This document shows positions 1 through 47,912 of a stretch of DNA of 47,912 nucleotides, piece after piece. The DNA lies in the IMG/VR virus record IMGVR_UViG_3300050026_000188; one strand, written 5' to 3'. Numbering within the stretch: the stretch's first letter is position 1; the number at the start of each line of letters is the position of its first letter. The translations under genes and the position numbers were made by a program. The DNA comes from a virus. Under the pieces are notes generated by a model that saw nothing but the letters and a program-made list of their open reading frames with translations, was not told where the DNA came from and made no database searches.

Positions 1-77
1 GAGATCGCCCCCGCCGTGTTGAGGATGCTTGTCCCATCCGGCTTCACGCCTCCGAGCACGGTCGAAGTCGCCGTGGG
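1..77. repeat. Terminal direct repeat: bases 1..77 are identical to 47836..47912
   Basis: Exact 77-nt identity by direct comparison of the first and last lines of the window; a large minus-strand ORF reads through the junction in frame. Confidence 0.9.
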
Positions 78-907
78 TAGAACATAGGCAGATGGCGTCC
101 CACTCACCTGCGAGTAGGGCAGACTTAGGCTGGGCAGTGACGTAATCGCATTGGTGATATACCCGGAGGGATTCGCGGCGCTGTATGGGGTGAATCCCAA
201 AGCCGTCGTCACCATCGAGCCGGTGATGCCGCTGATGTACCCACTCGGGTTGGTTGCGTTGTATGGAGTGAATCCGAGTGCATTCTGCTTCCCATTGAAT
301 GCGGCCCAGTCAATGTGCGATAGGTAGCCGTCCACCGATGAAGTAGCCTGAGCCATCGCGCAATCTACGCTCGATCCGCTCGTCGTGCAATCCACCGGGG
401 CCGTGCCCGTGACCGCACTCAGCCCTCCGCCAGTTGAAGCCCCCCGCGCAACCATCGCGTTAGGGCTGGCAGTGAGCGTAAGGCTTACGCTGGTTGCCGT
501 GAACGTTCCCGAAGTCACGAATTTGATATGAGTCAGGCCGGCGAGATTGACTTGATAAAGCCCGTTCGCGGTCGCTGTCACGGTTGCGGTTGGGGTTGCG
601 CCTGGCGTTACCGCAGTGATTGGAATCGAGTAGTAAGTCGCTCCGTTGTCGCTACTCCCCAACACGGCGAAGGTTGCAGTTGTCAGGGAAGTTCCGGTTA
701 CAGCGATTGTCCCCGACGCGAAAGAGCTTCCGACGGTTGAGGGCACTACCAGGCCGTTGAGTTGAAATGGGGTACTGGTTTGCCCCGTGGCGGTAAAGAT
801 CTTCGCAGGGAAAACCGAATTGCTGTAAGGGCTCGCCAACTGAGCGCGAGCGGCGGGAGCCCCTAAACCAAAGCACAACGCGAGTGCGAGTAAAATCTTA
901 GTTCTCA
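1..907 (-). CDS. N-terminal part of a giant secreted tail-fibre-like protein (continues at 47835..44232 across the junction; about 1500 aa in total)
   Basis: ATG at 907..905 preceded by GGAGGG; N-terminus MRTKILLALALCFGLGAPAARA-QL looks like a Sec signal peptide; Gly/Thr/Ser/Ala-rich; repeated ALGFTPY..NPSGYI and ..VLGGVKPDG.. fibre-like motifs; frame continues into ORF 44232..47894. Confidence 0.6.
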
Positions 908-961
908 TTATTTGAAGCCCTCCGTTATTATTTATACGTTGCGGACTGATATTATGCATCC

Positions 962-1639
962 ATGAAGTTTTACGTTTACGCCCACAAAACGATATCCCCG
1001 CGTAAGGCGGGCGAGGTCTTTTATATCGGCAAAGGGCAGCGACGGCGCGCTTGGCTCGCAACTGGGCGCAATCCTCACTGGCAACGGGTTGCATCCAAGT
1101 ATGGATTCTCCGTCATTATTCTCGCGGACGGACTAAGCGAAAAGGCGGCTTTTGACCTAGAGAAGTCGATCATTCTCATTTGCGGCCGGGCGGCTCTCTG
1201 TAACCTTACAGACGGCGGCGAAGGCATCTCGGGTGCTTCGGAAGAGATTTGCCGGAAGATCAGCGAGCGTCACAAGGGTAAACCCAAGAGTGCTCAGCAT
1301 AAACAGAAAATAGCGGCATCGCATAAGGGGATTCGGCCATCAGAAGAAACCCGAGTCAGACTCAGAGCACGCCGACCGTCCGAAGAAACTCGCGCAAAAC
1401 TCAGTGCTTCTCAAAAGGCTCGCAATATAACCGCTCCCTCAGATTTTGCCGAGCGTAGCGCTTCCATGCGAAAGGCCGTTACTTGCTCCAACGGCATGAT
1501 CTTTGATTCGGTTAGTGCTGCTGCCACATGGGCTCGGAAGAACGGCTTCCCGAAAGCGGCTACAAGCAATATCAGCAACGTCTGTAATGGCCATCGCCCA
1601 TCAGCTTGCGGTGGCCTGACCTGGGCATTCGTCAAATGA
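962..1639 (+). CDS. GIY-YIG homing endonuclease with NUMOD3-like repeats
   Basis: N-terminal FYVYAH...GEVFYIGKG...R motif (GIY-YIG); twice-repeated SEETR..L (NUMOD3-like); free-standing immediately upstream of the large terminase. Confidence 0.8.
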   Translation: MKFYVYAHKTISPRKAGEVFYIGKGQRRRAWLATGRNPHWQRVASKYGFSVIILADGLSEKAAFDLEKSIILICGRAALCNLTDGGEGISGASEEICRKISERHKGKPKSAQHKQKIAASHKGIRPSEETRVRLRARRPSEETRAKLSASQKARNITAPSDFAERSASMRKAVTCSNGMIFDSVSAAATWARKNGFPKAATSNISNVCNGHRPSACGGLTWAFVK

Positions 1640-3099
1640 TTTCCATTACTGAGGACGAAACCGAGGAAGCCGCTGCCGAAGAGATATTCGCCCGTCGCAA
1701 CGGGCAGAAGACGATGTACGGGTATATCAAATACACGATGCTTGGTTATAAAACATCGACATTTGCCGAACGAGTATGCGCGGCGATTGACAAATTTATA
1801 ACTGATGTGCAAGCGGGCAAGCGTCCGGTTTTGATTCTTCAAGCTCCCCCGCAGAGCGGAAAATCTGAAATAGCTTCTCGCAAACTACCGGCTTATTTAC
1901 TTGGCAGGTTCCCCGATTGGCGCATTGCGGCTTGCAGTTATGGTGATGAATTGGCTGGAGCAATGGCGCAAGATGTTCGCCGAAATATCAACTCGCTTGA
2001 GCACCAAAAGCTATTTCCAGCCCCGGAAGAAAAGAAGAAATACGACGTAAACCGAATGGGAGATTTTACTGCGCCAGGTGGCACTGGCAGTTATTTGGGG
2101 GTGGGTGTCGGGGGCGGTCTTACTGGCAAGAGCGCGACCATTGGAATCATCGATGATCCAATCAAAAACGAAAAGGAAGCGCTCAGCGTTACAACTAAAG
2201 AGGGGCTATGGTCTTGGTATCAAGCTACTTTTACAACGCGGCTTTCCCAAAATTCAGGTCAAGTCATAATGGCTACATCTTGGGCGGTCGATGATCTGGT
2301 TGGGCGCATCATCGATCACTTCGCCGGCGATCCCCGTCTTACTCATTTGCGATTCCCGGCGATCAACCTGCCCGATGAAGTCGGATATAACCCCAAATTA
2401 CCAGAAGGTGCTCTCGTTCCCGAGCTTCACAGTCTCGAAAAACTATATGAGACTAAAGCTCTTTTTTCCGATTATTGGTTTTCATGCTTGTATCAGCAGA
2501 GCCCGAAGGCTCTGGGCGGCAACGTCTTCAAGGATTTTTGTATTCAGTATTACAACCCGAACGATCTGCCGAAGAAATTTGACAAGGTAATAGCGTCTTG
2601 GGATTGCACTTTCAAAGACACGGACGGGACCGATTTCGTAGTCGGGCAGGTATGGGGCAAAAAGGGAGCCAACAGTTATCTACTTGATCAGATCCGCGCT
2701 CGCATGAGTTTCAGCGTTACATGCAAAGCCATCGTTACCCAGAAACTAAAATGGCCGCAGATTCGCGAGGTGCTGATTGAGGACAAGGCTAACGGACCGG
2801 CAGTTATTGACGTGCTCAAGGCTCAGGTGCCTGGCATCATCCCGATTGAGCCCGACGGCTCGAAGCTCGCCCGCGCCCATGCGGTTACATGCTACTGGGA
2901 AGCGCTCAACGTATGGCTTCCTAATGAAGCTCTTTGCCCGTGGATAAAGGCTTACGTCTCCGAGATGACTACCTTCCCGGCGGCCGCCCATGATGATCAA
3001 GTGGATAGTACGACTCAGGCGCTCCGCCGGCTCTATCCCTTATTCGGAAGGCTCAAAATAAATCGGAATGCCATAAACAAGGCACTTGGGATAAGGTAA
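1636..3099 (+). CDS. terL: Terminase large subunit
   Basis: Walker A-like PQSGKSE, Walker B-like IGIIDDP, C-terminal nuclease motifs (ASWDCTF, AAAHDDQVDS); the ATG at 1636 overlaps the endonuclease stop (ATGA); the ORF track starts at 1606 with an alternative codon. Confidence 0.85.
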   Translation: MISITEDETEEAAAEEIFARRNGQKTMYGYIKYTMLGYKTSTFAERVCAAIDKFITDVQAGKRPVLILQAPPQSGKSEIASRKLPAYLLGRFPDWRIAACSYGDELAGAMAQDVRRNINSLEHQKLFPAPEEKKKYDVNRMGDFTAPGGTGSYLGVGVGGGLTGKSATIGIIDDPIKNEKEALSVTTKEGLWSWYQATFTTRLSQNSGQVIMATSWAVDDLVGRIIDHFAGDPRLTHLRFPAINLPDEVGYNPKLPEGALVPELHSLEKLYETKALFSDYWFSCLYQQSPKALGGNVFKDFCIQYYNPNDLPKKFDKVIASWDCTFKDTDGTDFVVGQVWGKKGANSYLLDQIRARMSFSVTCKAIVTQKLKWPQIREVLIEDKANGPAVIDVLKAQVPGIIPIEPDGSKLARAHAVTCYWEALNVWLPNEALCPWIKAYVSEMTTFPAAAHDDQVDSTTQALRRLYPLFGRLKINRNAINKALGIR

Positions 3100-3105
3100 T
3101 AATCT

Positions 3106-4614
3106 ATGACCTGGCTCCGTAATTTGTGGGATCGCTTCCGTAAGACACCCGCGCCGTTCTCAGTGACACCCGCCCCCGAACGTGGGGAGGGCTTAGCGCG
3201 GGCTCTCGCGAAGGCGAAAGAGACGGGCGGCCGCAAGAGCTATTGCTATCCCGTCAAGGCTCCCGATCTGATGCCCGGAGTTGTGCCCGCCACTGCGAAA
3301 TCTGGGATCGCGATGGATGCGAATTTCTCCGCGATGAATGGGGTACCAGGCGCGGCCGGCTACGCTTATGGTGATTCCGCCGGCTTCCCGGGATACCCCT
3401 ATCTCGCTATGCTCGCGACTCGCGCCGAATATCGGGCGTTTGCGTCCACCCTGGCGACAGAACGCACGCGGGAATGGATCGTGCTCAATAGCACGGATAC
3501 CGCCGGCGATGAGACGAAGACGAGGATCACCGAACTTACTCAAGCGCTCAAAGATATCAAACTGCAAAAGGTTATTCGGCGAGCGGCAGAGCAGGATTGT
3601 CTTTACGGCCGCGGGCAGATCTTTATCAAGATCAAGGGCGCTGATGACTCCCTTCCGCTCATCCTCAGCAATAAGACAATCAAAAAGGGCAGTTTCGACA
3701 GCGTTACGAATGTTGAGCCCATTTGGACAACGCCCAGCGCTTACAACGCTCTTGATCCAACGGCCGCGGATTTCTACAAGCCTTCTAAGTGGTGGATGCT
3801 CGGGAAGGAAGTTCATGCGAGCCGGATGATGACGATGATCACGCGGGAACTTCCGGACATACTCAAGCCCGCCTTCAATTTCAGCGGCATGAGCTTGAGC
3901 CAACTTGCAGAGCCCTATGTTGACAATTGGCTTCGCACGCGCCAGAGCGTCTCAGATCTGATCAATAACTTCTCAATCACTGCTCTCAAAACCAGCATGG
4001 GGCAAGTATTACAGGGCGGAGATGGACCGGACGCCGATGGTACCGATCTCTTTGAACGCGCCGATTTATTTACGGCCGGCCGAAGCAACAAAGGGCTCAT
4101 GCTGCTCGATAAGGACAGCGAAGAGCTAGTGCAAGTAAACACGCCCCTGGGCGGCCTGCATGAGCTTCAAGCGCAAGCTCAAGAGCAGATGTGTTCCGTT
4201 AGCCGTACCCCGGCGATCATCCTTACTGGCATCTCTCCGAGCGGGCTAAACGCTTCGAGTGAGGGCGAGATCAGCACATTTGAGGATTGGAACGCCGCTC
4301 TGCAAGAAGCCTATGATCGCGAGCCGATAGAAACAGTGCTCAAGGTTCTACAACTTTCGATGTATGGCGAGATTGATCCCGATATTACTTTTGCGTTTGT
4401 CCCGTTGCGGCAGATGACAAAGAAAGAACTCGCGGAGATCCGGACGGCCGACAGCACCACGGCCGGAACTTACATTGACCGCGGCGTGATCTCTCCGGAG
4501 GAAGAGCGCGAACGCCTGGCGCGAGATCCGGATAGCGGGTACCAGGGGCTAGATATGAGCCTTGAAATTGCAACTCCAAATGAGGGGAATACAGACAATG
4601 AAGACGATGAATAA
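3106..4614 (+). CDS. Portal protein (DUF1073-like)
   Basis: About 500 aa ORF directly after the large terminase; by-eye resemblance to DUF1073-type portals; acidic C-terminus. Confidence 0.65.
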   Translation: MTWLRNLWDRFRKTPAPFSVTPAPERGEGLARALAKAKETGGRKSYCYPVKAPDLMPGVVPATAKSGIAMDANFSAMNGVPGAAGYAYGDSAGFPGYPYLAMLATRAEYRAFASTLATERTREWIVLNSTDTAGDETKTRITELTQALKDIKLQKVIRRAAEQDCLYGRGQIFIKIKGADDSLPLILSNKTIKKGSFDSVTNVEPIWTTPSAYNALDPTAADFYKPSKWWMLGKEVHASRMMTMITRELPDILKPAFNFSGMSLSQLAEPYVDNWLRTRQSVSDLINNFSITALKTSMGQVLQGGDGPDADGTDLFERADLFTAGRSNKGLMLLDKDSEELVQVNTPLGGLHELQAQAQEQMCSVSRTPAIILTGISPSGLNASSEGEISTFEDWNAALQEAYDREPIETVLKVLQLSMYGEIDPDITFAFVPLRQMTKKELAEIRTADSTTAGTYIDRGVISPEEERERLARDPDSGYQGLDMSLEIATPNEGNTDNEDDE

Positions 4615-5128
4615 GAAGGTTTTGTTGGGGCTCATGCTGCTAGTTTGCGTCACGGTTGCTTTTGCCGCGGTCAACGTAAAAGGTTTGATCGTTGACGCGC
4701 TTACGGGCTACACAGTGGCCGGCGCTGCCCCGAATAACTACACACTATGCGGTAACGGGACCGTGGGCACTTACCAGGCGTCATGCGGCGCGGCGGCTCC
4801 TGTTCGCACTTGCAACGCTAACGGCTGCTATATCCGATACTCAGACGGTACAATACACGCCTGGGGAACGATCACCACGGCGTCATCAGGCGGAACGCTT
4901 TCGAGCGGTACGATCACTTTCCCCACGGCATTTACAACTGTCGTGCAAAGTCTGTTGGTTTCTGGACAGAGTCAACCTGACAGCACAGACGACGCATACG
5001 TTACTTACACGAAGAGCGGAACGACTAGCGGCGCTACCGTAGTAATACGGTGCTCCATCAACATTAGCGGATCTGGTTGCTCTTCACTAAACGCCGTTCC
5101 CGTTGGCTGGATAGCCGATGGATACTAA
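4598..5128 (+). CDS. Small secreted protein with an H-type-lectin-like C-terminal domain
   Basis: ATG at 4598 with GAGGGG upstream; MKTMNKKVLLGLMLLVCVTVAFA-AV signal-peptide-like N-terminus; C-terminal ITFPTAFTTVVQSLLV...VTYTKSGTTSGATVV...VGWIADGY pattern. Confidence 0.45.
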   Translation: MKTMNKKVLLGLMLLVCVTVAFAAVNVKGLIVDALTGYTVAGAAPNNYTLCGNGTVGTYQASCGAAAPVRTCNANGCYIRYSDGTIHAWGTITTASSGGTLSSGTITFPTAFTTVVQSLLVSGQSQPDSTDDAYVTYTKSGTTSGATVVIRCSINISGSGCSSLNAVPVGWIADGY

Positions 5129-5915
5129 ACCCACAGTTGTGCGTGCGGTACACGCCAACCGCGGCATCGCCGCTCTCTACCATCGCCGCATGATGGCTTT
5201 GATAGATGAGATGGACGCGAGCATTCTGCATTGGATCTCTGCGACGTACCGCCAGGCTCCCCCGCTACTCGCCCAGGACGCGAGCCCCGACTGGGAATAC
5301 AGCTTCGACGATCTGGGGAAGCGTTGGATCAAGCGCTTCGAGGATGCCGCGCCGAAGATCGCCGAAGCCTACCTCAAAGGGCAATTCAAGGCTACAGATT
5401 CCGCGATGCGCCAGGCTCTAAAAGATGCCGGTTGGACGGTCAAATTTGAGATGACTCCCGTGATGCGGGAAGCGTATGAGGCTTCGCTCGCTGAGAATAT
5501 CGGCTTGATCCGTTCGATCCCTCAACAGTATTTGCAGCAAGTTGAGGGAATCGCGATGCGGTCCTATACCGCCGGCCGCGACTTACAGCAGATGGTGACT
5601 GCCCTCAAGCGGCTTTACCCGAGAGCCGCTAACCGCGCCGTACTCATCTCGCTTGATCAGAGCAACAAAGCCAACGCAGTAGTTACCCAGGCGCGCCAGA
5701 CTGAGTTAGGGATCGTGGAATCCGTATGGATGCACTCGCACGCCGGCAAGACGCCGCGCCCTACTCACGTTGCCATGAATGGCAAGACGTACAAGGTAGC
5801 TCAGGGAATGTGGGATAGCGACGAAAAGAAGTGGATCTTCCCTGGAGAGTTGATCAACTGCCGTTGTACCGGCCGCTCAGTGATCCCCGCTTTCGCTGCC
5901 AGATCCGCTAAGTAA
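5118..5915 (+). CDS. Head morphogenesis protein (Mu F / SPP1 gp7 family)
   Basis: C-terminal GELINCRCTG motif typical of the family; position after the portal. Confidence 0.75.
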   Translation: MDTKPTVVRAVHANRGIAALYHRRMMALIDEMDASILHWISATYRQAPPLLAQDASPDWEYSFDDLGKRWIKRFEDAAPKIAEAYLKGQFKATDSAMRQALKDAGWTVKFEMTPVMREAYEASLAENIGLIRSIPQQYLQQVEGIAMRSYTAGRDLQQMVTALKRLYPRAANRAVLISLDQSNKANAVVTQARQTELGIVESVWMHSHAGKTPRPTHVAMNGKTYKVAQGMWDSDEKKWIFPGELINCRCTGRSVIPAFAARSAK

Positions 5916-5987
5916 CAAAGCCGTCAATAATATACGATAAAAATAACATTTGCAACTTGAAAATAATTGTGCAATGCTTTCCGTAAT

Positions 5988-7214
5988 ATGCCTCAGGATC
6001 TCAATCCCGCCGTTTCCGTAGCGCTTGACGCTTCGGCGCGTTCGTATGACGCAAACGGCCGGCTGCATATCAGCAAAACTCACATTACGAAGGCGACGGT
6101 AAACCCCTATTTCGGTATGGAGATCCCGAATAGCGCGGCTCTGGGGCTTGATCCTCAGAGGATTTATTATATGCTCCGTTCGCCCGAAGAGCTTGCGAAA
6201 GCCGCTCCCACCTTCGAGCGTATTCAAATTCTGATCAAGCATAAGCCGATTCTCAATACCGATCCCCCGAAGATGATCACGGTAGGGACAACGGGATCGG
6301 ATATCAGTTTTGAGTCCCCCTATCTCGACGCCGATGTATGTCTCTGGGATGAGACGGCTATCGCCGGTATCGAGACGAAGACTCTGCACGAATGGAGTTG
6401 CGCGTATCGCTACGTTGCCGTGATGACTGCCGGCATCTTTGAGGGACAGCGGTACGACGGAATTATGACCGATATTCAAGCCGATCATCTTGCAATCGTT
6501 GAGGATGGCCGTGCGGGAAGTGACGTAATAGCTGCAGATCAGGAGATCAAAATAATGCCGAAACCTACCAAACTGGGCACTGCCCTTATCGCGACTCTCG
6601 GAGGTATGTCCGCAAAGTTGGCGCTCGATTCCGCGCTCCCCACTTTGGTAGGGCAGGCCGTCAAGAAAACCTTCAACAAGGCCGACGTAAGCGCGAAGCT
6701 GATCGCGATGGACGCCGATCTCAAGCCCGCGGCGATCACCGCCGTTTTCGATTCGTTGCTGGCATTGGACGAAGAGAAAAAGGAAGTTGCCGAAGACGCC
6801 GACGAACATCCGAAGGATTGCGACTGTAAGGAATGTAAGAAAGTCGCCCAGGATGCCGCCGACGAAGAGGAAGAGAAGAAAAAGAAGATCGCTGAGGACG
6901 CCGAAGAGAAGGCAGAGAAGAAACTCGAAGGCGCAATGGACAGCTTCCGCAAGGATCTCCGCGCCGCGAACGAAGCCCGCATTGCCGTTCGGCCGGTTGT
7001 CGGCGATGTGATCGCCCAGGACTCAGCCGAAGAGATTTACGGCTTTGCTCTGGATCATTTGAAGGTTGACCGCGCCGGCGTTACTGGCGTGCCGGCTCTC
7101 AAGTCGCTCTTCACTCTGGCCCAGTCGCGCTCTTCCGCCCCCGTCGCTATCGCTCAGGACTCCGCCGGCGCTGCCGCCAGGTTCCCGAACGCGAGCCGTT
7201 TCCGTCAGGGATAA
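5988..7214 (+). CDS. Scaffold / prohead-associated protein (DUF2213-like)
   Basis: Position between head-morphogenesis and capsid genes; charged Lys/Glu/Asp-rich coiled segment (EEKKEVAEDADE...EEEEKKKKIAEDAEEKAEKK); likely ATG at 5988 (ORF track starts at 5967). Confidence 0.45.
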   Translation: MPQDLNPAVSVALDASARSYDANGRLHISKTHITKATVNPYFGMEIPNSAALGLDPQRIYYMLRSPEELAKAAPTFERIQILIKHKPILNTDPPKMITVGTTGSDISFESPYLDADVCLWDETAIAGIETKTLHEWSCAYRYVAVMTAGIFEGQRYDGIMTDIQADHLAIVEDGRAGSDVIAADQEIKIMPKPTKLGTALIATLGGMSAKLALDSALPTLVGQAVKKTFNKADVSAKLIAMDADLKPAAITAVFDSLLALDEEKKEVAEDADEHPKDCDCKECKKVAQDAADEEEEKKKKIAEDAEEKAEKKLEGAMDSFRKDLRAANEARIAVRPVVGDVIAQDSAEEIYGFALDHLKVDRAGVTGVPALKSLFTLAQSRSSAPVAIAQDSAGAAARFPNASRFRQG

Positions 7215-7273
7215 ACCGCAGAACGCCGCGCCTTTTTGTAACCGAAGCAAAGCAGTAAACCGGAGGACCAAAA

Positions 7274-8179
7274 ATGTTTCAGAAGTCCGTCAATCTTTAC
7301 AACCCGCTCGCAGTTGAGGGAGATTTCGCCGACGCGAATCCTCGCGCAACTGTACCCGCTGGGGAAGGCGGCCTTGTGGCCGGTCCCCTTGGAGTGACAG
7401 TCGGCCGCTTTGCCTGGGTTTCGGCAGACGGTAAGACAGTCACGAATTACGGAGAAGGCGCGGCCGCGCCGGATGGTTTCGTTCACCGCCAGGAAGGTGC
7501 AGCGCTGATTACTGCATACTTGGGGGAAGCGTCCAACCTGATCCTGGCTGGCTTCCCCGTCACTCTCCATAACGCCGGCAGTTTCTTCGCGAAGGCGAAC
7601 GGGCAGGCTTCCACTCTCCGCGGCTCGGTTTACGCGAGCTACGCAGACGGCTCCGTTTACATGGGCGCGGCTCCCGCCGGCTCGACTGCAACCGGCGCAA
7701 TCGGCGCAACGTTCACGGCGACGGGCACGGGTACCAGCCTGGCGGTCACTGCAGTAACCGGGCTGATCTCCATCGGAGACGTGATCTTGGGTACTGGCGT
7801 ACCTGCCGGGACCGCAATTCTCGCCCAGGTGAGCGGTCCAACCGGCGGCGCGGGAACGTATACCACCAGCGTTGCGACAACGGCAGCGGGCGTAACCGTA
7901 ACCAGCTTCGGCAACGTGCTCAACGTCTCCGCAGTTGCAACCGGCGTGCTCGCAGTTGGCGACGGCATTACCGGGACCGACGTACCTGCAGGCGCAACCA
8001 TCGCATCGCAGGTTAGCGGCGCGGCGGGCGGCGTGGGCGTGTATACGCTCAACATCCCGGCAACTGCTTACGCGGCTTCTACGGCGCTCACGGTTGCCGG
8101 CGGCGTCCTCACGAAGTTCGTAGCCAAGTCCGCTGTCAACGTCGGCGAGCTTGTCAAAATCTCAACGTGGGGGAACTAA
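7274..8179 (+). CDS. Head-associated structural protein with two internal ~45-aa Gly/Thr-rich repeats
   Basis: GDVILGTGVPAGTAILAQVSGPTGGAGTYT and GDGITGTDVPAGATIASQVSGAAGGVGVYT repeats; lies between scaffold and capsid genes. Confidence 0.35.
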   Translation: MFQKSVNLYNPLAVEGDFADANPRATVPAGEGGLVAGPLGVTVGRFAWVSADGKTVTNYGEGAAAPDGFVHRQEGAALITAYLGEASNLILAGFPVTLHNAGSFFAKANGQASTLRGSVYASYADGSVYMGAAPAGSTATGAIGATFTATGTGTSLAVTAVTGLISIGDVILGTGVPAGTAILAQVSGPTGGAGTYTTSVATTAAGVTVTSFGNVLNVSAVATGVLAVGDGITGTDVPAGATIASQVSGAAGGVGVYTLNIPATAYAASTALTVAGGVLTKFVAKSAVNVGELVKISTWGN

Positions 8180-8186
8180 GCCAGTC

Positions 8187-9218
8187 ATGGACCCAATACT
8201 CGTAGCGCTCGCAATGGACGCCGGCATTCACTTCATGGGCACGGAAGCCATGTTGCAACTGCCGAACGTGGCTCACAGCATCCGTGTCGCAATGGACGCT
8301 CAGCCGGCACTAATCACAACCAGCAACGCCGGTATCCCCGCGTTTCTTTCGACGTACATCGATCCCAAGTTGATTGAGATCCTGGTTGCGCCGATGAAGG
8401 CCGCGGAGATCGTCGGAGAGGAAGTCAAAAAGGGCGATTGGACAACGGATACAGCGATGTTCCCCGTTGTGGAATCAACCGGCGAGACTTCGAGCTACGG
8501 CGATTACAGCAATAACGGCGTGGCCGGCGCGAATACCAACTTTCCCCAGCGTCAGAGCTATCACTACCAGGTGATTACTCAGTGGGGCGAGAAGGAACTC
8601 GCGAAGGCGGCTCTTGCGAAAATCGACTGGGCGAATCGCGTCAACATCGCGAGCGTTCTCACCCTCAACAAATTCCAGAACAAGACGTACTTCTACGGCG
8701 TGGCCGGCCTGCAGAATTACGGCTTGCTCAACGATCCCAACCTTTACGCCCCCATCGCCCCCACCAACGAGGGCGGAAACATTACCTGGGCGAACAAGGA
8801 TGCTCTCGGGATCTACGCCGATATCCTCGCGCTCTTCACTCAGTTGCAGGCGCAGACCGGAAATACATCTCTGGTTGAGATGGATGCAAAGATGACGCTC
8901 GCGCTGTCTTCTGGCGCGATCGTCAACCTCGGTAAAGTCACTCAGTTCAACGTCAACGTCAAGACGACGATCAAGGATAACTTCCCCAACCTGCGAATCA
9001 TGACGGCTCCGGAATACTCGACAGCGGCGGGCAACCTTGTGCAACTCATCGTTGACGAAGTTGAAGGGCAGCGTACCGTTGAAGTCGCTTTCACCGAGAA
9101 ACTGCGGGCTCACCCGATTGTTATCGAGATGAGCGCCTTCAAGCAGAAGAAATCGCAGGGAACTTTCGGAAGCATTGTTTATCGCCCAATGTTTATCGCG
9201 GCGATGCTCGGCGTATAG
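8187..9218 (+). CDS. Major capsid protein (DUF2184-like)
   Basis: About 345 aa ORF in the capsid position; GGGGGA before ATG at 8187; family assignment is by gene order and general resemblance only. Confidence 0.55.
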   Translation: MDPILVALAMDAGIHFMGTEAMLQLPNVAHSIRVAMDAQPALITTSNAGIPAFLSTYIDPKLIEILVAPMKAAEIVGEEVKKGDWTTDTAMFPVVESTGETSSYGDYSNNGVAGANTNFPQRQSYHYQVITQWGEKELAKAALAKIDWANRVNIASVLTLNKFQNKTYFYGVAGLQNYGLLNDPNLYAPIAPTNEGGNITWANKDALGIYADILALFTQLQAQTGNTSLVEMDAKMTLALSSGAIVNLGKVTQFNVNVKTTIKDNFPNLRIMTAPEYSTAAGNLVQLIVDEVEGQRTVEVAFTEKLRAHPIVIEMSAFKQKKSQGTFGSIVYRPMFIAAMLGV

Positions 9219-9301
9219 CTCGGTAACTGTTGACGGTGTACAGTAATAAGAGGGCTGGGGGAATATCCTCAGCCCTCAAATTACATAACGAAGGGAATTT
9301 T

Positions 9302-9640
9302 ATGGCAAAGATTGTTATTGGCTGCAGGCTTCCAAACGGGTTGGTTTTGACTCACCCGATCAGCGGAGAGAGCGTGACTCTCGCGGGCTTGCATAGCTCG
9401 AAGATCATCGGCTCAACCCACGTATCAACCGAAGTCGATGCCGATTTCTGGGAAGCGTGGAAAGCAAAGTACAAGGATTTTACGCCGCTCAAGACTGGCG
9501 CGATCTTTGAGGCTCGCAACGAGACGGAAGCAATCTCGAAGGCGAAAGAACTCCGCAAGGAAAAAACAGGCTTCGAGCCGATGGCGACAGACGGCAAAGA
9601 TCCCAGGGCGAGCGGCGTAAAGAAAGCCGACGCAAAGTAA
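9302..9640 (+). CDS. Hypothetical head-module protein
   Basis: ORF with ATG at 9302 (MAKIVIG...); no recognised motif. Confidence 0.3.
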   Translation: MAKIVIGCRLPNGLVLTHPISGESVTLAGLHSSKIIGSTHVSTEVDADFWEAWKAKYKDFTPLKTGAIFEARNETEAISKAKELRKEKTGFEPMATDGKDPRASGVKKADAK

Positions 9641-9746
9641 CAATGAGCGAGAAGCGGCCTACGAAACGGACTCTTCCCCCGCAAGTCGGAGGAGTGCGAA
9701 TCAAGGCTAAACCTAACTTGGATTATTACGACGGGAGAAAATAACA

Positions 9747-9980
9747 ATGAGCGTCCGCGGGAAGTTTATGGTAAGTTCCGTCACGAACCTGAGTGCGACA
9801 AGCACTTACGTCAATGTGAAGTTGAGAGCGGTATACAGCAATAGCCCCGAAGACAATAGCTATTCGGCGGCAACACCGAGCGGAAGTATTGAGATGACCA
9901 TCACCAACCCGGCGGCGGTTGAGCAGCTACCAATCGGCGCACAATTTTACGTTGACTTCACCGCCGTAACCGAAGGGTAA
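9747..9980 (+). CDS. Small hypothetical structural protein
   Basis: 77-aa ORF with GGGAGA upstream; position in the head-tail joining block. Confidence 0.3.
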   Translation: MSVRGKFMVSSVTNLSATSTYVNVKLRAVYSNSPEDNSYSAATPSGSIEMTITNPAAVEQLPIGAQFYVDFTAVTEG

Positions 9981-9982
9981 CG

Positions 9983-10411
9983 ATGGCCGTTGCAGTCTTC
10001 AACTTGGCGAACTTCCAAGCTCGATATCCGCAGTTCAATGCCGTGAGTCCAACCAGGCTTGCGGCATTGTTCGTGGAAGCGGGCTTGTATCTATCCAACA
10101 CGGACTGCAGCCCCATTCAGGACTTGGGGAGACGCGGGATGCTGCTCAACATGCTTGTGGCGCACATCTCTTCTCTCTCAGGCGATCTCAGCGCAGACGG
10201 ACAGGCTCAGCCAGTGGGGAGAGTAAGCCAGGCGGCAGAGGGGACCGTATCCGCGAGCTTTGAGGGCGTACCGCCCACGCCGGGCACGGGCGCATGGTTC
10301 CAACAAACCCAATACGGCGCGGCCTTCTGGCAAGCTACGGCGAGCCTACGGGGTATGCGTTATCGTTCCCGCCCAACCGATCCCAACCAGGGGCGGCGCT
10401 GGGGGTATTAG
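9983..10411 (+). CDS. Head-tail adaptor-like protein (DUF4054-like)
   Basis: Size and position; N-terminal MAVAVFNLANFQARYPQF resembles DUF4054 proteins. Confidence 0.35.
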   Translation: MAVAVFNLANFQARYPQFNAVSPTRLAALFVEAGLYLSNTDCSPIQDLGRRGMLLNMLVAHISSLSGDLSADGQAQPVGRVSQAAEGTVSASFEGVPPTPGTGAWFQQTQYGAAFWQATASLRGMRYRSRPTDPNQGRRWGY

Positions 10412-10948
10412 ATGCAACTCCCAATATCCCAAAACGTAGAGAGGAAGATCAAGGCCATCGCCGTGAAAATGAGCGCATCCCTTGAGGTTGGATTCCTTGA
10501 GGGGGCAATTTATTCGGACGGTACGCCCGTCGCATCCGTCGCCTTCTGGAATGAGTTCGGGCACGGGGGGAACTTTCCCGCACCTCCACGTCCGTTTTTT
10601 CGACCGATGATCGCAAAAGAGTCCCCCTCGTGGCCTGCAAAGATGGCAGCTTTGGTAAAGGCTACCGATGGGGACGGGCCAAAAATAATGGTCATGATGG
10701 GCGAGGATATTCAGGGAGCTTTGATCGACAGCATTAGAAGTGCGGACGTTGCCCCATTATCGGATACCACTCTTGCTCTCCGCGCTAAGTTTGGAAATAG
10801 CCCTGAAAAAATTACACTCAAGGACGTATTGGCTGCACAGCGAGCGGTTGCGGACGGCACCGCTACATTGGCGAGCGGGACTCAGGCAAAGCCGCTCGAT
10901 TGGACAGGCCATATGCTCAACAGCACGGGATATAGGGTGATCAAATGA
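10412..10948 (+). CDS. Head-tail joining protein, HK97 gp10-like
   Basis: PLDWTGHMLNSTGY motif near the C-terminus resembles the HK97 gp10 family signature; gene order. Confidence 0.5.
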   Translation: MQLPISQNVERKIKAIAVKMSASLEVGFLEGAIYSDGTPVASVAFWNEFGHGGNFPAPPRPFFRPMIAKESPSWPAKMAALVKATDGDGPKIMVMMGEDIQGALIDSIRSADVAPLSDTTLALRAKFGNSPEKITLKDVLAAQRAVADGTATLASGTQAKPLDWTGHMLNSTGYRVIK

Positions 10949-11172
10949 CAATCAAGCGCTTCGATTTGCTCAAAGTGGATTGCGGGTATCAGGGCAGCGA
11001 TCACGTTATGGAGGAAACTGACGACGGCGAATACGTGAGCTACGAACTTTACTCAGACGCAGTCTTCGCATTGACGGCGCTGGTTGAGGAATTCAATTGT
11101 CTCCCTGGCGTTCAAAAGACTTCGGTGCAAGAGTGCCTTGAGGCCGCTCGCGACTTTCGTGAGGCTCTCTAA
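10945..11172 (+). CDS. Hypothetical small protein
   Basis: 75-aa ORF, start overlaps the upstream stop. Confidence 0.3.
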   Translation: MTIKRFDLLKVDCGYQGSDHVMEETDDGEYVSYELYSDAVFALTALVEEFNCLPGVQKTSVQECLEAARDFREAL

Positions 11173-11564
11173 TGGATTTGAGATCAGTGGCAAATTCCGC
11201 CAGCAATGCGATCAACCCCAACATGATCGTGAGCGTCAAGCGATCAACGGGCTATACCGTGGGAGCGGGGCTCAAGCAAGTTCCCGCTTACGCCGCGCCC
11301 GTCTCGGGACCGGCTCAGCTTCAAGCGCTTGACGGCTCCGAGCTTCGGCAGATCGAAGGGCTCAACCTGCAGGGAGTTATCCGCGGGATCTATCTCCGCG
11401 GCAACCTGGCGGGAGTGATACGCCCGAACGGTACCGGCGGAGATCTCGTAATTATCGCGCCGCCCGCGCCGGCCGCCTTCGTTGGTACCTGGCTTTGCGT
11501 GAAGATTTTAGAGACGTGGCCGCTCTGGGCAAAAGCTGTCGTGGTATTGCAAGAGGGATCATAA
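11172..11564 (+). CDS. Hypothetical tail-completion-region protein
   Basis: 130-aa ORF in the pre-sheath position. Confidence 0.3.
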   Translation: MDLRSVANSASNAINPNMIVSVKRSTGYTVGAGLKQVPAYAAPVSGPAQLQALDGSELRQIEGLNLQGVIRGIYLRGNLAGVIRPNGTGGDLVIIAPPAPAAFVGTWLCVKILETWPLWAKAVVVLQEGS

Positions 11565-12079
11565 TGCCCGCGCCTATACCCTTTCTGGCTTCGATCAGCA
11601 TTGACGCCGTAATCGAAGCCCTGGGCGCATTCCTGCAGCCATTCGTAGGAGCCGCACAGATCATCCGCGCCCAGGTGAATCGCGTTGCTCCGCCGGCCGC
11701 GCCTTACGTGGAACTCACCGAAATTCTGCAGGTACCGCTAGAGACTCCGATTGACGTAGACAACGGAGCCAACGCGCAAACGGACATTACCGGACCAAAG
11801 CGGATCGATATTCAAATTGACTTCCGCGGTCCCGCTTCGGGCGACTGGTGTACAGCCGTAACAACTATTTACCGGAGTCCTTACGCGCCGGCTCAATTTC
11901 CCGATGGCATAAAACCGTTGTATTGTTCGGACGGTCATCAGATGCCGCTTACCACGGGTGAGCAACAATACGAAACCCGTTGGACGCTTACGGCGAGCTT
12001 GCAGTACAATCCGACTGTAAGTATTCCGCAACAGTCCGCTAATACTTTGGCGGTAAATATTATGGAGGCTTCGCAATAA
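11564..12079 (+). CDS. Hypothetical structural protein (possible tail terminator)
   Basis: ATG at 11564 (MPAPIPFLASI...); immediately upstream of the sheath gene. Confidence 0.3.
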   Translation: MPAPIPFLASISIDAVIEALGAFLQPFVGAAQIIRAQVNRVAPPAAPYVELTEILQVPLETPIDVDNGANAQTDITGPKRIDIQIDFRGPASGDWCTAVTTIYRSPYAPAQFPDGIKPLYCSDGHQMPLTTGEQQYETRWTLTASLQYNPTVSIPQQSANTLAVNIMEASQ

Positions 12080-13602
12080 TGACTATTCCCGCGTCTCGAA
12101 TTGCAAGAGTAAACCCCGGCGTTGTGAATAGCGGCGGAACGTCGCTGGTGATGAATGGGCTCTTCCTCACTCAAAATACCGCGATGCCCACGGCTTCGGC
12201 TTTCAACTTCGCGAGCCCCACGGCGGTAGCAAATTTCTTCGGTCCAGCATCCGCCGAAGCCGCCCTAGCAAAGATCTATTTCGCCGGCTACAGCAATTCC
12301 ACGATCAAGCCTGGCGGGATGATCTTCGCTCCCTTCAATCTTGCCGCTCGCTCCGCCTTCCTGCAGAGCGGATCGCTCGCCGGATTGAGCCTGGCACAGC
12401 TTGAAGTGCTGAGCGGTACGCTCATCCTCACCGTTGCCGGCGTGGTAGAGACTTCGGCCGCGATTGATCTGTCTACCGCCGGCAGTTTCAGCGGCGCGGC
12501 TACTCTCATTCAAGCCGGTTTCACAACTCCCCCCTTCACCGTTGCGTGGAATCCCGTTACCAGTGCGTTCGTGATCACCACCACGGCAACCGGCGCAACG
12601 GAGACGATCACTTTCGCAAGCGGGACGCTCGCCGCCGGGCTCAATCTGACTCAGGCAACCGGCGCGATTCTCTCGCAGGGAGCCGCGCTCGATACGCCGG
12701 CTACCGCAATGGCGAACGCCGTGCGCGTGACGCAGAACTTCGCGAGCGTTGTAACGCTATGGGAGCCGACTCTCAGCGATAAGGAAGGCTTCGCGGCCTG
12801 GTTCAATGCGGCCAACCTTGAATATCTGTATCTCGGTTGGGATTCCGATCCGAACGCATCGGTACTCGGAAATACAACCTGTTTCGGCGCGGTAACGAAG
12901 GCCGCTCAGTGGAACGGCGTTGCGTGCATCTCCGGAGATCCGGCGTTAGCTCTCGCGAGCGGCACCACTCTCGCCGCGCTCGCGCTCAACGTCGCTACGT
13001 TCGTGGCCGGCGCGATTGCTTCGATCAACTCCGGCGCAACCAACGGGCGCGTTACTCTCGCCTTCCTTGCTCAGTCGGGGATGGCTCCCACGGTTGCAGA
13101 CGATCAGATCTCTCAGAATTTGCTCGCGAACGGTTACAGCTTCTACGGATCGTATGCGACGGCGAATGATGGCTTCGTTTTCTTCTACAACGGGCAGATG
13201 CCGGGCGAGTTCGGTTTCATCGATTCCTTCGTCAATCAGATTTACCTCAACGCACAATTTCAGTTGGCGATGCTCACGTTGCTTACCAACATCGGAGACT
13301 TCCCCTATACCCCATCCGGTTACGGGTTGCTTCGTTCGGCGCTGATGGACCCTATCAATGCGGCGCTTGCTTTCGGAACGATTCGCACGGGAGTTACTCT
13401 TTCGGCCGCGCAGATCTCCGAAGTCAACCTGGCCGCCGGCGTTGACGCTGCAAGCGTGATTCAGACGGCCGGCTACTACCTGCAGATCCTTGACCCTGGC
13501 GCTCAGGTTCGCGGGCTCCGCGGCAGCCCTATCGTCAACTTCTGGTATAGCGACGGCGGCGCGGTCCAATTTATCAACATGGCAAGCATTGACATTCTGT
13601 AA
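12079..13602 (+). CDS. Tail sheath protein (DUF3383-like)
   Basis: 507-aa ORF followed by a tube-like gene, then chaperone with frameshift and tape measure: the contractile-tail order. Confidence 0.65.
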   Translation: MTIPASRIARVNPGVVNSGGTSLVMNGLFLTQNTAMPTASAFNFASPTAVANFFGPASAEAALAKIYFAGYSNSTIKPGGMIFAPFNLAARSAFLQSGSLAGLSLAQLEVLSGTLILTVAGVVETSAAIDLSTAGSFSGAATLIQAGFTTPPFTVAWNPVTSAFVITTTATGATETITFASGTLAAGLNLTQATGAILSQGAALDTPATAMANAVRVTQNFASVVTLWEPTLSDKEGFAAWFNAANLEYLYLGWDSDPNASVLGNTTCFGAVTKAAQWNGVACISGDPALALASGTTLAALALNVATFVAGAIASINSGATNGRVTLAFLAQSGMAPTVADDQISQNLLANGYSFYGSYATANDGFVFFYNGQMPGEFGFIDSFVNQIYLNAQFQLAMLTLLTNIGDFPYTPSGYGLLRSALMDPINAALAFGTIRTGVTLSAAQISEVNLAAGVDAASVIQTAGYYLQILDPGAQVRGLRGSPIVNFWYSDGGAVQFINMASIDIL

Positions 13603-13911
13603 CTGAAAGAGGGCAGCATTTTGGACACTTCGATCAATGCGGCGCTCGCCTTCGGAGCCATTCGCACGGGCGTTACGCTTTCGGATGAGCAGATCTCCGA
13701 AGTCAACCAGGCCGCCGGCGTAGACGCTGCAAGCGTGATTCAGACGGCCGGCAACTACCTGCAGATCCTTGACCCTGGCGCTCAGGTTCGCGGGCTCCGC
13801 GGCAGCCCTATCGTCAACCTCTGGTACGCCGATGGTGACGCGGTCCAAACCATAACGATGGCAAGCATCGACATTCTGTAACTGAAAGAGGGCAGCATTT
13901 TGGACACTTCG
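13354..13911 (+). repeat. Tandem duplication, two 279-bp units (13354..13632 and 13633..13911), about 90% identical
   Basis: Base-by-base alignment: about 25 substitutions in the 249 coding nt, none in the 30 nt of stop + AGAGGG + TTG start region. Confidence 0.85.
13621..13881 (+). CDS. Free-standing paralogue of the sheath C-terminal domain (86 aa)
   Basis: Begins with the same AGAGGG-TTG-GAC-ACT-TCG as the tube gene, then encodes a diverged copy of the last 83 aa of the sheath. Confidence 0.4.
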   Translation: MDTSINAALAFGAIRTGVTLSDEQISEVNQAAGVDAASVIQTAGNYLQILDPGAQVRGLRGSPIVNLWYADGDAVQTITMASIDIL

Positions 13912-14334
13912 ATAACCTCAGCAAATTCCGTATTCACGATCTCTGTCCCCGGCTTGTTTCCTATCCCTCAGCAGTTGAAGGGATACTCCGCAGAGAAGGC
14001 TTGGAGCAGCGATAACCTCGACCTGGCAGAGACTCAGATGGGCGTAGATGGCCGCTTGACCGCCGGCTATACCCCGATGGCTGTAAAGCAGACGATCAGC
14101 CTGCAGGCCGACTCCCCGAGTAAGCAGATCTTCAAAACCATTCAGGCCGCGACTCGGGCGGCGCGGGATGTGTATTACATAAACGGCACGATTGATCTGC
14201 CGTCCACGGGTGAATCCTTCATCGGTACCCGCGGCGTGCTGCAGGCAGTGAAGCCCCTTCCGGACGCCGGCAAGGTTTTGCAGCCGATGGAGTTTGCAAT
14301 TGTGTGGGAGAGTCTGGTGCCCACTCTCCTGTAA
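13900..14334 (+). CDS. Tail tube protein (DUF3277-like)
   Basis: About 145 aa directly after the sheath; TTG start with AGAGGG upstream; YINGTIDLP region. Confidence 0.65.
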   Translation: MDTSITSANSVFTISVPGLFPIPQQLKGYSAEKAWSSDNLDLAETQMGVDGRLTAGYTPMAVKQTISLQADSPSKQIFKTIQAATRAARDVYYINGTIDLPSTGESFIGTRGVLQAVKPLPDAGKVLQPMEFAIVWESLVPTLL

Positions 14335-14370
14335 ATATGACAGAAGAAACGATGGGGGTTTAGGTAACTA

Positions 14371-14832
14371 ATGAATTACAGCAAAAATGCGCCGGCCTTC
14401 GCAGCATCGTTTGAGGGGTACTCGCCCGTTTCGGTGCATCATCCGGAAGATCCCCCGGACGTATGGACAATGGGATTTGGCTCAACATATTGGAGCGGCG
14501 CGAAGGTAACTGAGGGTATGACGTGTACCCGCGATGAAGCGCTCTTGCAGTTGGCGGGCGGCCTTGAGAGTGCGGCGCGATGCGTCAATCTCTCGCTGCA
14601 TGTGACCGTAACCCAGGACGAGTTTGACGCTTGCACGGATCTTACTTACAACATCGGCTGCTCGCGCTGGCAGGAATCCACCGCGAGGGAGCGGCTCAAC
14701 GCTGGGGATTACGCTGGCGCAGCATCAGCCTTCGAGATGTGGGATCGTGCGGGCGGCGTAGTGATGGCAGGATTGCTCCGACGCCGGAAGGCTGAGGAAG
14801 TTCTATTTGATACGCAGGGAGTATCGGCATGA
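14371..14832 (+). CDS. Lysozyme, glycoside hydrolase family 24 (T4/P22-type muramidase)
   Basis: FEG...D...WTMGFGST catalytic block (Glu/Asp/Thr) and C-terminal NIG...LNAGDY...W...GG...GLLRRRKAEEVLF pattern. Confidence 0.8.
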   Translation: MNYSKNAPAFAASFEGYSPVSVHHPEDPPDVWTMGFGSTYWSGAKVTEGMTCTRDEALLQLAGGLESAARCVNLSLHVTVTQDEFDACTDLTYNIGCSRWQESTARERLNAGDYAGAASAFEMWDRAGGVVMAGLLRRRKAEEVLFDTQGVSA

Positions 14833-15296
14833 GAAAGACGGCGAGTTATACAGTCACGCAAGAGGGCCGCGATCTCGGCAAGCGCTTCCTCATAACTGAG
14901 ATGGGCGCAGCGCAGGGGGAGTCGTGGGCGGCGCGGGCTCTGCTCGCACTGATGGCGAATAACGCGGAGATCCCCGAAAACTTTGCAGAGCTCGGAATGG
15001 CCGGGCTTGCTGAGTTGGGACTCAGGGCGCTGAGTAGTCTTCGCTGGGAAGTCCTCTCCCCCTTGCTTGAGGAAATGATGGCCTGCGTTCAAATCATTCC
15101 CGATGCCAAAAAGACTCAGGTTGTGCGTTCACTCATTGAGGACGATATCGAAGAGATTGCAACGCGGCTCAGTCTGCGTTTGGAGTGGTGGGAGTTGCAT
15201 ATGGGTTTTTTGCAAGCCGTCGCCCCCTCAATCTTAGGACACGGGCCGGCGGCGAAGGACGCCCCCCGGCGAGCTACAGCAACGTCCCGAAGATAA
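14829..15296 (+). CDS. Tail assembly chaperone (gpG-like); -1 frameshift predicted to extend it to 15418
   Basis: Position between tube/lysozyme and tape measure; overlapping -1-frame ORF 15185..15418; slippery heptamer in the overlap. Confidence 0.45.
   Translation: MRKTASYTVTQEGRDLGKRFLITEMGAAQGESWAARALLALMANNAEIPENFAELGMAGLAELGLRALSSLRWEVLSPLLEEMMACVQIIPDAKKTQVVRSLIEDDIEEIATRLSLRLEWWELHMGFLQAVAPSILGHGPAAKDAPRRATATSRR
15203..15209 (+). other. Programmed -1 ribosomal frameshift site, heptamer G GGT TTT
   Basis: Zero-frame codons ATG GGT TTT TTG; the -1 frame reads GGG TTT TTT and stays open to 15418. Confidence 0.5.
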
Positions 15297-15493
15297 TTGG
15301 GATACTGATCTCCCGGCGCATGGCGACGCTGCATGAGTTACAGACTTGCTATGGAGTGGAAGACGCTCACAACATGTTGGAAGTGGTGATTGTAGACGAT
15401 GCCAACAGACAGACATAAACTCGATCTCCAACGCGAACGATACGCCAATATGACTTCTGAAGAAAAGGTAGCTTGGCGTGAGAGGGCGTCCGG

Positions 15494-17275
15494 ATGCCTA
15501 CAATCATAGATTCTTTAGTAGTCAGCCTAGGCCTCGACTCCAAAGACTTGGATGCGAAGAGCGGCTCTGCGGGCAAGAAGCTAAAAGAAGTTGAGGGGCA
15601 ATCTGCAAAGACTGAGGGCGGCGTAAGGAAGATCGGCGTCGCCAGCAAAGAGGCGGCGGTCGGAGTCGGCGGGCTAACCCGCACGCTGGGGAGCTTCCTC
15701 GCGCTCATCGCCGGAACGATGGCGATCAAGGCGTTTGCATCCGACTTCATCGATGCCAACGCCGCATTGCTACGACTCTCTCAGAATCTCGGTCTAGGCG
15801 TCTCAACTATCTCAGCGTGGGGGAAAGCCTCCGAAGAGCTCGGCGGGAGCGCGGCGGGGCTGCAGGGCACGCTAGACATGCTCTCAATGTCGCAGACGGA
15901 GCTTCGTCTAACCGGGCAATCCTCTCTGATCCCCTATTTCTCAGCGCTCGGGGTATCGCTCGCCGACGTGAACGGCAAGGCGCGGCCGGTTGACGCAATT
16001 CTTTTGGATCTCGCAGATCGCTTCTCTCGTATGGACCGGACAACCGCAAACAACATGGGCCGGATGATGGGGATCGATCAAGGGACCATGAACCTGCTTT
16101 TGCAGGGGCGCAAAGAGCTTGAGCTAACGATCAAGCGCCAGAAGGAAAGTACGGCGGTCACGCAGAAGCAGGCCGAAGCCGCCCAGAAGCTACAGACTCA
16201 GATTGTGGAGACGAAGCAAAAGTTTACGGCGCTTGGGAATGCGCTGATGCTTGAGGCAGCGCCGGCGCTTGAGAGACTCGCTGATCTCTTCCTTCGCCTG
16301 GGCAACTGGGTACTCGACAATGAGGAACTCGTAACGGACTTCCTGAAGGTGATGGCGGTCGGGCTGGGAGCAATCGCGCTCATAACTGCCCCGATCAATC
16401 TCGCAGTGGTTGCCGTACTCGCGCTCGCCGCTGGCATCGCGCTGCTCTGGCAGGACTATCAGGTATGGAAGCGCGGCGGTACATCCTTTATCGACTGGGC
16501 GAAGTGGGAGCCTGAGATTAGGATGGCTACGAAGGCCATCACTCTTCTAGGCGACGCCATAGCGCGAGTGATCGGGCTCAAGAGCCAGCCTGCAAACAAT
16601 CACGCCCCAGGCTCGGGGTACACCCAACTCAAGGACAACGCCCCCGCGGGCTGGGCGAGTCCGGGCGGCGGTGAGCCCGGGGGCGCGGCCACTGGTGAGC
16701 AGATCAAAAAGTATTTCGAGGGGCAAGGATGGAGTTCCGCTCAGGCCGCCGGCATTGCTGCAAACTTTATGCGCGAGAGTGTCGGCCGAACTAAGGCACC
16801 GGGGGACGGCGGTCACGCATACGGTTTAGGGCAGTGGCACTCAGACCGGCAAGCCAACTTTGCGAAATTTGCCGGGCACAGTATCAAGTCATCTACTCTC
16901 CCTGAGCAATTGGCTTTTGCTCAGTACGAACTTACTCACGGTGAGAAGAGGGCGGGAGATGCGCTCCGCGGGGCGACTAACGCAGGGCAGGCCGGCGCGA
17001 TTGTGTCACGGATGTATGAGCGGCCGGCAGACGCAGACGGCGAAGCGAGACTGCGCTCATCTCTCGCTCTGGCGCTCGCGGGCGTCGGCGGGGCAACCGG
17101 CGCAATCGCGGCGGCGAGCCCCACGCCGGCGGGCTCTGGCGTGTCTTCGAGCGATAGCAGCGTTACAAACCATATCGGAGAGATCAAGGTTTACACGGCT
17201 GCCACTGATGCGAACGGCATCGCTCGGGGCATGAACTTCCTCTTCACCAGCCAGGCTAATGCGGGGCTCAACTAA
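15494..17275 (+). CDS. Tape measure protein with C-terminal lysozyme-like domain
   Basis: Long helical, Ala/Leu/Gln-rich protein with a hydrophobic segment (VMAVGLGAIALITAPINLAVVAVLALAAGIALLW); C-terminal GIAANFMRESVGRT...HAYGLGQW...R block resembling phage tail lysozyme domains. Confidence 0.8.
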   Translation: MPTIIDSLVVSLGLDSKDLDAKSGSAGKKLKEVEGQSAKTEGGVRKIGVASKEAAVGVGGLTRTLGSFLALIAGTMAIKAFASDFIDANAALLRLSQNLGLGVSTISAWGKASEELGGSAAGLQGTLDMLSMSQTELRLTGQSSLIPYFSALGVSLADVNGKARPVDAILLDLADRFSRMDRTTANNMGRMMGIDQGTMNLLLQGRKELELTIKRQKESTAVTQKQAEAAQKLQTQIVETKQKFTALGNALMLEAAPALERLADLFLRLGNWVLDNEELVTDFLKVMAVGLGAIALITAPINLAVVAVLALAAGIALLWQDYQVWKRGGTSFIDWAKWEPEIRMATKAITLLGDAIARVIGLKSQPANNHAPGSGYTQLKDNAPAGWASPGGGEPGGAATGEQIKKYFEGQGWSSAQAAGIAANFMRESVGRTKAPGDGGHAYGLGQWHSDRQANFAKFAGHSIKSSTLPEQLAFAQYELTHGEKRAGDALRGATNAGQAGAIVSRMYERPADADGEARLRSSLALALAGVGGATGAIAAASPTPAGSGVSSSDSSVTNHIGEIKVYTAATDANGIARGMNFLFTSQANAGLN

Positions 17276-18027
17276 TGCCGCCGGCAACAAACATTCCGTA
17301 CCCCAACGTTCCCGCGGTCCCGGGCGTGCCCCAGCTATTGCGTCAGGTGGGCGCGGTTGCGCCGATACCCGTTGTGACAATCGGGATCGGCGCTCTCGAA
17401 AACATCCTGGGCGCGGCGCTGCAACAGGCTCCGCAGTGGGGCATCTTCGACGCAGCCGGCAACCAGGTTGGCATCAGCCCCAACAGTTCTGCAACGCTCC
17501 TGGCAGCCATCGGTAACGCTGCACTGAGCCTGCTCTCGGGCGCGAGTGCGGTCCTCTCCACTTTTGGATTCGATTATATGAAAGAGATGGTAGTGAGCGA
17601 TTTCCCCGTTGAAGGGGGATCGTTCGCCAGCTACAACAAAGTAGAGAAGCCGGGCAACCCCGTGGTGACTCTAGCGCTCGCCGGTAGCGTGAGTGACCGG
17701 ACAACGTTTCTCAACGCTATCGATGCTGCTACCAAATCAATCAACGCCTATAGCGTCGTGACGCCCGAGATCACCTATTCCAATTACACTCTTGAGCGCT
17801 ATCGCTATCAGCGGCGAGCGGAGCGGGGCGCGACGCTGCTTATGGTCGAAGTGTCGCTCAAGCAAGTTCGGGGCGTGGTAGCTGCATTTACTACCGTGAC
17901 TGTCACTCCTATCGTCAATCCCCAAGATCCCGGCGCTACGTCTCAAGTGAGTAACGGACCTACGCAACCGATAGCGCCGCCGACTTCTACGTTTAAGTCA
18001 CTTGCAAATAAACTGGGGCTCCACTGA
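17275..18027 (+). CDS. Tail/baseplate protein, unassigned
   Basis: First ORF after the tape measure; start overlaps its stop. Confidence 0.35.
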   Translation: MPPATNIPYPNVPAVPGVPQLLRQVGAVAPIPVVTIGIGALENILGAALQQAPQWGIFDAAGNQVGISPNSSATLLAAIGNAALSLLSGASAVLSTFGFDYMKEMVVSDFPVEGGSFASYNKVEKPGNPVVTLALAGSVSDRTTFLNAIDAATKSINAYSVVTPEITYSNYTLERYRYQRRAERGATLLMVEVSLKQVRGVVAAFTTVTVTPIVNPQDPGATSQVSNGPTQPIAPPTSTFKSLANKLGLH

Positions 18028-18350
18028 TGCCCCAACAAATATCTACTCAACCCGTTCCCTCTCAGATATTGCAAGTGACACTTGCTGGGCAAAGTTGCCA
18101 GATCGCCATCTATCAGAAGACGCAAGGGCTCTTCGTGGATCTCAACGTAAACGGCATTGATATCTCTATAGCCGTGATCGCGCATGATGTTGTACCACTG
18201 GTTCCTACCGGTTATCTTGGATTTGTGGGGCAACTGATATTTACGGACACTCAGGGGGGTAACGATCCGACTTATGACGGGCTCGGGAGCCGCTATCAAC
18301 TCGTCTACCTGACACCGGCGGAGGTTGCGAGTGTTCAACTTCAATTCTGA
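18027..18350 (+). CDS. Small tail/baseplate protein
   Basis: 107-aa ORF, start overlaps upstream stop. Confidence 0.3.
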   Translation: MPQQISTQPVPSQILQVTLAGQSCQIAIYQKTQGLFVDLNVNGIDISIAVIAHDVVPLVPTGYLGFVGQLIFTDTQGGNDPTYDGLGSRYQLVYLTPAEVASVQLQF

Positions 18351-18488
18351 CGCCGGTTAGCAGCCCGATAATCCTAAATGCTATTCTGGTAAAGAAGAAC
18401 CGCTTAGAGCTTTCATCGGGCGCGGGCACGAGGGTAATCATGGTTTTTATTATGGAGAATTGTTGACTGTACTGTCAATAGCTAAATT

Positions 18489-19406
18489 ATGATCGGTTCC
18501 TTCCAAAATAAAAAAGAGCTTCGCTTCGTCATCACGCTCGCGACGGGGAGCTTCGGCTCAAGCTCTGCTAACCAGGTAACTCTTGAGGGGCTTCGTGCCA
18601 CTGCCGAAATTGACAAAGGCGGCGGCCAGATGAACGCCACTCTTTGCGCTCAAATTTACGGCGTGGCTCAAAGTGACATGAATGCGGTAACAACCCCGTG
18701 GGGACCACGCTATATCAATCGTAATACGATTTTGGTTTATGCCATCGACGGAGCGCAGGAGACGCTAGTATTTGCGGGAGAGATTGTAAACGCCTGGGGC
18801 AACTATCAGCAGATGCCTGATGTCTTCCTACAAATACAGGCTCAAGCTGGCGTGATCAATCAGCTTCAACCTATCCCTCCCACTAGCTACAAAGGCACCG
18901 TGGATGTTGCCACTCTGATGGCTCAACTCGCGGCAACGATGGGATACAAGTTTGAGAATAACGGCGTAAGCGTCCCGCTCGTAAATCCCTACGTGGCAAA
19001 CACCGGAATCGAGCAAGTAAAGTCTCTAGCGAAGCAGGCGGGAATAGGATGGGGACTTGATAACGGTGTACTCTTCATAGCGCCAGCAGATACGCCACGC
19101 GGGAGCTTGATCCCCCTGATCTCCTCTCAAACTGGGATGATCGGATACCCGACGTATGACAATCATGGGATCAATATCAGAACTCTTTTCAATCCGGCTA
19201 TCGTCTACCACGGGGCGTTCAAGGTAATCAGTTCGGTGCCGCGCCCGATGGGATCTCTCGATACTCAAGGCGCTGCTCTCGCGCCCAGTCTAATCGGACA
19301 ATGGGTAGCATTTTCAATCGCTCACAGTCTTTCGAGCGAGAAGCCGGGCGGCCCCTGGTGGAGCACAGTGAGAGGAAACCCCAGTGGCTTCGCAATCTCC
19401 AATTAG
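18489..19406 (+). CDS. Baseplate hub-like protein
   Basis: About 305 aa ORF just upstream of the spike-like gene. Confidence 0.4.
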   Translation: MIGSFQNKKELRFVITLATGSFGSSSANQVTLEGLRATAEIDKGGGQMNATLCAQIYGVAQSDMNAVTTPWGPRYINRNTILVYAIDGAQETLVFAGEIVNAWGNYQQMPDVFLQIQAQAGVINQLQPIPPTSYKGTVDVATLMAQLAATMGYKFENNGVSVPLVNPYVANTGIEQVKSLAKQAGIGWGLDNGVLFIAPADTPRGSLIPLISSQTGMIGYPTYDNHGINIRTLFNPAIVYHGAFKVISSVPRPMGSLDTQGAALAPSLIGQWVAFSIAHSLSSEKPGGPWWSTVRGNPSGFAISN

Positions 19407-20163
19407 TCTCGGTACTCTTTGGCCCTCTAGCACCTGGGGAGAGTACAACAACATCGTTTTTGCTATCCAAGCTGCCCTCGCCAAAATGCAAACCGGGACG
19501 CTGGTACGAATAGAGGCTTGCACAAACGCGGGTGATCTCTCGCCGGTTGGCTTCGTGGATGTAACGCCGCTGGTGAATCAAATTGACGGCTCAGTGCCCG
19601 CCAACCCGACGCCGCACGTTACGATTTACGGACTCCCCTATCTGCGAATGCAGGGCGGAACTAACGCCGTGATCTTGGACCCTCAGCCCGGCGATATCGG
19701 CGTGGCCGTCTTCGCCAGTCGCGATATAAGCAAGGTGAAGAGCACGAAGGCTCAGGCCAACCCAGGCAGCTACCGGCAGTATGATTTCTCGGACGGCATG
19801 TATCTGGGCGGAATGCTCAACGCCGTGCCCGTGCAATACGTTCGCTTTGGAACTGACGGGATAACCATCGTTTCCCCGACTGCGATCACGCTCACGGCTC
19901 CCACAATCACGCTAGGCGGCGCTGTAACTGTTGAGGGGGCGCTTACTCAGAGCGGCGGCGACGTGAGCATTACCGCCCCCGACACAATTACTCTGGCAGC
20001 CCCCGAGATCAACCTAGATGGCGCGTTGGCGTCAACCGGCGGCAATGCTACGATGAGCGGGGAGCTTACAACTACCGGCGATGTAATTGCCGGCGGCAAG
20101 AGCCTCAAAACTCACGTCCACACTAGCGAAGCCGTGGGGACGCAAACGAGCCCGCCTCTATGA
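19384..20163 (+). CDS. Baseplate central spike (gpV-like)
   Basis: C-terminal beta-helix-like repeats (ITIVSPTAITLTAPTITLGG, ITLAAPEINLDGA) and terminal GKSLKTHVHT. Confidence 0.55.
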   Translation: MASQSPISLGTLWPSSTWGEYNNIVFAIQAALAKMQTGTLVRIEACTNAGDLSPVGFVDVTPLVNQIDGSVPANPTPHVTIYGLPYLRMQGGTNAVILDPQPGDIGVAVFASRDISKVKSTKAQANPGSYRQYDFSDGMYLGGMLNAVPVQYVRFGTDGITIVSPTAITLTAPTITLGGAVTVEGALTQSGGDVSITAPDTITLAAPEINLDGALASTGGNATMSGELTTTGDVIAGGKSLKTHVHTSEAVGTQTSPPL

Positions 20164-20510
20164 ATACGCTTTTGCTTGACACCGAGCAGTGGGATTTAGT
20201 TTTGGACGCATCGGGGAATATCGCGATGGCGACGCCCCCGTATGCTCTGGCTCAGGACGTAGCAAGCGCGGTCAAAACGTTTCTCGGAGAGCTTTGGTAT
20301 GACACGACTCAGGGCATTCCCTATTTCTCTGAAGTCCTGGGGAAGCTGCCGCCGGCGGCGCTGCTCACTCAGCTTATAAGCGATCAGGCTCTAACCGTGC
20401 CGGGCGTTGTTACCGCAGAGTGCTCGATTACTTCCTTCAATGCTCGGGGCGTCTCGGGGCAAATCAACTTTACAGATGACACGGGGGAAACAACCATTGT
20501 CAATTTCTAA
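20160..20510 (+). CDS. Small baseplate protein (Mu gp46 / gpW-like)
   Basis: About 116 aa; position between spike and the J-like gene. Confidence 0.45.
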   Translation: MNTLLLDTEQWDLVLDASGNIAMATPPYALAQDVASAVKTFLGELWYDTTQGIPYFSEVLGKLPPAALLTQLISDQALTVPGVVTAECSITSFNARGVSGQINFTDDTGETTIVNF

Positions 20511-20522
20511 GGGAGCAATCTA

Positions 20523-21767
20523 ATGGGACTTCCCCCCGGCATTCCGAGCACGCAGGTACCTCAGATCCAATTTACGCCGCAAGGCCCGATCATCCCCGAG
20601 GATGGGGACATTCTCGCAGGTGTGCAGATCGATATGAATTACGCTTTCGGGGGCGGGCTCAATCCCGGCCTGACTACTCCGCAAGGGCAGCTTGCGTCGA
20701 GTACGGCGGCGATCATCTCCGACAAGGATGCGGAGATCGCTCTCATCTGCAATCAGGTTGATCCTCAGTACGCAACGGGGCGCTTTCAGGATGCCATCGG
20801 ACGTTTGACAGTTGGAATGGCTCCGCGCTTCCAAGCGGCAGGTACTGCGGTTGCTTGTATCCTCACCGGCCCAGGGGGAGTAGTACCAGCCGGAACTCTC
20901 GCGCGAGATACATCGGGCAACACTTATGCTTTGCTCGGGGCGGTCACAATACCCGGTACGGGCTCGGTTATGAGTTCATGGCAGAATCTTGCGACTGGTC
21001 CGATCCCTTGCCCTGCCGGAAGTCTCACGCAGGTATATCAGGCCGTCCCCGGTTGGGATGCAATTTCCAATCCAGCAGATGGCGTATTGGGCCGCGACGT
21101 TGAGACGCCTCAAGAGTTTGAGCTACGCCGCCAGAACTCAGTTGCAGGTAACGCCCGCGGCTCTGTGCAGGCGATTCAGGCCGGCGTCTTCGACAACGCG
21201 CCGAACGTGCTGGATTGCTACGTGATCGACAACCCCACTGGGCTGACGGTCAATAAGGGATCTACCAACTATCCGATGCTCCCCCACTCGCTTTACGTGG
21301 CAGTGGTTGGCGGGGTTGATGCCGATATCGCTAATGCTATCTGGCCCAAGAAAGACACGGGTTGCGACTACAACGGAAATACCTCAGTGACGGTTTTCGA
21401 TATGAGCCCTCAGTATGCCCCCGGTCCATATCCCTCTTACGCAGTGAAGTTCAACCGTCCTACGAGTACCCCCGTGCTCTTCGCAGTGTCAATCGTCAAC
21501 TCCCCGACGCTGCCGGCCGATATCGTAACCCTGATTCAAAACGCTATCATTGCTCAATTCAACGGGGGCAACGGGCAGATCCCCGCTCGCATCGGCGCTG
21601 CGATCACCGGCTCTAGCTATTACGGCGCGGTCATCGGCGTAGCGCCTGGCATCACGGTGCTGAGCGTCCTTGTTGGAGTCGCCACGCCAACTCTGCCTCA
21701 GGTCGTCATGGGTATCGATCAGTCCCCCGTGATCAGCGCGGGCGACATTACGGTTAGCCTCATATGA
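20523..21767 (+). CDS. Baseplate wedge protein (Baseplate J-like)
   Basis: About 414 aa in the conserved position after the gpW-like gene. Confidence 0.65.
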   Translation: MGLPPGIPSTQVPQIQFTPQGPIIPEDGDILAGVQIDMNYAFGGGLNPGLTTPQGQLASSTAAIISDKDAEIALICNQVDPQYATGRFQDAIGRLTVGMAPRFQAAGTAVACILTGPGGVVPAGTLARDTSGNTYALLGAVTIPGTGSVMSSWQNLATGPIPCPAGSLTQVYQAVPGWDAISNPADGVLGRDVETPQEFELRRQNSVAGNARGSVQAIQAGVFDNAPNVLDCYVIDNPTGLTVNKGSTNYPMLPHSLYVAVVGGVDADIANAIWPKKDTGCDYNGNTSVTVFDMSPQYAPGPYPSYAVKFNRPTSTPVLFAVSIVNSPTLPADIVTLIQNAIIAQFNGGNGQIPARIGAAITGSSYYGAVIGVAPGITVLSVLVGVATPTLPQVVMGIDQSPVISAGDITVSLI

Positions 21768-22336
21768 AAAATATAGAGCAAACCATCATTTCGCAGTACG
21801 GCAATAGCCCAGCTCTCACCGCGCTCATTCGTAACATGAACGAGTACATCCGGGTGGATGCTGATATCGACGGATTCTTCGACACGATTTGGAATGTGGA
21901 AACCGCCGTGGGCTTAGGGCTAGATATCTGGGGCAGCATCGTCGGCCTTCCGACCGGCCGCTATATCTACACCGAGCCAGTCACGGTGTTGAATGACGAT
22001 CAGTTTCGCACCCTCATTCTCATCAAAGCTCTGAGCAACATCTCGATTACAAGTTCCCCCAGCTTCAATCAAATGCTGAATATCTTCTTTGCTGGGCGCG
22101 GGCGCTGCTACGTGAGTGATCAGGGCTCCATGCAGATGCGGTATACCTTCGAGTTCCCACTGGAGCCTTGGGAGATTCAAGTTATTTCGGAGCCTGACAT
22201 CTTACTTAGGCCGGCTGGAGTGGGTGTTACACTCGCCATAATCGATTACCCGGTGTTTGGATTCTCCGAAGCAAATAGCCCCAAGTTTACGGGATTCAAT
22301 CAGGCACCCTTTGTTTCGGAGGCGATAGTAATCTAA
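21764..22336 (+). CDS. Baseplate/tail protein (gpI-like)
   Basis: About 190 aa following the J-like gene, start overlaps its stop. Confidence 0.45.
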   Translation: MKNIEQTIISQYGNSPALTALIRNMNEYIRVDADIDGFFDTIWNVETAVGLGLDIWGSIVGLPTGRYIYTEPVTVLNDDQFRTLILIKALSNISITSSPSFNQMLNIFFAGRGRCYVSDQGSMQMRYTFEFPLEPWEIQVISEPDILLRPAGVGVTLAIIDYPVFGFSEANSPKFTGFNQAPFVSEAIVI

Positions 22337-23148
22337 TGCTCTTAGCCAGCGCACCATCAAAAGTAGTTGAAGCTTTCGCAGCCGGGGGCGGCAAGAATGT
22401 AATCCCAGTGCCTTCGCAGATTGGCATTACTCCCGGCGCGGCATCATGGACTGACGGATTCCCACCACTCACTCGTACTGATCCGATTGCTGGTGGTGTA
22501 GGCCCGAGCGGTCTGGATATGAATGGGGCACTCAATGCCATCTCAGCTCTGTCCATCTGGTACAACGCTGGTGCTGGCTTCCCCTACGATGCCGTATTCT
22601 CTGCGACCGTTGGCGGCTACCCAGCGGGGGCGCGAGTCCTGCAGGCGAGCGGCGCGGGCTACTGGCGGAGTACGGTCGATAACAACGTGACCGATCCGGA
22701 CACCGGCGGCGCGGGCTGGGTACCGGAGGGCGCGAGCGTGCTATCAAGCGTCTACGCTTCTGCTCAGCAAACGCTCGCCCTGGGAACCTCGAAGATCCTC
22801 TTCGATACCGTCGAGTTCGATGACGGACTCTGGGATGTGACCGATCATCGCTTCGTTGCCCCCTACGCCGGCCGGTATCGAGTGGCCGGCTCTGTGATGC
22901 TCGCCGCCCCTGACGGGCAGCTTCTAGCGACTCAGATCTTCAAGAATGGAGCTATCGCAAAACAATGCTTTCAGGCTCCCCAGGTGAGCGACGGAAATAT
23001 GAGCTTGCCCTTTGATGCCGTGCTCAACCTGGCGGCCGGCGATTACCTCGAAGCATTCCTTGTAGCGCCAGGCGCGGCCGTGCTCGCCGGGCAGGTTGGG
23101 AGCAATCAGGCATATGTATTTGCTCAGGCTGAATATCTCGGCACATAA
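22336..23148 (+). CDS. Tail fibre protein with C1q/TNF-like C-terminal domain
   Basis: N-terminal PSQIGITPGAASWTDGFPPL fibre-type motif; C-terminal FDTVEFDDGLWDV...YAGRYRVAGSVML...LAAGDYLEAFL jelly-roll-like pattern. Confidence 0.6.
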   Translation: MLLASAPSKVVEAFAAGGGKNVIPVPSQIGITPGAASWTDGFPPLTRTDPIAGGVGPSGLDMNGALNAISALSIWYNAGAGFPYDAVFSATVGGYPAGARVLQASGAGYWRSTVDNNVTDPDTGGAGWVPEGASVLSSVYASAQQTLALGTSKILFDTVEFDDGLWDVTDHRFVAPYAGRYRVAGSVMLAAPDGQLLATQIFKNGAIAKQCFQAPQVSDGNMSLPFDAVLNLAAGDYLEAFLVAPGAAVLAGQVGSNQAYVFAQAEYLGT

Positions 23149-23156
23149 TTAGAGGT

Positions 23157-23420
23157 ATGGCTCAGGCCCCTGGGGAAATAATGACTCATAGTAGCGAAGT
23201 AGTCGATGCGGCCGATCTCGCCGTAAAGAAGGTTTTCTATTTGCTTGGGGTAGACGTTGACAACGCCGCTAGTATCGAAAGTTTCCGCGAAGATCTCCGC
23301 TTTGGCCGTAGGCTTCGTAAGCTCGCTAATAGTGGCGTGGCGGGGATCGTGGGACTACTGGCGTTGGGTTTAGTAACCGCGCTCTATAGCGGCATCCTCA
23401 ATTCGCTCAAAGGAAGGTAG
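23157..23420 (+). CDS. Small membrane protein (holin/antiholin candidate)
   Basis: One C-terminal hydrophobic helix (GVAGIVGLLALGLVTALYSGIL). Confidence 0.3.
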   Translation: MAQAPGEIMTHSSEVVDAADLAVKKVFYLLGVDVDNAASIESFREDLRFGRRLRKLANSGVAGIVGLLALGLVTALYSGILNSLKGR

Positions 23421-23425
23421 CCCCA

Positions 23426-23671
23426 ATGCTCGACAAACTTCCTTCGCCGTTCTGGGCGGTAATACTGGCAGGCATGGGAGCCGGGCTCGCGCTCGCATCT
23501 CTCTTTCATCCGACTCCCGAGAATATCGCGCTCGCAGTCCTGGGCGTTGGCTCCAACCTGGTGAGCGGAGCCCTGGGCGCGTTCGCCGGCCACGCTCAGG
23601 CGTCGGCGCAAAAAGCCGATGTGACAACTCCTGACGCCCGCGTTACTATCGGCTCAGACGACCAAAAATAA
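23426..23671 (+). CDS. Two-helix membrane protein (holin candidate)
   Basis: Two hydrophobic segments (FWAVILAGMGAGLALASLF; IALAVLGVGSNLVSGALGAFAG) and a charged C-terminus. Confidence 0.35.
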   Translation: MLDKLPSPFWAVILAGMGAGLALASLFHPTPENIALAVLGVGSNLVSGALGAFAGHAQASAQKADVTTPDARVTIGSDDQK

Positions 23672-23697
23672 CGGTTGCCACTCGGAGAATAATAATT

Positions 23698-24090
23698 ATG
23701 ACTGTTACCTCAGTGCTTGACGATGTAAAAGGCTGGTTCGCGAAGGTTTTCAAGAATGCACCTTCCGCCGAAGTTACGGCCCTCTCTGCCCTCAATACCG
23801 TTGCCCCCGAAGCGGAGATCTTGCTTGATCTGATCGATCCGGCCGCTGGCGCAATCGCAACCCCGATCATTACCGAAGTGCAGGCTGATCTCGGTACCGT
23901 CGCGAACCTGCTCAAGTCGGGCAATACCGTCAATCTCGGTACCTTCCTGGCTGCGATCAAGAGCAATTTGAGCCTACTGCTCACCGAGGGCCATATCACG
24001 GACCCGGCAAGCGTCACGAAGGCGACGGGGATCGTTGGCGCGATCTCTGGCGTTATTACCAGCCTGCAGAATCAGTACGCAACGGCGTAA
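23698..24090 (+). CDS. Hypothetical protein
   Basis: 130-aa ORF with AGGAGA-type RBS region. Confidence 0.25.
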   Translation: MTVTSVLDDVKGWFAKVFKNAPSAEVTALSALNTVAPEAEILLDLIDPAAGAIATPIITEVQADLGTVANLLKSGNTVNLGTFLAAIKSNLSLLLTEGHITDPASVTKATGIVGAISGVITSLQNQYATA

Positions 24091-24791
24091 TGAGCTATCA
24101 GTCTGAGTTTCGAGCAACGGCCGTCGCTCTCGCGGCGGTCTTTTGCTTGGGCTCTATCGGTTATCGCGTCCTGACCGCCCCCGAGATCCCCGATCTCGCG
24201 CCCACGGTTACAAAGCTCAACGCAACCATTACCGCGGCGTCTACGGCGCTGCAGGGGCTTCCGGCCGTTCTGACGCACGTTCAAACTACCAGCGACGCGG
24301 CTACGGGCGTCCTACGCTCAGCATCGCCCGTTGTGGCGAGCTTTGCGGGGACCGCCGGCAAGCTCAACGATACAATCGATCTCACATCCCATCGGCTAAA
24401 CGATCTCTGCCCGCTCCCCCCCGACGTAAGGCCGTGCGGAACGCTCGCCGACACTAACCGCACCCTGGCGACGTTGCGGGGCACATCAGGGCAGGTAGAG
24501 CGTTCGCTCATCCTCTTCAACCAGCATGAGGGGGATCTCTTCACTCAGGAGAGCGCCGCTTACGCTGGGATGAATAAATCAGTCTTGGATTTTGACGCGC
24601 TGGTATCCGATCCGGATCTCAAGGCGAACATCCACAACTCAGCGATTATTACCGGGAATTTTGCGGCCATATCGACCGAAGGAAAAGACTGGCTCCATCT
24701 GAGGCTCTATCCGACAAAGAAAAAGGGGTTTGTGTCGGGCTTTGAGGCAACTGGGGACGCAGCGAAACATTGGATGCCGCCCCTCTTTTAG
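24090..24791 (+). CDS. Membrane-anchored hypothetical protein
   Basis: N-terminal hydrophobic anchor (AVALAAVFCLGSIGY) followed by a soluble domain; no recognised motif. Confidence 0.3.
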   Translation: MSYQSEFRATAVALAAVFCLGSIGYRVLTAPEIPDLAPTVTKLNATITAASTALQGLPAVLTHVQTTSDAATGVLRSASPVVASFAGTAGKLNDTIDLTSHRLNDLCPLPPDVRPCGTLADTNRTLATLRGTSGQVERSLILFNQHEGDLFTQESAAYAGMNKSVLDFDALVSDPDLKANIHNSAIITGNFAAISTEGKDWLHLRLYPTKKKGFVSGFEATGDAAKHWMPPLF

Positions 24792-25041
24792 GGCACTCGG
24801 GGCGCTCTTCGTCGGCATCCCATATCAGGCCGCAAGTATCACAAACGATCTGATCAAGTTGCCGGCGAGCTTTACAGTTTGGCAGGTTCAAAGCTGGTAT
24901 CCCCCTCACGTTCTAAATAACTAGGCTCAAAACTCTCATCTTCCCATTCCGCATACGTCTGCCCAGTCACATCTAAGAACGCTCGCCAGGCAGCCTCTTC
25001 GCGTGCGTATTTTTGCTTGAGGTACCAATATTGGCGATTGC

Positions 25042-25290
25042 TCACTGTTTGAACGAACTACCCGTCTCACTGCCGTCAACCGTGGCGTCGGCGACAACCC
25101 ATACAACAACGCCGCCCGGCTTAGTCACCCGGTATAACTCGCGGGCGAGAGCTTCAAAATTCCAAGAAAATCCCTTGTATTCGCGGAGGTTGTCATACGG
25201 AGGGGACGTAACTGTTAGCTGTACACTCTCGCTCGCTACAAGGCAACTGAGAGCCATCACGTTATCGCAGTTATATAGTTGCATAGCCAA
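25042..25290 (-). pseudogene. Truncated beta-class N6/N4 DNA methyltransferase (N-terminal fragment only)
   Basis: 82 aa carrying motif IV (TSPPY) and the following YRVTKPGGVVVWV block, then a stop; no downstream FxGxG motif; start overlaps the polymerase stop. Confidence 0.5.
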
Positions 25291-27265
25291 TGTCCCTCAA
25301 TATCGCGTGGCAATTGTCGAGATACCAGGCGTAGTCAATGTCATCCGGCAGTGAGTCCGGCAGAGTCAGGCAGGGCTTAGCGCCGTAGCTGAGGCTTACG
25401 GTGTTGCCGTTAGTGTTGTAGATGATTGAGCCGGGCGCGGATGTCGAGTAGTAGAATCTGATCACTTTGCCCATATACTCGGGCCGTTGCGGGGTGAAGC
25501 AAGATGCGTAAGCGCTCCCCGCATCCGCCAGCACGCCCGCCCGCTGCCATTTACGGCCGCTCTTCACCCATCCGTTAGCCTGCAGAGTGGCCGTCATATC
25601 GCGTATCTTTGTGCCCTTGAGCGGTCCCTCGCCCCAGAGCTTCACAGCGCCGCCGGCAACCTTGCGGACTGTCACAAATTTGCGGATATCCCGGCTCGCG
25701 GCGAGCGTATAAAGGATCGGCGTCCCCTTGCTGAGATATTCGGCCACGGCATCTGAGCAGATCTCCACATCGGGATTCTTCTTTTCGACCAGGCCGGCCT
25801 TTGAGTATTCCCCTTTGCGCTTTACCTTCCCGTCGATCTTCACTGCAAAGTAATTATTTACGTCTTTGGAATAAATGGCCTTGTAAGTATTGCTTTCCAT
25901 CTCCAAACCCGTGCTCCGCTCCCACTCTTCGATGAGCCGATCGCTCGAAGCGAGCAGATGGCGCGGGCAAAATGCCACAAACCCGTCAGTATTCGCAGAC
26001 ACAACAGGGATGCCGTTCGATTCATGCCACTCAATCAGCATCATGAGCGCAAGTTGCCCGGTGATGGTGGTTTGAATGAGCATCTCAGGGGCGAAAAGGA
26101 TGGAGAACGGGCTCCCAGTCTTCCCGAAAACGCCGTTGATCATAATCTTGCCGCCCTCGTTCTCTACCTCAGCCTTCGTGTATTCGGGAGTTCCTTTAGT
26201 AAGTGTTTTCTGTAGAGCCTTCGCCTTCAGACGCTCATCTTTGATCGCTGCATACTCATGCAGGAACGCGGGGCCGAGAGCCTTCGGATATTTTCCGGAG
26301 TTCAAGATCAGACTGGGATAGTAGCTGGCAACATCCGAATCCCTGAGTACAGCGTTTTCGTCGCTTCGGTACGCCACGCGCTTCTCGGAGGAGTGCAGGC
26401 CGCCGATCCCGAGCCGGTAGCGCGACGAGCCGATTTGGATCTCAAGTCCGTCTAGCTGGGCGGGCATGACGACGGAGCCACTCGGGCCAAGCCGGAATAC
26501 GGCCTCTCTGACCAGGGAGAACGCCTGCATGAGAGGTGCCGTCTGAAATTTGAGGAAGGATGGCGGCTCGTATTTGAAGACCAGATTCCAGTCAATCTCA
26601 GGCTTATAAATCTTCTGACCTAGAGCCTGCTCACAGCGGCGCTTTAGAACGGCTTCGGCAAGCTGAGCATCTGACTTACTTCGCAGATCAATCCCGTAGC
26701 GCTTGCTCAACTCCTGGCGCTGGTGGAGTTGGGGCGCGAGTGCATCGAATAGCCCCTCTAGGACTGAGAGATCATTTCCGCAATAGTCGTCTACTTCGGC
26801 GATCTCCGCAGGCGTGAGGTATTGATCCGGCGAGTAGGGAAGATCTCGCATCGTCTTGCAGTGGATTCGACCTGCGTACTGCTTTTGGCTGCCCGCGCCT
26901 GGCGCTACTTCCATCACATCGATGTGATCAGCCGGCCGCCACTCGGGGAGCCCTAACTCCCAGGGCTTTAGCTTCTGGACAATGATTTGATCATTGAGCC
27001 ATTTGAGTTGATCTGGGGTATAGCCCGAGAGCGCCGCGGCGATCATCGGTACATCGTAGTAATTGCCGTTGAAGCTCACGGTTGTAAAGATCTGGAATAG
27101 CGTGGTGATGCTCGCAACCGCCGCGGGCTCTAACCTCTCGCCCGCCCTCAGCGCGAACGTAAAGCATTCGCCGCCCTGAGGACGGAACTTGAGAAGCCAA
27201 AAGTTAGGAAAACATTCTGTGTCGTAAAATGCTACCGGCTTACCTGATGGTGGAGTGGGGATCAT
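25271..27265 (-). CDS. DNA polymerase, family B, with 3'-5' exonuclease
   Basis: Exo motifs FYDTE, NGNYYD, YCGND; Pol motif A DVASYYPSLI, motif B KIMINGVFGKTG, motif C variant SANTDG. Confidence 0.75.
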   Translation of the reverse strand: MIPTPPSGKPVAFYDTECFPNFWLLKFRPQGGECFTFALRAGERLEPAAVASITTLFQIFTTVSFNGNYYDVPMIAAALSGYTPDQLKWLNDQIIVQKLKPWELGLPEWRPADHIDVMEVAPGAGSQKQYAGRIHCKTMRDLPYSPDQYLTPAEIAEVDDYCGNDLSVLEGLFDALAPQLHQRQELSKRYGIDLRSKSDAQLAEAVLKRRCEQALGQKIYKPEIDWNLVFKYEPPSFLKFQTAPLMQAFSLVREAVFRLGPSGSVVMPAQLDGLEIQIGSSRYRLGIGGLHSSEKRVAYRSDENAVLRDSDVASYYPSLILNSGKYPKALGPAFLHEYAAIKDERLKAKALQKTLTKGTPEYTKAEVENEGGKIMINGVFGKTGSPFSILFAPEMLIQTTITGQLALMMLIEWHESNGIPVVSANTDGFVAFCPRHLLASSDRLIEEWERSTGLEMESNTYKAIYSKDVNNYFAVKIDGKVKRKGEYSKAGLVEKKNPDVEICSDAVAEYLSKGTPILYTLAASRDIRKFVTVRKVAGGAVKLWGEGPLKGTKIRDMTATLQANGWVKSGRKWQRAGVLADAGSAYASCFTPQRPEYMGKVIRFYYSTSAPGSIIYNTNGNTVSLSYGAKPCLTLPDSLPDDIDYAWYLDNCHAILRDIGYATI

Positions 27266-28104
27266 TACGCAGCGGCCGCGGCCTTCGGTTTGATCTCTTC
27301 AACGTAGAGATAAAGATCTAGCAAGAGCTTGCGATCAACTTCGATAAACTCCCCGTACTCTTCATCAGCGAGCATCCCGGCCACGTCTTCGAGGGCGGCA
27401 GTAACGCGCCGGATGAGTTCGGGATCGCGAGCAACCGGCTTCGGAACTTTGACCGCGCCCGGTTTCTTTACGTCGCTCCGCTCGATAGTGCCCTCTTTTT
27501 TCAAAACCTCATGCTGCTGAGCTTTGCTGAGCTTCGCGATTGCAACGGCCGCCGACTCTTTGACCCGGCCGGATTTCACCGCTTCGGCGGCTTCCTCTGA
27601 CAGAGAGATAAGCGCGATGCGGTCCTTTACGAACTTGTGGGCGGCCTTGAGTTCGCCCTCAGTCTTCGCGGTCGGGAAGTAGACGCCGGCGATCTGCTCA
27701 TCCGTCATCGCGTAGACGTTGAGAAGCCGCTTGATGTTGTGAGCGTCGTCAAGGGGAGTTGCGGGATTGCGAAAGCGATTCTCTGAGATGTTGATCAGAA
27801 ACGCTTCGCCTTCGCTGCATTGCACGTAGGTACAACGAACCTGCAGTTTGACCGGCGCGAGCCCGCGCTTGTTGATCTCGCTGATCGCACGCCAGCGAGA
27901 GAAGCCGGCAACCAGGACGGCCGCGCCGCCATCGTTGCGGATGACAACCGGCGTATGCTGCCCGCGCGCCAGGATATCGGTAATGAGCCATTCAATCTCA
28001 GGCTTTTCGTGACGACCGTTGAGATCGGGCTTGATCGTAATGTCTTCAGGGTAGAAGCGATACTCGGAGGTTCGCTTATGCTCAACTGCAAACTGTACTG
28101 CCAT
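27265..28104 (-). CDS. ParB-like nuclease-domain protein
   Basis: N-terminal TPVVIRNDGGAAVLVAGFSRWRAI block resembling the ParB N-terminal domain. Confidence 0.6.
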   Translation of the reverse strand: MAVQFAVEHKRTSEYRFYPEDITIKPDLNGRHEKPEIEWLITDILARGQHTPVVIRNDGGAAVLVAGFSRWRAISEINKRGLAPVKLQVRCTYVQCSEGEAFLINISENRFRNPATPLDDAHNIKRLLNVYAMTDEQIAGVYFPTAKTEGELKAAHKFVKDRIALISLSEEAAEAVKSGRVKESAAVAIAKLSKAQQHEVLKKEGTIERSDVKKPGAVKVPKPVARDPELIRRVTAALEDVAGMLADEEYGEFIEVDRKLLLDLYLYVEEIKPKAAAAA

Positions 28105-28106
28105 TT

Positions 28107-28304
28107 CTAAGCCTCTTTCTCATATTCCAAAATTCGCCCGCACTCTTTGCAAAATGGTGCAGATTTCTCTACAACGCCACGGATGCGGGTAAGGATTGAG
28201 AGAAGGCCGAAACGCCGCGGCTCGCGCCAGTAGCGCTCCCCAGGACTGATGACGGCTTTACACTCTTTGCACTCCCGAACGATCTTGCTACGCTTCCAAC
28301 TCAT
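28107..28304 (-). CDS. Small zinc-ribbon protein
   Basis: Two CxxC pairs (CKEC ... CKEC) in a 65-aa ORF. Confidence 0.35.
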   Translation of the reverse strand: MSWKRSKIVRECKECKAVISPGERYWREPRRFGLLSILTRIRGVVEKSAPFCKECGRILEYEKEA

Positions 28305-28364
28305 CGCACGCGCCCCAGTGAAAAACGAAAGCGGCTCCCGATGATCTGAGAGCCGCGCTCGGGT

Positions 28365-29318
28365 TTAGCCCATCGTCATATAACCTTCGGCGATCAAGTT
28401 GGCTTGCGTCCAACCGGCCGATATAAACGCCTGGTACGAAGCGCCGGCAGCCTTCGCGGTCATCTGGGGACCGCTAGAAGGGGATGCAGGAGCAGGCGGT
28501 GGAGGCGTCGGGGGAGCCGCAGCAACCGCAGGGGACGGCGGGATAGCCGGGATCGCGGCGGGCGAGGAAGGGTTTGCCGGTACCTGCAGGAATTGGGGGT
28601 TAGGTTGTACCGGGATTGGGGGCGGCGGCGCGGCAGCGACAGTAGCGGAAGGCACAGGCACAGGCATAGGGACCGTAGAAGCTGCCGGCGTCATGCTTGC
28701 GCCGGCAGGCAACGCCGATTGACCAAAGCCCGCTTCGTTTACATCGGGACCGAAGACGATCTCGGGACCGTATCCGCGGAGGCAAATCATCGAATGGTTG
28801 AGATAGATGCCCGGCTGAGACTGCGAGCCGTTCCCGTCAACCGTGCCGGCCACTTCAATAAAGTAACCAGGCTTGACGTAATCAACTTCCATCACTTGCA
28901 CCATTCCGCTCGCGTCGGGGCGGTAAACCTTCGGAGCGAAGCCGCCAGAGAACTTGAGAATCCAGTGACCCTTCCAACCTTCGTTATCGCAGGGCTTCCG
29001 GCCGCGCTTGTTCGGGACTGCAGAATCACCGTTTTCGATTTTCCAAGCAAAGCTCGGGCTCTGGGCGGCTTGTGGAAACGCCTTGTGGCCAACTGCCCAG
29101 ATGATTGCGCCCCATGATGTCTCTGCCCAGTGCTGCTCAGCGCCCTTTGGAATCGCGAGCGCGAAAAAGAAGTTGGTGCGAGATTGGCCGGCGTTTGGTC
29201 CGTTTTTGATGACTAGGGGTTTACCCTCAGCATCAGTGGTACTCCCTTTGTATAGGCTTCCCATCACCATACGACCAACGGGAAGTTGCGGTGGATTGAT
29301 ATTTACGCGATCTGCCAA
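28365..29318 (-). CDS. ssDNA-binding-like protein (DUF2815 / gp2.5-like) with Pro/Ala-rich linker
   Basis: TTG start with AGGAGA 6 nt upstream; sits beside a DUF2800-like gene; about 70-aa Pro/Ala-rich low-complexity segment before the C-terminal tail. Confidence 0.45.
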   Translation of the reverse strand: MADRVNINPPQLPVGRMVMGSLYKGSTTDAEGKPLVIKNGPNAGQSRTNFFFALAIPKGAEQHWAETSWGAIIWAVGHKAFPQAAQSPSFAWKIENGDSAVPNKRGRKPCDNEGWKGHWILKFSGGFAPKVYRPDASGMVQVMEVDYVKPGYFIEVAGTVDGNGSQSQPGIYLNHSMICLRGYGPEIVFGPDVNEAGFGQSALPAGASMTPAASTVPMPVPVPSATVAAAPPPPIPVQPNPQFLQVPANPSSPAAIPAIPPSPAVAAAPPTPPPPAPASPSSGPQMTAKAAGASYQAFISAGWTQANLIAEGYMTMG

Positions 29319-29413
29319 GTTATTTCTCCTTAGTTAGATAATTGATTGCATTTTGAAGGGTTTCGAGGTTGTCTTTGAGAAGTCCTAAAGCAACATTGCA
29401 GGGATGGCAGTAA

Positions 29414-30544
29414 TCAACCCTTCCCAAATACTCTGCGTGCAGCAGTATTATTCTGTGGCACCAGTTTTACAGCGCCAGGAATAATTGAAGAGTAATTATT
29501 ACTGACGGCTTCGTCAAGTCCTAATCGATCCGCCTGAGCTGGCGAGACAACACCGGGTTTGCTAAGGTTTTTTCCCAGCATTTGACCGATAGTTATGAGT
29601 TGATCAATGGGAATATTCCACTGGCGGCGGCCCTTGCCCGGCTCTGCGACGTAATAGGGCACTGACGCGCCCGCTCTCAGGTTGGCGAGCGTCAACGCCC
29701 TAAGTCCTTCAACGCGAGCCCCTAGCCTCTCGTATGCCCTTTCGAGCATCCTGAGTTCAAGGCCGGCAGCCTGGGGCGTGAGGTTATGAGGTTGGCGAGC
29801 CGTTGCAAATTCCGCGTCACTGTATGCGGCTCTCTGCAGAGCTTCGCACGCATGGCGGCCGGGACAATGGCAGCACTCGGGATTTGTGGAAGCCATCGGC
29901 TTAGGGCTATACGCCTGGGTTGCCGCGGCCTGCATCGCGATCATATGGGCGCGGGCAGTGACTTCGCCCCATATGTAATTGTGCGTTCGGACGGGCTCGC
30001 CGCGGTGATAGCAGCGGGGTTGGATTACGGTAAAGCTCACTGAGATGTTGGCAGGATCTCCCAGTAGAGCAGGCTTCAACGTCTCGATAATTCCGGACGC
30101 ATAGAGCAAACCTTGCTTGTTGAAATACTCATCTACAAACCCGTGACCATACTTGTAGTCGAATACCTCAAGGTGCATTCGAGCGAGATCGAACGTCCAA
30201 ACGTCAGGAGTGCCGCCGCATTCCTCATGGATCTCGGGAATGCTAACCCACTCTTCGATATGAAGCATCCCCGGCGTGATTGGATTGATCCGGCGTGCAA
30301 CCGTCTCCGCGATGAGTTCCGCGCCGTCGAGCATCTCGCCGGTGATGATTACACCGTTGGGGGCGCTTGAGCCCTCAGAGTACAACCGGCCTGCCAACAT
30401 CTCAGTACCAACCCAATGGGCCGCGGTCCCTTCAACGCTCTCGGGGGTATCGTCTTGGGAAAACTCCTTATTCATTTTCGGCCATTGGGCACACTTAGAC
30501 CAGGCCGCCGCGCCAGAAGGGGGAAGAAACGCATGTACAGTCAT
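29414..30544 (-). CDS. PD-(D/E)xK nuclease, DUF2800-like (Cas4/RecB-like, Cys cluster)
   Basis: N-terminal FLPPSGAAAWSKC, internal ECCHCPGRHAC cysteine cluster; adjacency to the SSB-like gene. Confidence 0.55.
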   Translation of the reverse strand: MTVHAFLPPSGAAAWSKCAQWPKMNKEFSQDDTPESVEGTAAHWVGTEMLAGRLYSEGSSAPNGVIITGEMLDGAELIAETVARRINPITPGMLHIEEWVSIPEIHEECGGTPDVWTFDLARMHLEVFDYKYGHGFVDEYFNKQGLLYASGIIETLKPALLGDPANISVSFTVIQPRCYHRGEPVRTHNYIWGEVTARAHMIAMQAAATQAYSPKPMASTNPECCHCPGRHACEALQRAAYSDAEFATARQPHNLTPQAAGLELRMLERAYERLGARVEGLRALTLANLRAGASVPYYVAEPGKGRRQWNIPIDQLITIGQMLGKNLSKPGVVSPAQADRLGLDEAVSNNYSSIIPGAVKLVPQNNTAARRVFGKG

Positions 30545-31242
30545 CCGATTATCGCTTTCACGGCTGCCATAACTTGAGGTACCAGATCAAGCCGGTTTGC
30601 GAGCAATGGCAGAGAGGGCACGCCGACAGCGACAACGGCCGCGGAAAGCTGCTCATTCGTGAGCGTCTTCGCATTGATCGCCGCCGACGCAACCGAGAGA
30701 AGCGTTACATATGACTGGCGATCTTCTACAACGGCCGCCGGCACTGGGGGAGCGGGGATCGCGGGAGCGGCAGCGGCGGGCAACATCATCAGCGCTTTGA
30801 GTTCGGCTTCAACCAGCGCAACGGTACCCTCATCGATCCCGCGCTTCTTGCGCCAGGTAGAATCAGCGTTTTTCGCCCGGCTGCTCGCATGAATACGCTC
30901 ATCCCAGGGCAGGCCCGTTCTATCGAGACGATCATTCTCAGCGACGGCGGCCACTACCGGCGGGTTGGGAACCAGGGCGATACCTGCAGCCGGCGCAGTT
31001 ACGCCGAAGATTGCGGCAGCTTCAAGCTCGCTAACGGGCTCTTCGTCTACGTTTACGGCTTCGGGGATCGGATGGGCAGCAAAGACGGCCGCGGCTTCGA
31101 GATCCTCAGGCTCATCACCAGTTGTAAAGGCCGGAATCTCTGCCGCAGCTTCCTCTGAATAGGGAAAATCGAGAATGAATCCGCTAAGTGACTCACGTTG
31201 GGCTTTGCTCAGTAAAGATAGATCCACAGTAATTTGCAGCAT
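30541..31242 (-). CDS. Hypothetical replication-module protein
   Basis: ATG at 31242 with GGAGGGG upstream; conserved-looking LPWDERIHASSRAKNADSTWRKKRG block; Pro/Ala-rich segments. Confidence 0.35.
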   Translation of the reverse strand: MLQITVDLSLLSKAQRESLSGFILDFPYSEEAAAEIPAFTTGDEPEDLEAAAVFAAHPIPEAVNVDEEPVSELEAAAIFGVTAPAAGIALVPNPPVVAAVAENDRLDRTGLPWDERIHASSRAKNADSTWRKKRGIDEGTVALVEAELKALMMLPAAAAPAIPAPPVPAAVVEDRQSYVTLLSVASAAINAKTLTNEQLSAAVVAVGVPSLPLLANRLDLVPQVMAAVKAIIG

Positions 31243-31381
31243 ATAGATAATTTCCCCTCCCAAGGGTTTATATGAGAAATTTAGCTCATTACTAACGCCC
31301 GCGTCAACATGTAATTTACAAATACCGAGATACACGATACAAATAACGAAGCGGTCAACATAACGTCAGGTAGCTTACATA

Positions 31382-33124
31382 ATGCCCCCCGTCCTACGCC
31401 CCTTCCAAGTCGATTTAGAGCGCGATTGCTACGCAGCATGGGACGCCGGCGCGGTCAACGTTATGCCAGTGGCGGCCACGGGCAGCGGTAAGACGGTCCT
31501 GCTCTCCAAAATTGCTTATGACGAACCAGGGGCATCTATCGCGGTTGCCCATCGTCAAGAGCTTGTGAGTCAGATCGCCGTAGCGCTTGCCCGTAATGGC
31601 GTCAGGCATCGCGTAGTTGGCGCGAAAAAAGGCTCCGCCCTGGTGCGAGTGATTACGGCGCTGCAGGTTGCCGAACTCGGTTACAGCTTCCTCGATCCGA
31701 ACGCTAAAACCGGCGTGGGCGGCGTTGATACCGTAATCCGGATGGCTAATGAGCCCTGGTTTCTGCAGGTGCGATTACAGATCCAAGACGAAGGGCACCA
31801 CGTACTAAAAACTAACAAGTGGGGGAAGGTTGTTGAGATGTTCCCCAACGCCCGCGGGCTCTTCCCTACCGCTACGCCGTCGCGAGCGGATGGTAAGGGG
31901 CTGGGGCGGCACGCCGACGGCATCACAGACGCGTTAGTGCTCGCGCCATCCATGCGGGGCATTATCAACATGGGGTATCTGACGGATTACCGTCTTCTCT
32001 GCCCGAAGTCTACTTTGGATCTCACAAACGTAGCGATAAGCTCAGCAACCGGCGATTTCAATATTGATCAGGTACGGAAGGCCGTTCACGATTCGAGCAT
32101 CACGGGCGACGTTGTAAAACACTATCTGCAATTCGCCGCCGGCAAACTGGGGATCACATTCGCGGTAGACGTTGAGGAAGCCGGCAAGATCGCGAACGCC
32201 TTCAAAGCCCAGGGCGTACCGGCCGAAGTGGTGAGCGCGAAGACTCCCGATGCACTCCGCGCCGCGATCCTTCGGCGCTTCAAGCGGCGCGAGATCCTTC
32301 AACTCGTAAACGTCGATCTCTTCGGCGAAGGCTTCGATCTGCCGGCGATAGAGGTTGTGAGCTTCGCCAGGCCGACTCAATCCTTTGCGCTCTACTCTCA
32401 GCAATTCGGCCGCGCCCTACGGCTGATGATCGCCGATGAGCTTCAATCTCGCTGGGGAACCTTCACCGATGAGCAGCGCCGCGAGTTGATCGCTCGAAGC
32501 GTCAAGCCGAAGGCGATCATCTTGGATCACGTAAACAACATCGTTCGGCACAATGGACCGCCGGATAGGGCTCGCGATTGGACGCTTGACCGGCGAGAGA
32601 AACGGGCGAAGGATTCCGATGCGATCCCTATCCGCGTCTGTATTGCGTGCCTACAGCCTTACGAAGCGTTCTATAAGAAATGCCCATATTGCGGGTATTA
32701 CATGGCTCCCGATGCCATCGGCCGAAGTAAGCCCAAGTTTGTAGACGGGGATCTCACCGAATTGGATGCGGAGACGCTCGCAGCGCTCCGCGGGGATATT
32801 GCTCGGATCGATGGTGATTTCTACGCGCCCCAGGGCTTAGACCATTACGCCGCAATGGGGGCAAGGAAGCGCCACGCGGAACGGCAAGAGGGACAGAGAG
32901 CTTTGCGTAACGCGGTCGCGTGGTGGGCAGGTACAGAGCACGCCCGCGGGTACTCAGAGAGCGAGAGTTACCGGCGGTTTTTCTTCCGCTTCGGCATCGA
33001 TGTTGCAAACGCCCAAACTCTCGGGACACGGGAAGCCAGCGAGTTAGCCCTCAAAGTAAATTTGGAATTGCAGAAATACGGCGTTGACGGTACCGTTATT
33101 TCTACAGCGTTAGAGATAATGTGA
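31382..33124 (+). CDS. Superfamily-2 DEAH-type helicase with C-terminal zinc ribbon
   Basis: RPFQ, Walker A ATGSGKT, DEGHH box, CIACLQPYEAFYKKCPYC. Confidence 0.75.
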   Translation: MPPVLRPFQVDLERDCYAAWDAGAVNVMPVAATGSGKTVLLSKIAYDEPGASIAVAHRQELVSQIAVALARNGVRHRVVGAKKGSALVRVITALQVAELGYSFLDPNAKTGVGGVDTVIRMANEPWFLQVRLQIQDEGHHVLKTNKWGKVVEMFPNARGLFPTATPSRADGKGLGRHADGITDALVLAPSMRGIINMGYLTDYRLLCPKSTLDLTNVAISSATGDFNIDQVRKAVHDSSITGDVVKHYLQFAAGKLGITFAVDVEEAGKIANAFKAQGVPAEVVSAKTPDALRAAILRRFKRREILQLVNVDLFGEGFDLPAIEVVSFARPTQSFALYSQQFGRALRLMIADELQSRWGTFTDEQRRELIARSVKPKAIILDHVNNIVRHNGPPDRARDWTLDRREKRAKDSDAIPIRVCIACLQPYEAFYKKCPYCGYYMAPDAIGRSKPKFVDGDLTELDAETLAALRGDIARIDGDFYAPQGLDHYAAMGARKRHAERQEGQRALRNAVAWWAGTEHARGYSESESYRRFFFRFGIDVANAQTLGTREASELALKVNLELQKYGVDGTVISTALEIM

Positions 33125-33429
33125 GTGAGAGGCATTACCGAGCCGTGATGATCTATATTGCAGGACCGATGACCGGAACCCCAGAGTTCAATTTCCCAGC
33201 TTTTCATGCGGCGGCTAAAACTCTCAGGCACGAAGGCTTTGATGCTGTAAGCCCGGCTGAGATTTGCCCCGAACTCGGTAGAACCTGGGATTACTACATG
33301 CGAAAAGATCTCGCAGAGATGCTCAAGTGCGACACGATCTATCTGCTCAAGGGCTGGGAGAAATCAAAAGGCGCTTCGCTTGAGCATTGCGTTGCTGAAG
33401 CTCTGGGAATGACGGTGATCTTTGAATAG
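33121..33429 (+). CDS. DUF4406-like protein (nucleoside 2-deoxyribosyltransferase-like fold)
   Basis: IYIAGPMTG ... DTIYLLKGWEKSKGASLE pattern. Confidence 0.6.
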   Translation: MSERHYRAVMIYIAGPMTGTPEFNFPAFHAAAKTLRHEGFDAVSPAEICPELGRTWDYYMRKDLAEMLKCDTIYLLKGWEKSKGASLEHCVAEALGMTVIFE

Positions 33430-33904
33430 ATCGGTCATCCAATGGGCCATTCGCAACCGAGTGAATGAGATCGCGCTCAGGGAACTCCGCGCAATTTTCA
33501 ATCTCGAAGGCGCTCACGCAATTCCGACAATGCTGGCGACCAGTGAGGCAGCCGTGCAAGCCAAAGTGAGACTCGAAGCCGCTCACAAGGGGCTCAAGCT
33601 CTGGAGAAATAACGTTGGGGCGCTCTTAGATAGCAGGGGCGTGCCGGTACGCTACGGGCTCGCGAATGATAGCGCCATTCTCAATAAGAGCATCAAGTCG
33701 GGGGATTTGATCGGATGGCGGCCGGTGCTGATTGGACCTGAGCACGTCGGGAGCATGATCGCCCAGTTTGTAAGCCGTGAGTGCAAGCGTCCCGACTGGC
33801 AATACACCGGCGACGATCACGAAAAGGCCCAGTTACGCTGGGCGGAAGCGGTGGTAGCGGACGGCGGCGATGCGGCTTTCTGTAACTCAGAAGGTAGCTT
33901 ATAA
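33422..33904 (+). CDS. VRR-NUC-like nuclease
   Basis: LWRNNVGA...SGDLIGW...AQFVSRECKRP...Q pattern resembling the VRR-NUC PD-(D/E)xK core. Confidence 0.5.
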   Translation: MNRSVIQWAIRNRVNEIALRELRAIFNLEGAHAIPTMLATSEAAVQAKVRLEAAHKGLKLWRNNVGALLDSRGVPVRYGLANDSAILNKSIKSGDLIGWRPVLIGPEHVGSMIAQFVSRECKRPDWQYTGDDHEKAQLRWAEAVVADGGDAAFCNSEGSL

Positions 33905-34609
33905 ATGGTCTACGTCGGAGGTAAATCTAAAGTCGCGAAAGATCTGGCTGCCATTATCTCGCTCTTCAGTCCCCGCGTTTATTGGGAGCCCTTCGTGGGA
34001 GCCGGGACCGTCATCCAATACGTCAAAGCTCCCGTAAAAATTGGAAGCGATTTAGACATTCATATCGCTTCGTTTTTGGAGTGCGTTCGAGACGGATGGC
34101 TTCCGCCGGCTGAGGTTTCCGAGAGTGACTATCAGTTTCTCAAGAGTTATGTACCTCTCACTCGCGAGTGCTACGCGACAAAGGCGGCCATCGGTTATGG
34201 ATGCTCTTTCGGAGGTAAATGGTTTGGCGGATTTGCGCGAAACACCCGGCATAGTTCCTATGCCGGGTATGTCTATAACTCATCCCGCAAACAAAGCCCT
34301 TTGTTGCAAGGTATTCAATTCAAAAATCAGAGTTACCTTGACGGTCTGCCCGAAGGTGTTGATCTCATCTATTGCGATCCCCCTTACGCAAATACCACCA
34401 GTTGCGGGAGCGGCCGACAGTTCGATTCAAAGCTATTTTGGGACTGGTGTAGAGCCGTAGCTCTTCGAGGTATCACCGTCCTGGTTACAGAGTTCACCGC
34501 GCCGGATTTCGCAATGGAGATTTGGCGCAAAGAGAAGCCGGCCGATTTGCGGCGCGGAGATAACAAAGGTATGACAGAGAAATTGTTTCTAGTTAGGGGA
34601 GCAGCATGA
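33905..34609 (+). CDS. DNA adenine methyltransferase, Dam family
   Basis: Motif I YWEPFVGAGTV and motif IV LIYCDPPY in alpha-class order. Confidence 0.85.
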   Translation: MVYVGGKSKVAKDLAAIISLFSPRVYWEPFVGAGTVIQYVKAPVKIGSDLDIHIASFLECVRDGWLPPAEVSESDYQFLKSYVPLTRECYATKAAIGYGCSFGGKWFGGFARNTRHSSYAGYVYNSSRKQSPLLQGIQFKNQSYLDGLPEGVDLIYCDPPYANTTSCGSGRQFDSKLFWDWCRAVALRGITVLVTEFTAPDFAMEIWRKEKPADLRRGDNKGMTEKLFLVRGAA

Positions 34610-34926
34610 GCAACAAGCGATTCAAACCAACCATCAGACGCGAGCTTATTTTGAGAGCAGCAATCGAGAGCGCCAGGCAGCCCGGCGGCTGGTCACTGAT
34701 TACGCGCCAGGTAATCGCCAACGCTGCCGGCTGCTCTGAGGGATTAGTATCCCGCTACCTGGGCGATATGAAGGATGCGCGGCGTGTCATTATGAAAGCC
34801 GCGATTCGGGACGAAATTACGGAAATAATTTACCAAAGTCTTGTCGCACACGACGGTTACGCCGTAAAGAAGTGGCTTCCCGAACCCCTCAAGCAAAAGG
34901 CCCTTCGCAGCGTAATGGATCTGTAA
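34606..34926 (+). CDS. Small helix-turn-helix DNA-binding protein
   Basis: ITRQVIANAAGCSEGLVSRYLGD resembles a TetR-type HTH. Confidence 0.4.
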   Translation: MSNKRFKPTIRRELILRAAIESARQPGGWSLITRQVIANAAGCSEGLVSRYLGDMKDARRVIMKAAIRDEITEIIYQSLVAHDGYAVKKWLPEPLKQKALRSVMDL

Positions 34927-34932
34927 CCGAAA

Positions 34933-35022
34933 ATGTTCTACATCTACATTCATTGCAGACCAGACGGCACCCCCTTCTACGTCGGTAAGGGGCATGGCGC
35001 TCGGGCTAGAAACTTGGAATAA
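34933..35022 (+). pseudogene. Remnant of a GIY-YIG homing endonuclease (29 codons)
   Basis: MFYIYIHCRPDGTPFYVGKGHGARARNLE-stop: a GIY-YIG N-terminal motif cut short; below the ORF-track size cutoff. Confidence 0.55.
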
Positions 35023-35037
35023 GGGGCTCAAGCAAGC

Positions 35038-37401
35038 GTGAATCAATTCATCGTTTACCGAAGGTCCGACAAGGCTCCCGTTGACTACCGCACGGGCAAG
35101 CCCGCGAACGCTCACGATTCCTCAAATTGGACAGACGTAGCAACAGCATCCAGTGTTGCTCAGGCATGGGGCGCTGAGTGGGGCATCGGTTTTGTTCTTA
35201 CGGAGCAATCGCAGATCGCTGTGATCGATGTGGACGGTTGCCGCAATCCGCAGACTGGGGAAATAAGCCTCATCGCTCAAACATTGATCACCATGCTTGC
35301 TGGTGCTTATGTTGAGATCAGCATCGGTGGGAAGGGCATCCACATCTGGTTTCGTTATAGCGGGGCGATGCCCCCGCACGCGAGCAGGGCGGCCGGAATT
35401 GGCGAGTTTTATCACAAGGATAGATACATCGCGATTGGCGCTCCTTATGCGGCTCCCAGCTTCACAAACGGAAGTCTGGGGACGGACCATACTGTATCTC
35501 TTCCATCTCTGATTGCTACGTTCTTTCCCCCTGACGCTTCGAGCGTCGGTGAGAGCGAATGGACTACCGAGCCCCGCGAAGATTGGAACGGGCCGCTAGA
35601 GGATAGCGAGTTGTTGCGCCGCGCCATGCAGAGCCGCTCGACGGCAAGCGCCTTCGGCGGTAAGGCGTCCTTTGCGGACTTGTGGCTCGCTAACGAGTCT
35701 GTACTCGCTGTGAGCTACCCTGACGCCAACGGGAGAGCCTACGACGCGAGCGCCGCCGATGCTGCCCTGGCTCAGCACTTGAGCTTTTGGACGGGTGGAG
35801 ATTGCGCTCGTATCGAGCGATTGATGAGGGGCTCAAAGCTAGTCAGGGAGAAGTGGGAACGTAACGCAGACGTGTACTCCGGTCCGGGTATGGGATATAT
35901 CCCCCGCACCATCCTGGGCGCTTGTGGTCGGCAGCTTGAGGTACTCTCTGATGCCGCCAGCGCCCCCGTACCGCCCCCGCCGGGCACGGTGAGCCATGCG
36001 CCCACCCCCAGGGGCGGCGATGGCTTCCTGGACTCTGAGAAGCAACAGGCTCACTTTGGGCAGTGCGTCTATGTGAGCGGCCAAAACAGAGCCTTAGTGC
36101 CTGACGGCTCGCTAATGAAGCCCGACGCCTTCCGCGTGCGATACGGCGGTTTCAATTTCAATCTCGATACTCAGAATATGAAGACAACCCGGGACGCCTG
36201 GGAAGCGTGGACGCAAAACCAGGTTTACAAATGCACTGAGGTAGACGGGATATGCTTCAAGCCCAATCTACCGGCGCGGAGCATCGTACACGCCAACGGT
36301 CAGACCTTTATCAACACCTTTATCCCCGTCGACATTCGGCGCGTTGTGGGCGACGCCAGTCCCTTCCTCAACCATCTCGCGAAGGTACTGCCCGATGAGC
36401 GCGACCGTACGATTTTGCTCTCGTATATGGCGGCGTGCGTCCAACATCAGGGAATCAAATTCCAATGGGCTCCCTTGCTGCAGGGCGTTGAGGGGAACGG
36501 CAAGACGCTCTTTGCGCGATGCGTAGAGCAGGCCGTTGGTACTCGATACACCTATTGGCCGAAGGCAGCGAAGATCTCCGCAACCTTCAATGCATGGATG
36601 GCTAACAAAGTCTTCTATGCGGTCGAAGATATTTATGTTCCCGACTCGAAGCGCGAGATCCTCGAAGACTTGAAGCCGATGATCACGGGGGACAAAATCG
36701 AGATCGAAGCGAAGGGCATCGATCAATTCATCTCGGATATTTGCGGTAACTTTATGTTCAATTCCAACCATCTTGACGCGATCCGGAAGACTGAGAATGA
36801 TCGCCGCTTTTGCGTGCTCTTTAGCGCTCAGCAACAGTCAAGCGACCTGAGACGGGACGGACTAACGGAGAGTTACTTTGTAGCCTTGTACAACTGGCTT
36901 AGAGAAGAGGGCTACGCGATAGTCAACGAGCTTCTATTTACCTACGCGATCCCCGCGGAGTTGAATCCCGCCGGCGACTGCCAGCGAGCGCCGGTCACCA
37001 CCAGCACCTCTAAGGCCATCAAAGACGGCCTGGGCAGCCTTGAGCAAGAGATCGCGGAAGCCGTCGCCCAGGGCTTGCCGGGCTTCTCTGGTGATTGGAT
37101 ATCTACAACCTGGCTTGAGCGCCTTCTAGAGCGGATGCGGCTAAACAAGATATCACACTCGAAGCGTAAACAGATCCTTGAGCAGATGGGTTATATCTAC
37201 CATCCCGCGCTCACTGACGGCCGCCCCAACAATCCCGTGCTGCCCGACAACACAAAGCCGCGGCTCTTCGTACTCGCCGGATCCCTGACTTCGCAGATCC
37301 CGACGGCCGCGGCAGCCACGAAGCATTATGAAGCCGCCAACGCAAATAAGAGCCCCGTAGGGCTCCCGTTCGCTGCTCATCAGTTTGGGCGCTCTAACTA
37401 G
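35038..37401 (+). CDS. DNA primase-helicase (PrimPol-like N-terminus + SF3 helicase)
   Basis: IAVIDVDG primase-type DxD motif; Walker A GVEGNGKTLF and Walker B FYAVEDI; GTG start with AAGGGG upstream. Confidence 0.75.
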   Translation: MNQFIVYRRSDKAPVDYRTGKPANAHDSSNWTDVATASSVAQAWGAEWGIGFVLTEQSQIAVIDVDGCRNPQTGEISLIAQTLITMLAGAYVEISIGGKGIHIWFRYSGAMPPHASRAAGIGEFYHKDRYIAIGAPYAAPSFTNGSLGTDHTVSLPSLIATFFPPDASSVGESEWTTEPREDWNGPLEDSELLRRAMQSRSTASAFGGKASFADLWLANESVLAVSYPDANGRAYDASAADAALAQHLSFWTGGDCARIERLMRGSKLVREKWERNADVYSGPGMGYIPRTILGACGRQLEVLSDAASAPVPPPPGTVSHAPTPRGGDGFLDSEKQQAHFGQCVYVSGQNRALVPDGSLMKPDAFRVRYGGFNFNLDTQNMKTTRDAWEAWTQNQVYKCTEVDGICFKPNLPARSIVHANGQTFINTFIPVDIRRVVGDASPFLNHLAKVLPDERDRTILLSYMAACVQHQGIKFQWAPLLQGVEGNGKTLFARCVEQAVGTRYTYWPKAAKISATFNAWMANKVFYAVEDIYVPDSKREILEDLKPMITGDKIEIEAKGIDQFISDICGNFMFNSNHLDAIRKTENDRRFCVLFSAQQQSSDLRRDGLTESYFVALYNWLREEGYAIVNELLFTYAIPAELNPAGDCQRAPVTTSTSKAIKDGLGSLEQEIAEAVAQGLPGFSGDWISTTWLERLLERMRLNKISHSKRKQILEQMGYIYHPALTDGRPNNPVLPDNTKPRLFVLAGSLTSQIPTAAAATKHYEAANANKSPVGLPFAAHQFGRSN

Positions 37402-37603
37402 CCGCCTTTCTCGGATGCACGTAGCCGCACTTAGAGCACGGCTTGCGGCGTTGGGTTGCTGTGAGTGGCGTCCCGCACTTAGCGCACGGCTTGAGCTTGA
37501 CGTTGGTAGCCTTCGGCGCTTTGGCGCGGTTGCGCCGCCCGTGCTCGCTGCGAAACTCAGAGTCGGGAATCGTGGTGAGATCCCAATGCGGCGTGTACTT
37601 CAA
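37394..37603 (-). CDS. Small zinc-ribbon-like protein (uncertain)
   Basis: CAKCG ... CSKCG pairs in a 69-aa ORF; overlaps the primase 3' end. Confidence 0.25.
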   Translation of the reverse strand: MKYTPHWDLTTIPDSEFRSEHGRRNRAKAPKATNVKLKPCAKCGTPLTATQRRKPCSKCGYVHPRKAAS

Positions 37604-37824
37604 TTTGAGCCCCCTTATTCAGACAGGTTACTAGTGGGATGATACTATGCGGTGAAGCGCAAGCGGGGCAGGAAATCGCAGAGTCTATAACACTCTGGCA
37701 ATTCTCGCACCAGTAAGCGCCGCTAAGGGAGATGTGAGCCATTAGGCCATCCTCTTGATGAAGAGCGAAACTGCGAGCCCTACGGCGATGCCGGCCACTA
37801 CTCCGACGGTGAAAGCGATTGAGA

Positions 37825-38457
37825 TCATTTGCTCACCCGCTTTAGAAATAATGCCTTCTGACGTTCAATAGCCGCCGAGTACGCCGCCCAGTACGCCGAG
37901 TCCGCCGCCGAGTCCGCCGCCGAGCGCGCCGCCGAGCGCGCCGCCAAGCGCGCCGAGTACGCCGCCGAGTCCACCGCCGAGTCCACCGAGTCCACCGAGT
38001 CCACCGCCGAGTTCGCCGAGTCCGCCGCCCAGTACGCCGAGTCCGCCGCCGAGTCCGCCGCCGAGTACGCCGCCGAGTACGCCGCCGAGCGCGCCGCCGA
38101 GCGCGCCGCCGACTTTTTATCTTCTAACTGAGCAAGCGTAATTTTTCCGTCCATAAAATCGCTCGCGGCTTGCAGCGCTTCGCGAGGGCGCTTGTCGTCA
38201 GGAAACGCCTTCTCAAAATTACCCAGAACTTCCATTGCAAAATCAACAGAGAGTAAAACGATGGCTCGCTTACAGGGCTCCGTAGTCGCTCGCATTGCCC
38301 AGATCGCATGATCTAAGCCGTTGGATTTGAGGATGCGTTTTAGACTGATTTCTTTATCGTCAGTCCACTTGGAGCCGAGTGAAGCTGTCAGAGTTTGTAA
38401 TCCAGCAGAGCAGGCGTTTGCCTTGTGAAGTAGAGCGAGCGTGGTTTTGAGCATCAT
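37825..38457 (-). CDS. Protein with a C-terminal SAA(R/Y/D) tetrapeptide repeat array
   Basis: ATG ATG at 38457 with AGGAGG upstream; non-repetitive N-terminal domain of about 110 aa, then SAARSAARSAAYSAAYSAADSAADSAYW... repeats. Confidence 0.45.
   Translation of the reverse strand: MMLKTTLALLHKANACSAGLQTLTASLGSKWTDDKEISLKRILKSNGLDHAIWAMRATTEPCKRAIVLLSVDFAMEVLGNFEKAFPDDKRPREALQAASDFMDGKITLAQLEDKKSAARSAARSAAYSAAYSAADSAADSAYWAADSANSAVDSVDSVDSAVDSAAYSARLAARSAARSAADSAADSAYWAAYSAAIERQKALFLKRVSK
37871..38112. repeat. GC-rich 12/9-bp tandem repeat array (GCCGCCGAG + 3 nt) inside a coding region
   Basis: About 20 consecutive units readable directly in the sequence. Confidence 0.85.
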
Positions 38458-38483
38458 TGTGAGCGCCTCCTGAGCGCTGATAC

Positions 38484-38512
38484 AGAGTATCAATTTACTA
38501 GTAAGCTGTCAA
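38484..38512 (-). promoter_or_regulatory. Promoter-operator cassette copy 1
   Basis: Minus strand: TTGACA - 17 nt containing TTACTAGTAA - TACTCT, then leader with AGGAGG. Confidence 0.4.
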
Positions 38513-39237
38513 ACATCAGGCTCTACCAGTGGAGCCAGACATTTCGCGGTAATACTGCCGATCCGTTCGGGCGTGAGCTTGGCGGCCTTCTGGCGAGCGT
38601 CTAAGAGCGCTTGCTTGGGGGTATCGCCAGCGCCGCCGCGTTGCCCGGTGTTGATCTCGGTTATGGTGAAACGGACGTTATCATCAGCGACGGTCCCGAA
38701 GCGGATGAGCGCAAAGCTCAGGAGAGGAAACTCGTGGATGCTTACGGGTACGCCCATCCGCTCCGTCTTCGGATCTGTTACCAGTTTGCCGGCAACCATT
38801 ACGGGGATCATTCCCTCTCCGTCTTCATCAAACTTCGCCCGCTTGAGCGCCTTCCTTTGATCCGTCGTCAACGCGCCGGTAAGCGATCTCTTTTGAAGCC
38901 GCTCGCTCTCTTTGTCACTCCAAGCGCTGAGAGTCTTGATCGCAGCGCCGCGGGCAATGATCAGGAAACGCGCCCGCGTCTTTACGTGGCCGGCCTGCCC
39001 CACCACTTCAAGCAGACGGGTACCAACCGGCAGCTTTACGCCGAAGGGCGGATGCCCCTCCTCTAAACCCATTCCTTCGATTTCGTGCTCACTCTCAACG
39101 ATCCTCACCGATTGGATGGTTACGCCCTTCGCCCAGGCTCGCAGGCGCTTACCGTCAATGCAGGCCGGCGCGTGCCCTTCTACGGGGATCGCTACGATGG
39201 GGGCTTTGGCTTTGAGCAGGCTCTTGATATTCATCAT
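38509..39237 (-). CDS. Hypothetical early protein
   Basis: 242-aa ORF downstream of a promoter-like cassette; no recognised motif. Confidence 0.35.
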   Translation of the reverse strand: MMNIKSLLKAKAPIVAIPVEGHAPACIDGKRLRAWAKGVTIQSVRIVESEHEIEGMGLEEGHPPFGVKLPVGTRLLEVVGQAGHVKTRARFLIIARGAAIKTLSAWSDKESERLQKRSLTGALTTDQRKALKRAKFDEDGEGMIPVMVAGKLVTDPKTERMGVPVSIHEFPLLSFALIRFGTVADDNVRFTITEINTGQRGGAGDTPKQALLDARQKAAKLTPERIGSITAKCLAPLVEPDV

Positions 39238-39243
39238 TCCTCT

Positions 39244-39272
39244 AATCTACCAGGTTACTAGTTATCTGTCAA
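39244..39272 (-). promoter_or_regulatory. Promoter-operator cassette copy 2 (variant palindrome, leaderless layout)
   Basis: TTGACA - 17 nt with TAACTAGTAA - TAGATT, then 6 nt to ATG. Confidence 0.4.
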
Positions 39273-39459
39273 TCCAATTCTTTGCCATTATCTCAGCGTC
39301 CCGGCGAAGGATCGTTAGCTCAACGTCGCCCCCGAGTGCCTGACGTTTGAAGCCCAGGGCGACGGCGTATTTATACGGGCTCTGATCTACGGGACCGGCG
39401 ATCTGGCTCACCTTCGCCCAGCGCCGGCCGCGGCGATAGTATTTGACGGGCGGGATCAC
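39262..39459 (-). CDS. Hypothetical small protein
   Basis: 65-aa ORF. Confidence 0.25.
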   Translation of the reverse strand: MIPPVKYYRRGRRWAKVSQIAGPVDQSPYKYAVALGFKRQALGGDVELTILRRDAEIMAKNWIDR

Positions 39460-39502
39460 CAGCGGTCAGCTTTCGCGAAGCAAACGATGATGACTAGCCT
39501 GA

Positions 39503-40180
39503 TCATGCGTCCAACCTCTCGGGGCGGCCGTTGTCGTCTTCGTCGAGATGCCGAGCGGTTTCGGCTTCCTCAGCGCGTATGCGAGCTTGCACCGAGAGAA
39601 AGTGTAGATCGTCGGCGTCAGTCCCCGTGGCATCGCGATCACGCCCAAGAGAGTTTTGCAGATCAAATAGTTCGGGGTGATTAGCCTTGAACGTTTTGAA
39701 GAAATAAGCATCCCGCTCAAGGCCGCGAGTCACTGGTAATTTATTGGTCAGAAGATCCGGCATTTGAATCGAAGGGTCTATTTCCATTGCTAGAGCGAGC
39801 ATCCTGGCCTTGAAATACTCACGGTCGTCCCAGTGGAGAACGATGCATATGGGGGCCAGATCTTGACGCTTAGGCTTCGGGCGGAGAGCTAGTTTACGCT
39901 CTTGCAGTTCAGCGTGAGCTTTGGCGAGTTCGATGCGCTGTCGCCGCTGATCACTCTTTTCGCGCTCGATAGCTAACCGCTCTTCCTGTAACTCAAGCCG
40001 CCGCGCTCGGTTAGCGTCACTCTCAGAAGATGAGTATGCTACGGCTGATCCCCGGATGCACATCTCACAAGTGCTGCTCTGCAAATAACGCTCAGCGATG
40101 TGTCCATTTTTACAGGGCTCACCTGTAAAATACTTTTTGAGCCCCAACGTTATTGCTTGCTGCCGCGTAATTATTTCCAT
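39503..40180 (-). CDS. Zinc-finger plus coiled-coil protein (regulator candidate)
   Basis: N-terminal KKYFTGEPCKNGHIAERY...CEMC; Arg/Glu/Gln-rich coiled segment; first gene leftward of the AT-rich control region. Confidence 0.4.
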   Translation of the reverse strand: MEIITRQQAITLGLKKYFTGEPCKNGHIAERYLQSSTCEMCIRGSAVAYSSSESDANRARRLELQEERLAIEREKSDQRRQRIELAKAHAELQERKLALRPKPKRQDLAPICIVLHWDDREYFKARMLALAMEIDPSIQMPDLLTNKLPVTRGLERDAYFFKTFKANHPELFDLQNSLGRDRDATGTDADDLHFLSVQARIRAEEAETARHLDEDDNGRPERLDA

Positions 40181-40435
40181 GAGTCAAACATTACGCTGGG
40201 AATTATTATCTGTCAAATACCGTATGTAGGATTACCCCGTCGCCCTCACCCCGAAGGCACTTCCGTAGCGCTCTAGGAACGAAGTTTGTCGAAATCAAAT
40301 GTCGTCATATCTATGTATGTAATGATTCCTACCTATTAGTATGTACTATTTCTATTTCTCCTTATTTCTCTCTATGTGTTGATTTGATATATATAAGGGT
40401 AATAGAGAAAAGAGGGTGTAACTCCAATAGAATCA
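40181..40435. promoter_or_regulatory. AT-rich divergent control region with short direct repeats
   Basis: AT-rich island in a GC-rich genome between divergent genes; repeated TATGTA and ATTTCT motifs. Confidence 0.4.
40188..40216 (-). promoter_or_regulatory. Promoter-like element without the palindrome (leaderless layout)
   Basis: TTGACA - 17 nt - TAATGT, then 7 nt to ATG of gene 39503..40180. Confidence 0.35.
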
Positions 40436-41335
40436 ATGACACCCAATAACTACCCCGTAATTACACCGCTAGCCATTCGGGGTAATTCTAAGCGCCCGTT
40501 TGCATTGTGGATGCCCGGCGCGGTAATGTGGGAAGCCAGGGATATGCTCAGTGATCGTCAAAAACGTTTCGTCTTCCATCAGGCTCGCATTACTGATGGT
40601 GCAAAGGCTTACGTATTGGCAGGTTACAGCGAGCAGGGAGCGGCTCAAGGCGCTTCGCGTCTGTTACAGAACGTTGAGATACAGGAAGCTATAGAGGTTG
40701 AGCGGGCGGACCTGGCCCGTGTCGCGAGCCTGAGCCCCGAATGGGTTTTGAATCGATGGATGTTGATCGCCAGCGCGGACCCGAGAGATCTGATCCATAC
40801 CCGCATCGGCTGCTGTCGGCATTGCTGGGGCATTGATAACAAACGGGAATGGATGGAACACGAATACGCTACCGCGCTCAACGAAGCTCTGACTTGCATG
40901 TTGCTGCCGCCGGCCTTCGAGGGTGGCCTAGGGTACTCGCCGACTCGCGAGCCTAACCCTGACTGCCCTAAGTGCAAGGGCGAAGGCTTGCCGCGGACCT
41001 GGCTCGCCGACTCCCGCAAGCTGAGCCGTTCGGCCGCGGCTCTCTTCGCTGGCGTAAAGCAGACGAAGGATGGGATTGAGATCAAGATGCACGATCAGCC
41101 CGAAGCGCTCAAGTCGCTCGCCGATTACCTGGGGATGCAGAACAAGAGCAGCGCCGATGTAAAGCTGGCTGCGGCTCTGGTGGTGGGCGGGAGCGCTAAG
41201 GATCTCTCAGACGATGAGCTTGCCGGCATCATTGAGCGGGGGCGGTTGCGGAGGGCTCGAGCTGCGACTTTGGGGGTATCTGCGGGGGTATTATCGCCGG
41301 CGGCGTTGCCAAGTAAGACAATCGAGGGCACTTAG
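40436..41335 (+). CDS. terS: Terminase small subunit-like protein (SPP1 G1P / Terminase_2-like) with Cys-rich insert
   Basis: LSDRQKRFVFHQARITDGAKAYVLAGYSEQGAAQGASRLLQNVEIQEAI...RVASLSPEWVLNRWMLIASADPRDL matches the small-terminase N-terminal pattern; CCRHC / CPKC cysteines. Confidence 0.65.
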   Translation: MTPNNYPVITPLAIRGNSKRPFALWMPGAVMWEARDMLSDRQKRFVFHQARITDGAKAYVLAGYSEQGAAQGASRLLQNVEIQEAIEVERADLARVASLSPEWVLNRWMLIASADPRDLIHTRIGCCRHCWGIDNKREWMEHEYATALNEALTCMLLPPAFEGGLGYSPTREPNPDCPKCKGEGLPRTWLADSRKLSRSAAALFAGVKQTKDGIEIKMHDQPEALKSLADYLGMQNKSSADVKLAAALVVGGSAKDLSDDELAGIIERGRLRRARAATLGVSAGVLSPAALPSKTIEGT

Positions 41336-41467
41336 TGCCGGCTTCGAGTCCCTAAGTAGGAGCGATGCACTAAAAAGCCCCCTCAGTTGAGGGGGCTGGC
41401 GGCACTCGGGGAGCCGGTTAGATGTGCATAAGAGCGCGATTGGATGCGAGCGAACGGGGGAAGCGTC

Positions 41468-41641
41468 TCAGCGTCGCATTCTTCCGGCGAAGGGATCAGG
41501 GCGGCCCAGGGCTGCTGTGACGCGCGCCAGCTCGATCTGATCAAGCATCGGCAGATCGGGTTTGGAGCCGATCTGATCTTTGATCGTCAGGGCTAAGATG
41601 GTGAGCAAGCTGAGTGCGGCAGGGATAAACAAAATGTACAT
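41468..41641 (-). CDS. Small membrane protein
   Basis: ATG with GGAGGA upstream; hydrophobic helix ILFIPAALSLLTILALTI. Confidence 0.3.
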   Translation of the reverse strand: MYILFIPAALSLLTILALTIKDQIGSKPDLPMLDQIELARVTAALGRPDPFAGRMRR

Positions 41642-41659
41642 GGAATCCTCCAAGTTGAG

Positions 41660-41688
41660 ATATTACCAAGTTACTAGTAAGCTGTCAA
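41660..41688 (-). promoter_or_regulatory. Promoter-operator cassette copy 3
   Basis: TTGACA - 17 nt with TTACTAGTAA - TAATAT, then leader with GGAGGA. Confidence 0.45.
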
Positions 41689-41858
41689 GAGTTATTTTCA
41701 TTTATTTCGAGCGTTTCCGCGTCGCATTCTTCCGGCGAAGGGATTGGGGCGGCCTTTACAACCTGGGCGCATACCAGGTGCATCGCGGCGCGGCGGGCTT
41801 TGCTACTGGGGGACGCGAGCAGGATCGCCAAGCTATCAGAGAGGATCTTCGCGGTCAT
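41685..41858 (-). CDS. Hypothetical small protein
   Basis: Short ORF; 3' end carries the same ~35-bp element as the neighbouring gene. Confidence 0.25.
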   Translation of the reverse strand: MTAKILSDSLAILLASPSSKARRAAMHLVCAQVVKAAPIPSPEECDAETLEINENNS

Positions 41859-42103
41859 GCTGCTACCTCCCACGCCCACGCGCCAGGCTTGTAAGTGCTC
41901 TGCGAGAGCTTCGAGCCGCGGAGAGTGATCACGCGAAGGCTACCGTCTGCCCGCAACACCAGAGCGCCCCCGCGCCGGCGAGCCCAGGCGTTGACGGCCG
42001 CCTTCCATGATGCCGCTTTCGTGGCGTTCGCGAGATTGCGCCATTCGGCAACGGTGAGAAGGTTGGTAGGCTGAGCGTTCGGGTTGAAGTTCGTAACTGT
42101 CAT
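41855..42103 (-). CDS. Small protein, paralogue B (MTVTNFNPNAQPT... N-terminus)
   Basis: Shares N-terminus and 5' leader with the upstream gene. Confidence 0.3.
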   Translation of the reverse strand: MTVTNFNPNAQPTNLLTVAEWRNLANATKAASWKAAVNAWARRRGGALVLRADGSLRVITLRGSKLSQSTYKPGAWAWEVAA

Positions 42104-42406
42104 TTTTGGGGTATCCTCTCGACTGCAGATACAAGAGCCTCAGCGATCCGCCGCAACGTTGCAGCATCGAAGGCGTAGTTATTCGCGGCGTTGATCCTGG
42201 CGGCCATCTCTTCGCAGGTGAGTTCCGGCGTGTTGAGGTAACGAGTGATCTCTTGAAAGAGATCCCCAGTAACTTGGTAATCTATATATGCAGTCGAGAG
42301 GATACAGCAAAATGCTTTCGTGGCGTTCGCGAGCTTGGTAGGCTGAGCGTTCGGGTTGAAGTTCGTAACTGTCATTTTTGGGGTATCTTCTCGACTGCAG
42401 ATACAG
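42015..42406. repeat. Direct repeat of about 95 bp (42015..42133 and 42314..42406) carrying leader + N-terminal coding sequence of two adjacent small genes
   Basis: Near-identical copies differing by one 28-bp indel and one substitution. Confidence 0.8.
42100..42375 (-). CDS. Small protein, paralogue A (MTVTNFNPNAQPT... N-terminus)
   Basis: ATG at 42375; the ORF track starts at 42414 with an alternative codon. Confidence 0.3.
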   Translation of the reverse strand: MTVTNFNPNAQPTKLANATKAFCCILSTAYIDYQVTGDLFQEITRYLNTPELTCEEMAARINAANNYAFDAATLRRIAEALVSAVERIPQK

Positions 42407-42433
42407 ATTAGCAAGTTACTAGTAAGCTGTCAA
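42405..42433 (-). promoter_or_regulatory. Promoter-operator cassette copy 4
   Basis: TTGACA - 17 nt with TTACTAGTAA - TAATCT. Confidence 0.4.
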
Positions 42434-42825
42434 CATAATAATGAATCTAATTTATATTCGGCCTGCAGGCGAACGCGAACGGCGTCAAGCGCCAGACATT
42501 CGGCCTTTACGAATTCGTAAGCCTTCGGGAAGCCCATCGCCGGCAGTGCGTTGCGCTGAGCAAACTTCGCTTCCTGGGCGCGGTACTCTGGGGACTGGCG
42601 AAGGATTGCTTGAGCCGCCCTGGTGCGTTCGGCGCGGTACTCATCAGCCGCCGTCTTCGGGTGAGCGATGCCAGTGTTGCGGGTAACGCATACCGAGCCG
42701 TAATGAAGGATCTCACCAGATGAGAGAAGCTCAACGGCGAAGGTTCCCTTGAGCCCAGTCTTACCGCAACAATCGCAGTTTGTAACCTCATCAGTGAAGC
42801 CGAAGATCTTGAATTTGTTTTCCAT
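42430..42825 (-). CDS. Cys-rich hypothetical protein
   Basis: NCDCCGKTG ... C motif; ATG 6 nt downstream of a -10-like hexamer. Confidence 0.35.
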   Translation of the reverse strand: MENKFKIFGFTDEVTNCDCCGKTGLKGTFAVELLSSGEILHYGSVCVTRNTGIAHPKTAADEYRAERTRAAQAILRQSPEYRAQEAKFAQRNALPAMGFPKAYEFVKAECLALDAVRVRLQAEYKLDSLLC

Positions 42826-42831
42826 AAAGAG

Positions 42832-42860
42832 ATATTACCAAGTTACTAGTAAGATGTCAA
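42832..42860 (-). promoter_or_regulatory. Promoter-operator cassette copy 5 (leaderless layout)
   Basis: TTGACA - 17 nt with TTACTAGTAA - TAATAT, then 6 nt to ATG; the 44-bp surround is nearly identical to copy 3. Confidence 0.45.
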
Positions 42861-42869
42861 GAGTTATTT

Positions 42870-43026
42870 TCAAATTCTTTTAGAAGCAATCGTTCCCTTG
42901 CTTCGCGGTATCCTGAGCTTGCGATAGAGGGTTCCCCTTCCAATCTGGATCAGCTTGGCTGCTTGGCGCTTATCGCCGTCGCATCGACGTACGGCCTCAT
43001 GGATCAGTCGCATCTCAAGCTCTGCC
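42870..43026 (-). CDS. Fis-type helix-turn-helix DNA-binding protein
   Basis: MAELEMRLIHEAVRRCDGDKRQAAKLIQIGRGTLYRKLR matches the Fis/NtrC C-terminal HTH pattern; ATG at 43026 (ORF track starts further upstream). Confidence 0.5.
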
Positions 43027-43153
43027 ATCGTTGGCAGTGTGTCGCCAAGTTCAAGGATCGGCTTCGGGAGTGGCCGCCGGCATCGTACACAGAAGGCTCG
43101 AACAAACTGATTTAGACCGCATGAGCAGCGCACTGATGGCCGCACATCGCACG

Positions 43154-43354
43154 TCACTCCGCGCCCCCGATCTCAGCGATCAGCGCCCGTATGCTCTCAA
43201 CGCTCCAAACCCGAATACGCGGGCTGAGCAGCCGGCCGGCCGGGAAGCGGCCACTTTTGACGCCCGCCCACCAGGTTGCACGGCAGACGGGGATGACGGC
43301 GAGTATTTGGGGCAATCTCACAAAACCAACTTCAGGAAGGTTCATACACTCCAT
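43154..43354 (-). CDS. AlpA-family regulator / excisionase-like HTH protein
   Basis: FVRLPQILAVIPVCRATWWAGVKSGRFPAGRLLSPRIRVWSVESIRALI matches the AlpA pattern. Confidence 0.6.
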   Translation of the reverse strand: MECMNLPEVGFVRLPQILAVIPVCRATWWAGVKSGRFPAGRLLSPRIRVWSVESIRALIAEIGGAE

Positions 43355-43442
43355 TGTAGTCCATTACCCTCTATCGTTGGGCATAACACGCAAGCGCCAG
43401 TTACCTTGACGTGACTTTGGTTACCGGGGTACTGTTGGCGAT

Positions 43443-43703
43443 ATGGCAACCCCCAACCCGCTAGACGAGATGAATTGGGAAGATCGCTTTATGTATGCGT
43501 TCCGCAGCGTGCTAGTGCTTGAGAACAGGCTCGAAGATGCGCTCGCACTACTCAAAGAGCAACGCCCTGAGATTGTGATTTTGCACAACGGCGATCAGGT
43601 TCAAAAGCTACGCGAGCGCCATCAGATCAGACAGCTACGCAAAGAAGGTGTGAGTTATCGGAACATCGCGAAGCGCATTCAACAGTTGCGGAAAGTAATT
43701 TGA
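43443..43703 (+). CDS. Hypothetical small protein with basic C-terminus
   Basis: 86-aa ORF; C-terminal RQLRKEGVSYRNIAKRIQQLRK could be a DNA-binding helix. Confidence 0.3.
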   Translation: MATPNPLDEMNWEDRFMYAFRSVLVLENRLEDALALLKEQRPEIVILHNGDQVQKLRERHQIRQLRKEGVSYRNIAKRIQQLRKVI

Positions 43704-44133
43704 CAGCGGCAATTACTGCGGGTACTGTGTTGGCTTACGGAGAGCGGCGAGACTCAACTCGTAGGGGCCATCTCTCGCCGCTTCCCCGGCAACTAACTGC
43801 GACCAAACGTCACAGCGAGCAAAAGAGCAATGTGTTGGCTTTCCGCCCCCGCACTGCTCCGATGCAAATGGCAGCCTAAAAACTGTCGGGGTACGCCGGA
43901 TGCTCTACCTGGCAACAGAAAAGGCCGGCACTATTTTAGGAGACAATCAGTGACCGTCGCAGAGCAAGTCAACCAGATCCAAAAGAAACTGCGCGAGCGG
44001 ACGATGGGCTCGCAGTTGCCGGTTGATCGCGTAGATGCTCCGTGCTGGTTGGACCTGCCGCGGGAGCGGGTGACGCTTAGATGGGGGTATTTGACGGAGA
44101 GACAGGGACACTAAGCGAGTTTGTAACCTTCAC

Positions 44134-44165
44134 AAACTAGAAGGGATACGGGCAATTGATCGCGC
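44134..44165 (-). terminator. Stem-loop between convergent genes (candidate intrinsic terminator)
   Basis: 11-bp perfect stem GGGATACGGGC / GCCCGTATCCC with a 10-nt loop; on the minus strand it is followed by UUCUAGUUUGUG. Confidence 0.4.
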
Positions 44166-44231
44166 CCGTATCCCCAAAAATACCCCTCTCGGCTTGCGCT
44201 TTACCCGCCCAGAGGGTGGTGCTAGTTACTC

Positions 44232-47200
44232 CTAGTTACCAATGCAAATATAGCGAATTGCGTCACTACCTAAACCGCCATCATCTGAAAATGTCACCGA
44301 CGATCCACTTGTGTAAGTAACTCCCAGTGCGTTAAGATTGATGGTGCTGACTGTTGCGCTCGTCATACAGGCATAAGAGGATGAACTGGTAAATATGGCT
44401 GACCCGCTAAATGTCACCGTTGCAGCACCACCAGAAAGCGTCGTCAAGCCCATCACTGTGTGCGCAGATGTCAGTTGCGTCCCGGCGGCGTTGTAGAGCG
44501 TTCCACCAGGGCACCCCGTCCCATCCGCAAGGCAGTGGGCTTCTGGTACTCCGCTACCATTCAAGTCTGTGCTGCCCGCTCCTGCTGAAGATACACCTGT
44601 GCTACTTACTTGAAACTGGCTACTTGAACCAACGGATAGCAACGCCGCTGGCGAAGTCGTCCCGATGCCGACGTTGCCTTGGAAAATACCTCCACCTGTT
44701 CCAACCCACAGACTCTTCCAACGTTGGCCCGTAACCCCAAGGTTAATCGTATTATCGAAGGCGGGGGCCGGATTAAGACCAGTTGCGGTTAATTGCATTA
44801 CATCCTCATAAGCTGGGGAACCCGGCAGCTCAAAAGCGAGCGTGGTATACGTGCTCTGCGCACCAATCCTTAAAACATTATAGGTGCTGTCCAAATATAT
44901 AAAGGCTGGCGGCGTCTGCCCATTTATTACGATTGGGTTGGCAAAGACTGTAGGATTTCCGGCGATAGTCAGGCCGCCCGTGCGCAATGCGCCAGTGCCA
45001 AGATCAAGAGCCTGTACAGGGCTCGTCGTCCCGATACCGACGTTGCCGTTATTATCTATCCTGACCTTTTCCGTTGGTCCACTAAGACCATCATTTTGCG
45101 TGAGAAAACGAATCTGCGATAGTGTATTTTGCGAACCAGATACGATGTCAAGTATTCGTGCATAGATGCCTGCCGTTGGGAAATTTTGAGCTTGGTAAAA
45201 ATTGAAAACACCTTGGTCACTAATACCATATGTTCTTAAATTAGTATCAGTAGACGGATTTCCCAAAGACAACTGCCCACTCGGCCCCGTCGTCCCGATG
45301 CCGAGTCTATGATTCGTCGCATCCCAGAAGAAATTGGAATTGTCTTGTGCGATGGTTGAGCCATTTGAGAACAACACGGAGCCAGAGGTTAGCGAAGGCA
45401 AAGTGAATGTCCCGTAAGTATTTGTGTCCAGCGCAAACGTCCCTGCTGCCGTCATCTTTACGAATGGTGTGCCCGTAGTCCATGTCGGATAATTCAACGC
45501 GCCCCATGTGCCTACGGAAGGCAGAGCCGTGCATCCCCCGCTGGACATCAATGCGCCAGAGCAAGAGCCGGAACCAAACAGCGCCGTTATATCGCTGTAT
45601 AGCGGAGTGCGCCACGCCGTGTTCCCACTATTCGCCACGCCAATCGTGTTTGCTCCGGGGTAGGTCATGGTACTGCCCGGAGTCTGCCATCCCTGAGCTG
45701 TTGCCCCAGAGTTCATCCCCCAGACTTGGTTTGCCGTGCCGTTGGTGCTGAGGTTTGTGGCTGTGGATGAGTTGCCAGTAAAAGCGGCTCCATGAAGTGT
45801 CGCTAATCCGGCTGCACTACCGAAGTATTCATCAGTTACCGCAGCATTGCCAATTACTGCTGTGTTGGAACCTGCTCCAACTGCCGTCGATCCTACTACA
45901 ATTTCGTTTGTGTTACCATTCGCACTTGCCTGTGTGTTCTGCCCCAGGAAAGTCCCGTAGCTACCCGTTATATTATGATACCCAGTAGGAAGTAAAGTTC
46001 CTGCTAAATAGCCCGCTGCTGTATTACCATTGCCCGTAGTAGTGAACTGAAGCGCCCCACTTCCAATTCCGGTACTGTAACTCCCAGAAGAGTTTGTAGC
46101 TAGGGTATTATTTCCGATTCCTATGTTATTGCCCCCACTTGTAAGATTGTAGAGGGCAGAGTCCCCTAAGCCTATATTGTTACTACCTGTCTCTATGCCA
46201 CCGTAACCTATTGCCTCAGCACCTATCGCGATATTGAATGATCCAGAGGCACCAAGTAGGTTTGATGTACCTATGGCAATGTTCACTGTGCCGGTAGAAC
46301 TTGCTAAAGTGCTACTATTACCGATGGCAATCGAACTAGCTCCTCCATACGTCAAGGGCAAACCGCCCCCTAAATTCAGATTAGAAGATGGGATGGTATA
46401 AATTGCGACCCCACTATCCTGAACCTGGTCCCCTGTTCCGGTAAAGGTTACGGCATCATTGGCGGTTGCGCTGCCGGGTCCGGTGACTGGGTTGGTAAGC
46501 GCGAGTTGGAAGTCCGTAGCCGCATGAGTCGCCGCCGTCCCTACCGTTGTAGAACAGCCGCTCGCTCCGTTGCTCAGATCGCCACATGCTGCTTGACTGA
46601 ATGTTGCGCTGCCGTTCGACTTGACCGCGCCTGTCACGGCCCCCGCGTTGTCCGCCTTCGTGCCTTGTGCCGCCGTGGCATAAGCCGTGGACGCGGTGTA
46701 AGCCGCCGACCCAACCGCACCGCTGCCAAGCAGCACCGAGCCACTTCCATAGGTACTTAGCTCGCCCAGCACGCCGCTGTTGTTGTACTCGATGTGGCCA
46801 GTCGTGCCACCCGCAATCGTCGTGGTGCCTACGGTGATCGTTCCAGCAGATGCGGATATGGTACAGGTTCCACCCAGGGCGCAGTTCTGGCCGTTGACCG
46901 TAGTCACCGAGTTTGCTAAGGCTGCGTTCGGTACCGCCTCATACGTCACCGTGTTCGTACCGGTCACTACCGGTACGGTGTTGGTTGAAGGGCTGGAACC
47001 GTAGCTAACTCCATTCACCACTGCAACCGTGGGAGTTGCGGTCGTCACTGCTGTCAACTGCCCCGCTGCGTTGTAGGTGATAACTGGTATCGCTGTCGCG
47101 CTTCCCGTCGGCCCTGCCGCCGTAATGACCCCACCCGAGGGGACGTGGCTTGCCGATGTGCCGATAGGGAGGTAGGAATAGCCCACAGTCCCAGACGAGA

Positions 47201-47912
47201 TGTTGCTGGCGTTGGAGGCGTAAGTTTCAGCATTCGATTGAGCCGTGGAAGCTGCGCCAGAAGCATCATAGGCCGTTGATGCGGTAAACGCCGCAGTACC
47301 AAATACGCCCCCAGCCGCAGTCGTCAGATAGGAAAGCGTCGTTACGGTTGGCGCAACCGGAGTGTAGGTCAACGCGGTAGTCACCTGGCCAGAGGTCATG
47401 CCGGTTAGGTTCGCCATACTGAAGGTCGGTGCCGCCGTGAAAGTCGGAGCCGCGCTGCTGCCGGTGAAGTTGCCAAAAACGGTGTTCGCCGCCTGATTCT
47501 TGAGTGTTGCCGTGACCGTTCCGCTGGTTGTTACCGCTGTACTCGGAGTCGAACTGTCCACCGTGCCATCGCCCGTGAAGGTCACGCTGCTTACGCTTCC
47601 CGTAGATGTTCCGCACGTTGGGCAAGAGATCGCTCCCGTTGCCGCGACTACAATTGGGAGTGTTCCGCTCAGTCCAGCCGAACCAACCGAGCCGATGGGA
47701 ATGCCAGTCGGCAGATAACTCACTCCAATGGTTCCAGTGTTGATGTGGCTGGCATTCTGCGCGTAAGTCTCGGCATTGCTCTGAGCCGTTGCCGCCGCAC
47801 CGGAAGCATCCGCTCCCACACTTGCCGCTGTTGCCGAGATCGCCCCCGCCGTGTTGAGGATGCTTGTCCCATCCGGCTTCACGCCTCCGAGCACGGTCGA
47901 AGTCGCCGTGGG
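44232..47912 (-). CDS. C-terminal part of the giant secreted tail-fibre-like protein (N-terminal part at 907..1)
   Basis: ORF is open to the window edge and matches 1..77; A..S..A..S fibre-type repeats (TAQSNAETYA.NAS twice); several N.GIGTTSP motifs. Confidence 0.6.
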   Translation of the reverse strand, partial: PTATSTVLGGVKPDGTSILNTAGAISATAASVGADASGAAATAQSNAETYAQNASHINTGTIGVSYLPTGIPIGSVGSAGLSGTLPIVVAATGAISCPTCGTSTGSVSSVTFTGDGTVDSSTPSTAVTTSGTVTATLKNQAANTVFGNFTGSSAAPTFTAAPTFSMANLTGMTSGQVTTALTYTPVAPTVTTLSYLTTAAGGVFGTAAFTASTAYDASGAASTAQSNAETYASNASNISSGTVGYSYLPIGTSASHVPSGGVITAAGPTGSATAIPVITYNAAGQLTAVTTATPTVAVVNGVSYGSSPSTNTVPVVTGTNTVTYEAVPNAALANSVTTVNGQNCALGGTCTISASAGTITVGTTTIAGGTTGHIEYNNSGVLGELSTYGSGSVLLGSGAVGSAAYTASTAYATAAQGTKADNAGAVTGAVKSNGSATFSQAACGDLSNGASGCSTTVGTAATHAATDFQLALTNPVTGPGSATANDAVTFTGTGDQVQDSGVAIYTIPSSNLNLGGGLPLTYGGASSIAIGNSSTLASSTGTVNIAIGTSNLLGASGSFNIAIGAEAIGYGGIETGSNNIGLGDSALYNLTSGGNNIGIGNNTLATNSSGSYSTGIGSGALQFTTTGNGNTAAGYLAGTLLPTGYHNITGSYGTFLGQNTQASANGNTNEIVVGSTAVGAGSNTAVIGNAAVTDEYFGSAAGLATLHGAAFTGNSSTATNLSTNGTANQVWGMNSGATAQGWQTPGSTMTYPGANTIGVANSGNTAWRTPLYSDITALFGSGSCSGALMSSGGCTALPSVGTWGALNYPTWTTGTPFVKMTAAGTFALDTNTYGTFTLPSLTSGSVLFSNGSTIAQDNSNFFWDATNHRLGIGTTGPSGQLSLGNPSTDTNLRTYGISDQGVFNFYQAQNFPTAGIYARILDIVSGSQNTLSQIRFLTQNDGLSGPTEKVRIDNNGNVGIGTTSPVQALDLGTGALRTGGLTIAGNPTVFANPIVINGQTPPAFIYLDSTYNVLRIGAQSTYTTLAFELPGSPAYEDVMQLTATGLNPAPAFDNTINLGVTGQRWKSLWVGTGGGIFQGNVGIGTTSPAALLSVGSSSQFQVSSTGVSSAGAGSTDLNGSGVPEAHCLADGTGCPGGTLYNAAGTQLTSAHTVMGLTTLSGGAATVTFSGSAIFTSSSSYACMTSATVSTINLNALGVTYTSGSSVTFSDDGGLGSDAIRYICIGN

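Follow-up and report, generated by a model that had tools for sequence, protein, structure and literature searches.

Directly behind the DNA polymerase gene of an environmental phage (IMG/VR record IMGVR_UViG_3300050026_000188) lies a short minus-strand open reading frame that carries a methyltransferase motif and ends soon after it, followed by further coding-like sequence in another frame. What this pair of frames is, where each part came from, and whether either can still do anything is the question raised by the locus. The whole stretch of DNA analysed, 47,912 nucleotides in length, is referred to here as the window, and its relevant features are collected in Table 1. The evidence makes it very probable that 24872..25290(-) is a non-functional chimera composed of a methyltransferase 5' fragment and an HNH endonuclease 3' fragment, which is dispensable and still eroding.

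Table 1. Coordinates of the features discussed, with the basis or location of each.
Feature	Position	Strand	Basis or remark
Small Cys-rich ORF	24649..24909	-	tblastn; homologues of relatives
HNH_3 homing-endonuclease 3' remnant (predicted), 57 codons	24872..25045	-	identity to intact HNH in L060, L065
Downstream CGTATG copy, right deletion end	24952..24957	-	inside HNH remnant
Methyltransferase N-terminal remnant ORF	25042..25290	-	PF01555, phrog_67, tblastn against full-length relatives
Methyltransferase 5' patch, ~236 bp	25046..25281	-	DNA alignment and blastn against L060, L063
Upstream CGTATG copy, left deletion end	25194..25199	-	inside motif IV Pro-Tyr-Asp codons
DNA polymerase, 664 aa	25271..27265	-	phrog_1252, E 1.3e-175
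Shine-Dalgarno-like GAGGGA, putative	25293..25298	-	8 nt upstream of ATG 25284, read from sequence
D12-class N6-adenine methyltransferase (predicted), 234 aa	33905..34609	+	FVGAG, DPPY, PF02086, phrog_56

The genome and the site

The 77 bases at the start of the window (1..77) are repeated exactly at its end (47836..47912); the window is thus a circularly closed, complete phage genome of ~47.8 kb, in which no second methyltransferase half can be hidden. The site lies where the replication module gives way to a convergent tail module, in a short, variable stretch whose gene content differs among close relatives. The polymerase is ~42% identical to siphophage proteins annotated 'DNA polymerase B region', and the final 14 nt of its gene overlap the start of the methyltransferase stub. 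A near-identity DNA search with 24000..26000 gave no match among GenBank phages, and the only match to the polymerase among genome contigs was one distant (37%) Caulobacteraceae MAG, which provides neither a host clue nor a prophage copy. A promoter and terminator scan of the minus strand of 24000..25700 returned nothing relevant.

The replication module also contains a 787-aa protein with an NrS-1-polymerase-like helix-bundle domain and DUF5906, of the primase-polymerase/helicase type (35038..37401, plus strand), and a DUF2800 protein (29414..30544, minus strand). In several relatives the polymerase gene itself is interrupted by inserts of ~700 bp, which are of two kinds: an HNH/AP2-like endonuclease (..IDRIDNDKGYSPENCQWASH..) after residue ~364 in L172, L030, L031 and L173, and a GIY-YIG endonuclease (..IYGIRNLTNGKLYVGKT..) after residue ~475 in L168.

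Anatomy of the methyltransferase stub

The stub can be read from a TTG at 25290 (82 aa) or from a better ATG at 25284 (80 aa), the latter being the more likely start, and it closes with a TGA at 25044..25042. Its product is MAMQLYNCDNVMALSCLVASESVQLTVTSPPYDNLREYKGFSWNFEALARELYRVTKPGGVVVWVVADATVDGSETGSSFKQ. The GAGGGA preceding the ATG would function as a ribosome-binding site; the same TGAGGGA...ATG arrangement is present in the relatives L060 and L063, and in relatives it serves an HNH gene. Motif IV is present as TSPPY at residues 28-32 (SPPY codons at 25206..25195) and is followed by YRVTKPGGVVVWV.

The preliminary description had recognized in the 82-aa frame the SPPY motif and the following block of beta-class methyltransferases, and the profile and alignment searches agree. 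The stub matches positions 1-58 of the 221 in PF01555 (N6_N4_Mtase; E 6.8e-5) with 23.4 bits, which falls short of the Pfam gathering threshold of 26.7 bits because only about a quarter of the model is present. It also matches phrog_67 'DNA methyltransferase' (E 1.3e-10), and 939 homologues were found at E <= 0.001 in a large protein collection, a likeness far beyond chance. Full-length, 268-aa enzymes of the same family are encoded on the related phage contigs L010 and L013, have DPFTGSGTT near the C-terminus and match solved beta-class enzymes; that of L010 scores 145.5 bits on PF01555 over positions 1-220. When the two are aligned to the whole window by tblastn, residues 14-88 of 268 are recovered with 62-67% identity (E 7e-28), and the alignment stops on the last sense codon of the stub before the TGA (codon 88), so that ~30% of the protein is kept. 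The family is rarely found in this state: ~76 of the 79 IMG/VR loci with the closest N-terminal matches to the stub are full length, which marks the truncation as an exception.

The hallmark of beta-class enzymes is their motif order, with motif IV ahead of the AdoMet-binding motif I (PMC10406627). It had been claimed that the stub ends before any FxGxG, and indeed the frame contains none. None of the six frames of the circular, complete genome contains motif I (FxGxG) of a beta-class enzyme, and the remaining ~180 methyltransferase residues find no match in any frame of the window (tblastn, next best E 0.18). The central target-recognition region is likewise absent from the stub, family homology being over at residue 88 of 268. 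Left with the catalytic loop of motif IV and deprived of both the target-recognition part and the cofactor pocket, the stub would be unable to methylate DNA. It derives from PF01555 and lacks three defining features of that family, which makes it a remnant and not a member in the functional sense. SPPY is the N4-cytosine-type variant seen in N4CMT, while CcrM has DPPY (PMC10406627); the original methylation specificity is not readable from the stub.

The downstream frame

The 57-codon frame that follows reads VSNRQYWYLKQKYAREEAAW... and lies in the -1 frame relative to the stub, its GTG overlapping the TGA of the latter (GTGA). It matches nothing in Pfam, NCBIfam or PHROG, and a search of 5.8 billion proteins returned no homologue beyond its own lineage, with the exception of one 94-aa gene call. 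This protein has an additional N-terminal part (...GEHVHHKDGNVRNPSPTNLLVLGEAIHNAV) before the shared SNRQYWYLKQ..., and HVHHKDGN...N...H is found upstream of the shared part. The call was made on L060/L061, a relative with 78-83% DNA identity to the window and a polymerase 79% identical; there the full frame comprises 131 aa and begins at an ATG overlapping the stop of the polymerase. PF13392 (HNH_3) matches the L060 protein over residues 28-70 with 34.2 bits against a cut-off of 24.8. L065, a second relative (polymerase 76% identical), has an HNH_3 gene of 131 aa at the corresponding position, and its product shares 72% identity with that of L060. Aligned with residues 72-130 of the L060 HNH, the 57-aa remnant shows 86% identity; with the L065 HNH the value is 78%, and for the C-terminal tails of the 131-aa HNH_3 proteins at this site in relatives it is 78-90%. 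In L063 (polymerase 77% identical), the first ~8 HNH codons (MPPFSGGV) are joined to the last ~12.

Since an intact HNH gene follows the polymerase in L060/L061 and L065 and both its ends are left in L063, a free-standing HNH_3 homing endonuclease was in all likelihood the ancestral occupant of the site. Its catalytic motif (residues 28-70 in L060) lies upstream of the joint at residue ~73 and is gone from the remnant; this 57-codon tail, the last 45% of the gene, is not expected to cut DNA. The preliminary description had rightly noted a coding-like downstream frame that does not restore the enzyme; the frame exists, in another phase, and it is best read as the C-terminal end of an HNH_3 protein and not as decayed methyltransferase, an identification that is new here. 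A programmed -1 frameshift joining the two frames is unlikely: the GTGA is not preceded by an X_XXY_YYZ slippery site, and the product would be without both catalytic cores.

Joints of the patch and a model for its origin

The window and L060/L063 are homologous at the DNA level along the polymerase gene as far as ~25281 and again from exactly 25045 onward (GTGAGCAATCGCC). The ~236 bp between these points have no counterpart in the closest relatives and stand in place of ~215 bp of L060 sequence, namely HNH codons 2 to ~73 with the catalytic motif. The last 12 nt of the polymerase gene differ at 6 positions from both L060 and L063, between which a single difference is seen, and this divergent end places the left joint just after the shared ATGC; both joints are located only to within a few bases. 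The TGA of the stub consists of HNH bases (G/TGA/GC).

These observations suggest the following history. An ancestral HNH_3 gene would have lain directly after the polymerase gene, with its Shine-Dalgarno sequence and ATG overlapping the polymerase stop. In the lineage of this phage, the 5' 215 bp of that gene were probably swapped for a ~236-bp stretch of 5'-terminal sequence from a beta-class methyltransferase gene, with the left joint at the shared start codon (ATGC) and the right joint at GTGAGC, HNH codon ~74. The methyltransferase Q-L-Y-N codons would have arrived with the patch and by chance give the polymerase its stop at the old position, and the methyltransferase frame would enter the HNH gene one base out of frame and stop at once. 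The probable product, assuming that the stub is translated, is an 80-aa peptide that has motif IV and neither target-recognition region nor AdoMet-binding motif I. The view that the gene beside the polymerase is degraded thus holds, as it is truncated and cannot be restored, with the refinement that a recombination joint, and not accumulated point mutations, accounts for its state.

No donor of the fragment emerged from the 79 IMG/VR loci whose N-termini match most closely: the best is 73% identical, and none adjoins this type of polymerase. A full-length gene at this position, which the preliminary description had proposed to seek in related genomes, is present at none of 36 IMG/VR loci, 42 metagenome loci and four closer relatives; the family itself does occur, on the other side of the polymerase. 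In the relatives that carry it (5 loci: L010 528..1334, L013 1924..2820, L147, L149 and L168), it is found only upstream and never downstream, as a full-length gene whose stop overlaps the polymerase start. In the window, the position upstream of the polymerase is held by a ParB-like gene (27265..28104). The exact 32-nt polymerase/methyltransferase joint had no match in metagenome contigs, a collection evidently without samples of this lineage.

A history in two steps has somewhat less than an even chance of being correct. According to this reading, the HNH start codon first received an entire methyltransferase gene, which relied on the HNH signals for its expression, and a single later deletion took the 3' two thirds of that gene along with HNH codons 1 to ~73. 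The fragment starts exactly at a functional-looking Shine-Dalgarno sequence and ATG and aligns to its relatives from residue 2 onward, a precision easier to explain if the whole gene was once selected, and deletions are clearly frequent in the region. However, no intermediate was seen in ~30 contigs of the lineage, 36 IMG/VR relatives and 42 metagenome relatives, and the similar sizes of the replaced (215 bp) and replacing (236 bp) segments would have to be a coincidence. The two-step reading differs from a direct swap in history only; the present state of the locus is the same in both.

A segregating deletion and continuing decay

A second allele of the site (L007 and others) is found on at least 19 contigs that are otherwise >99.9% identical to the window and are shorter by 242 bp; they include NCBI QGNH01000053.1 and JGI samples numbered next to those that carry the window allele. 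The missing segment extends from the motif IV tyrosine onward through the first 23 codons of the HNH tail, which amounts to most of both stubs, and what is left encodes an in-frame 56-aa chimera of both frames (P0123). The 242 bp were probably lost by slippage or by microhomology-mediated deletion between the two CGTATG copies that mark the deletion ends (Table 1). That both alleles are common speaks against a need for either stub.

Decay is also apparent further downstream, in the small Cys-rich frame. It has the motif C-x10-11-C-x2-C...C, its N-terminal ~40-65 residues are conserved in ~25 relatives, and its start is likely a TTG after GAGGGGG. Its homologues in relatives comprise 107-128 aa, and its 3' part is antisense to a convergent 233-aa tail-module gene, with an overlap of 143 bp; it looks 3'-truncated. 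One contig (L057) has a further deletion of ~28 bp near 24806..24824, inside this frame, and the independent contigs L002, L005 and L006 end at 24831/24832. Breaks within 24805..24832 suggest that the population is heterogeneous here, or that assemblies break within the small Cys-rich gene. In L063, almost nothing is left between the polymerase and the convergent tail genes. Taken together, the L057 deletion and the contig breaks, the shortened Cys-rich frame and the emptied L063 site show that the stretch after the polymerase is being whittled away.

Could one of the short products nevertheless have a role? A function as a small protein, such as interference with dimeric beta-class methyltransferases of the host, is very unlikely for either the 80-aa peptide or the 56-aa chimera. 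A good Shine-Dalgarno sequence and an ATG are kept, and an open frame survives the 242-bp deletion. However, an in-frame outcome of the deletion has a 1-in-3 probability by chance, the two alleles share only 30 N-terminal residues and yet both are common (11 versus at least 19 contigs), no conservation is seen outside this one lineage, and there are relatives without any gene here (L063). Slightly less probable still is the more specific proposal that the 80-aa stub is kept for a peptide action, by poisoning dimeric host beta-class methyltransferases (CcrM-like) or as a decoy, with the 242-bp-deleted allele as its loss-of-function variant.

Sequencing error or split enzyme

That the gene is really intact, and its stop the product of a sequencing or assembly error or of a simple frameshift or nonsense mutation, has next to no probability. 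In-frame stops or frameshifts do interrupt some other family members (L047/L048, L049, L079), but in 6 contigs (5 JGI samples and one Logan/SRA run) the 2 kb compared are 100% identical to the window, and identity across at least six independent assemblies argues that the stub is neither a sequencing error nor a frameshift. All stub copies found are identical, and a 71-aa version of the protein, as called by JGI, is present on 11 contigs. Moreover, no downstream frame has methyltransferase homology, and from the stop of the stub to the next conserved gene there is room for only ~135-170 bp (~50 codons), whereas the missing part would need ~555 bp (~185 codons). Reading through the TGA yields 'AIANIGTSSKNTHAKRLPGERS*', which by eye has no convincing likeness to the expected 'ALFFKE.GFNLHDTMIY' (tblastn at E 10 was empty). 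A single-base correction, named in the preliminary description as the result that would overturn the pseudogene reading, is ruled out by this shortage of room, the lack of C-terminal homology and the agreement of the assemblies.

The notion of a split enzyme, in which the N-terminal stub works with a separately encoded C-terminal half, has two-frame versions of the family elsewhere in its favour (81 + 182 aa, L047/L048) and is no less improbable, as the complete circular genome holds no C-terminal half, which refutes a phage-encoded partner, and the co-circulating allele has lost motif IV itself. The 81-aa and 182-aa pair, with one or more in-frame stops between, is found on unrelated contigs (L047 3001..3816 and L048 2663..3478), and an 82-aa truncation of the same family occurs on 7 contigs, likewise unrelated (L043-L046, 3001..3249). 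Several of the shortened proteins (P0038, P0047, P0028 and P0062) end near the same residue; a shared break site was considered and rejected, since these are different events, namely an in-frame stop with continuing homology, a frameshift and a split gene.

The second methyltransferase of the genome

An intact Dam-family enzyme had been reported elsewhere in the same genome (Table 1). The protein does look intact: it has FVGAG (motif I) at residues 30-34 and DPPY (motif IV) at residues 158-161, that is, an alpha-type motif order, it reaches 40.5 bits against PF02086 (cut-off 22), and it matches phrog_56 over residues 3-229. The family name fares less well, as the score against the NCBIfam Dam model TIGR00571 is 38.8 bits and the cut-off 114.85; with a score so far below it, the label 'D12 class' is justified and that of Dam (GATC) specificity is not.

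Annotation and significance

The main relevance of these results lies in annotation. In the JGI source, the stub is named 'site-specific DNA-methyltransferase (adenine-specific)' and the 57-aa frame 'DNA-binding XRE family transcriptional regulator'; both names are misleading, neither can be right, and both are corrected here. For this phage the tally should be a single methyltransferase in place of two, and no endonuclease at the site. The earlier reading of a degraded gene is supported, and is sharpened by the HNH identity and by the recombination joint. The locus also illustrates, cleanly and on a small scale, the gain and loss of sequence in the stretch that follows a phage polymerase gene and forms a hot spot for homing endonucleases: environmental data reveal the ancestral gene, its independent deletion, a chimeric replacement and a further deletion that is still segregating.

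Comparison with known systems

Beta-class enzymes of the PF01555 family (TTHA0409-like 2zie, M.PvuII, N4CMT, CcrM, M.MboIIA and M.RsrI) share with the stub motif IV, which in the stub is TSPPY, and the block of the next beta-strand. Unlike them, the stub has neither a target-recognition region nor motif I, which in its relatives takes the form DPFxGSGTT. The 57-aa frame shares homology and a position after the polymerase with the free-standing HNH_3 (PF13392) endonucleases of phages, but it has lost the HNH motif and no endonuclease family is detectable in it. The clustering of homing endonucleases around polymerase genes is familiar, and the HNH-type and GIY-YIG-type inserts in the polymerase genes of relatives are the usual neighbourhood of HNH_3 homing elements.

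Among tailed phages it is ordinary to find chimeric remnants at module borders, and deletions with microhomology at their ends. The site in the window is variable in the same way as the mosaic joints at such borders and likewise shows deletions flanked by microhomology. The gene remnant it holds is genuine, fully explained and ordinary for a hot spot of mobile elements, and leaves current understanding unchallenged. Compared with the usual remnants in tailed phages there is nothing unusual about it; both parents of the joint and the segregating deletion are directly visible here.

Follow-up and report, generated by a model that had tools for sequence, protein, structure and literature searches.

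Introduction

Among family-B DNA polymerases (PolBs), Kazlauskas & Venclovas (2011, PMC3201878) described a 'PolIIphages' subgroup marked by the active-site motif 'NTDG'. A later classification (Kazlauskas et al. 2020, PMC7544198) described, within the EpsilonN-like PolB clade, a crAss-like group with profound MotifC and KxY differences, and the canonical first MotifC Asp/KxY Lys is missing in the piPolB, B2/G2 and crAss-like groups; piPolBs are highly active without the first MotifC Asp (PMC7544198). In ternary complexes of the archaeal TgoT and KOD polymerases, metals A and B are bound via D404 and D542, and metal C via E580 and D404 (PMC7763228). The KxY lysine is reportedly essential for RB69, phi29 and Pol epsilon enzymes, and polymerisation is nearly abolished in the K706A (RB69) and K967A (Pol epsilon) variants (PMC4333401).

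Here we analyse a polymerase gene in a 47,912-nt stretch of viral DNA (IMG/VR record IMGVR_UViG_3300050026_000188), referred to as the window. The gene, from an uncultured tailed phage, encodes a proofreading DNA polymerase and is a new addition to an already described, large group of PolBs.

Results

Identity and position of the polymerase gene

For the polymerase we determined by computation to which family it belongs, which motifs it contains, how conserved they are, its fold and its gene context. Its interval is filled exactly by the 664-aa ORF, from ATG to stop, and the start shares 1 nt with the stop of the upstream ParB-like gene (Table 1). The ORF is on the minus strand, a detail left unstated in the earlier note. 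A match to phrog_1252 'DNA polymerase' at E 1.3e-175 and 1529 cluster representatives with E <= 1e-30 place the ORF far beyond chance, and homologues are found in more than 1000 cultured-phage genomes. None of the Pfam models matches this NTDG-type family, and such polymerases are therefore typically annotated 'hypothetical protein' in metagenomes. The genome encodes no other PolA- or PolB-type gene. The protein had been singled out as compact; its length is as described, but it is no distinction, given a family median of 661 aa. ExoI is reached already at residue 15, and hence the PolB N-terminal domain is absent. Synteny around the polymerase is kept in a relative at 72% identity, and a 236-bp indel downstream of the gene was free of notable repeats and of sites resembling promoters or terminators.

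Table 1 Positions of the polymerase gene, its catalytic motifs and the neighbouring replication genes in the window.
Feature	Position	Strand	Evidence or remark
Family-B DNA polymerase, NTDG ('PolIIphages'/crAss-like-related) type	25271..27265	-	664 aa; proofreading exonuclease domain; without PolB N-terminal domain
N470-N-Y472 replacing KxY	25850..25858	-	Aligned to KNY of Sso PolB1 and KKY of KOD; N470 Asn in 149/150
Motif C, S423-A-N425-T-D427-G428	25982..25999	-	N425 and D427 each in 150/150 aligned sequences; aligned to DTDS/DTDG of 1S5J and KOD
Motif B, K373-I-M-I-N-G-V-F-G-K382	26120..26149	-	K373: Lys 149/151, Arg 2/151; aligned to Kx3NSxYG of Sso PolB1 and KOD
Motif A, D311-V-A-S-Y-Y-P-S318, catalytic Asp D311	26312..26335	-	D311 in 151/151 sequences; aligned to KOD D404 'DFRSLYPS'
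ExoIII, Y161-C-G-N-D165	26771..26785	-	Y161 and D165 invariant
ExoII, N66-G-N-Y-Y-D71	27053..27070	-	D71 invariant; aligned to NGDNFD motif of KOD and Sso PolB
ExoI, D15-T-E17	27215..27223	-	D15 and E17 invariant in 43 diverse homologues
ParB-like protein (HTH_ParB)	27265..28104	-	PF17762 E 1.1e-5; phrog_1033; adjoins polymerase in relative L010 too
65-aa protein	28107..28304	-	Weak, sub-threshold Pfam Zn_ribbon matches only
gp2.5-like single-stranded-DNA-binding/annealing protein (SSB), C-terminal half Pro/Ala-rich	28365..29318	-	phrog_7011 E 2e-71
DUF2800 (PD-(D/E)XK/Cas4-like) exonuclease	29414..30544	-	PF10926 E 1.3e-27; phrog_69 'exonuclease'
First gene of leftward replication operon	30541..31335	-	phrog_11133, function unknown
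SF2 (SNF2/ResIII-type) helicase, divergent transcription	31382..33124	+	ResIII, Helicase_C; phrog_16
Endonuclease	33422..33904	+	phrog_93 E 3.6e-15
AEP primase-polymerase with D5/SF3-type helicase domain, 787 aa	35038..37401	+	phrog_1829 'DNA primase' E 5.6e-118; NrS1-1_pol-like_HBD E 4e-16; DUF5906 E 2e-18

Catalytic motifs and the identity of motif C

The reading of the protein as a family-B polymerase in the earlier note was borne out by sequence, profile and fold. All three of the exonuclease motifs that it had named are present and conserved (ExoI D15-x-E17, ExoII N66...Y70-D71, ExoIII Y161...D165), and the motifs A (D311VASYYPS) and B (K373IMINGVFG) that it had called clear are matched to those of KOD and Sso PolB1; the Exo motifs lie N-terminal to the polymerase domain and motif A is followed by motif B, as in family B. 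Across 43 diverse homologues, down to 21% identity, D15, E17, D71, Y161, D165, D311, K373, N425, T426, D427, N470 and Y472 are invariant, and a YxGG-like G288-G289 is invariant or nearly so. The catalytic residues are thus under strong purifying selection.

In motif C, Asn (N425, codon AAT) stands where the canonical DTD has its first Asp, and the second, metal-binding Asp is retained (D427, aligned to KOD D542). The phmmer alignment places 'vsaNTDGf' of the polymerase opposite 'lygDTDSl' of S. solfataricus PolB1 (1S5J), and the family profile alignment places NTDG opposite 'iysDTDGf' of KOD polymerase, confirming that motif C reads SANTDG and that NTD is the equivalent of DTD. A misaligned standard DTD had been named as the alternative and is excluded; the sole other similar string, NTNG at residues 617-620, lies in an unrelated C-terminal region. 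Both the canonical first Asp of motif C and the Lys of KxY are missing, replaced by N425 and N470, which does not bar membership of family B because such variation within the family is published (PMC7544198).

NTDG is also present in the polymerases of phages NP1, Skure and AchV4 and in those of crAss-like, Leuconostoc, Barbavirus, Klebsiella and Flavobacterium phages, and an Enterococcus phage carries NTDA. The motif had been presented as a variant, and the unusualness thereby implied is not supported, as the motif is no peculiarity of this one protein but invariant clade-wide and already described (PMC3201878, PMC7544198); as the published hallmark of a very large phage PolB group, it makes the finding an ordinary one. 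The literature yielded no member of the NTDG clade with a biochemical characterisation. IME199 DNAP (PMC10590003) was considered as a characterised relative and rejected: it is phi29-like, the phages that encode it have terminal inverted repeats, and its catalytic residues (D30, E32, D112, D251, D596 and Y639) do not correspond to positions of the NTD-type enzyme of Enterococcus phage SZ1.

Fold and solved-structure relatives

Sequence matches in the PDB were PolBs only, the best being 1S5J (E 1e-5 with the single sequence). With the family profile, Sso PolB1 (1S5J) was matched at E 5.5e-12, followed by KOD, Pol alpha, ASFV and E. coli Pol II, the last at E 1.9e-6. The top 50 Foldseek matches of the predicted fold were likewise all PolBs, with E values down to 6e-17. 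The model predicts a PolB fold with exonuclease, palm, fingers and thumb, the thumb region being of low confidence (pLDDT < 50 at residues 489-501, 525-550 and 591-643).

The replication module and polymerase exchange

The polymerase had been placed in a DUF2800/DUF2815-type module of nuclease, SSB, ParB-like protein and helicase. The DUF2800 nuclease, ParB-like protein, helicase and SSB are all encoded, but the DUF2815 label is not supported by Pfam; the SSB belongs to phrog_7011. It gave no match to Pfam DUF2815/Enc34_ssDNA-bd (PF10991) even at E <= 1, compared with 5e-29 for AchV4_0074, and BLASTP against AchV4_0074 (DUF2815) was not significant. As a gp2.5-like SSB the protein is a functional analogue of the DUF2815 SSB. 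At the position equivalent to the window endonuclease, AchV4 encodes a VRR_NUC endonuclease (PMC7996906) and Enc34 a gene annotated 'endonuclease'. As candidate counterparts of the 'clamp' gene that precedes PolB in NP1 and Skure, the ParB-like gene and the SSB were both rejected, neither showing similarity to it; no clamp homologue was found in the window or in 80 related loci, and no clamp or other processivity factor for the polymerase was detected. Elsewhere the phage encodes the packaging genes TerS and TerL and a contractile-tail gene set (sheath, baseplate); no tRNAs were found in the window.

Of 80 viral loci that have a related DUF2800 gene, 35 encode a PolB of NTDG type and 30 a PolA. 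In Casjensviridae, 96 PolA have been counted against 30 PolB and in-situ polymerase swaps are published (PMC11348598), and both sets of counts make the earlier statement that such modules often carry a family-A polymerase a fair one. In related modules PolA occupies this slot, in agreement with the published swaps, which implies that the PolB is functionally equivalent to a replicative polymerase.

Discussion

Proposed role

The gene very probably encodes the phage's own replicative, primer-extending and proofreading PolB, a member of a clade with NTDG in place of DTD(S/G) and NxY in place of KxY. From the computed features we infer that it is catalytically active, where its primers come from and what N425 and N470 do. 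The AEP primase/SF3 helicase would synthesise primers and is the likely primer source for the PolB, which would extend them by standard two-metal catalysis via D311 in motif A and the second motif-C Asp, D427. N425 takes the position of the first motif-C Asp, a residue that is not among the metal ligands given for the archaeal ternary complex and that is dispensable in other active PolBs; by analogy with these enzymes, that Asp appears to be dispensable for PolB activity. The gp2.5-like SSB, the DUF2800 nuclease, the SF2 helicase and the endonuclease may complete a recombination-assisted replication module.

Alternative explanations

A specialised repair or translesion polymerase of the E. coli Pol II or archaeal B2 kind, with bulk replication carried out by a host polymerase or the AEP prim-pol, seems very improbable to us. 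Archaeal B2/G2 PolBs, which perform translesion synthesis, also keep one MotifC Asp, but their Exo motifs are degraded (PMC7544198), whereas ExoI-III are all invariant here. Although the group was named for its similarity to Pol II (PMC3201878), Pol II is not the closest solved relative of the window enzyme (E 1.9e-6, against 5.5e-12 for Sso PolB1). The NrS-1-type prim-pol domain of the 787-aa protein could conceivably synthesise DNA itself; against a mere accessory role for the PolB, it is the sole PolA-/PolB-type gene in the genome, and it occupies what in sister phages is the slot of a replicative PolA, exchanged in situ (PMC11348598). Of still lower probability, in our judgement the lowest, is a catalytically dead relic in which two active-site residues are missing and only an exonuclease or structural function is left. 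Such a relic would fit the near loss of polymerisation in RB69 K706A and Pol epsilon K967A (PMC4333401), and archaeal one-Asp B2 enzymes were formerly thought to be inactivated (PMC7544198). The replacements themselves, however, are invariant (N425 in 150/150 and N470 in 149/150), as are D311, K373, D427 and Y472, across thousands of phage genomes, a pattern that points to selection on a working active site rather than decay, and the NTDG family is the only polymerase in many cultured lytic phages.

We also give very little credence to a protein-primed (phi29/PRD1-like) or primer-independent (piPolB-like) enzyme. The polymerase resembles phi29 DNAP in being without the PolB N-terminal domain, and piPolBs in being without the first MotifC Asp and the canonical KxY. 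A phi29-like enzyme would need a spacing of about 134 residues from motif A to motif B and about 75 from B to C. The spacings here are 62 and 54 residues, too short for TPR1 and TPR2 insertions, and KTRG, the piPolB replacement of KxY, is absent from the polymerase sequence. For KOD the residue numbers give 83 (A to B) and 55 (B to C) (PMC7763228). No terminal-protein signature was found; the window ends form a 77-bp direct overlap, which makes the assembly circular, and no inverted terminal repeats (ITRs) were found there. A circular assembly of this kind, together with an encoded primase-helicase, argues for conventional priming, and the TerS and TerL genes likewise count against a protein-primed genome. 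Like the 'PolIIphages', the polymerase clusters with the RNA-primed and not the protein-primed enzymes, and both the 2011 and the 2020 classification put the group among primer-dependent (RNA-primed), not protein-primed, PolBs (PMC3201878, PMC7544198). The earlier expectation that protein priming is unlikely, drawn from the lack of a terminal-protein gene, is thereby reinforced by the primase, the genome ends and the motif spacings.

Significance

The discovery value of a replicative PolB of this type is small, the motif, the clade and the interchangeability of PolA and PolB being already in the literature (2011, 2020, 2024). The clade swaps two residues deemed essential in model PolBs (the first MotifC Asp and the KxY Lys), and a compact, proofreading PolB of 660 aa would be a reasonable target for enzymology. 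Since the KxY Lys is missing here but essential in model PolBs, handling of the primer terminus would have to differ in the NTDG clade. With the two exchanges, D to N at N425 and K to N at N470, the surroundings of the primer terminus would lose a negative and a positive charge. That they represent a coupled change by which the clade holds the primer 3' end in a manner of its own is a speculative idea, which we regard as rather unlikely; the literature on RB69 D621/K706 and phi29 D456/K498 provided no usable evidence for a contact between the first MotifC Asp and the KxY Lys. If the coupling were true, altered minor-groove sensing, pol/exo partitioning, metal preference or tolerance of modified DNA would be possible, the last of these because the clade is the replicase of 7-deazaguanine-modifying Queuovirinae and of crAss-like phages. 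Divergence of the sequence has been published already, and only its mechanistic consequence would be new.

Comparison with known systems

There are likenesses to piPolBs, in which the first MotifC Asp is missing as here and which are active, and to phi29 DNAP, in which the exonuclease domain lies at the very start, as here; unlike these systems, the window has no TPR1/TPR2, KTRG, terminal protein or ITRs and encodes a dedicated primase. Archaeal replicative PolBs (1S5J; KOD/Tgo/9N; P. calidifontis 5MDN) are the best solved matches by sequence, profile and fold, with the same motif order and palm architecture, and motif C of KOD also ends in TDG. They differ in an N-terminal domain of about 130 residues, in longer fingers (83 residues from A to B, compared with 62 here), in the canonical D540 of motif C and in the KKKY motif, and identity is just 14-18%.

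The 'PolIIphages' and crAss-like groups show the same two deviations as the window polymerase, NTDG in MotifC and the altered KxY. The crAss-like phage PolBs, compared pairwise or by profile, are homologous at E 2e-33 and about 26% identity, and cr52_1 reads QANTDG and INDY. 'PolIIphages' are described as more similar to E. coli Pol II than to the core RNA-primed group; among solved structures the window polymerase is matched best by Sso PolB1 and is not specifically closest to Pol II. Enc34 (a Hafnia/Enterobacter phage) and other Casjensviridae share the order primase, exonuclease, SSB, polymerase, endonuclease and helicase, but the polymerase of Enc34-type modules is a Pfam DNA_pol_A protein without similarity to the window PolB.

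Among the closest known systems are the PolBs of cultured phages in Queuovirinae (Pseudomonas NP1, Escherichia Skure/Seuratvirus) and in Casjensviridae encoding PolB (Achromobacter AchV4, Serratia JS26). NP1, Skure, AchV4 and JS26 are siphoviruses, in contrast to the contractile-tail phage analysed here. In NP1 and Skure the polymerase is extended by about 50 residues at its N terminus and a clamp-like gene lies directly upstream, both absent from the window, and the SSB of AchV4 is a bona fide DUF2815 protein, whereas that of the window belongs to a different, gp2.5-like family. AchV4 shares the order DUF2800, SSB, PolB, endonuclease and helicase, plus an AEP primase-helicase. The polymerases of all four phages are full-length homologues of the window enzyme (42-45% identity, E about 1e-140 to 1e-152), with the Exo and A/B/C motifs, SANTDG and VNNY in common.

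Motifs and family assignment of the polymerase

The polymerase ORF opens with ATG and encodes 664 aa; its start codon and the stop of the ParB-like gene that precedes it have one base in common. The motifs listed for it in the earlier note were all found in its translation (see table). N425, at the position of the first motif-C aspartate, is encoded by AAT. The description of the enzyme as compact was correct for its size but not as a distinguishing feature, the median family length being 661 aa in the set of representatives. The small size is due to the absence of the PolB N-terminal domain (ExoI already lies at residue 15, and ExoII falls opposite KOD residues ~205-220) and to short fingers, motifs A and B being 62 residues apart.

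Family-B membership was shown by sequence and profile comparison. A Pfam search of the polymerase gave no match at all, NCBIfam gave weak archaeal PolB matches only, and PHROGs assigned it to phrog_1252 'DNA polymerase' (E 1.3e-175). Among PDB sequences, phmmer found S. solfataricus PolB1 (1S5J, E 1e-5), with 'vsaNTDGf' opposite 'lygDTDSl'; this match improved to 5.5e-12 with a family profile built from 43 diverse homologues, followed by KOD/Tgo/9N, Pol alpha, the ASFV polymerase, E. coli Pol II (1.9e-6) and poxvirus polymerases. Sequence and profile alignments both place NTD on DTD, and no misaligned standard DTD was found. In the profile alignment motif A lies opposite KOD D404 and NTDG opposite KOD 'DTDG'; thus the trailing glycine is normal for many PolBs, and the change is limited to the first aspartate.

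Coordinates of features in the window (other genomes where named) and motifs of the polymerase
Feature	Location	Strand	Detail
Homing-endonuclease-like ORF	962-1639	+	phrog_314
TerL	1606-3099	+	
Segment missing from near-identical record	24958-25193		~236 bp, intergenic
PolB	25271-27265	- (leftward)	last operon gene
ExoI	PolB translation		D15-x-E17
ExoII	PolB translation		N66...Y70-D71
ExoIII	PolB translation		Y161...D165
YxGG-like	PolB translation		G288-G289
Motif A	PolB translation		D311VASYYPS
Motif B	PolB translation		K373IMINGVFGK
Motif C	PolB translation		S423-A-N-T-D-G428
KxY replacement	25850-25858	-	N470-N471-Y472 ('VNNY')
ParB-like protein	27265-28104	leftward	
Small zinc-ribbon-like protein	28107-28304	leftward	
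gp2.5-like SSB	28365-29318	leftward	
DUF2800 nuclease	29414-30544	leftward	
Unknown protein	30541-31335	leftward	first operon gene
DUF4406 gene	33121-33429	+	nucleoside 2-deoxyribosyltransferase-like
Dam-type methyltransferase	33905-34609	+	
TerS	40436-41335	+	
1220-aa ORF	44232-47894	-	
317-aa gene, NP1	L001 7792-8745		
317-aa gene, Skure	L002 7841-8794		
Exonuclease-to-helicase genes, AchV4	L003 4054-9784		
'DNA polymerase' CDSs, Leuconostoc 1-A4	L006 953-3345		two adjacent CDSs
Genes after polymerase, Klebsiella VLCpiS10a	L008 3020-3411		
Split PolB, Flavobacterium Fpv20	L009 1477-4544		two CDSs
Exonuclease-to-helicase genes, Enc34	L012 4463-10334		

Distribution of the NTDG variant

NTDG is not special to this protein. 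It was found in all 44 closest metagenomic homologues (65-82% identity), and SANTDG was read in three cultured phages with polymerases of 42-45% identity, NP1, Skure and AchV4. In a set of 150 representatives of 50%-identity clusters, which share 39-63% of their residues with the query, 150/150 aligned sequences had N425 and 150/150 had D427; D311 was present in 151/151 and K373 in 149/151. At 21-26% identity, NTDG was retained in crAss-like cr52_1, Leuconostoc 1-A4, Rheinheimera Barbavirus, Klebsiella VLCpiS10a and Flavobacterium Fpv20, and the distant Enterococcus SZ1 PolB has NTDA. The family is large: at E <= 1e-3 it counts 4435 cluster representatives, of which 1529 reach E <= 1e-30, and homologues occur in 1017 cultured-phage records. 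The window polymerase, not annotated before, is typical of this already known group; close homologues that come with a source name bear the label 'hypothetical protein'.

The Fpv20 gene is split into an exonuclease half and a polymerase half with a 666-bp ORF between them, which suggests an inserted mobile element. In Leuconostoc 1-A4, both adjacent CDSs are annotated 'DNA polymerase'.

Replacement of the KxY lysine

The motif-C substitution was recognized in the earlier note, which had not mentioned that the KxY lysine is also replaced, by N470, as two independent alignments agree. Asparagine occupies this position in 149/150 representatives and in all distant relatives compared. [quoted passage not shown] Both deviations have been described before, KxY divergence in general terms by Kazlauskas et al. 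(PMC7544198).

The piPolBs lack the first motif-C aspartate and still polymerise efficiently (PMC7544198). In ternary complexes of TgoT/KOD, D404 and D542 hold metals A and B, and D404 together with E580 holds metal C; D540, the first aspartate, is not among the ligands given (PMC7763228). Because of these reports and the conservation pattern, asparagine at this position would be compatible with two-metal catalysis. The joint loss of the motif-C aspartate and the KxY lysine might be one linked change that bears on how the primer terminus is handled. Literature searches found neither support for such coupling nor a biochemically characterised member of the NTDG clade.

Genome and replication module

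Bases 1-77 of the window are identical to bases 47836-47912, a direct overlap showing that the phage genome was assembled as a circle and is complete, at ~47.8 kb (56% GC). Its TerL, portal, tail sheath, tape measure, baseplate wedge, tail fibre and TerS genes are those of a contractile-tailed phage, and no tRNAs were found in the window. The homing-endonuclease-like ORF lies directly upstream of and overlaps TerL. On the circular map ~9 kb separate TerS from TerL, a stretch that holds several small ORFs and the 1220-aa ORF; the latter, located between TerS and the genome junction, had no PHROG match and in Pfam only a sub-threshold RHS-repeat. A second record, IMGVR_UViG_3300048765_000027, is 99.96% identical to the window and lacks a segment just downstream of the polymerase stop, between the polymerase and the convergent tail-side gene, in which no promoter-like or terminator-like sites or notable repeats were found.

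The nuclease, SSB, ParB-like protein and helicase that the earlier note placed around the polymerase are all present, in the leftward operon and the divergent SF2 helicase gene. Of the label "DUF2815-type", the SSB function stood but the Pfam membership did not: the window SSB, unlike that of AchV4, is not a DUF2815 member. The divergent genes further encode a DUF4406 protein, an endonuclease, a Dam-type methyltransferase and a small HTH protein, as well as a 787-aa protein in which an AEP primase with an NrS-1-type helix-bundle domain is joined to a DUF5906/D5-type helicase domain. A relative with 72% identity in the polymerase has the same DUF2800, SSB-like, ParB-like and PolB order, again with the helicase gene pointing the other way.

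The DUF4406 and Dam-type genes are possibly linked to nucleotide or DNA modification; in VLCpiS10a, genes annotated 'nucleoside 2-deoxyribosyltransferase' and 'DNA methyltransferase' follow the NTD-type polymerase. In the Queuovirinae relatives NP1 and Skure, a 317-aa gene without a Pfam match, annotated 'replicative clamp' or 'DNA polymerase beta subunit', lies directly upstream of the NTDG PolB and adjoins a 7-deazaguanine (DpdA/QueCDE) cluster. A homologue of this clamp-like gene was found neither in the window nor in the 80 loci with a DUF2800 module, and processivity must therefore come about differently in the window phage.

Proposed role of the polymerase

Very probably, the window PolB is a conventional replicative, proofreading and primer-extending enzyme. 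Primers would be made by the AEP primase-helicase and extended by PolB with catalysis by D311 and D427, and the module would lend support through its SSB, nuclease and helicase. The analysis shows the family membership of the protein, its motifs and their conservation, its fold and its gene context, whereas its activity, the origin of its primers and what N425 and N470 do are inferred.

Three alternatives are disfavoured by the evidence taken together: that the enzyme serves repair or translesion synthesis, as Pol II or B2 do; that it is primed by a protein or needs no primer; and that it is an inactive relic. The Exo motifs are intact and invariant, the substituted residues are themselves invariant, and the enzyme is interchangeable with replicative PolA. 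Moreover, TPR1/TPR2, KTRG and inverted terminal repeats (sought at the window ends) are absent and a primase is present, in agreement with the initial view that protein priming is unlikely.

Exchange of PolB and PolA

In 80 IMG/VR loci with relatives of the window DUF2800 protein (31-100% identity), the polymerase within 10 kb was classified by the family HMM for NTDG PolB and by phmmer against Enc34 ORF7 for PolA (E 1e-21 to 1e-61). NTDG PolB was found in 35 loci and PolA in 30, all six sampled PolAs matching Pfam DNA_pol_A only; the remaining 15, mostly truncated, had neither. Where DUF2800 identity is >= 46%, all loci with a polymerase have PolB, and below 46% PolA predominates. No PolA-like gene was found in the window genome.

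The view that PolA is common in such modules fits these loci and the Casjensviridae, where Yutin et al. 2024 (PMC11348598) reported in-situ exchange of DNAP genes, with 96 PolA and 30 PolB genomes. One of their PolB examples, Serratia phage JS26, is among the best matches to the window polymerase. Enc34 and AchV4, both Casjensviridae, share the order exonuclease, SSB, polymerase, endonuclease, helicase, yet their polymerases are unrelated, PolA in Enc34 and NTDG PolB in AchV4, a clean example of this published swapping.

Follow-up and report, generated by a model that had tools for sequence, protein, structure and literature searches.

A phage Imm5-like protein with a rapidly changing, in-frame Ala/Ser repeat array as a putative variable binding surface

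We describe a phage gene in which a hypervariable, GC-rich tandem repeat makes up, in frame, the central part of a protein that, judging by its profile matches, belongs to the Pfam family PF21805 as a divergent phage branch of this known family. The gene lies on the minus strand of a 47,912-nucleotide stretch of viral DNA (IMG/VR record IMGVR_UViG_3300050026_000188), referred to here in its full length as the window. Its array turns over at the DNA level and does so faster than point substitutions accumulate, with the peptide pattern remaining under selection. In functional terms, the array is probably a variable binding helix, with a putative role in an arms race between the phage and its host or between the phage and a competitor.

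Results

A genuine phage gene in a replication/accessory arm

The window is a tailed-phage, myovirus-like genome, carrying structural and packaging genes (small and large terminase, portal, protease, sheath, tube and tape measure) as well as replication genes (DNA polymerase, Gp2.5-like SSB, exonuclease, helicase and primase-polymerase). The complete coding sequence of the Imm5-like protein (37825..38457, minus strand), supported by its open reading frame and translation, its Pfam and PHROG matches and its dN/dS, comprises 210 codons followed by a TGA stop codon (37825-37827, minus strand). In the ORF listing the longest open frame reaches up to a TTG at 38493, and the ATG at 38457 is taken as the real start because the homologues begin with MMLKTT or MLKTT. 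A Shine-Dalgarno sequence, AGGAGG (38466..38471, minus strand), stands 8 nt 5' of this ATG. Farther upstream one can read a possible promoter of the gene's own, consisting of TTGACA, a 17-nt spacer and TACTCT (38484..38512, minus strand); a consensus scan did not call it, its -10 element being weak and its score below threshold. At the other end of the gene, the stop codon overlaps, in the form of ATGA, the start codon of an ORF for a 28-aa peptide (37742..37828, minus strand) that is hydrophobic according to its translation and hydropathy, which points to translational coupling between the two neighbours.

Could the ORF be no gene at all, and open merely because GC-rich repeats are poor in stop codons? 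Indeed, all six frames are stop-free across the array. The original prediction had stated that the opposite strand is open through the repeat and has no start codon there; the first point is correct but applies to every frame, and the second agrees with our finding that no second ORF of at least 40 aa overlaps the array on either strand. An antisense artefact, which had been raised at the same time as a possible undoing of the whole prediction, is nonetheless effectively refuted. Namely, a single word-seeded search gave 333 homologues of the protein sharing its frame, and an exhaustive HMMER search with the 115 non-repetitive residues alone matched 1,442 cluster representatives at E ≤1e-3 (334 of them at E ≤1e-10), i.e. 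at least 1,442 clusters at 50% identity. Over 111 non-repetitive codons compared with those of two relatives (L008 and L009), dN/dS amounts to 0.056-0.091 at a dS of 0.84-1.69, and the frame is therefore under strong purifying selection. Taken together with the ribosome-binding site, the ATGA overlap and a Pfam score above the gathering threshold, this identifies the ORF as a genuine, conserved phage gene.

The gene sits in the replication/accessory arm of the genome, in a short leftward operon (from approximately 40180 to 37394) that is convergent with the primase gene, and from this position the 'early' expression proposed originally is plausible, if putative. Its neighbours in the window are the gene of a 242-aa protein, that of the 28-aa hydrophobic peptide, two Zn-ribbon ORFs and the primase gene. 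Elsewhere, the homologues are found near DNA polymerase A (L005 and L010), near a DnaA/IstB-like loader (L006), or together with methylases and many small ORFs, and those of Bcep176 (gp36) and Pseudomonas phage AF_046 are located among small early-region genes; in every phage context examined, the gene is surrounded by replication genes or early accessory genes of the phage. Neither in the window nor in the approximately 10 phage contexts examined is it adjoined by a toxin-like or defence-like gene, and for this reason it does not show the adjacent toxin of a polymorphic-toxin immunity protein. Two candidates for a conserved partner were rejected: the gene of the upstream 242-aa protein has no counterpart in the syntenic relative L008, and the downstream 28-aa membrane peptide is conserved in L008 only. 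A polymorphic-toxin neighbourhood of the chromosomal canonical homologues was rejected as well, their neighbours being unrelated housekeeping genes.

A divergent branch of the Imm5_like family

The protein matches PF21805, Imm5_like ('Imm-5 like putative immunity protein'), at 37.5 bits (E 2.5e-9), the gathering threshold being 25 bits for this family and for Imm5 (PF14423) alike. The match spans residues 62-175 on model positions 7-109 of 129, and a natural short allele of the protein (P0001) scores even higher, at 42.1 bits. The loose likeness to alanine-rich proposed immunity proteins, noticed in the original prediction, has in this way found a family, while the immunity function itself is putative. 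The match to Imm5 (PF14423) is sub-threshold for the window protein (10.1 bits, E 0.86), and a relative (P0050) reaches E 1.4e-8 against the same model. Furthermore, PHROG 18326 is matched at E 6.9e-18, and neither PADLOC models nor NCBIfam gave a match for the window protein. What is more, when the phage array branch is compared with canonical PF21805 proteins using hhalign, the two align with a probability of 99.4% (E 1.1e-21), from the helix preceding the family motif, through the Ala-rich or array region, to the terminal helix.

The protein is built from an accessory N-terminal domain, a conserved core, the array and a short tail. The accessory domain (residues 1-61; 38275..38457, minus strand) lies outside the canonical Imm5_like domain and is predicted by AlphaFold, at a pLDDT of 88-97, to be an alpha/beta fold of two short strands and helices; it follows the pattern TTL..L....AC..G ... 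SNGL.DAIW, with T5, T6, C16, G47 and W53 nearly invariant. The core helices (residues 62-115; 38113..38274, minus strand), delimited by the Pfam match and hhalign, include the signature motif of the family, FEKAFPDDKRPREA (residues 81-94; 38176..38217, minus strand). Altogether, the non-repetitive N-terminal part comprises 115 aa, close to the approximately 110 aa of the original prediction, which did recognize this part and overlooked the non-repetitive C-terminal helix IERQKALFLKRVSK (residues 197-210, 14 aa; 37828..37869, minus strand; pLDDT approximately 90, hhalign).

Canonical members of PF21805 match the full length of the model at E values between 1e-40 and 1e-46. Their domain consists of approximately 130 aa in six helices, of which the three central, Ala-rich ones (approximately 64 aa) run from 'ASL.SHAAAR' to just before 'ER.WQ'. 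Invariant in the canonical alignment are F, E, Y, P, D, R, P, R, A, W, G, three His and a terminal E..WQ. With these proteins the window protein shares the FE..YPDDKRPR.A motif, the helix before it and, probably, the terminal ER.(W)Q helix. In particular, FEKAFPDDKRPREA agrees with the canonical signature FE..[YF]P.D.RPR.A, whose F, E, Y/F, P, D, R, P, R and A do not vary among canonical members, and IERQKALFLKRV is aligned by hhalign with the canonical terminal helix ER.WQ...L, with the Trp absent. In other words, the first helix, the loop-helix with the motif and, probably, the last helix have been kept from the canonical domain, and a 60-aa N-terminal domain has been gained. The array sits where the central segment is found in canonical proteins, and there is no His among residues 116-196. 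The window protein accordingly does not present the full six-helix domain with a central His triad, and it is because the array replaces the central segment, and because these His are missing, that we regard it as a divergent branch of PF21805. Whereas canonical members are non-repetitive and chromosomal, in bacteria and archaea, the window protein is phage-borne and carries both a hypervariable array and the N-terminal addition.

Searching for the pattern [FY]P[DE]D[KT]RPRxA, we found 37 loci in genomes (one genome per species being scanned) and 137 viral loci; the strict motif occurs in at least 137 IMG/VR contigs. All of the 37 genome loci are in MAGs, of very diverse bacteria and archaea, and many of them encode non-repetitive proteins of approximately 160 aa. 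Other branches combine the same core and array with different N-terminal modules (DUF7666, DUF6931 or PF27195). A large share of the examined family members, from many phage lineages, have an array, which without exception keeps the reading frame and is flanked by the same two conserved elements.

How much weight should be given to the name of the family? The 'immunity' label of PF21805 in Pfam and UniProt is unproven, being a name given by weak resemblance. Canonical members carry an invariant His triad (H81, H108 and H112) together with Glu, Asp and Cys, and the phage forms are without these His; the constellation thus hints at a metal site, and not at an inhibitor, in the canonical proteins, which look more like standalone, possibly metal-binding proteins.

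Architecture of the array

The array (residues 116-196; 37870..38112, minus strand) occupies 81 aa, or 243 nt, between the 115 non-repetitive residues and the 14-residue tail, and is documented by Tandem Repeats Finder, a unit table and a chance test. The tandem array of approximately 240 bp that had been predicted on the minus strand at 37871..38112 was recovered by Tandem Repeats Finder at 37871-38112, with a period of 12, 21.7 copies, 79% matches and a score of 204; its further solutions, with periods of 9, 21 and 33, refer to this stretch as well. The repeat was predicted correctly, and its units were not: instead of roughly 25 SAAx tetrapeptides, there are 22 units of 12 or 9 nt (TCG GCG [GCG] NNN), all in frame, namely 15 units of four residues (of the types SAAR, SAAY, SAAD, WAAD, SAVD, LAAR and WAAY) and 7 units of three residues (SAY, SAN, SVD, SAR and SAA). 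Paired duplicate units (RR YY DD) are present among them. The two-unit pattern TCGGCGGCGNNNTCGGCG, with one mismatch allowed at most, has 14 matches, 14 out of 14 of them on the minus strand within the array, against a chance expectation of 0.03 (100 dinucleotide-preserving shuffles).

Repeats of this kind may also be looked at as DNA. Origin iterons inside a gene are known, lambda gene O being an example, and one could argue that the 12/9-bp repeats are such iterons, or else a recombination hot spot, and that coding is incidental. The array does adjoin a primase/helicase module, and its GC content is 76%, compared with 56% for the genome. However, the DNA of the units is unconserved across lineages while the peptide pattern is conserved, many unrelated phages, whose replication genes differ, share the architecture, and the sequence next to the array contains no AT-rich unwinding region. 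Origin iterons were dropped on the first of these grounds, and a DNA-level element of any kind appears very improbable to us.

Turnover of the array

The variation of the array between genomes, anticipated in the original prediction, is seen, at the level of assembled sequence, in a contig (L003) from the Logan assembly of SRR23247762 that aligns to positions 27825-42092 of the window. Outside the repeat-overlap region, the two sequences differ by one true SNP in 14 kb (blastn), the sole further difference being a clean gap of 141 nt within the array. The missing segment (37925..38065, minus strand; 47 codons) is absent from a contig of a second sample (L004) as well, which carries the same short allele, and its removal from the window reproduces the L003 gene exactly. 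It is bounded by a 43-nt exact direct repeat, found as an exact run at an offset of 141, whose upstream copy (38023..38065, minus strand) encodes ..SAADSAADSAYWAA and whose downstream copy lies at 37882..37924 (minus strand); the boundaries of the deletion are equivalent anywhere within this repeat (e.g. 37882-38022). The long allele, with an identical gene, occurs in another IMG/VR contig (L050). We consider the short form to be a derived deletion, because the long form holds unique units (SAN, SAVD, SVD, SVD, ...) that duplication could not create. The short allele is known from k-mer-based short-read assemblies, in which arrays may collapse, so that individual lengths may be unreliable there.

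Searches for further copies of this particular locus gave little. An exact 26-nt anchor found no match in metagenome contigs, a single-protein scan of viral contigs returned the same IMG/VR contig and nothing else, megablast of 4 kb around the gene gave no match among GenBank phages, and tblastn against GenBank phages, with the repeat masked, found distant homologues only.

The variation extends to the family as a whole. In one contig (L005), two tandem paralogues have N-domains with 0 mismatches in 351 nt and are identical over approximately 65 nt upstream, and their arrays measure 75 and 94 aa, with different orders of units. Among 121 family proteins there are 7 pairs with 100% identical N-domains, and the array differs in all seven; since the database is clustered at 90% identity, pairs that agree in the array as well go unseen, and the seven pairs show that variation is frequent, and not how frequent. 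Over the family, arrays of between 12 and 114 aa occur, the median being 67 aa.

The codons tell a similar story. In the window array, Ser is encoded by TCG in 19 of 19 cases and Ala by GCG in 33 of 34, with the codons of the N-domain being mixed, and the arrays of L008 and L009 retain TCG and GCG despite near-saturated synonymous sites in their N-domains. More distant lineages have fixed other array codons: AGT with GCA/GCG, TCA with GCA/GCC, or GCC/GCA. Such monotone codon usage implies that the arrays are remade again and again from a small set of founder units. At the same time, the TCG and AGT codons of Ser cannot be interconverted by a single synonymous step, and since the same small-small-small-X peptide is produced from both, it must be the peptide on which selection acts.

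Predicted structure and residue pattern

In an AlphaFold2 prediction based on a 37-sequence alignment, the window protein has a mean pLDDT of 71. Residues 1-115 score between 77 and 97 per 10-residue block and the final such block, at the end of the C-terminal helix, reaches approximately 90, while the pLDDT of the array is 38-55. Helices are predicted at 108-153 and 163-209, with a break at SVDSVDSAV. For the natural short allele (163 aa), the pLDDT is 82 and the helices span 108-134 and 139-162. An antiparallel hairpin, with a length that scales with the number of units, is suggested because the confidently predicted C-terminal helix can dock on the globular part only if the chain turns back. 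On this basis, we infer that the array may be an Ala/Ser-packed helical hairpin, a model whose geometry, and even stable folding, are tentative at such low pLDDT values of the array.

The residue pattern is in line with a helix. When the spacing of large and small residues is analysed by Fourier transform in 117 arrays, the peak falls at a median of 97 degrees (3.71 residues; interquartile range 92.5-100 degrees), and the peak for the window protein is at 98.5 degrees. The mixture of four- and three-residue units (4:3) therefore has the period of an alpha helix, and the X residues come to lie close to a single face. Across the family, the arrays are composed of 44% Ala and 22% Ser, followed by Arg (6.2%), Tyr (5.6%), Asp (4.2%), Glu (3.9%) and Trp (3.6%), with Lys, Leu, Ile, Phe and Met each making up approximately 1% of array residues or less. 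The array is thus not a classical coiled coil: its periodicity is approximately 3.65-3.71, but hydrophobic core residues are scarce, and a core of Ala and Ser alone is possible.

A Foldseek search against BFVD found proteins of uncultured phages, one of which bears the label 'Imm-5-like domain-containing protein'; in UniProt, too, similar proteins of phages carry such names. When the PDB was searched by sequence and by profile, using the phage-branch profile, the Imm5-positive relative and the canonical profile, nothing significant emerged.

These data also bear on another explanation of the array, namely that slippage in a GC-rich Ala/Ser stretch has inflated an ordinary helix, leaving a tolerated, functionless low-complexity expansion that is shaped by mutation pressure only. 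The monotone codons and the paired duplicate units do bear the mark of recent DNA-level amplification, the pLDDT of the array is low, and canonical members work without an array. Yet, arrays are widespread, never break the reading frame and in every case have the same two conserved elements as neighbours, the mixture of four- and three-residue units keeps the helical periodicity, and non-interconvertible Ser codons, TCG and AGT, give the same small-small-small-X pattern. Overall, we find a mere expansion improbable.

Discussion

What, then, could the array be for? The explanation that we put forward, and to which we would give close to an even chance, is that the protein is a binder or neutralizer with a rapidly evolving helical hairpin, a putative function suggested by the features described above. 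Array units are very probably gained and lost by slipped-strand events or by unequal recombination between repeats, and selection keeps the peptide pattern while the DNA of the array turns over. The array would fold into long, Ala/Ser-packed helices, probably as an antiparallel hairpin projecting from the globular part of the protein, and the mixture of four- and three-residue units would hold the X residues (Arg, Tyr, Trp, Asp and Glu) on one helical face. The outcome would be a binding surface that is variable both in length and in sequence. Residues of just this type, R, Y, W, D and E, are enriched in the binding hot spots of protein interfaces. During infection, the protein would most likely act stoichiometrically, binding and neutralizing a host or competitor protein (a toxin, a nuclease, a deaminase or a defence effector) in the style of immunity or anti-defence proteins, and the turnover of the repeats would let it track a changing target.

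The main alternative places the function elsewhere in the protein. Namely, the array might be a passive stalk or oligomerization element, an Ala-zipper helix or a means of self-association, whose exact sequence is unimportant and whose length is nearly neutral, with the actual function, e.g. a replication-associated or regulatory one, residing in the conserved N-domain and the FE..YPDDKRPR motif. Such a division of labour would agree with the strong purifying selection on, and the confidently predicted fold of, the N-domain and the motif, with the fact that the gene repeatedly adjoins DNA polymerase, primase or loader genes, and with a ten-fold variation in array length that has no obvious optimum. 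On the other hand, a passive stalk would hardly need a non-random X position, occupied mostly by R, Y, W, D and E and rarely by K, L, I or F, nor would one expect the peptide pattern to be re-created with different codons in different lineages, which speaks for selection on the displayed residues. The median array of 67 aa is, moreover, close to the replaced segment of approximately 64 aa, and the length is in this sense not unconstrained. We regard the stalk as a possible but rather unlikely explanation.

Going one step further from the binder, one may ask whether array-bearing Imm5-like proteins in general are a widespread, undescribed group of phage counter-defence or immunity binders, with a helical 'paratope' that is diversified by repeat turnover and not by point mutation. 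In this generalization, which we judge to be doubtful, an Ala/Ser scaffold would display Tyr, Trp, Arg and Asp, and alleles would be distinct even in pairs of phages with an identity above 99.9%; functional parallels would be the targets of diversity-generating retroelements and the minimalist codes of synthetic antibodies.

It is instructive to compare the protein with known systems, beginning with the one after which its family is named. Imm5 (PF14423) is the predicted immunity family of the DYW-clade deaminase toxins (PMC3239186), its members being predicted immunity proteins of polymorphic toxin systems, CdiA-CT toxins included (PMC3239186, PMC3482391). Like the window protein, Imm5 is all-alpha, and there is a weak profile similarity over the core and the Ala-rich region; the window protein, however, scores below the Imm5 cutoff, and no toxin gene adjoins it in any context. 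An inhibitor of a DYW-like deaminase toxin has been shown experimentally in the case of SsdAI, an all-helical protein that blocks the DNA-binding cleft of SsdA, a T6SS ssDNA deaminase, by substrate mimicry (PMC7901873, PMC12494967). SsdA is a member of the DYW-like clade, for which Imm5 has been predicted as the immunity family (PMC3239186), and this chain from SsdA through DYW to Imm5 is weakly consistent with the immunity name given in Pfam. That said, SsdAI (PDB 7jtu, chain B) is 14% identical to the window protein, without a match at the sequence level and without a tandem array, and it was never recovered by the sequence and profile searches of the PDB described above. DUF416 or YjaG-like proteins (PDB 3f7c and 2q9r) are likewise helical, and they have neither a repeat array nor sequence similarity to the window protein.

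Other likenesses are physical and not evolutionary. The 'Maxi' type I hyperactive antifreeze protein (PDB 4ke2) is a long, Ala-rich helical hairpin with a periodicity of approximately 11 residues, and tetrabrachion (1fe6) is a right-handed 11/3-15/4 coiled coil. In contrast to these, the window protein is an intracellular phage protein that has neither the Thr-x10 ice-binding motif nor hydrophobic core residues. With in-frame VNTR and contingency-type repeat proteins, the array shares short in-frame units that change by slippage or unequal recombination, but since these units are multiples of 3 nt, it is length and sequence that change, and the gene is never switched off. In the literature on PF21805/Imm5_like, DUF7666, DUF6931 and the repeat peptides we found nothing relevant, and no description of, or experiment on, the array branch.

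If the array is indeed a binding surface, the family would be a common and easily recognized marker of phage-host and phage-phage conflict. Specificity would evolve via repeat turnover, offering a new handle on the host systems that are targeted, and the protein would represent a natural, minimalist helical binder scaffold. Finally, there is a practical side to such arrays. Among 80 IMG/VR contigs that were found by means of the motif, 20 end inside the array. Arrays cut short one in four of the viral contigs in which they occur, which makes them a systematic cause of fragmentation in phage assemblies, and possibly of mis-measured gene lengths.

Array variation and assembly behavior

The Ala/Ser-rich arrays of the Imm5-like family can vary in length between copies with identical N-terminal domains. 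In particular, a tandem pair of paralogues in another phage contig (L005, 1458-2918) has N-terminal domains that are 100% identical in DNA sequence over 351 nt, with approximately 65 nt of upstream sequence also identical, while the array is 75 aa long in one paralogue and 94 aa in the other. What is more, assemblies of phage metagenomes break systematically at these arrays: 20 of the 80 viral contigs with the family motif (IMG/VR loci L053-L132) end within the array. In two metagenome-assembled genome (MAG) records, L019 and L026, a stretch of N or X masks the family gene where the array lies, so that here again the repeat has been handled as problematic sequence.

Matches to the Imm5-like core itself recur in three giant proteins, with 12 matched stretches in P0121 (2410 aa), 7 in P0129 (3069 aa) and 4 in P0244 (1390 aa). 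The sequences of P0121 and P0244 show tandem modules of approximately 190 aa, each with the motif FEK.YP.DLRPRKA followed by a divergent Ala-rich segment.

Canonical members of the family

The canonical PF21805 proteins (loci L016, L018, L021, L024, L028, L030, L033, L037, L041-L043, L046 and L049) are carried by Anaerolineae, methanogen, Micrarchaeota, Nitrososphaerales and other MAGs. They are non-repetitive, with an invariant His triad and conserved Glu, Asp and Cys residues, and in the MAGs at these loci their genes adjoin housekeeping genes. Taken together, these sequence features and neighborhoods suggest that the canonical protein is a standalone, possibly metal-binding protein, and not a toxin-linked immunity protein.

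Other features of the window

Three small minus-strand ORFs lie downstream of the Imm5-like gene. One, at 37742-37828, encodes a 28-aa hydrophobic peptide, MISIAFTVGVVAGIAVGLAVSLFIKRMA, which is conserved in the close relative L008 only. This ORF and the next, at 37557-37742, are coupled through the overlaps ATGA, shared with the stop of the Imm5-like gene, and TAATG. The ORF at 37557-37742 is Cys-rich and zinc-ribbon-like, as is the third, at 37394-37603.

Near the window end, a 1220-aa ORF on the minus strand (44232-47894) had no match in Pfam or PHROG. The window is 99.7% identical to L050, the IMG/VR contig with the long array allele, and 20 of the 28 mismatches are grouped within 44209-44344, namely over the final ~35 codons of this ORF and just past them, where L050 terminates. 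This cluster could reflect a variable C-terminal tip of the protein, or noise at the contig end.

Two further repeats were found. Tandem Repeats Finder (TRF) reports a 279-bp tandem duplication at 13354-13913 (2.0 copies, 91% matches, score 943). The tail-sheath gene (12079-13602) has its 3' end within this duplication, which also takes in the stretch immediately preceding the E217-gp32-like tube gene (13900-14334). The second, at 42060-42420, combines a direct repeat of 74 nt, whose copies (42060-42133 and 42332-42405) are 97% identical and lie 272 nt apart, with a 45-nt inverted repeat (42268-42312 and 42376-42420; 87% complementary). Since the repeat contains an RBS-like sequence and an ATG on the minus strand, it may represent either the start of a gene that has been duplicated or a regulatory region.

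Follow-up and report, generated by a model that had tools for sequence, protein, structure and literature searches.

The early region of this uncultured phage's genome carries a repeated promoter cassette in which a palindrome usually occupies the spacer between the −35 and −10 elements. We give a probability of roughly 60% to the reading, drawn from sequence, that these cassettes are σ70 early promoters combining a spacer operator for a small dimeric protein, a leaderless gene junction, and a recombination patch. If this is true, a single regulator could switch the whole early programme, and the cassette would also help to shuffle genes. The window, meaning the whole 47,912-nt stretch of DNA analyzed, is a complete circular phage genome of 47.8 kb.

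The pattern TTGACA-N17-TAnnnT occurs seven times in the window versus 0.08 expected from shuffles, with six matches on the minus strand at 38484-42860 and the seventh on the plus strand at 43700. All six minus-strand sites reported in a first-pass annotation are present exactly as listed, and its tally of palindromes is confirmed, with four sites carrying TTACTAGTAA, one TAACTAGTAA, and one neither. Allowing at most one mismatch, TTACTAGTAA matches the window five times (0.32 expected), and all six occurrences of ACTAGT in the whole 47.9 kb fall within 37630-42850. Numbered along the minus strand, the copies are as follows.

42860-42832, minus strand: P1, TTGACATCTTACTAGTAACTTGGTAATAT, composed of TTGACA tc TTACTAGTAA ct TGG TAATAT, palindrome at 42843-42852; ATG at 42825-42823, 6 nt past the −10, leaderless layout; gene 42430-42825 (131 aa).
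42433-42405, minus strand: P2, TTGACA gc TTACTAGTAA ct TGC TAATCT; TGA of the −35 is the stop of the upstream gene; 29 nt between cassette and ATG 42375; gene 42100-42375 (91 aa).
41688-41660, minus strand: P3, TTGACA gc TTACTAGTAA ct TGG TAATAT; leader with GGAGG Shine-Dalgarno, then ATG 41641; gene 41468-41641 (57 aa, hydrophobic).
40216-40188, minus strand: P4, TTGACA-N17-TAATGT, without palindrome and without TGn; ATG 40180, 7 nt past the −10, leaderless layout; gene 39503-40180 (225 aa), matching phrog_1081 starting at residue 1.
39272-39244, minus strand: P5, TTGACA ga TAACTAGTAA cc TGG TAGATT; ATGATG 39237, 6 nt past the −10, leaderless layout; gene 38509-39237 (242 aa), product with weak structural similarity to sliding clamps.
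38512-38484, minus strand: P6, TTGACA gc TTACTAGTAA at TGA TACTCT; TGA of the −35 is the stop of the upstream gene; 26-nt leader with AGGAGG, then ATG 38457; gene 37825-38457 (Imm5-like).
37628-37637, minus strand: degenerate copy, CCACTAGTAA, with no −35; CCACTAGTAAcctg has 12 nt in common with P5 and a poor −10; inside the 3' end of ORF 37557-37742.

The last of these, the degenerate ACTAGT site placed near 37627..37640 by the earlier reading, is either the remnant of a cassette or a site with the operator alone.

The palindrome always begins 2 nt past the −35, so the TTGACA-N5-TTACTAGTAA pattern previously suggested as a search motif would find nothing. The operator-like dyad, yTAC(T/A)(A/T)GTAr, covers 8-10 bp at about −27 to −18, with its ACTAGT centre at approximately −22/−23; as an RNA hairpin, the palindrome gives no significant fold (z about 0). 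An extended −10 (TGn), overlooked by the first-pass annotation, is present in five of the six window sites. Within 30-48 kb, the sites are the only positions that reach 10 of 12 σ70 consensus matches with TG. An AT-rich stretch lies upstream of the cassette promoters, and the 6-7 nt linking the −10 to the ATG are mostly pyrimidines. All full sites in the window are located at gene junctions and none within genes, with the TGA of TTGACA serving as stop codon for three upstream ORFs (ends 38509, 42430, and 41685). Because every reading frame meets a stop codon in the cassette, which also abuts or overlaps the stop of the preceding gene, the cassette forms a complete gene junction. A strong terminator, convergent with a gene on the other strand, closes the first early operon (P1-P3).

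41376..41397, minus strand: intrinsic terminator, AGCCCCCTCAACTGAGGGGGCT + TTTTT.
40436-41335, plus strand: TerS-like gene.

Relatives L106-L111 were recruited through the neighboring 242-aa protein (the P5 gene) and not through the motif. L106 has seven copies of the cassette, L109 one, and L110 and L111 one variant each; L107 and L108 have none, with other repeated intergenic elements present instead. In L008, all seven generic promoter matches carry the motif versus 0.01 expected, and since copies within one genome originate by duplication, they are not independent. The spacer palindrome is kept in L008, L106, L109, L070, and L076, where the flanking proteins are merely 40-60% identical. 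In a set partly recruited by the motif itself, conservation at spacer positions 8-16 equals that of the −35 and exceeds that of most −10 positions, and the flanks are not conserved. Two variants change symmetrically, CTACATGTAG in L110 (CTAG to CATG) and CTACTAGTAG in L070 (both outer bases), and because they stay palindromic they argue for a dimeric DNA-binding protein. The outer pair is imperfect in four of the seven L008 copies (TTACTAGTAG), indicating that only the 8-bp core is firmly constrained. Promoter uniqueness, spacer conservation, and the symmetric variants support the earlier suggestion of one promoter-operator design over the early transcripts, with the operator a predicted one.

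Leaderless starts had been proposed at 42832, 40188, and 39244, and the ATGs there measure 6, 7, and 6 nt past the −10. Of 29 cassettes from eight contigs, the window among them, 19 place an ATG 6-7 nt past the −10, each time as the start of an ORF of 60 codons or more, and up to six of the seven early promoters of one genome share this layout. An alignment of 29 homologues fixes the N terminus of the P5 (39244) gene, the conserved residues of the 242-aa family starting at codons 4-5 of the window gene. Leaderless mRNAs from predicted transcription start sites are thus well supported by layout and homology. The L106 counterpart of P4 is likewise in leaderless layout and likewise without the palindrome. 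At L008 2941, an ATG 6 nt past the −10 opens a mere seven codons, suggesting that the ATG sometimes merely travels along with the cassette. The lambda cI gene transcribed from PRM is also leaderless: its start codon coincides with the transcription start at a short, fixed spacing past the −10, and it has no Shine-Dalgarno sequence. Known cases of this type are single genes, whereas the present layout is built into a repeated cassette.

Repeats surround individual promoter-gene modules on the minus strand.

41657-41700, minus strand: 44-bp context of P3, 98% identical to the P1 context at 42829-42872.
41462-41506 and 41710-41754, minus strand: 45-nt direct repeats, 91% identical, bracketing P3 and the 57-aa gene.
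42060-42133 and 42332-42405, minus strand: 74-nt direct repeats, 97% identical.

Near-identical 44-bp contexts had been noted before and do exist, although they belong to copies 1 and 3 along the minus strand and not to copies 3 and 5. The 45-nt repeat is read in a different frame in each of its genes, suggesting a recombination scar around a promoter-gene module. Through the 74-nt repeat, the P2 leader and first ≈14 codons are duplicated ahead of the next gene (41855-42103). Gene order varies among relatives, and one gene family is leaderless in L008 and leader-bearing in the window. The repeats around single modules and the differing gene orders support the idea that the cassette probably spread by recombination, as the first-pass annotation had it.

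A comparable system is the PeSL (promoter-early stem-loop) mobile regulatory cassettes of T4-type phages (Arbiol, Comeau and Krisch 2010; PMC2839356). Like the elements described here, PeSLs are many copies of a strong σ70-like early promoter with an AT-rich stretch upstream, located directly ahead of small genes without known function; their inverted repeat can sit between −35 and −10, and copies recombine with one another to insert, delete, and reorder single genes. The PeSL repeat, however, is a G/C-rich stem-loop terminator rather than a 10-bp A/T-rich palindrome without significant fold, and Shine-Dalgarno leaders precede the PeSL genes, in contrast to the leaderless layout of most genes here. 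In addition, the cassette-bearing phages are ≈48 kb, have some temperate relatives, and are not T4-like.

We infer that host σ70 RNA polymerase would use the cassettes, with their consensus −35, 17-bp spacer, TGn, and TAnnnT, as strong promoters driving the phage early genes. The spacer dyad would serve as operator for a small DNA-binding protein that acts as a dimer; once bound, the protein would sit between the promoter parts contacted by sigma and block polymerase at all copies together, making one switch for the whole early region. Some relatives encode an integrase, and in these the switch could maintain lysogeny; in lytic growth it could turn early transcription off. At about two thirds of the copies, transcription would begin on the A of the ATG, giving an mRNA without leader or Shine-Dalgarno sequence, and efficient translation of a leaderless gene would require transcription from its own promoter. 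The repeated 30-45 bp would act as homology patches by which single promoter-gene modules could be gained, lost, or reordered.

Operators within promoter spacers are found for P22 Arc at Pant, in MerR-family promoters, and for tetO in PLtetO-1, where protein bound to a dyad site interferes with or remodels polymerase binding. The Arc operator differs in being 21 bp and holding two dimers, compared with 8-10 bp here, and MerR-type promoters, which DNA twisting activates, contain overlong spacers of 19-20 bp, in contrast to the optimal 17 bp of the cassettes. The P1 C1 operators, the gp71 operator/stoperators of mycobacteriophage L5, and the conserved inverted repeats of phiC31 likewise repeat a short site at many transcription units, and a single repressor can silence the gene set. 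The P1 and L5 sites are asymmetric, however, whereas those here are symmetric and always in the spacer of a consensus promoter; most L5 sites are roadblocks rather than promoter operators, and the phiC31 sites lie beside promoters that are not of σ70 type. The repressor is known in all three, whereas here there are only candidate regulators.

No cognate regulator was found, and the window contains no CI, Xre, or S24 repressor; neither the window nor the relatives' sampled DNA encodes a TrpR-family protein. The candidates are the following.

43154..43354, minus strand: AlpA-like small HTH gene, 66 aa, at the head of the early region (Phage_AlpA, E = 0.012).
42870..43028, minus strand: Fis-type HTH_8 protein, 52 aa, or 95 aa from GTG 43157, ending 10 nt upstream of P1.
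34606..34926, plus strand: 106-aa product, N-terminal HTH weakly of TetR type; part of the replication operon.

Presence of regulators was judged only on the sampled DNA of the relatives. Three of the four regulators proposed in the first-pass annotation are missing from most cassette-bearing relatives in that DNA or look truncated. Every cassette-bearing relative with sampled DNA at this position has the AlpA-like gene (57-95% identical), and the AlpA-like product is the only DNA-binding candidate common to them, making it the best-conserved, if unproven, candidate regulator. It also occurs in the cassette-less elements L036 and L038, and the AlpA family is usually described as monomeric binders. 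The Fis-type protein was not found in the sampled DNA of any relative; its ORF, previously given as 42870..43026, was out of frame and is correctly 42870..43028, or 42870..43157 from the GTG. The slips in spacing, copy numbering, and ORF coordinates are small and leave the earlier reading unchanged. The 106-aa protein is 88% identical in L106 and is a candidate shut-off factor for the early promoters in lytic growth. For a classical HTH dimer, one palindrome of 10 bp is a short site.

The absence of a phage repressor from the window would also fit binding of the palindrome by a host regulator, either a TrpR/YerC-family or a LexA-like global repressor, which we judge unlikely. The phage would then have no repressor of its own, and early expression or induction would be tied to host physiology; Bacillus phage GIL01 reportedly uses host LexA. 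TTGACA-N2-TTACTAGTAA appears twice in an unrelated 44% GC contig (L054), and many unrelated metagenomic promoters carry the motif, several with a second copy just past the −10, but these contigs came from the motif search and their number says little. One metagenomic promoter with TTACTAGTAT in its spacer (L059) precedes a gene of the Trp_repressor (TrpR) family (PF01371, 1e-20), and the E. coli trp promoter-operator, the TrpR/YerC precedent, also has ACTAGT-centred symmetry within a TTGACA promoter. The trp operator, however, comprises two ACTAGT motifs 8 bp apart overlapping the −10, whereas the cassettes have one, and the palindrome is not known to match any LexA box type, the nearest being Bdellovibrio TTAC-N3-GTAA with other spacing. 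Moreover, the distant L107 and L108 have swapped to other repeats, as a co-evolving phage regulator-operator pair would.

It is quite unlikely that the spacer has no binding partner and is conserved through recent duplication or recombination of the whole promoter, or because spacer-DNA shape tunes promoter strength. Cassettes within a genome are near identical (in L008, 29 of 29 positions are almost invariant), as are the 44-bp contexts, and the T4-type PeSLs show that strong early promoters can spread and mediate shuffling (PMC2839356). Between genomes, however, the flanks beyond −35 and −10 differ and the −10 varies (TAATAT, TAATCT, TACTCT, TAGATT, TAGGCT, TATTGT), yet TACTAGTA persists, and both clear departures from it are symmetric double changes. 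The P4 layout is conserved without the motif in two genomes, so the motif is not needed for the promoter as such.

The repeat-flanked modules and shuffled gene orders might instead mark the palindrome as a target for a recombinase, homing enzyme, or methyltransferase, its promoter position being incidental. The phage does encode a D12-class methyltransferase and homing-endonuclease-like proteins, and the PeSL authors speculated on a DNA-binding protein acting in recombination (PMC2839356). We consider this improbable: the fixed register with the −35 (N2) and TGn in every copy speaks for a role in transcription, homologous recombination across 30-45-bp repeats is enough to account for the shuffling, ACTAGT has not been tied to any enzyme, and a fixed restriction-type specificity would be at odds with the CATG of L110.

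Least probable is loading of a processive antiterminator at the spacer site, letting polymerase read through downstream terminators as with lambda Q/QBE, whose QBE also lies between −35 and −10, or Pseudomonas AlpA/ABE. The ABE (GGGACG) is located between −35 and −10, the gene heading the region codes for a small AlpA-named HTH protein, and the first operon ends in a strong terminator, but the 66-aa protein differs from the 8-helix Pseudomonas AlpA, whose DNA-contact residues are at positions 128-142 (PMC9371919); furthermore, no −10-like pause element follows the start sites, leaderless copies code from +1, Q-type sites are non-palindromic and usually present once per genome rather than in up to seven copies, and no terminators lie between cassette copies.

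The palindrome-less promoter P4 faces the TerS-like gene across a divergent region with repeats of its own.

40217..40435: AT-rich divergent region from P4 to the TerS-like gene, with ACGGGGTA repeats clustered at 40233-40484.

This region is a separate control region for P4. The ACGGGGTA repeats extend just into the TerS-like gene, and the same clustering is seen in L106.

The window begins and ends with the same 77 bases (1-77 and 47836-47912), and this overlap marks it as a complete, circular contig measuring 47,835 bp. Its GC content is about 56%. DNA-level comparison with sequenced phages found none close to it, the best protein matches (42-53% identity) are to phages of Proteobacteria, and a search of the window for Rfam families and tRNAs returned neither. 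Its gene blocks are as follows:

~1 to 24.8 kb, plus strand: structural genes (large terminase, portal, DUF3383 sheath-like protein, baseplate proteins)
25-37.4 kb: replication module (family-B-like polymerase, ParB-like, gp2.5-like SSB, DUF2800, helicase, D12 methyltransferase, NrS-1-type primase-polymerase)
43354 down to ~37400, minus strand: block of small genes holding the cassettes
40436-41335, plus strand: Terminase_2-type small terminase, the sole plus-strand gene interrupting the minus-strand block

The first-pass annotation had picked out six promoter-like sites in this minus-strand block, and all six are present where it placed them:

42860-42832, minus strand: P1
42433-42405, minus strand: P2
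41688-41660, minus strand: P3
40216-40188, minus strand: P4, without palindrome
39272-39244, minus strand: P5
38512-38484, minus strand: P6

Each cassette reads TTGACA, 2 nt, a 10-bp palindrome, 2 nt, TGn and TAnnnT, so that while the sites and palindrome described earlier stand, the spacing does not: the palindrome begins 2 nt past the -35 element rather than 5. The promoter description was likewise correct as far as it went, having overlooked an extended -10 TGn in five of the six sites. The -35 is a perfect TTGACA in 6/6 window copies and in 28/29 tabulated cassettes, and all six window sites have a 17-bp spacer and a TAnnnT -10. TTGACA-N17-TAnnnT occurs seven times in the window against 0.08 expected, and TTACTAGTAA with at most one mismatch five times against 0.32. 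The genome contains six ACTAGT motifs, every one of them within the early block; equal frequency of the palindrome within genes, which had been named as evidence against a regulatory role, was not what we found. The sole ACTAGT motif inside a gene is a degenerate site, also noted in the first reading, which lies at 37628-37637 and has lost its -35. A generic promoter scan of 30-48 kb gave candidates no more numerous than in shuffled sequence, and its three matches at 10/12 consensus were all cassettes and the sole ones with TG. On their sequence, the sites are very likely strong, early sigma-70 promoters.

The cassette sites are located at gene junctions. The TGA within TTGACA is the stop codon of three upstream ORFs, a fourth upstream ORF terminates within the opening bases of the variant palindrome, and direct reading finds stop codons in all three frames of the cassette. 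A plus-strand site at 43700 (TTGACAGC...TACTGT) retains just a TTACT half-site.

A motif scan of viral contigs recovered the same phage again (L007, 99.7% identical) and a distinct relative, L008, in which 7/7 generic promoter matches read TTGACAGCTTACTAGTA(A/G)GTTGGTAATCT. A pattern scan of metagenomes gave 57 single matches, informative only for three short relatives (L070, L076 and L087) and for the unrelated contig L054. To avoid circularity, we also searched independently of the motif, taking as query the 242-aa product of the gene that follows the 39244 copy. This protein has 31 homologues, all metagenomic, and we examined six contigs. Seven copies with a perfect TTACTAGTAA are present in L106 (protein 58% identical) and one cassette copy in L109 (53%); L110 (46%) carries TTGACAgcCTACATGTAG and L111 (45%) carries TTGACAtgCTACTAGTAC. 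The cassette is absent from the L107 and L108 contigs, both of which have other repeated intergenic elements. The repeated regulatory elements look lineage-specific from these sequences, the pattern expected of a regulator and its site evolving together. The elements of L107 (5620-7780) are the palindromes GTCCAGAAAATGGAC and TTCCAGAA-N6-TTCTGGAA, upstream of its TTGACA promoters, and those of L108 (8730-9980) are repeated hairpins rich in G+C that precede a Shine-Dalgarno sequence.

A cassette search of GenBank phages returned nothing real, with no cultured phage carrying the cassette, and a pattern scan of one genome per species gave 12 single matches, mostly in Clostridia MAGs, with no multi-copy prophage among them. 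Between their cassettes, L106 (3080-3412, minus strand) and L109 (8013-8375, minus strand) encode, on the opposite strand, a small protein whose N terminus is hydrophobic and resembles a signal peptide. The gene has the look of an accessory insertion in the early region, and the window has no counterpart.

The palindrome is a probable operator, a dyad-symmetric site built into the promoter. Between genomes, its 8-bp core TACTAGTA is as strongly conserved as the -35, while the flanking sequences before the -35 and after the -10 diverge and the -10 itself also varies, a measure that is partly circular because part of the set was found through the motif. The core is kept in the relatives found via protein similarity. 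Two clear departures from it preserve the symmetry: CTACATGTAG in L110, where the centre changes from CTAG to CATG, and CTACTAGTAG in one L070 copy, where both outer bases are changed. The outer pair is loose, as in TTACTAGTAG, found in four L008 copies. Always 2 nt past the -35 and 2 nt before TGn, the palindrome overlaps DNA contacted by RNA polymerase. A role as an RNA hairpin or terminator is ruled out by folding that is not significant against shuffles (-3.4 to -9.8 kcal/mol, z -0.9 to +1.2). The earlier promoter-operator reading is supported at the level of sequence. A literature search for TTACTAGTAA returned cloning primers only. One L106 copy (4874-4910) has CTGACA as its -35 and GGAGG at the -10 position, 8 nt before an ATG, and appears from its sequence to be a promoter turned into a Shine-Dalgarno leader with the palindrome retained.

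The prediction of leaderless starts at three window copies (42832, 40188 and 39244) is borne out by the layout, the ATG lying 6-7 nt after the -10 in 3/6 copies. The same holds for 19/29 cassettes overall (6 nt in 17 cases, 7 nt in 2), with ORFs of 60-242 codons; the start codon in every such case is ATG, without a Shine-Dalgarno sequence. At this distance the A falls at the usual start position, and since the bases between the -10 and the ATG are mainly pyrimidines in most copies (ctcttt, ctactc), it is also the first purine where starts normally occur. Homologues support the true start for the P5 and P4 genes, with none comparable for the P1 gene. In an alignment of 29 homologues of the 242-aa protein, the product of the P5 gene, conserved residues start at codon 4-5, which makes a downstream start impossible and fixes this N terminus, and for the P4 gene a match to the phrog_1081 family begins at residue 1. 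In one L008 copy the ATG opens just 7 codons before a stop, after which come a Shine-Dalgarno sequence and the real start, indicating that the ATG can travel with the cassette unused. One gene family has the leaderless layout in L008 and a leader in the window. A leaderless design is likely on these comparisons.

P4 has neither the palindrome nor TGn, and its L106 counterpart also lacks the palindrome while retaining the leaderless layout. Both adjoin an AT-rich divergent region in which ACGGGGTA repeats are clustered, and P4 is probably under separate control. The (T/C)ACGGGGTA repeats cluster at 40233-40484 in the window and at 6004-6244 in L106, within and just past the AT-rich region that separates the small terminase gene from P4 or its counterpart. 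These clusters could be a pac/TerS site or a second control region.

The idea that the cassettes were spread by recombination is supported by sequence similarities within the window and by differences in gene order. Near-identical 44-bp contexts had been reported for the third and fifth copies; the contexts exist (98%, 41657-41700 versus 42829-42872) and belong instead to the first and third minus-strand copies. A 45-nt direct repeat flanks P3 and its 57-aa gene and is read in different frames by the two genes, and a 74-nt repeat puts a second copy of the leader and initial codons that follow P2 before the next gene. Among relatives, cassette copy number and gene order vary, which resembles the shuffling seen in T4-type PeSL cassettes (PMC2839356). 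The likeness to T4 PeSL extends to a repeated strong early sigma-70 promoter before genes of unknown function and to gene gain and loss. It does not extend to the stable terminator stem-loop: the cassette palindrome has no significant RNA fold and is thereby set apart from the PeSL stem-loops (PMC2839356). The closest known systems are multi-operator phage regulons and these T4 PeSL cassettes, and the combination of features found here is a fresh variation on these kinds rather than a kind of its own.

Where the window has three small plus-strand ORFs (43443-44114), L008, L106 and L109 carry a P4-type integrase, so the lineage is temperate, or recently so, and loss or replacement of the integrase module in the window is possible. 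The window yielded no repressor of the CI, Xre or S24 type. One of the three ORFs, the 86-aa 43443-43703, was considered as a candidate regulator; its sequence breaks off past the first helix of an HTH and resembles a remnant. Among the DNA-binding proteins, a 66-aa AlpA-like protein (43154-43354, minus strand) is the only one present, at 57-95% identity, in all relatives that bear the cassette and whose sampled DNA extends over its position. It is also common in cassette-less elements; we rejected it as a specific cassette marker, as homologues occur without the cassette in L036 and L038-L045, among them L038, a cassette-less P4/PICI-like int-alpA-primase-terS element. In L008 and L109, the promoter of the AlpA-like gene itself retains the left half of the palindrome alone. 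The Pseudomonas AlpA antiterminator was rejected as a homologue, being a much larger, different protein, with 8 helices and DNA-contact residues 128-142, unlike the 66-aa HTH protein. The position in the spacer fits a loading site for Q or Pseudomonas AlpA, but the cassettes as a whole do not match one, and a -10-like pause element after the start sites is absent from them.

The other candidates are more narrowly distributed. A Fis-type HTH protein (HTH_8; 42870-43028, minus strand), whose gene lies immediately upstream of P1, was found in the window but in none of the relatives' sampled DNA. A TetR-like 106-aa protein (34606-34926, plus strand) is 88% identical in L106 and located in the replication operon, and its relatives in viral contigs add one locus only, without an early region. 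Structurally, the 242-aa protein weakly resembles sliding clamps. The TerS-like ORF at 40436-41335 is more likely the real small terminase than a regulator, because the ORF overlapping terL is homing-endonuclease-like (phrog_314; 962-1639, plus strand, directly upstream of terL at 1606-3099, plus strand). This small terminase is the only one of its type, lies ~8 kb before the large terminase and is convergent with the first early operon, a placement kept in L106, L070, L087 and probably L008.

Unrelated contigs from the motif scan (L059 709-737, L010, L075/L083/L086, L095, L067/L093 and L052/L094) carry TTACTAGTA in the promoter spacer, often with a second copy right after the -10. The L059 promoter precedes a Trp_repressor-family gene, and the E. 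coli trp promoter-operator has ACTAGT motifs inside a TTGACA promoter; because of this shared arrangement, a TrpR-like factor, possibly host-derived, is a lead worth testing as the binder. The trp operator, however, has two ACTAGT half-sites ~8 bp apart for a TrpR-family dimer, whereas the cassettes have one ACTAGT each and do not conform to a TrpR-type operator. Neither the window nor the sampled DNA of relatives encodes a protein of the Trp_repressor family. No LexA motif type is known to fit TAC-N2-GTA.

Neither the window nor its relatives have counterparts of the small proteins behind look-alike promoters (L010, L075, L059 and L054); those of L010 and L075 are two related proteins, ribbon-helix-helix-like by eye only and matching no Pfam family. 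The groundwater contig L054 (1447-1693, minus strand) has 44% GC, no protein similarity to the window and two TTGACA-N2-TTACTAGTAA promoters, the first in leaderless layout before a gene for a 64-aa Xre-type HTH protein and the second directly after that gene's stop codon.

We consider it unlikely that these are phages without a repressor of their own, in which a conserved host regulator, TrpR/YerC-like or other, would bind the ACTAGT-centred palindrome of a portable promoter-operator-AUG cassette shared among unrelated phage lineages. Under such a scheme, recombination that brings the cassette to a gene would at once give it strong transcription, leaderless translation and silencing under host control, and the cassette would be the promoter-side counterpart of an integron cassette.

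If the promoter-operator reading is true, the cassette is a very compact, self-contained expression unit of ~40 bp that brings together a stop for the preceding gene, a consensus promoter, an internal off-switch and a start codon with no leader. Leaderless translation could then be the default of a sigma-70-type phage early programme, and mobile regulatory cassettes would extend from T4-like phages to ~48-kb phages with temperate relatives. The phage would be a clean system for studying the silencing of many very strong promoters by one small operator, and the cassette a possible short, strong, repressible, leaderless promoter part.

Two further features of the window lie on its minus strand. 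An ORF of ~1,500 aa (44232-47912, continuing into 1-908) spans the window junction, with a signal-peptide-like start (MRTKILLALALCFGLGAPAARAQ) and a Gly/Ser/Thr/Ala-rich sequence like that of a fibre protein; it has no match in Pfam or PHROG, and L008 has, at the equivalent position, a 990-aa protein with which it shares its N terminus. A 12-nt tandem repeat at 37871-38112, ~22 copies of GCCGCCGAGTCC within the minus-strand gene 37825-38457, encodes a run of SAAx repeats in an Imm5-like protein.

Follow-up and report, generated by a model that had tools for sequence, protein, structure and literature searches.

The AT-rich non-coding region in front of the small terminase gene (terS) of this phage is probably an iteron-type replication origin, of the kind known from the SaPI Pri-Rep proteins and from P4 alpha, which would also carry divergent promoters. 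The region covers 363 nt of the window, by which we mean the whole analysed stretch of 47,912 nucleotides, and elements which combine an origin with start signals in this way are already known. The original prediction had named a regulatory switch, a replication origin and a packaging site as options. The comparative evidence favours the origin, within an overall reading of the region which was partly supported, while nothing in the analysis supports a switch of the lysis/lysogeny type.

The window is a circular assembly, bases 1-77 recurring at 47836-47912; the genome is thus 47,835 bp long and encodes a complete tailed phage. No relative at the DNA level was found among isolated phages, and Rfam and tRNA scans of the whole window returned zero matches. 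The gene blocks and the neighbours of the region are as follows.

1.6-25 kb, plus strand: TerL, portal, head and contractile-tail genes
25-37 kb: replication block with DNA polymerase, ParB-like protein, ssDNA-binding protein, exonuclease, helicase, methylase and primase
35038-37401, plus strand: primase-polymerase/SF3 helicase (phrog_1829, NrS1-1_pol-like_HBD and DUF5906), the proposed origin-binding initiator
37.4-40.2 kb (37394-40180), minus strand: small leftward genes
39503-40180, minus strand: leftward gene of 225 aa with a zinc-finger-like N-terminus (phrog_1081, profile match)
40181-40543: the whole non-coding control region, 363 nt, from the leftward zinc-finger gene to the true TerS start
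40544-41335, plus strand: TerS, Terminase_2 with a Zn-ribbon insert, monocistronic (homologue N-termini, profile match)

To the right of the control region comes the lone rightward TerS gene, after which reading of the sequence shows a hairpin at about 41364-41397 and then further leftward genes. The neighbours had been predicted correctly as a divergent zinc-finger gene and a small terminase, and the N-terminus of the former (MEIIT..) is kept in L009, L011, L014, L019, and L079. The region itself had been placed at 40181-40435, with the right-hand gene starting at 40436; the low GC of this span stood, whereas the gene start did not. Six homologues of TerS (P0002, P0003, P0005, P0006, P0016, and P0021) begin at the residue matching the ATG at 40544 (MLSDRQKRF; MLxxRQ). 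The upstream "extension" of TerS (VDAxRGNV), added by the gene caller in three other homologues, differs in frame between the window and P0001, and the reading frame from 40436 is closed by a stop codon in L015. These homologue starts, together with the differences in frame and stop, rule out a start at 40436 and place it at 40544, so that the non-coding region is 40181-40543.

The GC content of 40181-40435 is 38%, against 56% for the genome, and this is the genome minimum at all sliding-window sizes from 80 to 255 nt and the joint minimum at 60 nt. The claim that it is the largest AT-rich island of a GC-rich genome therefore holds. Cumulative GC skew had a local minimum at 40.25-40.5 kb, but it was uninformative and not used, since the curve tracks gene orientation throughout the genome. 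Computation showed the following repeats and their layout; the iteron PWM was built from the sequences of relatives.

40222-40345, plus strand: second repeat family, GTATGTA at 40222, 40315, and 40339, with TATGTA at 40312
40232-40254, plus strand: left iteron pair, TTACCCCGT (40232) and TCACCCCGA (40246), PWM scores 14.4 and 8.2
40297-40396: AT-rich core, 26% GC, proposed DNA-unwinding region
40396-40421, minus strand: degenerate inverted iteron pair, AGGGTAA (40396-40402) and GAGGGTGTAA (40412-40421), by-eye comparison, weak in the window
40450-40485: right iteron cluster, CTACCCCGT (40450, plus strand), TACACCG (40462, plus strand, 11 nt on) and TTACCCCGA (40477-40485, minus strand), PWM scores 12.7 and 11.3
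40490-40543, plus strand: conserved block before TerS, AGCGCCCGTTTGCATTGTGGATGCCnnGCGCGGTAATGTGG.., including TTGTGGATGCC (40505-40515)

Four copies or near-copies of TACCCCG within 300 nt make up the densest cluster of the genome (P ~0.01 under uniform placement). The good copies are at 40232, 40246, 40450, and 40477, with the variant TACACCG and the degenerate central pair in addition. This most informative repeat was absent from the original prediction, which had listed TATGTA and ATTTCT. Both of these are present, TATGTA four times (40223, 40312, 40316, and 40340) and ATTTCT three times (40348, 40354, and 40364), and they are partly conserved in relatives; the argument for an origin is carried by TACCCCG and not by them. 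All three copies of GTATGTA in the whole genome lie inside 124 nt here, and it is the clustering that exceeds chance, not the count (1.9 expected). GTATGT[AC] or CATACAT repeats occur at the matching place in L009, L014, and L077. The AT-rich core holds the three ATTTCT copies (40348-40369), the CTCTCTAT box (40368-40375) and TATATATA (40388-40395), the last two being each single-copy in the genome. The degenerate inverted pair is the counterpart of ACGGGGTAnnGGGGTA, seen by eye in the cores of L010, L011, L012, L014, L019, L077, and L079. The block at 40490-40543 is near-identical in seven relatives (L009, L011, L014, L015, L017, L018, and L078), and TTGTGGryGCC within it is retained in L010, L012, L077, and L079; the block may serve TerS as promoter or leader, bind a host factor or be a priming site. 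The TTGTGGATG block resembles a minus-strand DnaA box at 7 of 9 positions.

Relatives were reached via TerS homologues with 50-86% identity, and consisted of short metagenomic contigs and several longer ones. The order common to them was primase, leftward genes, an AT-rich gap of 330-610 nt, a lone TerS gene and leftward genes; the longer contigs (L010, L011, L077, and L078) continue with an integrase, a large leftward gene and TerL. The general layout recurs in about 40 more distant relatives, and twelve close ones keep the order of the elements and their distances from the TerS ATG, as given here.

-300 to -360, minus strand: TTGACA (in the longer gaps of L010 and L012 at about -490 to -500)
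-290 to -340: direct TACCCCG cluster adjoining TTGACA
between the left TACCCCG cluster and CTCTCTAT: GTATGT[AC]-type repeats
-175 to -197: CTCTCTAT
-150 to -178: TATATA abutting the inverted pair ACGGGGTAnnGGGGTA
-71 to -119: two to three direct TACCCCG copies, 11-13 nt apart
-59 to -73: one inverted TACCCCG copy
-30 to -66: TTGTGGryGCC in a block of about 55 nt, almost invariant among the closer relatives

In seven of nine loci ACCCC[GA] motifs were over-represented in the gap (P 1e-4 to 1e-13); the enrichment was weaker in L015 (P 0.008) and there was none in L018, while L010 has up to 13 copies of TACCCCG across 550 nt. A scan of viral contigs for the pattern TTGCATTGTGGATGCC returned 20 chance matches and one true match, on the same contig as L001. 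Two metagenome scans found no relative, and a scan of a genome collection gave only distant TerS relatives (at most 43% identity), none with the window-type primase. No comparable repeat region was present upstream of terS in F116 and Itty13, two isolated phages with a related TerS. The repeat counts in the window alone are low, GTATGTA being found three times against 1.9 expected genome-wide, as they would be in a functionless AT-rich island, that is, a horizontally acquired or decaying spacer with chance repeats. Such an origin of the region is scarcely credible, as the positions are conserved block by block although TerS is only 40-86% identical, and one block is nearly invariant.

The TACCCCG clusters go with the module of NrS-1-type primase and SF3 helicase, and not with the TerS family, as was shown by computation on a wider set of loci. 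Eighty further relatives of the primase (42-71% identity) were examined, and in about 40 of them the primase is followed after 1.6-7.2 kb by a window-type TerS gene. About 28 of these 40 have their densest TACCCC[GA] cluster, within a locus of about 20 kb, 235-460 nt upstream of TerS. The low-GC cluster persists before a ParB-like gene (L197), before phrog_1924/4688 (L210, L217, and L229) and before another TerS/TerL family (L236). Thirty-one TerS relatives without this primase, from viral contigs and bacterial genomes, had no cluster (0-2 motifs in 29 of them, three and five in the other two). The primase C-terminal helix KISHSKRKQILEQMGYIYHPAL is well conserved across the clade, as is the repeat. 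Two divergent cases belong to the same evidence on a possible repeat specificity in the window clade: in L223 ATCATAA, present 11 times, replaces TACCCCG in the same layout and the primase helix is different, and L196 has AATTTAC-type repeats with yet another primase helix. Several contigs of about 43 kb end 250-900 nt past the primase; these ends were considered as genome termini and rejected, being assembly breaks inside a pentapeptide-repeat gene.

The same loci bear on the possibility of a pac site, at which a ring of TerS would bind phased repeats upstream of its own gene in the manner of SPP1, set the first cut by TerL and autoregulate terS. The TerL of the window is a T4-like Terminase_6, a type which we take to be associated with headful packaging. 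Its TerS belongs to Terminase_2, the family of SPP1 G1P, and the right cluster is phased at 11-13 nt directly upstream of TerS. The pac sites of SPP1 and SF6 have direct-repeat sets and promoters immediately upstream of a Terminase_2-family terS as well, with three such sets in SPP1 lying over the promoters and the terS start (PMC4737164). However, the repeats of the window stop short of the terS coding sequence and none is found inside it. TACCCCG is constant although the DNA-binding helix-turn-helix of TerS (aa 1-55) is only 26-69% identical across the clade in reliable pairs; pairs with L010, with TerS identity down to 15%, were excluded, as its TerS translation is possibly out of frame. 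Moreover, the repeats are absent upstream of the TerS relatives which lack the primase, they persist before unrelated downstream genes and other terminase families, and in the sister clade described below they follow a patch of the primase and not the helix-turn-helix, the TerS module occurring also without the element. The packaging site of the original prediction was thus not supported, as the repeats do not follow TerS, and we regard it as quite improbable. An association of the variable repeat sets (GTATGTA, ATTACTGAG, and TTACCTCA) with the type of TerS helix-turn-helix was also considered and failed, the window and L014 sharing GTATGTA with different helix-turn-helix sequences.

The sister clade, made up of Acinetobacter phage 4316-like loci, has a TerS about 40% identical to that of the window and a compact element about 75 nt after the primase stop codon. 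This element consists of three direct repeats, TTTTT, a (T/C)CTATTTATATATATAGG core, which holds TATATATA, AAAAA, and two inverted repeats. Among 79 sister loci it was found in all 23 with the primase immediately upstream and was absent from the 56 which have the same TerS module on other backbones; the match in L129 is a chance occurrence of TATATATA, and L096 has a variant core. Computed co-variation showed that five iteron types pair one-to-one with five variants of a patch of 5-15 residues in the C-terminal domain of the primase.

Repeat GGCGTTAA: primase patch SKF[KR]TAKGANGARKMLG
Repeat GTGACGTTA: primase patch SRFQLIRSTGGKRLFAG (SRFQLIRSTGG)
Repeat GTGGCGTTA: primase patch SRFTSAKGTGGKRLFAG (SRFTSAKGTGG)
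Repeat GTGACTTAA: primase patch GKFKTHKSNGVFSYIG
Repeat GTGCGTTAA: primase patch S[KR]FKVQRSNGKGFYLG

The GTGACGTTA and GTGGCGTTA types are one base apart in the repeat and five residues apart in the patch; elsewhere in the aligned C-terminal ~130 residues the two primase groups are near-identical. In L153 the primase is divergent (80% identity), yet the first patch and the first repeat are both present. The TerS helix-turn-helix types do not respect these pairings, SAKTAYSIGEQNL being found with three of the repeat types and KVKNEDVAAVMASRLL with two of them. These pairings are strong indirect evidence that the C-terminal domain of the sister-clade primase reads the repeats. The sister primase belongs to a different subfamily (Prim-Pol, PriCT_2, D5_N, and DUF5906), and the co-variation would apply to the window by analogy, via the shared layout and SF3-helicase ancestry and not via identity.

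The primase of the window matches the N- and C-terminal regions of the NrS-1 primase in PDB, and weakly SaPI5 PriRep5 (7ola). Its residues 621-787 were modelled with AlphaFold from an alignment of 19 sequences.

aa 666-770 (about 37033-37347): C-terminal winged-helix core of the primase, with a predicted recognition helix at aa 707-716

The core had pLDDT values of 87-95 and the order helix, strand, helix, helix, strand, long wing, strand, and the domain models as a winged helix. For an origin at this site we infer the following course of binding, melting and initiation. The primase-helicase (35038-37401) would bind the 7-bp TACCCCG iterons through its C-terminal winged helix, with opposed iteron clusters flanking the AT-rich core (40297-40396). 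Helicase rings would load at the iterons, the core would melt and the prim-pol domain would prime synthesis. The same 363 nt would also hold a leftward sigma-70 promoter and the promoter and leader of the monocistronic TerS gene.

The promoter with TTGACA which the original prediction had put in the region is indeed present, but it is on the minus strand and faces the zinc-finger gene, not TerS.

40188-40216, minus strand: leftward sigma-70-type promoter, -35 TTGACA (40216-40211), 17-nt spacer, -10 TAATGT (40193-40188)

Seven nt separate its -10 from the ATG of the leftward gene at 40180. The geometry TTGAC[AT]-16/17-TAxxxT-6/7-ATG was found in 9 of 12 relatives, and L009 has a version with an 18-nt spacer, read by eye. 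As the -10 ends 6-7 nt before the start codon, this implies a leaderless mRNA for the zinc-finger gene, as predicted from the sequence. Promoter prediction on both strands gave no support: a generic consensus sigma-70 scan called a promoter on neither, and it missed the leftward one because the -10 fits at only three of six positions. The same scan gave a single terminator-like hairpin, within the left gene. The reading as a divergent control region held for the conserved leftward promoter; a recognisable sigma-70 promoter for TerS was not found. A candidate, TTGCAT-18-TAATGT, lies directly before the ribosome-binding site of TerS, but its predicted start would delete the GGAGG site.

These promoters could also be the whole content of the region. 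It would then consist of divergent promoters with TACCCCG and GTATGTA as operator or activator sites for a conserved phage regulator, which times TerS and the leftward genes, and it would have no role in replication. The leftward promoter is conserved, and the TerS promoter must lie in the region too, since the transcription of both neighbours runs either away from it or towards it. Counted from the predicted leftward start, the two left TACCCCG copies fall near -56 and -70, where activators typically bind, the inverted pair adjoins the TATATATA box, and the lack of a sigma-70 consensus for TerS suggests dependence on an activator. On the other hand, no candidate regulator was identified, the leftward neighbour gene differs among relatives which keep the repeats (L010 and L012 against the window), and there is no TACCCCG cluster before the TerL/structural operon. 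The copies in L010, up to 13 in 550 nt and arranged in opposed arrays round an AT-rich core, exceed the usual needs of an operator, and the co-variation in the sister clade points to the primase. A purely transcriptional region is accordingly a possible, though rather unlikely, explanation.

As an origin, the region may be set beside several known systems. The ori and crr of P4 are two separated elements, and the alpha primase-helicase uses its C-terminal domain to recognise their short, octamer-type repeats, which occur in both orientations. The window shares with P4 the short repeats in both orientations and a multifunctional primase-helicase, whereas the fold family of the alpha primase differs from the NrS-1-type prim-pol of the window. 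The origin of lambda is inside the initiator gene and depends on an O/P-type initiator and host DnaB. Iterons next to an easily melted AT-rich region are common to lambda and the window, but the initiator proposed for the window is a self-loading SF3 primase-helicase.

The closest description is that of SaPI origins, in which rep is directly followed by 6-12 iterons of 5-6 bp with an AT-rich centre, at least two iterons lying on each side in opposite directions; the C-terminal winged helix of Rep recognises them and Rep self-loads (PMC9371898). The region of the window would fit this description except in its location. Likenesses to SaPIs and PICIs are the short iterons, 7 bp here, in at least two opposed sets round an AT-rich centre, an initiator with primase, SF3 helicase and a C-terminal winged helix (here as modelled), and a repeat specificity varying with the C-terminal domain (here in the sister clade). 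In the window clade, however, 1.6-5 kb lie between the primase and the site, which comes downstream behind the leftward cassette, as opposed to about 75 nt after the primase in the sister clade, and in the window it lies within the upstream region of TerS with a divergent leaderless promoter. The window also has the extra repeat families (GTATGTA and CTCTCTAT) and the conserved TTGTGGryGCC block, and it is a complete tailed phage, not a satellite.

The NrS-1 polymerase, of the same protein family (NrS-1 HBD and SF3 helicase), depends on the recognition of a short sequence, TTTGGTTA or GTG(A/G); an origin for it has only been suggested, from two copies of an 8-nt recognition sequence in the genome centre, and no origin with iterons and an AT-rich region is described for NrS-1 in these papers, which is a difference from the window (PMC7102993, PMC8718748). 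The conserved block of the window contains TTGTGG. Among the recognition sequences reported for this polymerase GTGG is the best, and for this reason the GTGG at 40507-40510 may, as a speculation, be taken as a priming site. It is unlikely, but conceivable, that the region is a physically coupled hub for the origin and the packaging gene, with initiation at the TACCCCG iterons and the TTGTGGryGCC block as the de novo priming site of the primase.

Several observations count against an origin. The window has only four good iterons (P ~0.01) and a degenerate central inverted pair, and 2.8 kb, taken up by the leftward genes at 37394-40180, separate the region from the primase gene upstream of it. 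At least two iterons per side, opposed and round an AT-rich centre, are clear in L010, L012, L019, L077, and L079, while the window has two direct iterons on the left, the degenerate inverted pair in the centre, and two direct and one inverted on the right. The TACCCCG clusters are always at the boundary between replication or early genes and packaging genes; with this position they may have a role in late transcription or packaging which is independent of the TerS type.

For this window the practical gain is modest: the element is of an ordinary kind, its coordinates have been corrected and an erroneous gene start has been dropped. Were the hub reading true, origin firing and TerS expression would be mechanistically linked, and the widespread family of phages with NrS-1-like replicases would have a first defined origin and priming site. 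In the sister clade, a patch of five residues seems to determine which repeat the primase recognises. Phages with an NrS-1-type primase-polymerase/helicase are common in metagenomes, and the conserved repeat and AT-rich site offer a concrete target for binding and replication assays and aid the annotation of origin, promoters and TerS start.

The first and last 77 nt of the window (1-77 and 47836-47912) are identical, so the contig is an assembly with a length of 47,835 bp that is either circular or terminally redundant. Where it is broken is arbitrary, and the break lies inside a gene. The small terminase gene (40544-41335) is monocistronic. It and the large terminase gene (1606-3099) are about 8.1 kb apart, separated by leftward genes and a large ORF. 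This separation is kept in relatives (L078), whilst in Stenotrophomonas phage B2, the nearest isolated phage by large terminase, the two genes are adjacent. The features found in this part of the genome were as follows.

44232-47835 joined to 1-908, minus strand: open reading frame of about 1503 aa, running leftward across the assembly junction
962-1639, plus strand: homing-endonuclease-like gene (phrog_314; weak NUMOD3 match)
41657-41700, 42402-42445 and 42829-42872: 44-nt repeat, three copies
42060-42133 and 42332-42405: 74-nt repeat, 97% identical
41462-41506 and 41710-41754: 45-nt repeat, 91% identical
within 42870-43703: Fis-type HTH protein
within 42870-43703: 66-aa protein, putatively AlpA/excisionase-like as judged by eye, with no family match
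within 42870-43703: weak similarity to HTH_38, scoring under the Pfam threshold

The homing-endonuclease-like gene is placed directly 5' of the large terminase gene and overlaps its start. The ORF of about 1503 aa gave no Pfam or PHROG matches, and its hydrophobic N-terminus, MRTKILLALALCFGLGAPAARA, looks by eye like a signal peptide. Relatives carry a large leftward gene at the equivalent place, with a Laminin_G_3 match in the copy from L011. In the relatives L010, L011, L077 and L078, a gene for a tyrosine integrase separates the leftward genes from the large ORF. The scan of window proteins, which covered a part of the total, showed no integrase; the matching position is occupied by the Fis-type protein, the putatively AlpA/excisionase-like protein and the weak HTH_38 match.

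Each copy of the 44-nt repeat precedes a small leftward gene, and its minus strand has the near-consensus promoter sequence TTGACAGCTTACTAGTAACTTGGTAATAT. Within the promoter spacer there is a 10-bp palindrome, TTACTAGTAA, a possible operator. The 74-nt and 45-nt repeats are duplications that take in the upstream sequence and the 5' end of small leftward genes, whose products have the N-terminus MTVTNFNPNAQPT.

A further leftward gene of the window lies near the primase gene.

37825-38493, minus strand: gene for an Imm5-like protein that contains a repeat tract of low complexity (AARSAAYSAADSA..)

A different gene, coding for pentapeptide repeats (ADLRGANLYGA..), is found just 3' of the primase gene in relatives L160, L162, L163 and L170. 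Contigs of several relatives break within this gene, and these breaks only mimic a common genome end near the primase.

Among the short blocks of the non-coding control region, TTGTGGATGCC (40505-40515) is the one best conserved in relatives. Its minus strand, GGCATCCACAA, fits the DnaA-box consensus TTATCCACA at seven of nine positions. GTGG, which also lies in the block, is the best of the recognition sequences reported for the NrS-1 primase. In the related locus L018 the region is without most of the TACCCCG copies, and its AT-rich core is bracketed by a 36-nt inverted repeat, GTTTGTTTTCAATGGTTTAGGTCTATTTATCTATAT, at 1093-1128 and about 1283-1318, perfect as judged by eye.

In the sister clade of Acinetobacter phage 4316 (OM334891.1, L022 3130-3250; loci L080-L096, L102, L119, L121, L141 and L153), five iteron variants correspond one-to-one to five variants of a patch of 5-15 residues in the C-terminal domain of the primase. 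For instance, replacement of QLIRS by TSAKG in the patch accompanies a one-base change of the iteron from GTGACGTTA to GTGGCGTTA. The patch is a candidate specificity determinant of the primase in this clade.

Follow-up and report, generated by a model that had tools for sequence, protein, structure and literature searches.

Small terminase subunits (TerS) work in trans: an oligomeric ring recognizes the packaging site and hands the DNA to the large subunit (TerL). TerS of the G1P type binds pac and regulates the nuclease and ATPase of TerL. In lambda (cosB R-elements) and SPP1 (pacL and pacR), TerS binds repeated sites that neighbour its own gene. Having terS directly upstream of terL is a habit of the family, not a definition. 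The two genes are adjacent in Pseudomonas phage F116; one opposite-strand gene lies between them in LASTA and Skulduggery, 12 ORFs (3.2 kb) in Burkholderia phage Bcep22, and 15 ORFs in CSP3 (PMC10269572). The closest sequenced isolate to the phage described here is Stenotrophomonas phage B2 (TerL 53%, helicase 45%, and primase 42% identical), which shares with it the myovirus genome plan and the succession of a divergent phrog_1081-type gene, an iteron and AT-rich region, and terS; unlike in our phage, its terS abuts terL. A megablast search of positions 39000 through 43500 against GenBank phages gave no match, and by sequence comparison the phage appears to have no close sequenced isolate.

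The window, the whole stretch of 47,912 nucleotides that was analysed, is a metagenome assembly without read information. An exact 77-bp direct repeat shared by its ends shows the contig to be circular, its true length being 47,835 bp, and justifies a circular map. The sequence represents a complete myovirus genome of 47.8 kb, including genes for the portal, capsid, sheath, and tape measure as well as terL. The gene directly upstream of terL is not terS; on the circular map, 8,135 bp lie between the terS stop codon and the terL ATG. The sequence-only reading had placed the genes about 8 kb apart, with terL starting at 1636 and with minus-strand genes, a giant fibre-like gene, and a homing endonuclease between them, and all of this holds. 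The features at the terS end are as follows:

39503 to 40180, minus strand: gene divergent from terS, 225 aa, phrog_1081 match (1.1e-16)
40181 to 40543, no strand: AT-rich intergenic/control region, with ATACCCCGTA-type iterons around an AT-rich core
40436 to 41335, plus strand: TerS ORF as first delimited, 299 aa
40793 to 41005, plus strand: Cys4 (CCRHC...CPKC) insertion, residues ~120 to 190, at the boundary of the helical core and the C-terminal β-strands
41272 to 41291, minus strand: pair of iteron cores (GGGGTA N6 GGGGTA on the plus strand) at the terS 3′ end

The ORF belongs to the Terminase_2 family (PF03592; E = 4.2e-19, scoring 70 bits where the gathering score is 26.1) and hits PHROG 51, "terminase small subunit" (8e-27), which bears out its earlier assignment to the SPP1 G1P type. 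The Pfam alignment sets TerS residues 38 through 238 against profile positions 1 through 135 of 141, implying an insertion of ~65 aa. The N-terminal helix-turn-helix (HTH) DNA-binding domain of the G1P fold is present, and the predicted monomer model places helices (80 through 112) and strands (185 through 218) in the order of that fold, whose helical oligomerization core and β-barrel strands build a 9- to 10-mer ring; the match of the model to full-length 3zqq is weak (TM 0.37, E 0.075). Every close homologue begins at the position corresponding to M37 (MLSDRQKRF), and residues 1 through 36 are unconserved with low pLDDT; the true start is therefore probably the ATG at 40544, giving a coding sequence of 40544 through 41335 and 263 aa. 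The GC3 of terS (0.67) is like that of core genes (0.65 to 0.71 in capsid, polymerase, helicase, and primase).

As terS stands alone among opposite-strand genes, we considered that the ORF might encode an HTH regulator, or a moron- or hijacker-type TerS homologue comparable to the satellite-encoded redirecting small terminases, the real TerS being an unrecognized ORF. A short Cys-rich ORF without an HTH lies upstream of terL in Bcep781-type phages, so unconventional TerS-like proteins do occur in the group. We nevertheless regard this as highly improbable. Orthologues with 41 to 44% identity and the Cys4 motif lie directly upstream of terL in two related loci (L009 and L010), and the C-terminal motif GVKQTKDGIEIKM..YLGM is common to the window TerS and TerS proteins that adjoin terL. 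No Pfam regulator family matches at E ≤ 0.01. The ORF also remains the sole small-terminase-like one, as first claimed: a PHROG scan of the 39 larger window ORFs found no other terminase small subunit, and tblastn of the window with the terL-adjacent proteins of B2, Bcep781, and RS51pmB returned nothing. It is the endonuclease ORF that adjoins terL, with nothing between the two, the terL ATG overlapping the endonuclease stop codon as ATGA. Nor does the genome fit a satellite- or PICI-type redirecting small terminase, having its own terL and capsid genes and no other terS.

The window protein differs from G1P of SPP1/SF6 (PDB: 3zqq/2cmp) by its ~65-aa Cys4 module and in length (263 aa against 164 aa for SF6 chain 3zqp), and its gene, unlike theirs, lies apart from terL. 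The insert contains C126, C127, C130, C177, and C180. C127, C130, C177, and C180 are invariant in all 121 aligned sequences (the window protein and 120 homologues), and both CxxC knuckles are retained in 145/145 further cluster representatives, 139 of which have a CxxC-(44 to 77 aa)-CxxC arrangement and six a shorter spacer. The Cys-rich insert reported earlier is thus real; the label "unusual" does not hold, given its invariance across the subfamily. That subfamily comprises at least 174 clusters at E ≤ 1e-30 and takes in the annotated TerS of F116, Bcep22, Itty13, and LASTA; F116 gp38, Bcep22 gp36/CSP3, and the TerS of Pseudomonas phage Itty13 are 35 to 45% identical to the window protein over residues 38 through 236, Cys4 included. 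These phages are F116- or Bcep22-like podoviruses, and their TerL types are different. The segment is modelled with pLDDT > 94 throughout and is predicted to form a zinc-ribbon-like module; the motif and its invariance suggest that the four cysteines would coordinate zinc. We found no PDB counterpart of the insert, which no solved homologue contains. Our search for zinc-binding phage TerS in the searchable literature yielded nothing relevant, zinc fingers being described only for herpesvirus terminase subunits. A large TerS subfamily thus carries an invariant Cys4 module with no solved structure and no mention in that literature.

Between terS and terL, the window carries the following features, given in map order to the portal gene:

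41376 to 41397, minus strand: intrinsic-terminator-like hairpin and T-run, 40 bp past the terS stop codon
41468 to 43354, minus strand: small leftward genes convergent on terS, including paralogous pairs
42870 to 43157, minus strand: Fis-type HTH gene within this set
43154 to 43354, minus strand: 66-aa gene with homologues near the integrase in relatives
43786 to 43930, plus strand: permuted tmRNA gene remnant comprising the tag-coding portion plus the 3′ flank, 82% identical to L033 positions 3199 to 3344
44175 to 44142, minus strand: terminator-like hairpin at the giant fibre-like gene
44232 to 47912 and 1 to 908, across the circular junction, minus strand: giant fibre-like gene, ~1,500 aa
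962 to 1639, plus strand: free-standing GIY-YIG/NUMOD3-type homing endonuclease (phrog_314, 3.4e-20; NUMOD3)
1636 to 3099, plus strand: terL (Terminase_6N/6C; phrog_38 at 2.6e-97)
3106 to 4614, after terL: portal gene (Phage_portal_3)

Pfam and PHROG were essentially uninformative for the small genes and the giant gene of this block. The giant gene starts at ATG 908 with a GGAGGG ribosome-binding site and a signal-peptide-like start. Its N-terminal domain is 83% identical to that of the fibre gene adjoining terL in L032; its middle and C-terminal parts differ between assemblies. The tmRNA remnant is visible by alignment only, Rfam detecting no tmRNA in window positions 43100 through 44300 at E ≤ 1; the gene is complete in relatives (tmRNA_permuted, 72 to 75 bits in L033, L008, and L007). 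With four integrases as tblastn queries, no integrase was found in the window.

Because the window is a metagenome assembly with a repetitive and variable fibre gene, inside which one related contig (L012) breaks, the separation could in principle come from a chimeric or mis-circularized contig. We consider this extremely improbable. Independent assemblies of this phage from other samples agree, at 100% protein identity, with the terS side (L012) and with the fibre-endonuclease-terL side (L020 and L021), and two more distant relatives carry terS, the same intervening block, and terL on single contigs. In L032, terS (3501 through 4274) is followed by an integrase, leftward genes of 841 and 452 aa, and terL at 12137, 7.9 kb away; in L033, terS (1527 through 2204) is followed by an integrase, a leftward 857-aa gene, and terL at 8627, 6.4 kb away.

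The split is kept throughout the clade: besides L032 and L033, it is found, judged by synteny on the terS side, in L007, L008, L011, and L034. In sister clades the genes adjoin. In L010 terS overlaps terL, in L009 a 265-bp gap separates them, and in L025 they are near-adjacent; among the outgroups, terS adjoins terL in B2, and a terS-like ORF (gp19) lies directly upstream of terL in Bcep781. L009 and L010 belong to the same phage family: their helicase and primase are 52 to 71% and their TerL 60 to 63% identical to those of the window, and upstream of terS they have the window order of helicase, primase, leftward genes, phrog_1081-type gene, and AT-rich/iteron region. The divergent neighbour itself, whose phrog_1081 match is an N-terminal Cys/His-rich domain of 48 aa, has counterparts just upstream of terS in L008 through L011, L018, L025, and phage B2. 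A one-genome-per-species scan with the clade TerS alignment gave a best identity of 41% (an Acidobacteriaceae metagenome-assembled genome) and no integrated member of the split clade.

The sequence-only reading had described terS as displaced, by a rearrangement possibly associated with the endonuclease. A move of terS from terL into the early region would account for the 8.1-kb distance and for an endonuclease gene that abuts terL, and the GC3 of terL, the endonuclease, and the fibre gene (0.53 to 0.55, below that of the core genes) hints at exchange there. The synteny comparison speaks against such a move, which we judge improbable: to its left, terS has the same neighbours in phages where terL comes next and in those where it does not, and it is the downstream block that differs. 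Relatives with 84 to 87% identical TerL are split alike without an endonuclease; in L022, L023, L032, and L033, the fibre gene is directly divergent from terL and the endonuclease is absent. The endonuclease is thus a later arrival rather than the cause. Non-adjacency also has precedents within the same TerS subfamily, in CSP3 and Bcep22. The gap in the window clade differs from theirs in kind, consisting of 6.5 to 8.1 kb of leftward fibre genes (with integrase and tmRNA genes in relatives) instead of small same-strand ORFs.

Our preferred reading, to which we assign a probability of roughly 0.8, is that the ORF at 40544 (40436) through 41335 is the functional small terminase of the phage, of the SPP1/SF6 G1P type (Terminase_2) and the Cys4 subfamily, and that terS kept its ancestral place while a 6.5- to 8-kb leftward block came in between it and terL. 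The direction of change, insertion as opposed to deletion, is suggested by the outgroup comparison rather than by a rooted phylogeny. In the ancestral layout, terS would have been the first rightward gene past the replication and early region, behind the AT-rich iteron region. An accessory block would then have inserted downstream of it in the clade ancestor, bringing small σ70-driven genes, a lysogeny module (integrase and permuted tmRNA), and one to three large fibre genes. The integrase would later have disappeared from the window lineage, together with the 5′ portion of the tmRNA gene, and the GIY-YIG endonuclease would have landed just upstream of terL. Since TerS acts in trans, such a separation would carry no mechanistic cost, given a promoter of its own for terS.

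Transcription signals in the block are in keeping with this layout. Three copies of a 30-nt σ70 promoter element (TTGACA-17-TAATAT; 41659 through 41688, 42404 through 42433, and 42831 through 42860), also found in L008, probably drive the small leftward genes. With these genes convergent on it, terS would need shielding, and the hairpin just past its stop codon would end leftward transcription before it could read through the gene in antisense. The promoter of terS itself presumably lies within 40181 through 40543, where no σ70-consensus promoter was detected on the plus strand.

An AT-rich control region had been noted beside terS, and its core (40286 through 40435) is indeed 30% GC against 56% for the genome. 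Around it lie perfect TACCCCG copies at 40233 (plus), 40451 (plus), and 40478 (minus) and one-mismatch copies at 40247, 40462, and 40519. TACCCC cores number 3 in the window and 3 to 11 per locus in eight relatives; in the 450 bp upstream of terS in these nine loci, the total is 64 over 4.05 kb, compared with a background of 0.63 per kb, a ~25-fold enrichment. The window array is sparse, with three perfect cores in 363 bp and a one-mismatch density no higher than in several other 500-bp bins. A second pair of cores, 12 bp apart, lies at the terS 3′ end or just past the stop codon in six of seven split-clade loci and is absent from L009 and L010. This pair is not a mere conserved Gly-Val peptide, as it lies beyond the stop codon in L007 and L034. 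Nor do the iterons serve solely as a late promoter mark, no cluster being found upstream of terL in split-clade loci.

Lambda cosB and SPP1 pacL-pacR resemble this arrangement: there, too, a bendable AT-rich segment directly upstream of terS is surrounded by multiple short repeats in either orientation. The second repeat pair of the window, 0.7 to 0.8 kb off at the terS 3′ end, is a point of difference. The iterons also differ where the TerS N-terminal domain differs. B2 has GTACTTGGGG in place of ATACCCCGTA, and its TerS, also of the Terminase_2 family, lacks the Cys4 insert and resembles the window protein in the C-terminal but not the N-terminal half; L018 has CCTTGCAAG-type iterons. By analogy with SPP1 pacL and lambda cosB, the likeliest packaging site is the array of iterons on either side of the AT-rich core directly upstream of terS, and the earlier suggestion of a site in or near the gene is plausible given that such arrays are conserved at this place in all relatives. 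It is possible, though we think it less probable, that the array is a replication origin or a set of operators, for instance of the divergent phrog_1081-domain protein. Iterons with an AT-rich core are typical of origins; TACCCC cores also lie upstream of leftward genes (42108 and 42380) and near the integrase in L007 and L011, and are moderately enriched over the entire 40- to 44-kb region; and the divergent gene, too, varies among phages with different iterons. Against this, whatever the gene order, the arrays accompany terS and neither terL nor the primase, and the iteron type changes with the DNA-binding domain of TerS while the C-terminal half of the protein stays similar.

In the temperate members of the clade, terS and terL flank the attachment/lysogeny module, which consists of an integrase and a complete permuted tmRNA gene. 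If the tmRNA gene is the attachment site, terS and terL would lie at opposite extremes of the prophage, and the putative pac (the iterons) would lie ~1 to 3 kb from the prophage end, depending on the locus. If packaging also follows the direction of terS transcription, it would run outward, toward host DNA. That such phages are built-in lateral transducers, in which in situ packaging runs almost at once into host DNA, with the window phage an integrase-less derivative, seems to us doubtful. Under that reading, terS and the iterons would also form a self-contained recognition cassette, in which the DNA-binding half of TerS and the iterons co-evolve independently of terL.

From the gene orders compared, the split appears unusual but precedented, and common to a whole clade of uncultured phages. 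Current understanding is not overturned, since the two terminase subunits act in trans and there are earlier reports of separated genes. For annotation, it means that terS need not adjoin terL; in this clade it is found reliably past the replication module, behind the iteron/AT-rich region. The preferred reading makes the terS-terL interval an insertion hot spot with a captured lysogeny module and host-range (fibre) genes, and provides a candidate packaging-recognition site whose repeat sequence tracks the TerS DNA-binding domain; both can be tested, as can the invariant Cys4 module of the TerS subfamily.

The open reading frame at 40436..41335 (+ strand, 299 aa; herein terS) encodes a genuine small terminase. 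It matches Pfam Terminase_2 (70 bits against a threshold of 26.1; E 4.2e-19) and PHROG 51, "terminase small subunit" (8e-27); as residues 38-238 span profile positions 1-135 of 141, the protein carries ~65 inserted extra residues. A tblastn search matched TerS residues 38-236 to 67 GenBank phage records with 30-45% identity, almost every one of which carries a small terminase annotation (F116, Bcep22, Itty13, LASTA, Skulduggery, Stean, and others). An AlphaFold2 model based on an alignment of 60 homologs (mean pLDDT 83.9; >94 across residues 40-220) has the SF6 (SPP1-like) G1P small terminase as its nearest solved structures (3zqq, 4zc3, and 2cmp; Foldseek), and phmmer against PDB sequences returned "Pam5 small terminase" (E 4e-5) and SF6 (E 0.8). 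The profile matches, the model, and its structural neighbors bear out the SPP1 G1P-type N-terminal pattern recognized in the sequence-only reading; no second small terminase candidate was found in the window, in agreement with that reading. Close homologs start at the equivalent of M37 (MLSDRQKRF), residues 1-36 lack conservation and are modeled with low confidence, and a purine-rich stretch precedes the ATG at 40544, with none before that at 40436; the actual coding sequence is probably 40544-41335 (263 aa). The GC3 of terS (0.67) is similar to that of the capsid, polymerase, helicase, and primase genes, so its composition fits a resident gene.

Within Terminase_2, the protein belongs to a Cys4 subfamily. 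Residues C127, C130, C177, and C180 are invariant in 121/121 aligned sequences (the window TerS and 120 homologs, to ~35% identity), and C126 is found in 84% of them. When 1.84 billion cluster representatives were searched exhaustively, 2,445 relatives reached E<=1e-3 and 174 reached E<=1e-30; CxxC-(44-77 aa)-CxxC is present in 139 of 145 new top representatives, and the other six keep both CxxC knuckles with a short spacer. The Cys-rich insert, at first taken to be unusual, instead characterizes the subfamily and is found in F116 and Bcep22 as well. The modeled knuckles adjoin strands 120-125 and 185-190 with helix 141-153 in between, an arrangement suggestive of a zinc-ribbon-like module, variable at its tip, located where the helical core passes into the C-terminal strands; from the Cys4 motif we infer zinc binding. 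PDB sequence and structure searches found no solved structure containing the insert, and in the searchable literature no phage small terminase was described in connection with zinc; a 2022 review names zinc fingers for herpesvirus terminase subunits only. Bcep781 gp19 (L006 15555-16067), unannotated and directly upstream of the large terminase gene (terL), lacks an HTH domain, yet it combines two CxxCxGxG knuckles with a C-terminal segment similar to the TerS motif G.K..KDGIEIKM..YLG, and may be related to the Cys4 small terminases in truncated form.

An exact 77-bp direct repeat is common to both window ends, the signature of a circular assembly, giving a true length of 47,835 bp. On the circular map 8,135 bp separate the terS stop from the terL ATG, matching the ~8 kb first estimated. 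The features on the terL side are as follows:

1636-3099, + strand: terL (Terminase_6N/6C; phrog_38 at 2.6e-97)
3106-4614: portal gene
962-1639, + strand: homing endonuclease (phrog_314 at 3.4e-20; NUMOD3)
908 across the junction to 44232, - strand: giant fiber-like open reading frame, ~1,500 aa, seen on joining the ends

The endonuclease has a GIY-YIG-like N terminus (YVYAH...FYIGKG), and its stop codon overlaps the terL ATG. The giant gene, which matched nothing in Pfam or PHROG, is preceded by a GGAGGG ribosome-binding site, and its product begins like a signal peptide (MRTKILLALAL). Outside this region the genome is that of a myovirus (head protease, capsid, sheath, tape measure) with its own replication genes (DNA polymerase, Gp2.5-like SSB, exonuclease, helicase, primase). 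An assembly artifact was rejected as the source of the split, as both sides recur in IMG/VR contigs from other samples: the terS side in L012 (proteins 100% identical from the helicase to the fiber gene end) and the fiber-endonuclease-terL-portal side in L020 and L021.

The fiber-like gene (window 44232-47835 and 1-908; L020 52-5355; L012 13800-13913) has a conserved N-terminal part, 100% identical in L020 and L021 and 83% identical to L032. Between otherwise identical assemblies the middle and C-terminal parts have been rearranged or have diverged, and contig L012 ends within the gene. The gene appears to be a host-range hot spot. GC3 is 0.53-0.55 in terL, the endonuclease, and the fiber gene (962-3099; 44232-908) against 0.63-0.72 in most others measured, and this segment may have been exchanged horizontally.

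The closest TerS proteins are metagenomic (44-86% identity). Six loci of related phages (L007, L008, L011, L032, L033, and L034) share the left-hand synteny of the window, which runs from a 580-aa helicase, a primase of ~790 aa, and a few leftward genes to a 300-550 bp gap, terS, isolated on the + strand, and leftward small genes. Two of the six, L032 and L033, carry terL on the same contig (TerL 84-87% identical to that of the window). In L032 the order after terS is leftward small genes, an integrase, 841- and 452-aa leftward genes, and then terL, 7.9 kb away; L033 matches this order with a single 857-aa gene and terL at 6.4 kb. L010 and L009 come from the phage family of the window (TerL 60-63%, portal 56-63% identity; in L010 also helicase 71%, primase 52%); their terS has the left-hand context seen in the window, with terL directly after it (overlapping in L010, 265 bp away in L009). 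The two genes are near-adjacent in L025 (TerL 72%), terS adjoins terL in the isolate Stenotrophomonas phage B2, and the terS-like gp19 lies directly upstream of terL in Bcep781. Adjacency is thus the outgroup state, and the simplest history is that a leftward block was inserted once between the two genes, in the ancestor of the clade to which the window belongs. The comparison with relatives shows the split to be real and clade-wide and speaks against the proposed displacement of terS, whose upstream context is conserved even where terL adjoins it.

The relatives likewise speak against the endonuclease as the cause of the split. In L022 and L023 (TerL 84-87%) the fiber gene 5' end is directly divergent from terL without an endonuclease, and in L032 merely 30 bp lie between the two genes; judged by this gene order, the endonuclease next to terL is a recent, lineage-specific arrival. 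In four related contigs (L027-L030; TerL 67%) the N-terminal 70 residues of TerL occur a second time, in diverged form, ~0.8 kb (800-1000 bp) upstream of the complete gene, which suggests partial duplication or insertion (perhaps of an endonuclease) at the terL 5' end.

The terS-proximal part of the block contains the following:

41376-41397, - strand: hairpin with T-run, ~40 bp past the terS stop
41659-41688, 42404-42433, and 42831-42860, - strand: three copies of a 30-nt, TG-extended element, TTGACA-17 nt-TAATAT
42870-43157, - strand: Fis-type HTH protein
43154-43354, - strand: 66-aa gene with homologs near the integrase in L007 and L011

The hairpin would stop leftward transcripts ahead of terS, and the leftward small genes after it include paralogous duplications. 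The 30-nt element had 0 such matches in 100 shuffles and is also present in L008; its copies are predicted, as near-consensus σ70 elements, to drive the tandemly duplicated small genes. An inverted partial copy lies at 42268-42281. The paralogous small proteins have N termini MTVTNFNPNAQPT, repeats occur at 42060-42133/42332-42405 and 41462-41506/41710-41754, and a TACCCC motif occupies the expected Shine-Dalgarno position just before two leftward start codons (42108 and 42380). Among the leftward genes upstream of terS, a 222-aa protein (37825-38493, - strand) with a low-complexity (SAA/DSA)n repeat region matches Imm5_like (Pfam, 2.8e-9) and may be an immunity or anti-defense gene.

In three relatives the block also holds a complete permuted (two-piece) tmRNA gene, matching Rfam RF04321 over the full model length (72-75 bits against a gathering score of 47) and likewise called tmRNA* by ARAGORN:

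L033, 2988-3295: permuted tmRNA gene
L008, 14851-15163: permuted tmRNA gene
L007, 13149-13447: permuted tmRNA gene

It directly abuts the integrase in L007 and lies about 1 kb from it in L033. No integrase was found in the window, and 43786-43930 retains the tag-coding part and 3' flank alone (82% identical to L033), the acceptor part being replaced; the window phage therefore looks like an integrase-less derivative of a temperate ancestor. The predicted tags in the relatives are unusually long (e.g., ATERHSERKSNVLAFVPRMAAPMQMAA). The permuted form may point to a host whose own tmRNA is in two pieces (alpha- or some beta-proteobacteria, or cyanobacteria); the phrase "two-piece tmRNA" reportedly occurs 10 times in a marine methylophage paper (PMC9004378). 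If integration is in ssrA, lysogens may express the phage-derived tag.

Alignment of intergenic regions revealed repeat arrays (iterons) upstream of terS, with consensus (A/T)TACCCCG(T)A, in both orientations on either side of an AT-rich core. Arrays of this or another repeat type lie at the following positions:

window, 40233-40525 and 41272-41291: iteron array and extra pair of cores
L007-L011, L025, and L032-L034, upstream of terS: iteron arrays
L005, 40514-40949: iteron array
L018, 9630-9850: iteron array

Across nine loci, TACCCC cores number 64 in the 450 bp upstream of terS (15.8 per kb) against 103 in 163 kb elsewhere (0.63 per kb). The window array is sparser, with perfect TACCCCG at 40233, 40451, and 40478, three one-mismatch copies, and a core of 30% GC; ~0.2 copies are expected in 363 bp, and the window count alone is not striking. 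Split-clade loci have an extra pair of cores, spaced 12 bp, at the terS 3' end, within the coding tail in the window (41272-41291) and past the stop codon in L007 and L034, so the pair is a DNA-level element. No iteron cluster occurs upstream of terL in L022, L023, L032, or L033, so the arrays accompany terS rather than the beginning of the structural operon. The array may instead be a replication origin or a set of operators for a regulator, either of which would look much the same, and TACCCC cores are also somewhat enriched over 40-44 kb and near the L007 and L011 integrase. The repeat varies with the protein: it is ATACCCCGTA in Cys4-TerS phages; B2, of like architecture, has GTACTTGGGG and a TerS that differs from that of the window in its N-terminal half and resembles it in the C-terminal half; and L018 has a third, CCTTGCAAG-type repeat. 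Such covariation is the pattern expected of TerS-binding sites and makes the array a candidate packaging (pac) site. TerS-binding sites are present in lambda cosB and SPP1 pacL/pacR, to which the iterons may be likened.

Separated terminase genes have precedents, noted for Bcep22-type phages. CSP3 has 15 open reading frames between terS and terL, called "rather unusual" and not noted elsewhere (PMC10269572). Bcep22 has 12 open reading frames and 3.2 kb between the two genes; LASTA and Skulduggery have one opposite-strand gene in between, Itty13 has two open reading frames, and F116 has none. What is new is the size of the gap (6.5-8.1 kb), its nature (leftward genes, including lysogeny and fiber genes), and the fact that a clade of uncultured myoviruses has kept it. 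The original observation stands, its interpretation only in part, and the gene order is unusual but explicable. Three leads are of greater interest: the iteron arrays, which offer a pac candidate open to testing; the uncharacterized Cys4 module that a large TerS subfamily shares; and, in temperate relatives, the lysogeny module located between the terminase genes.
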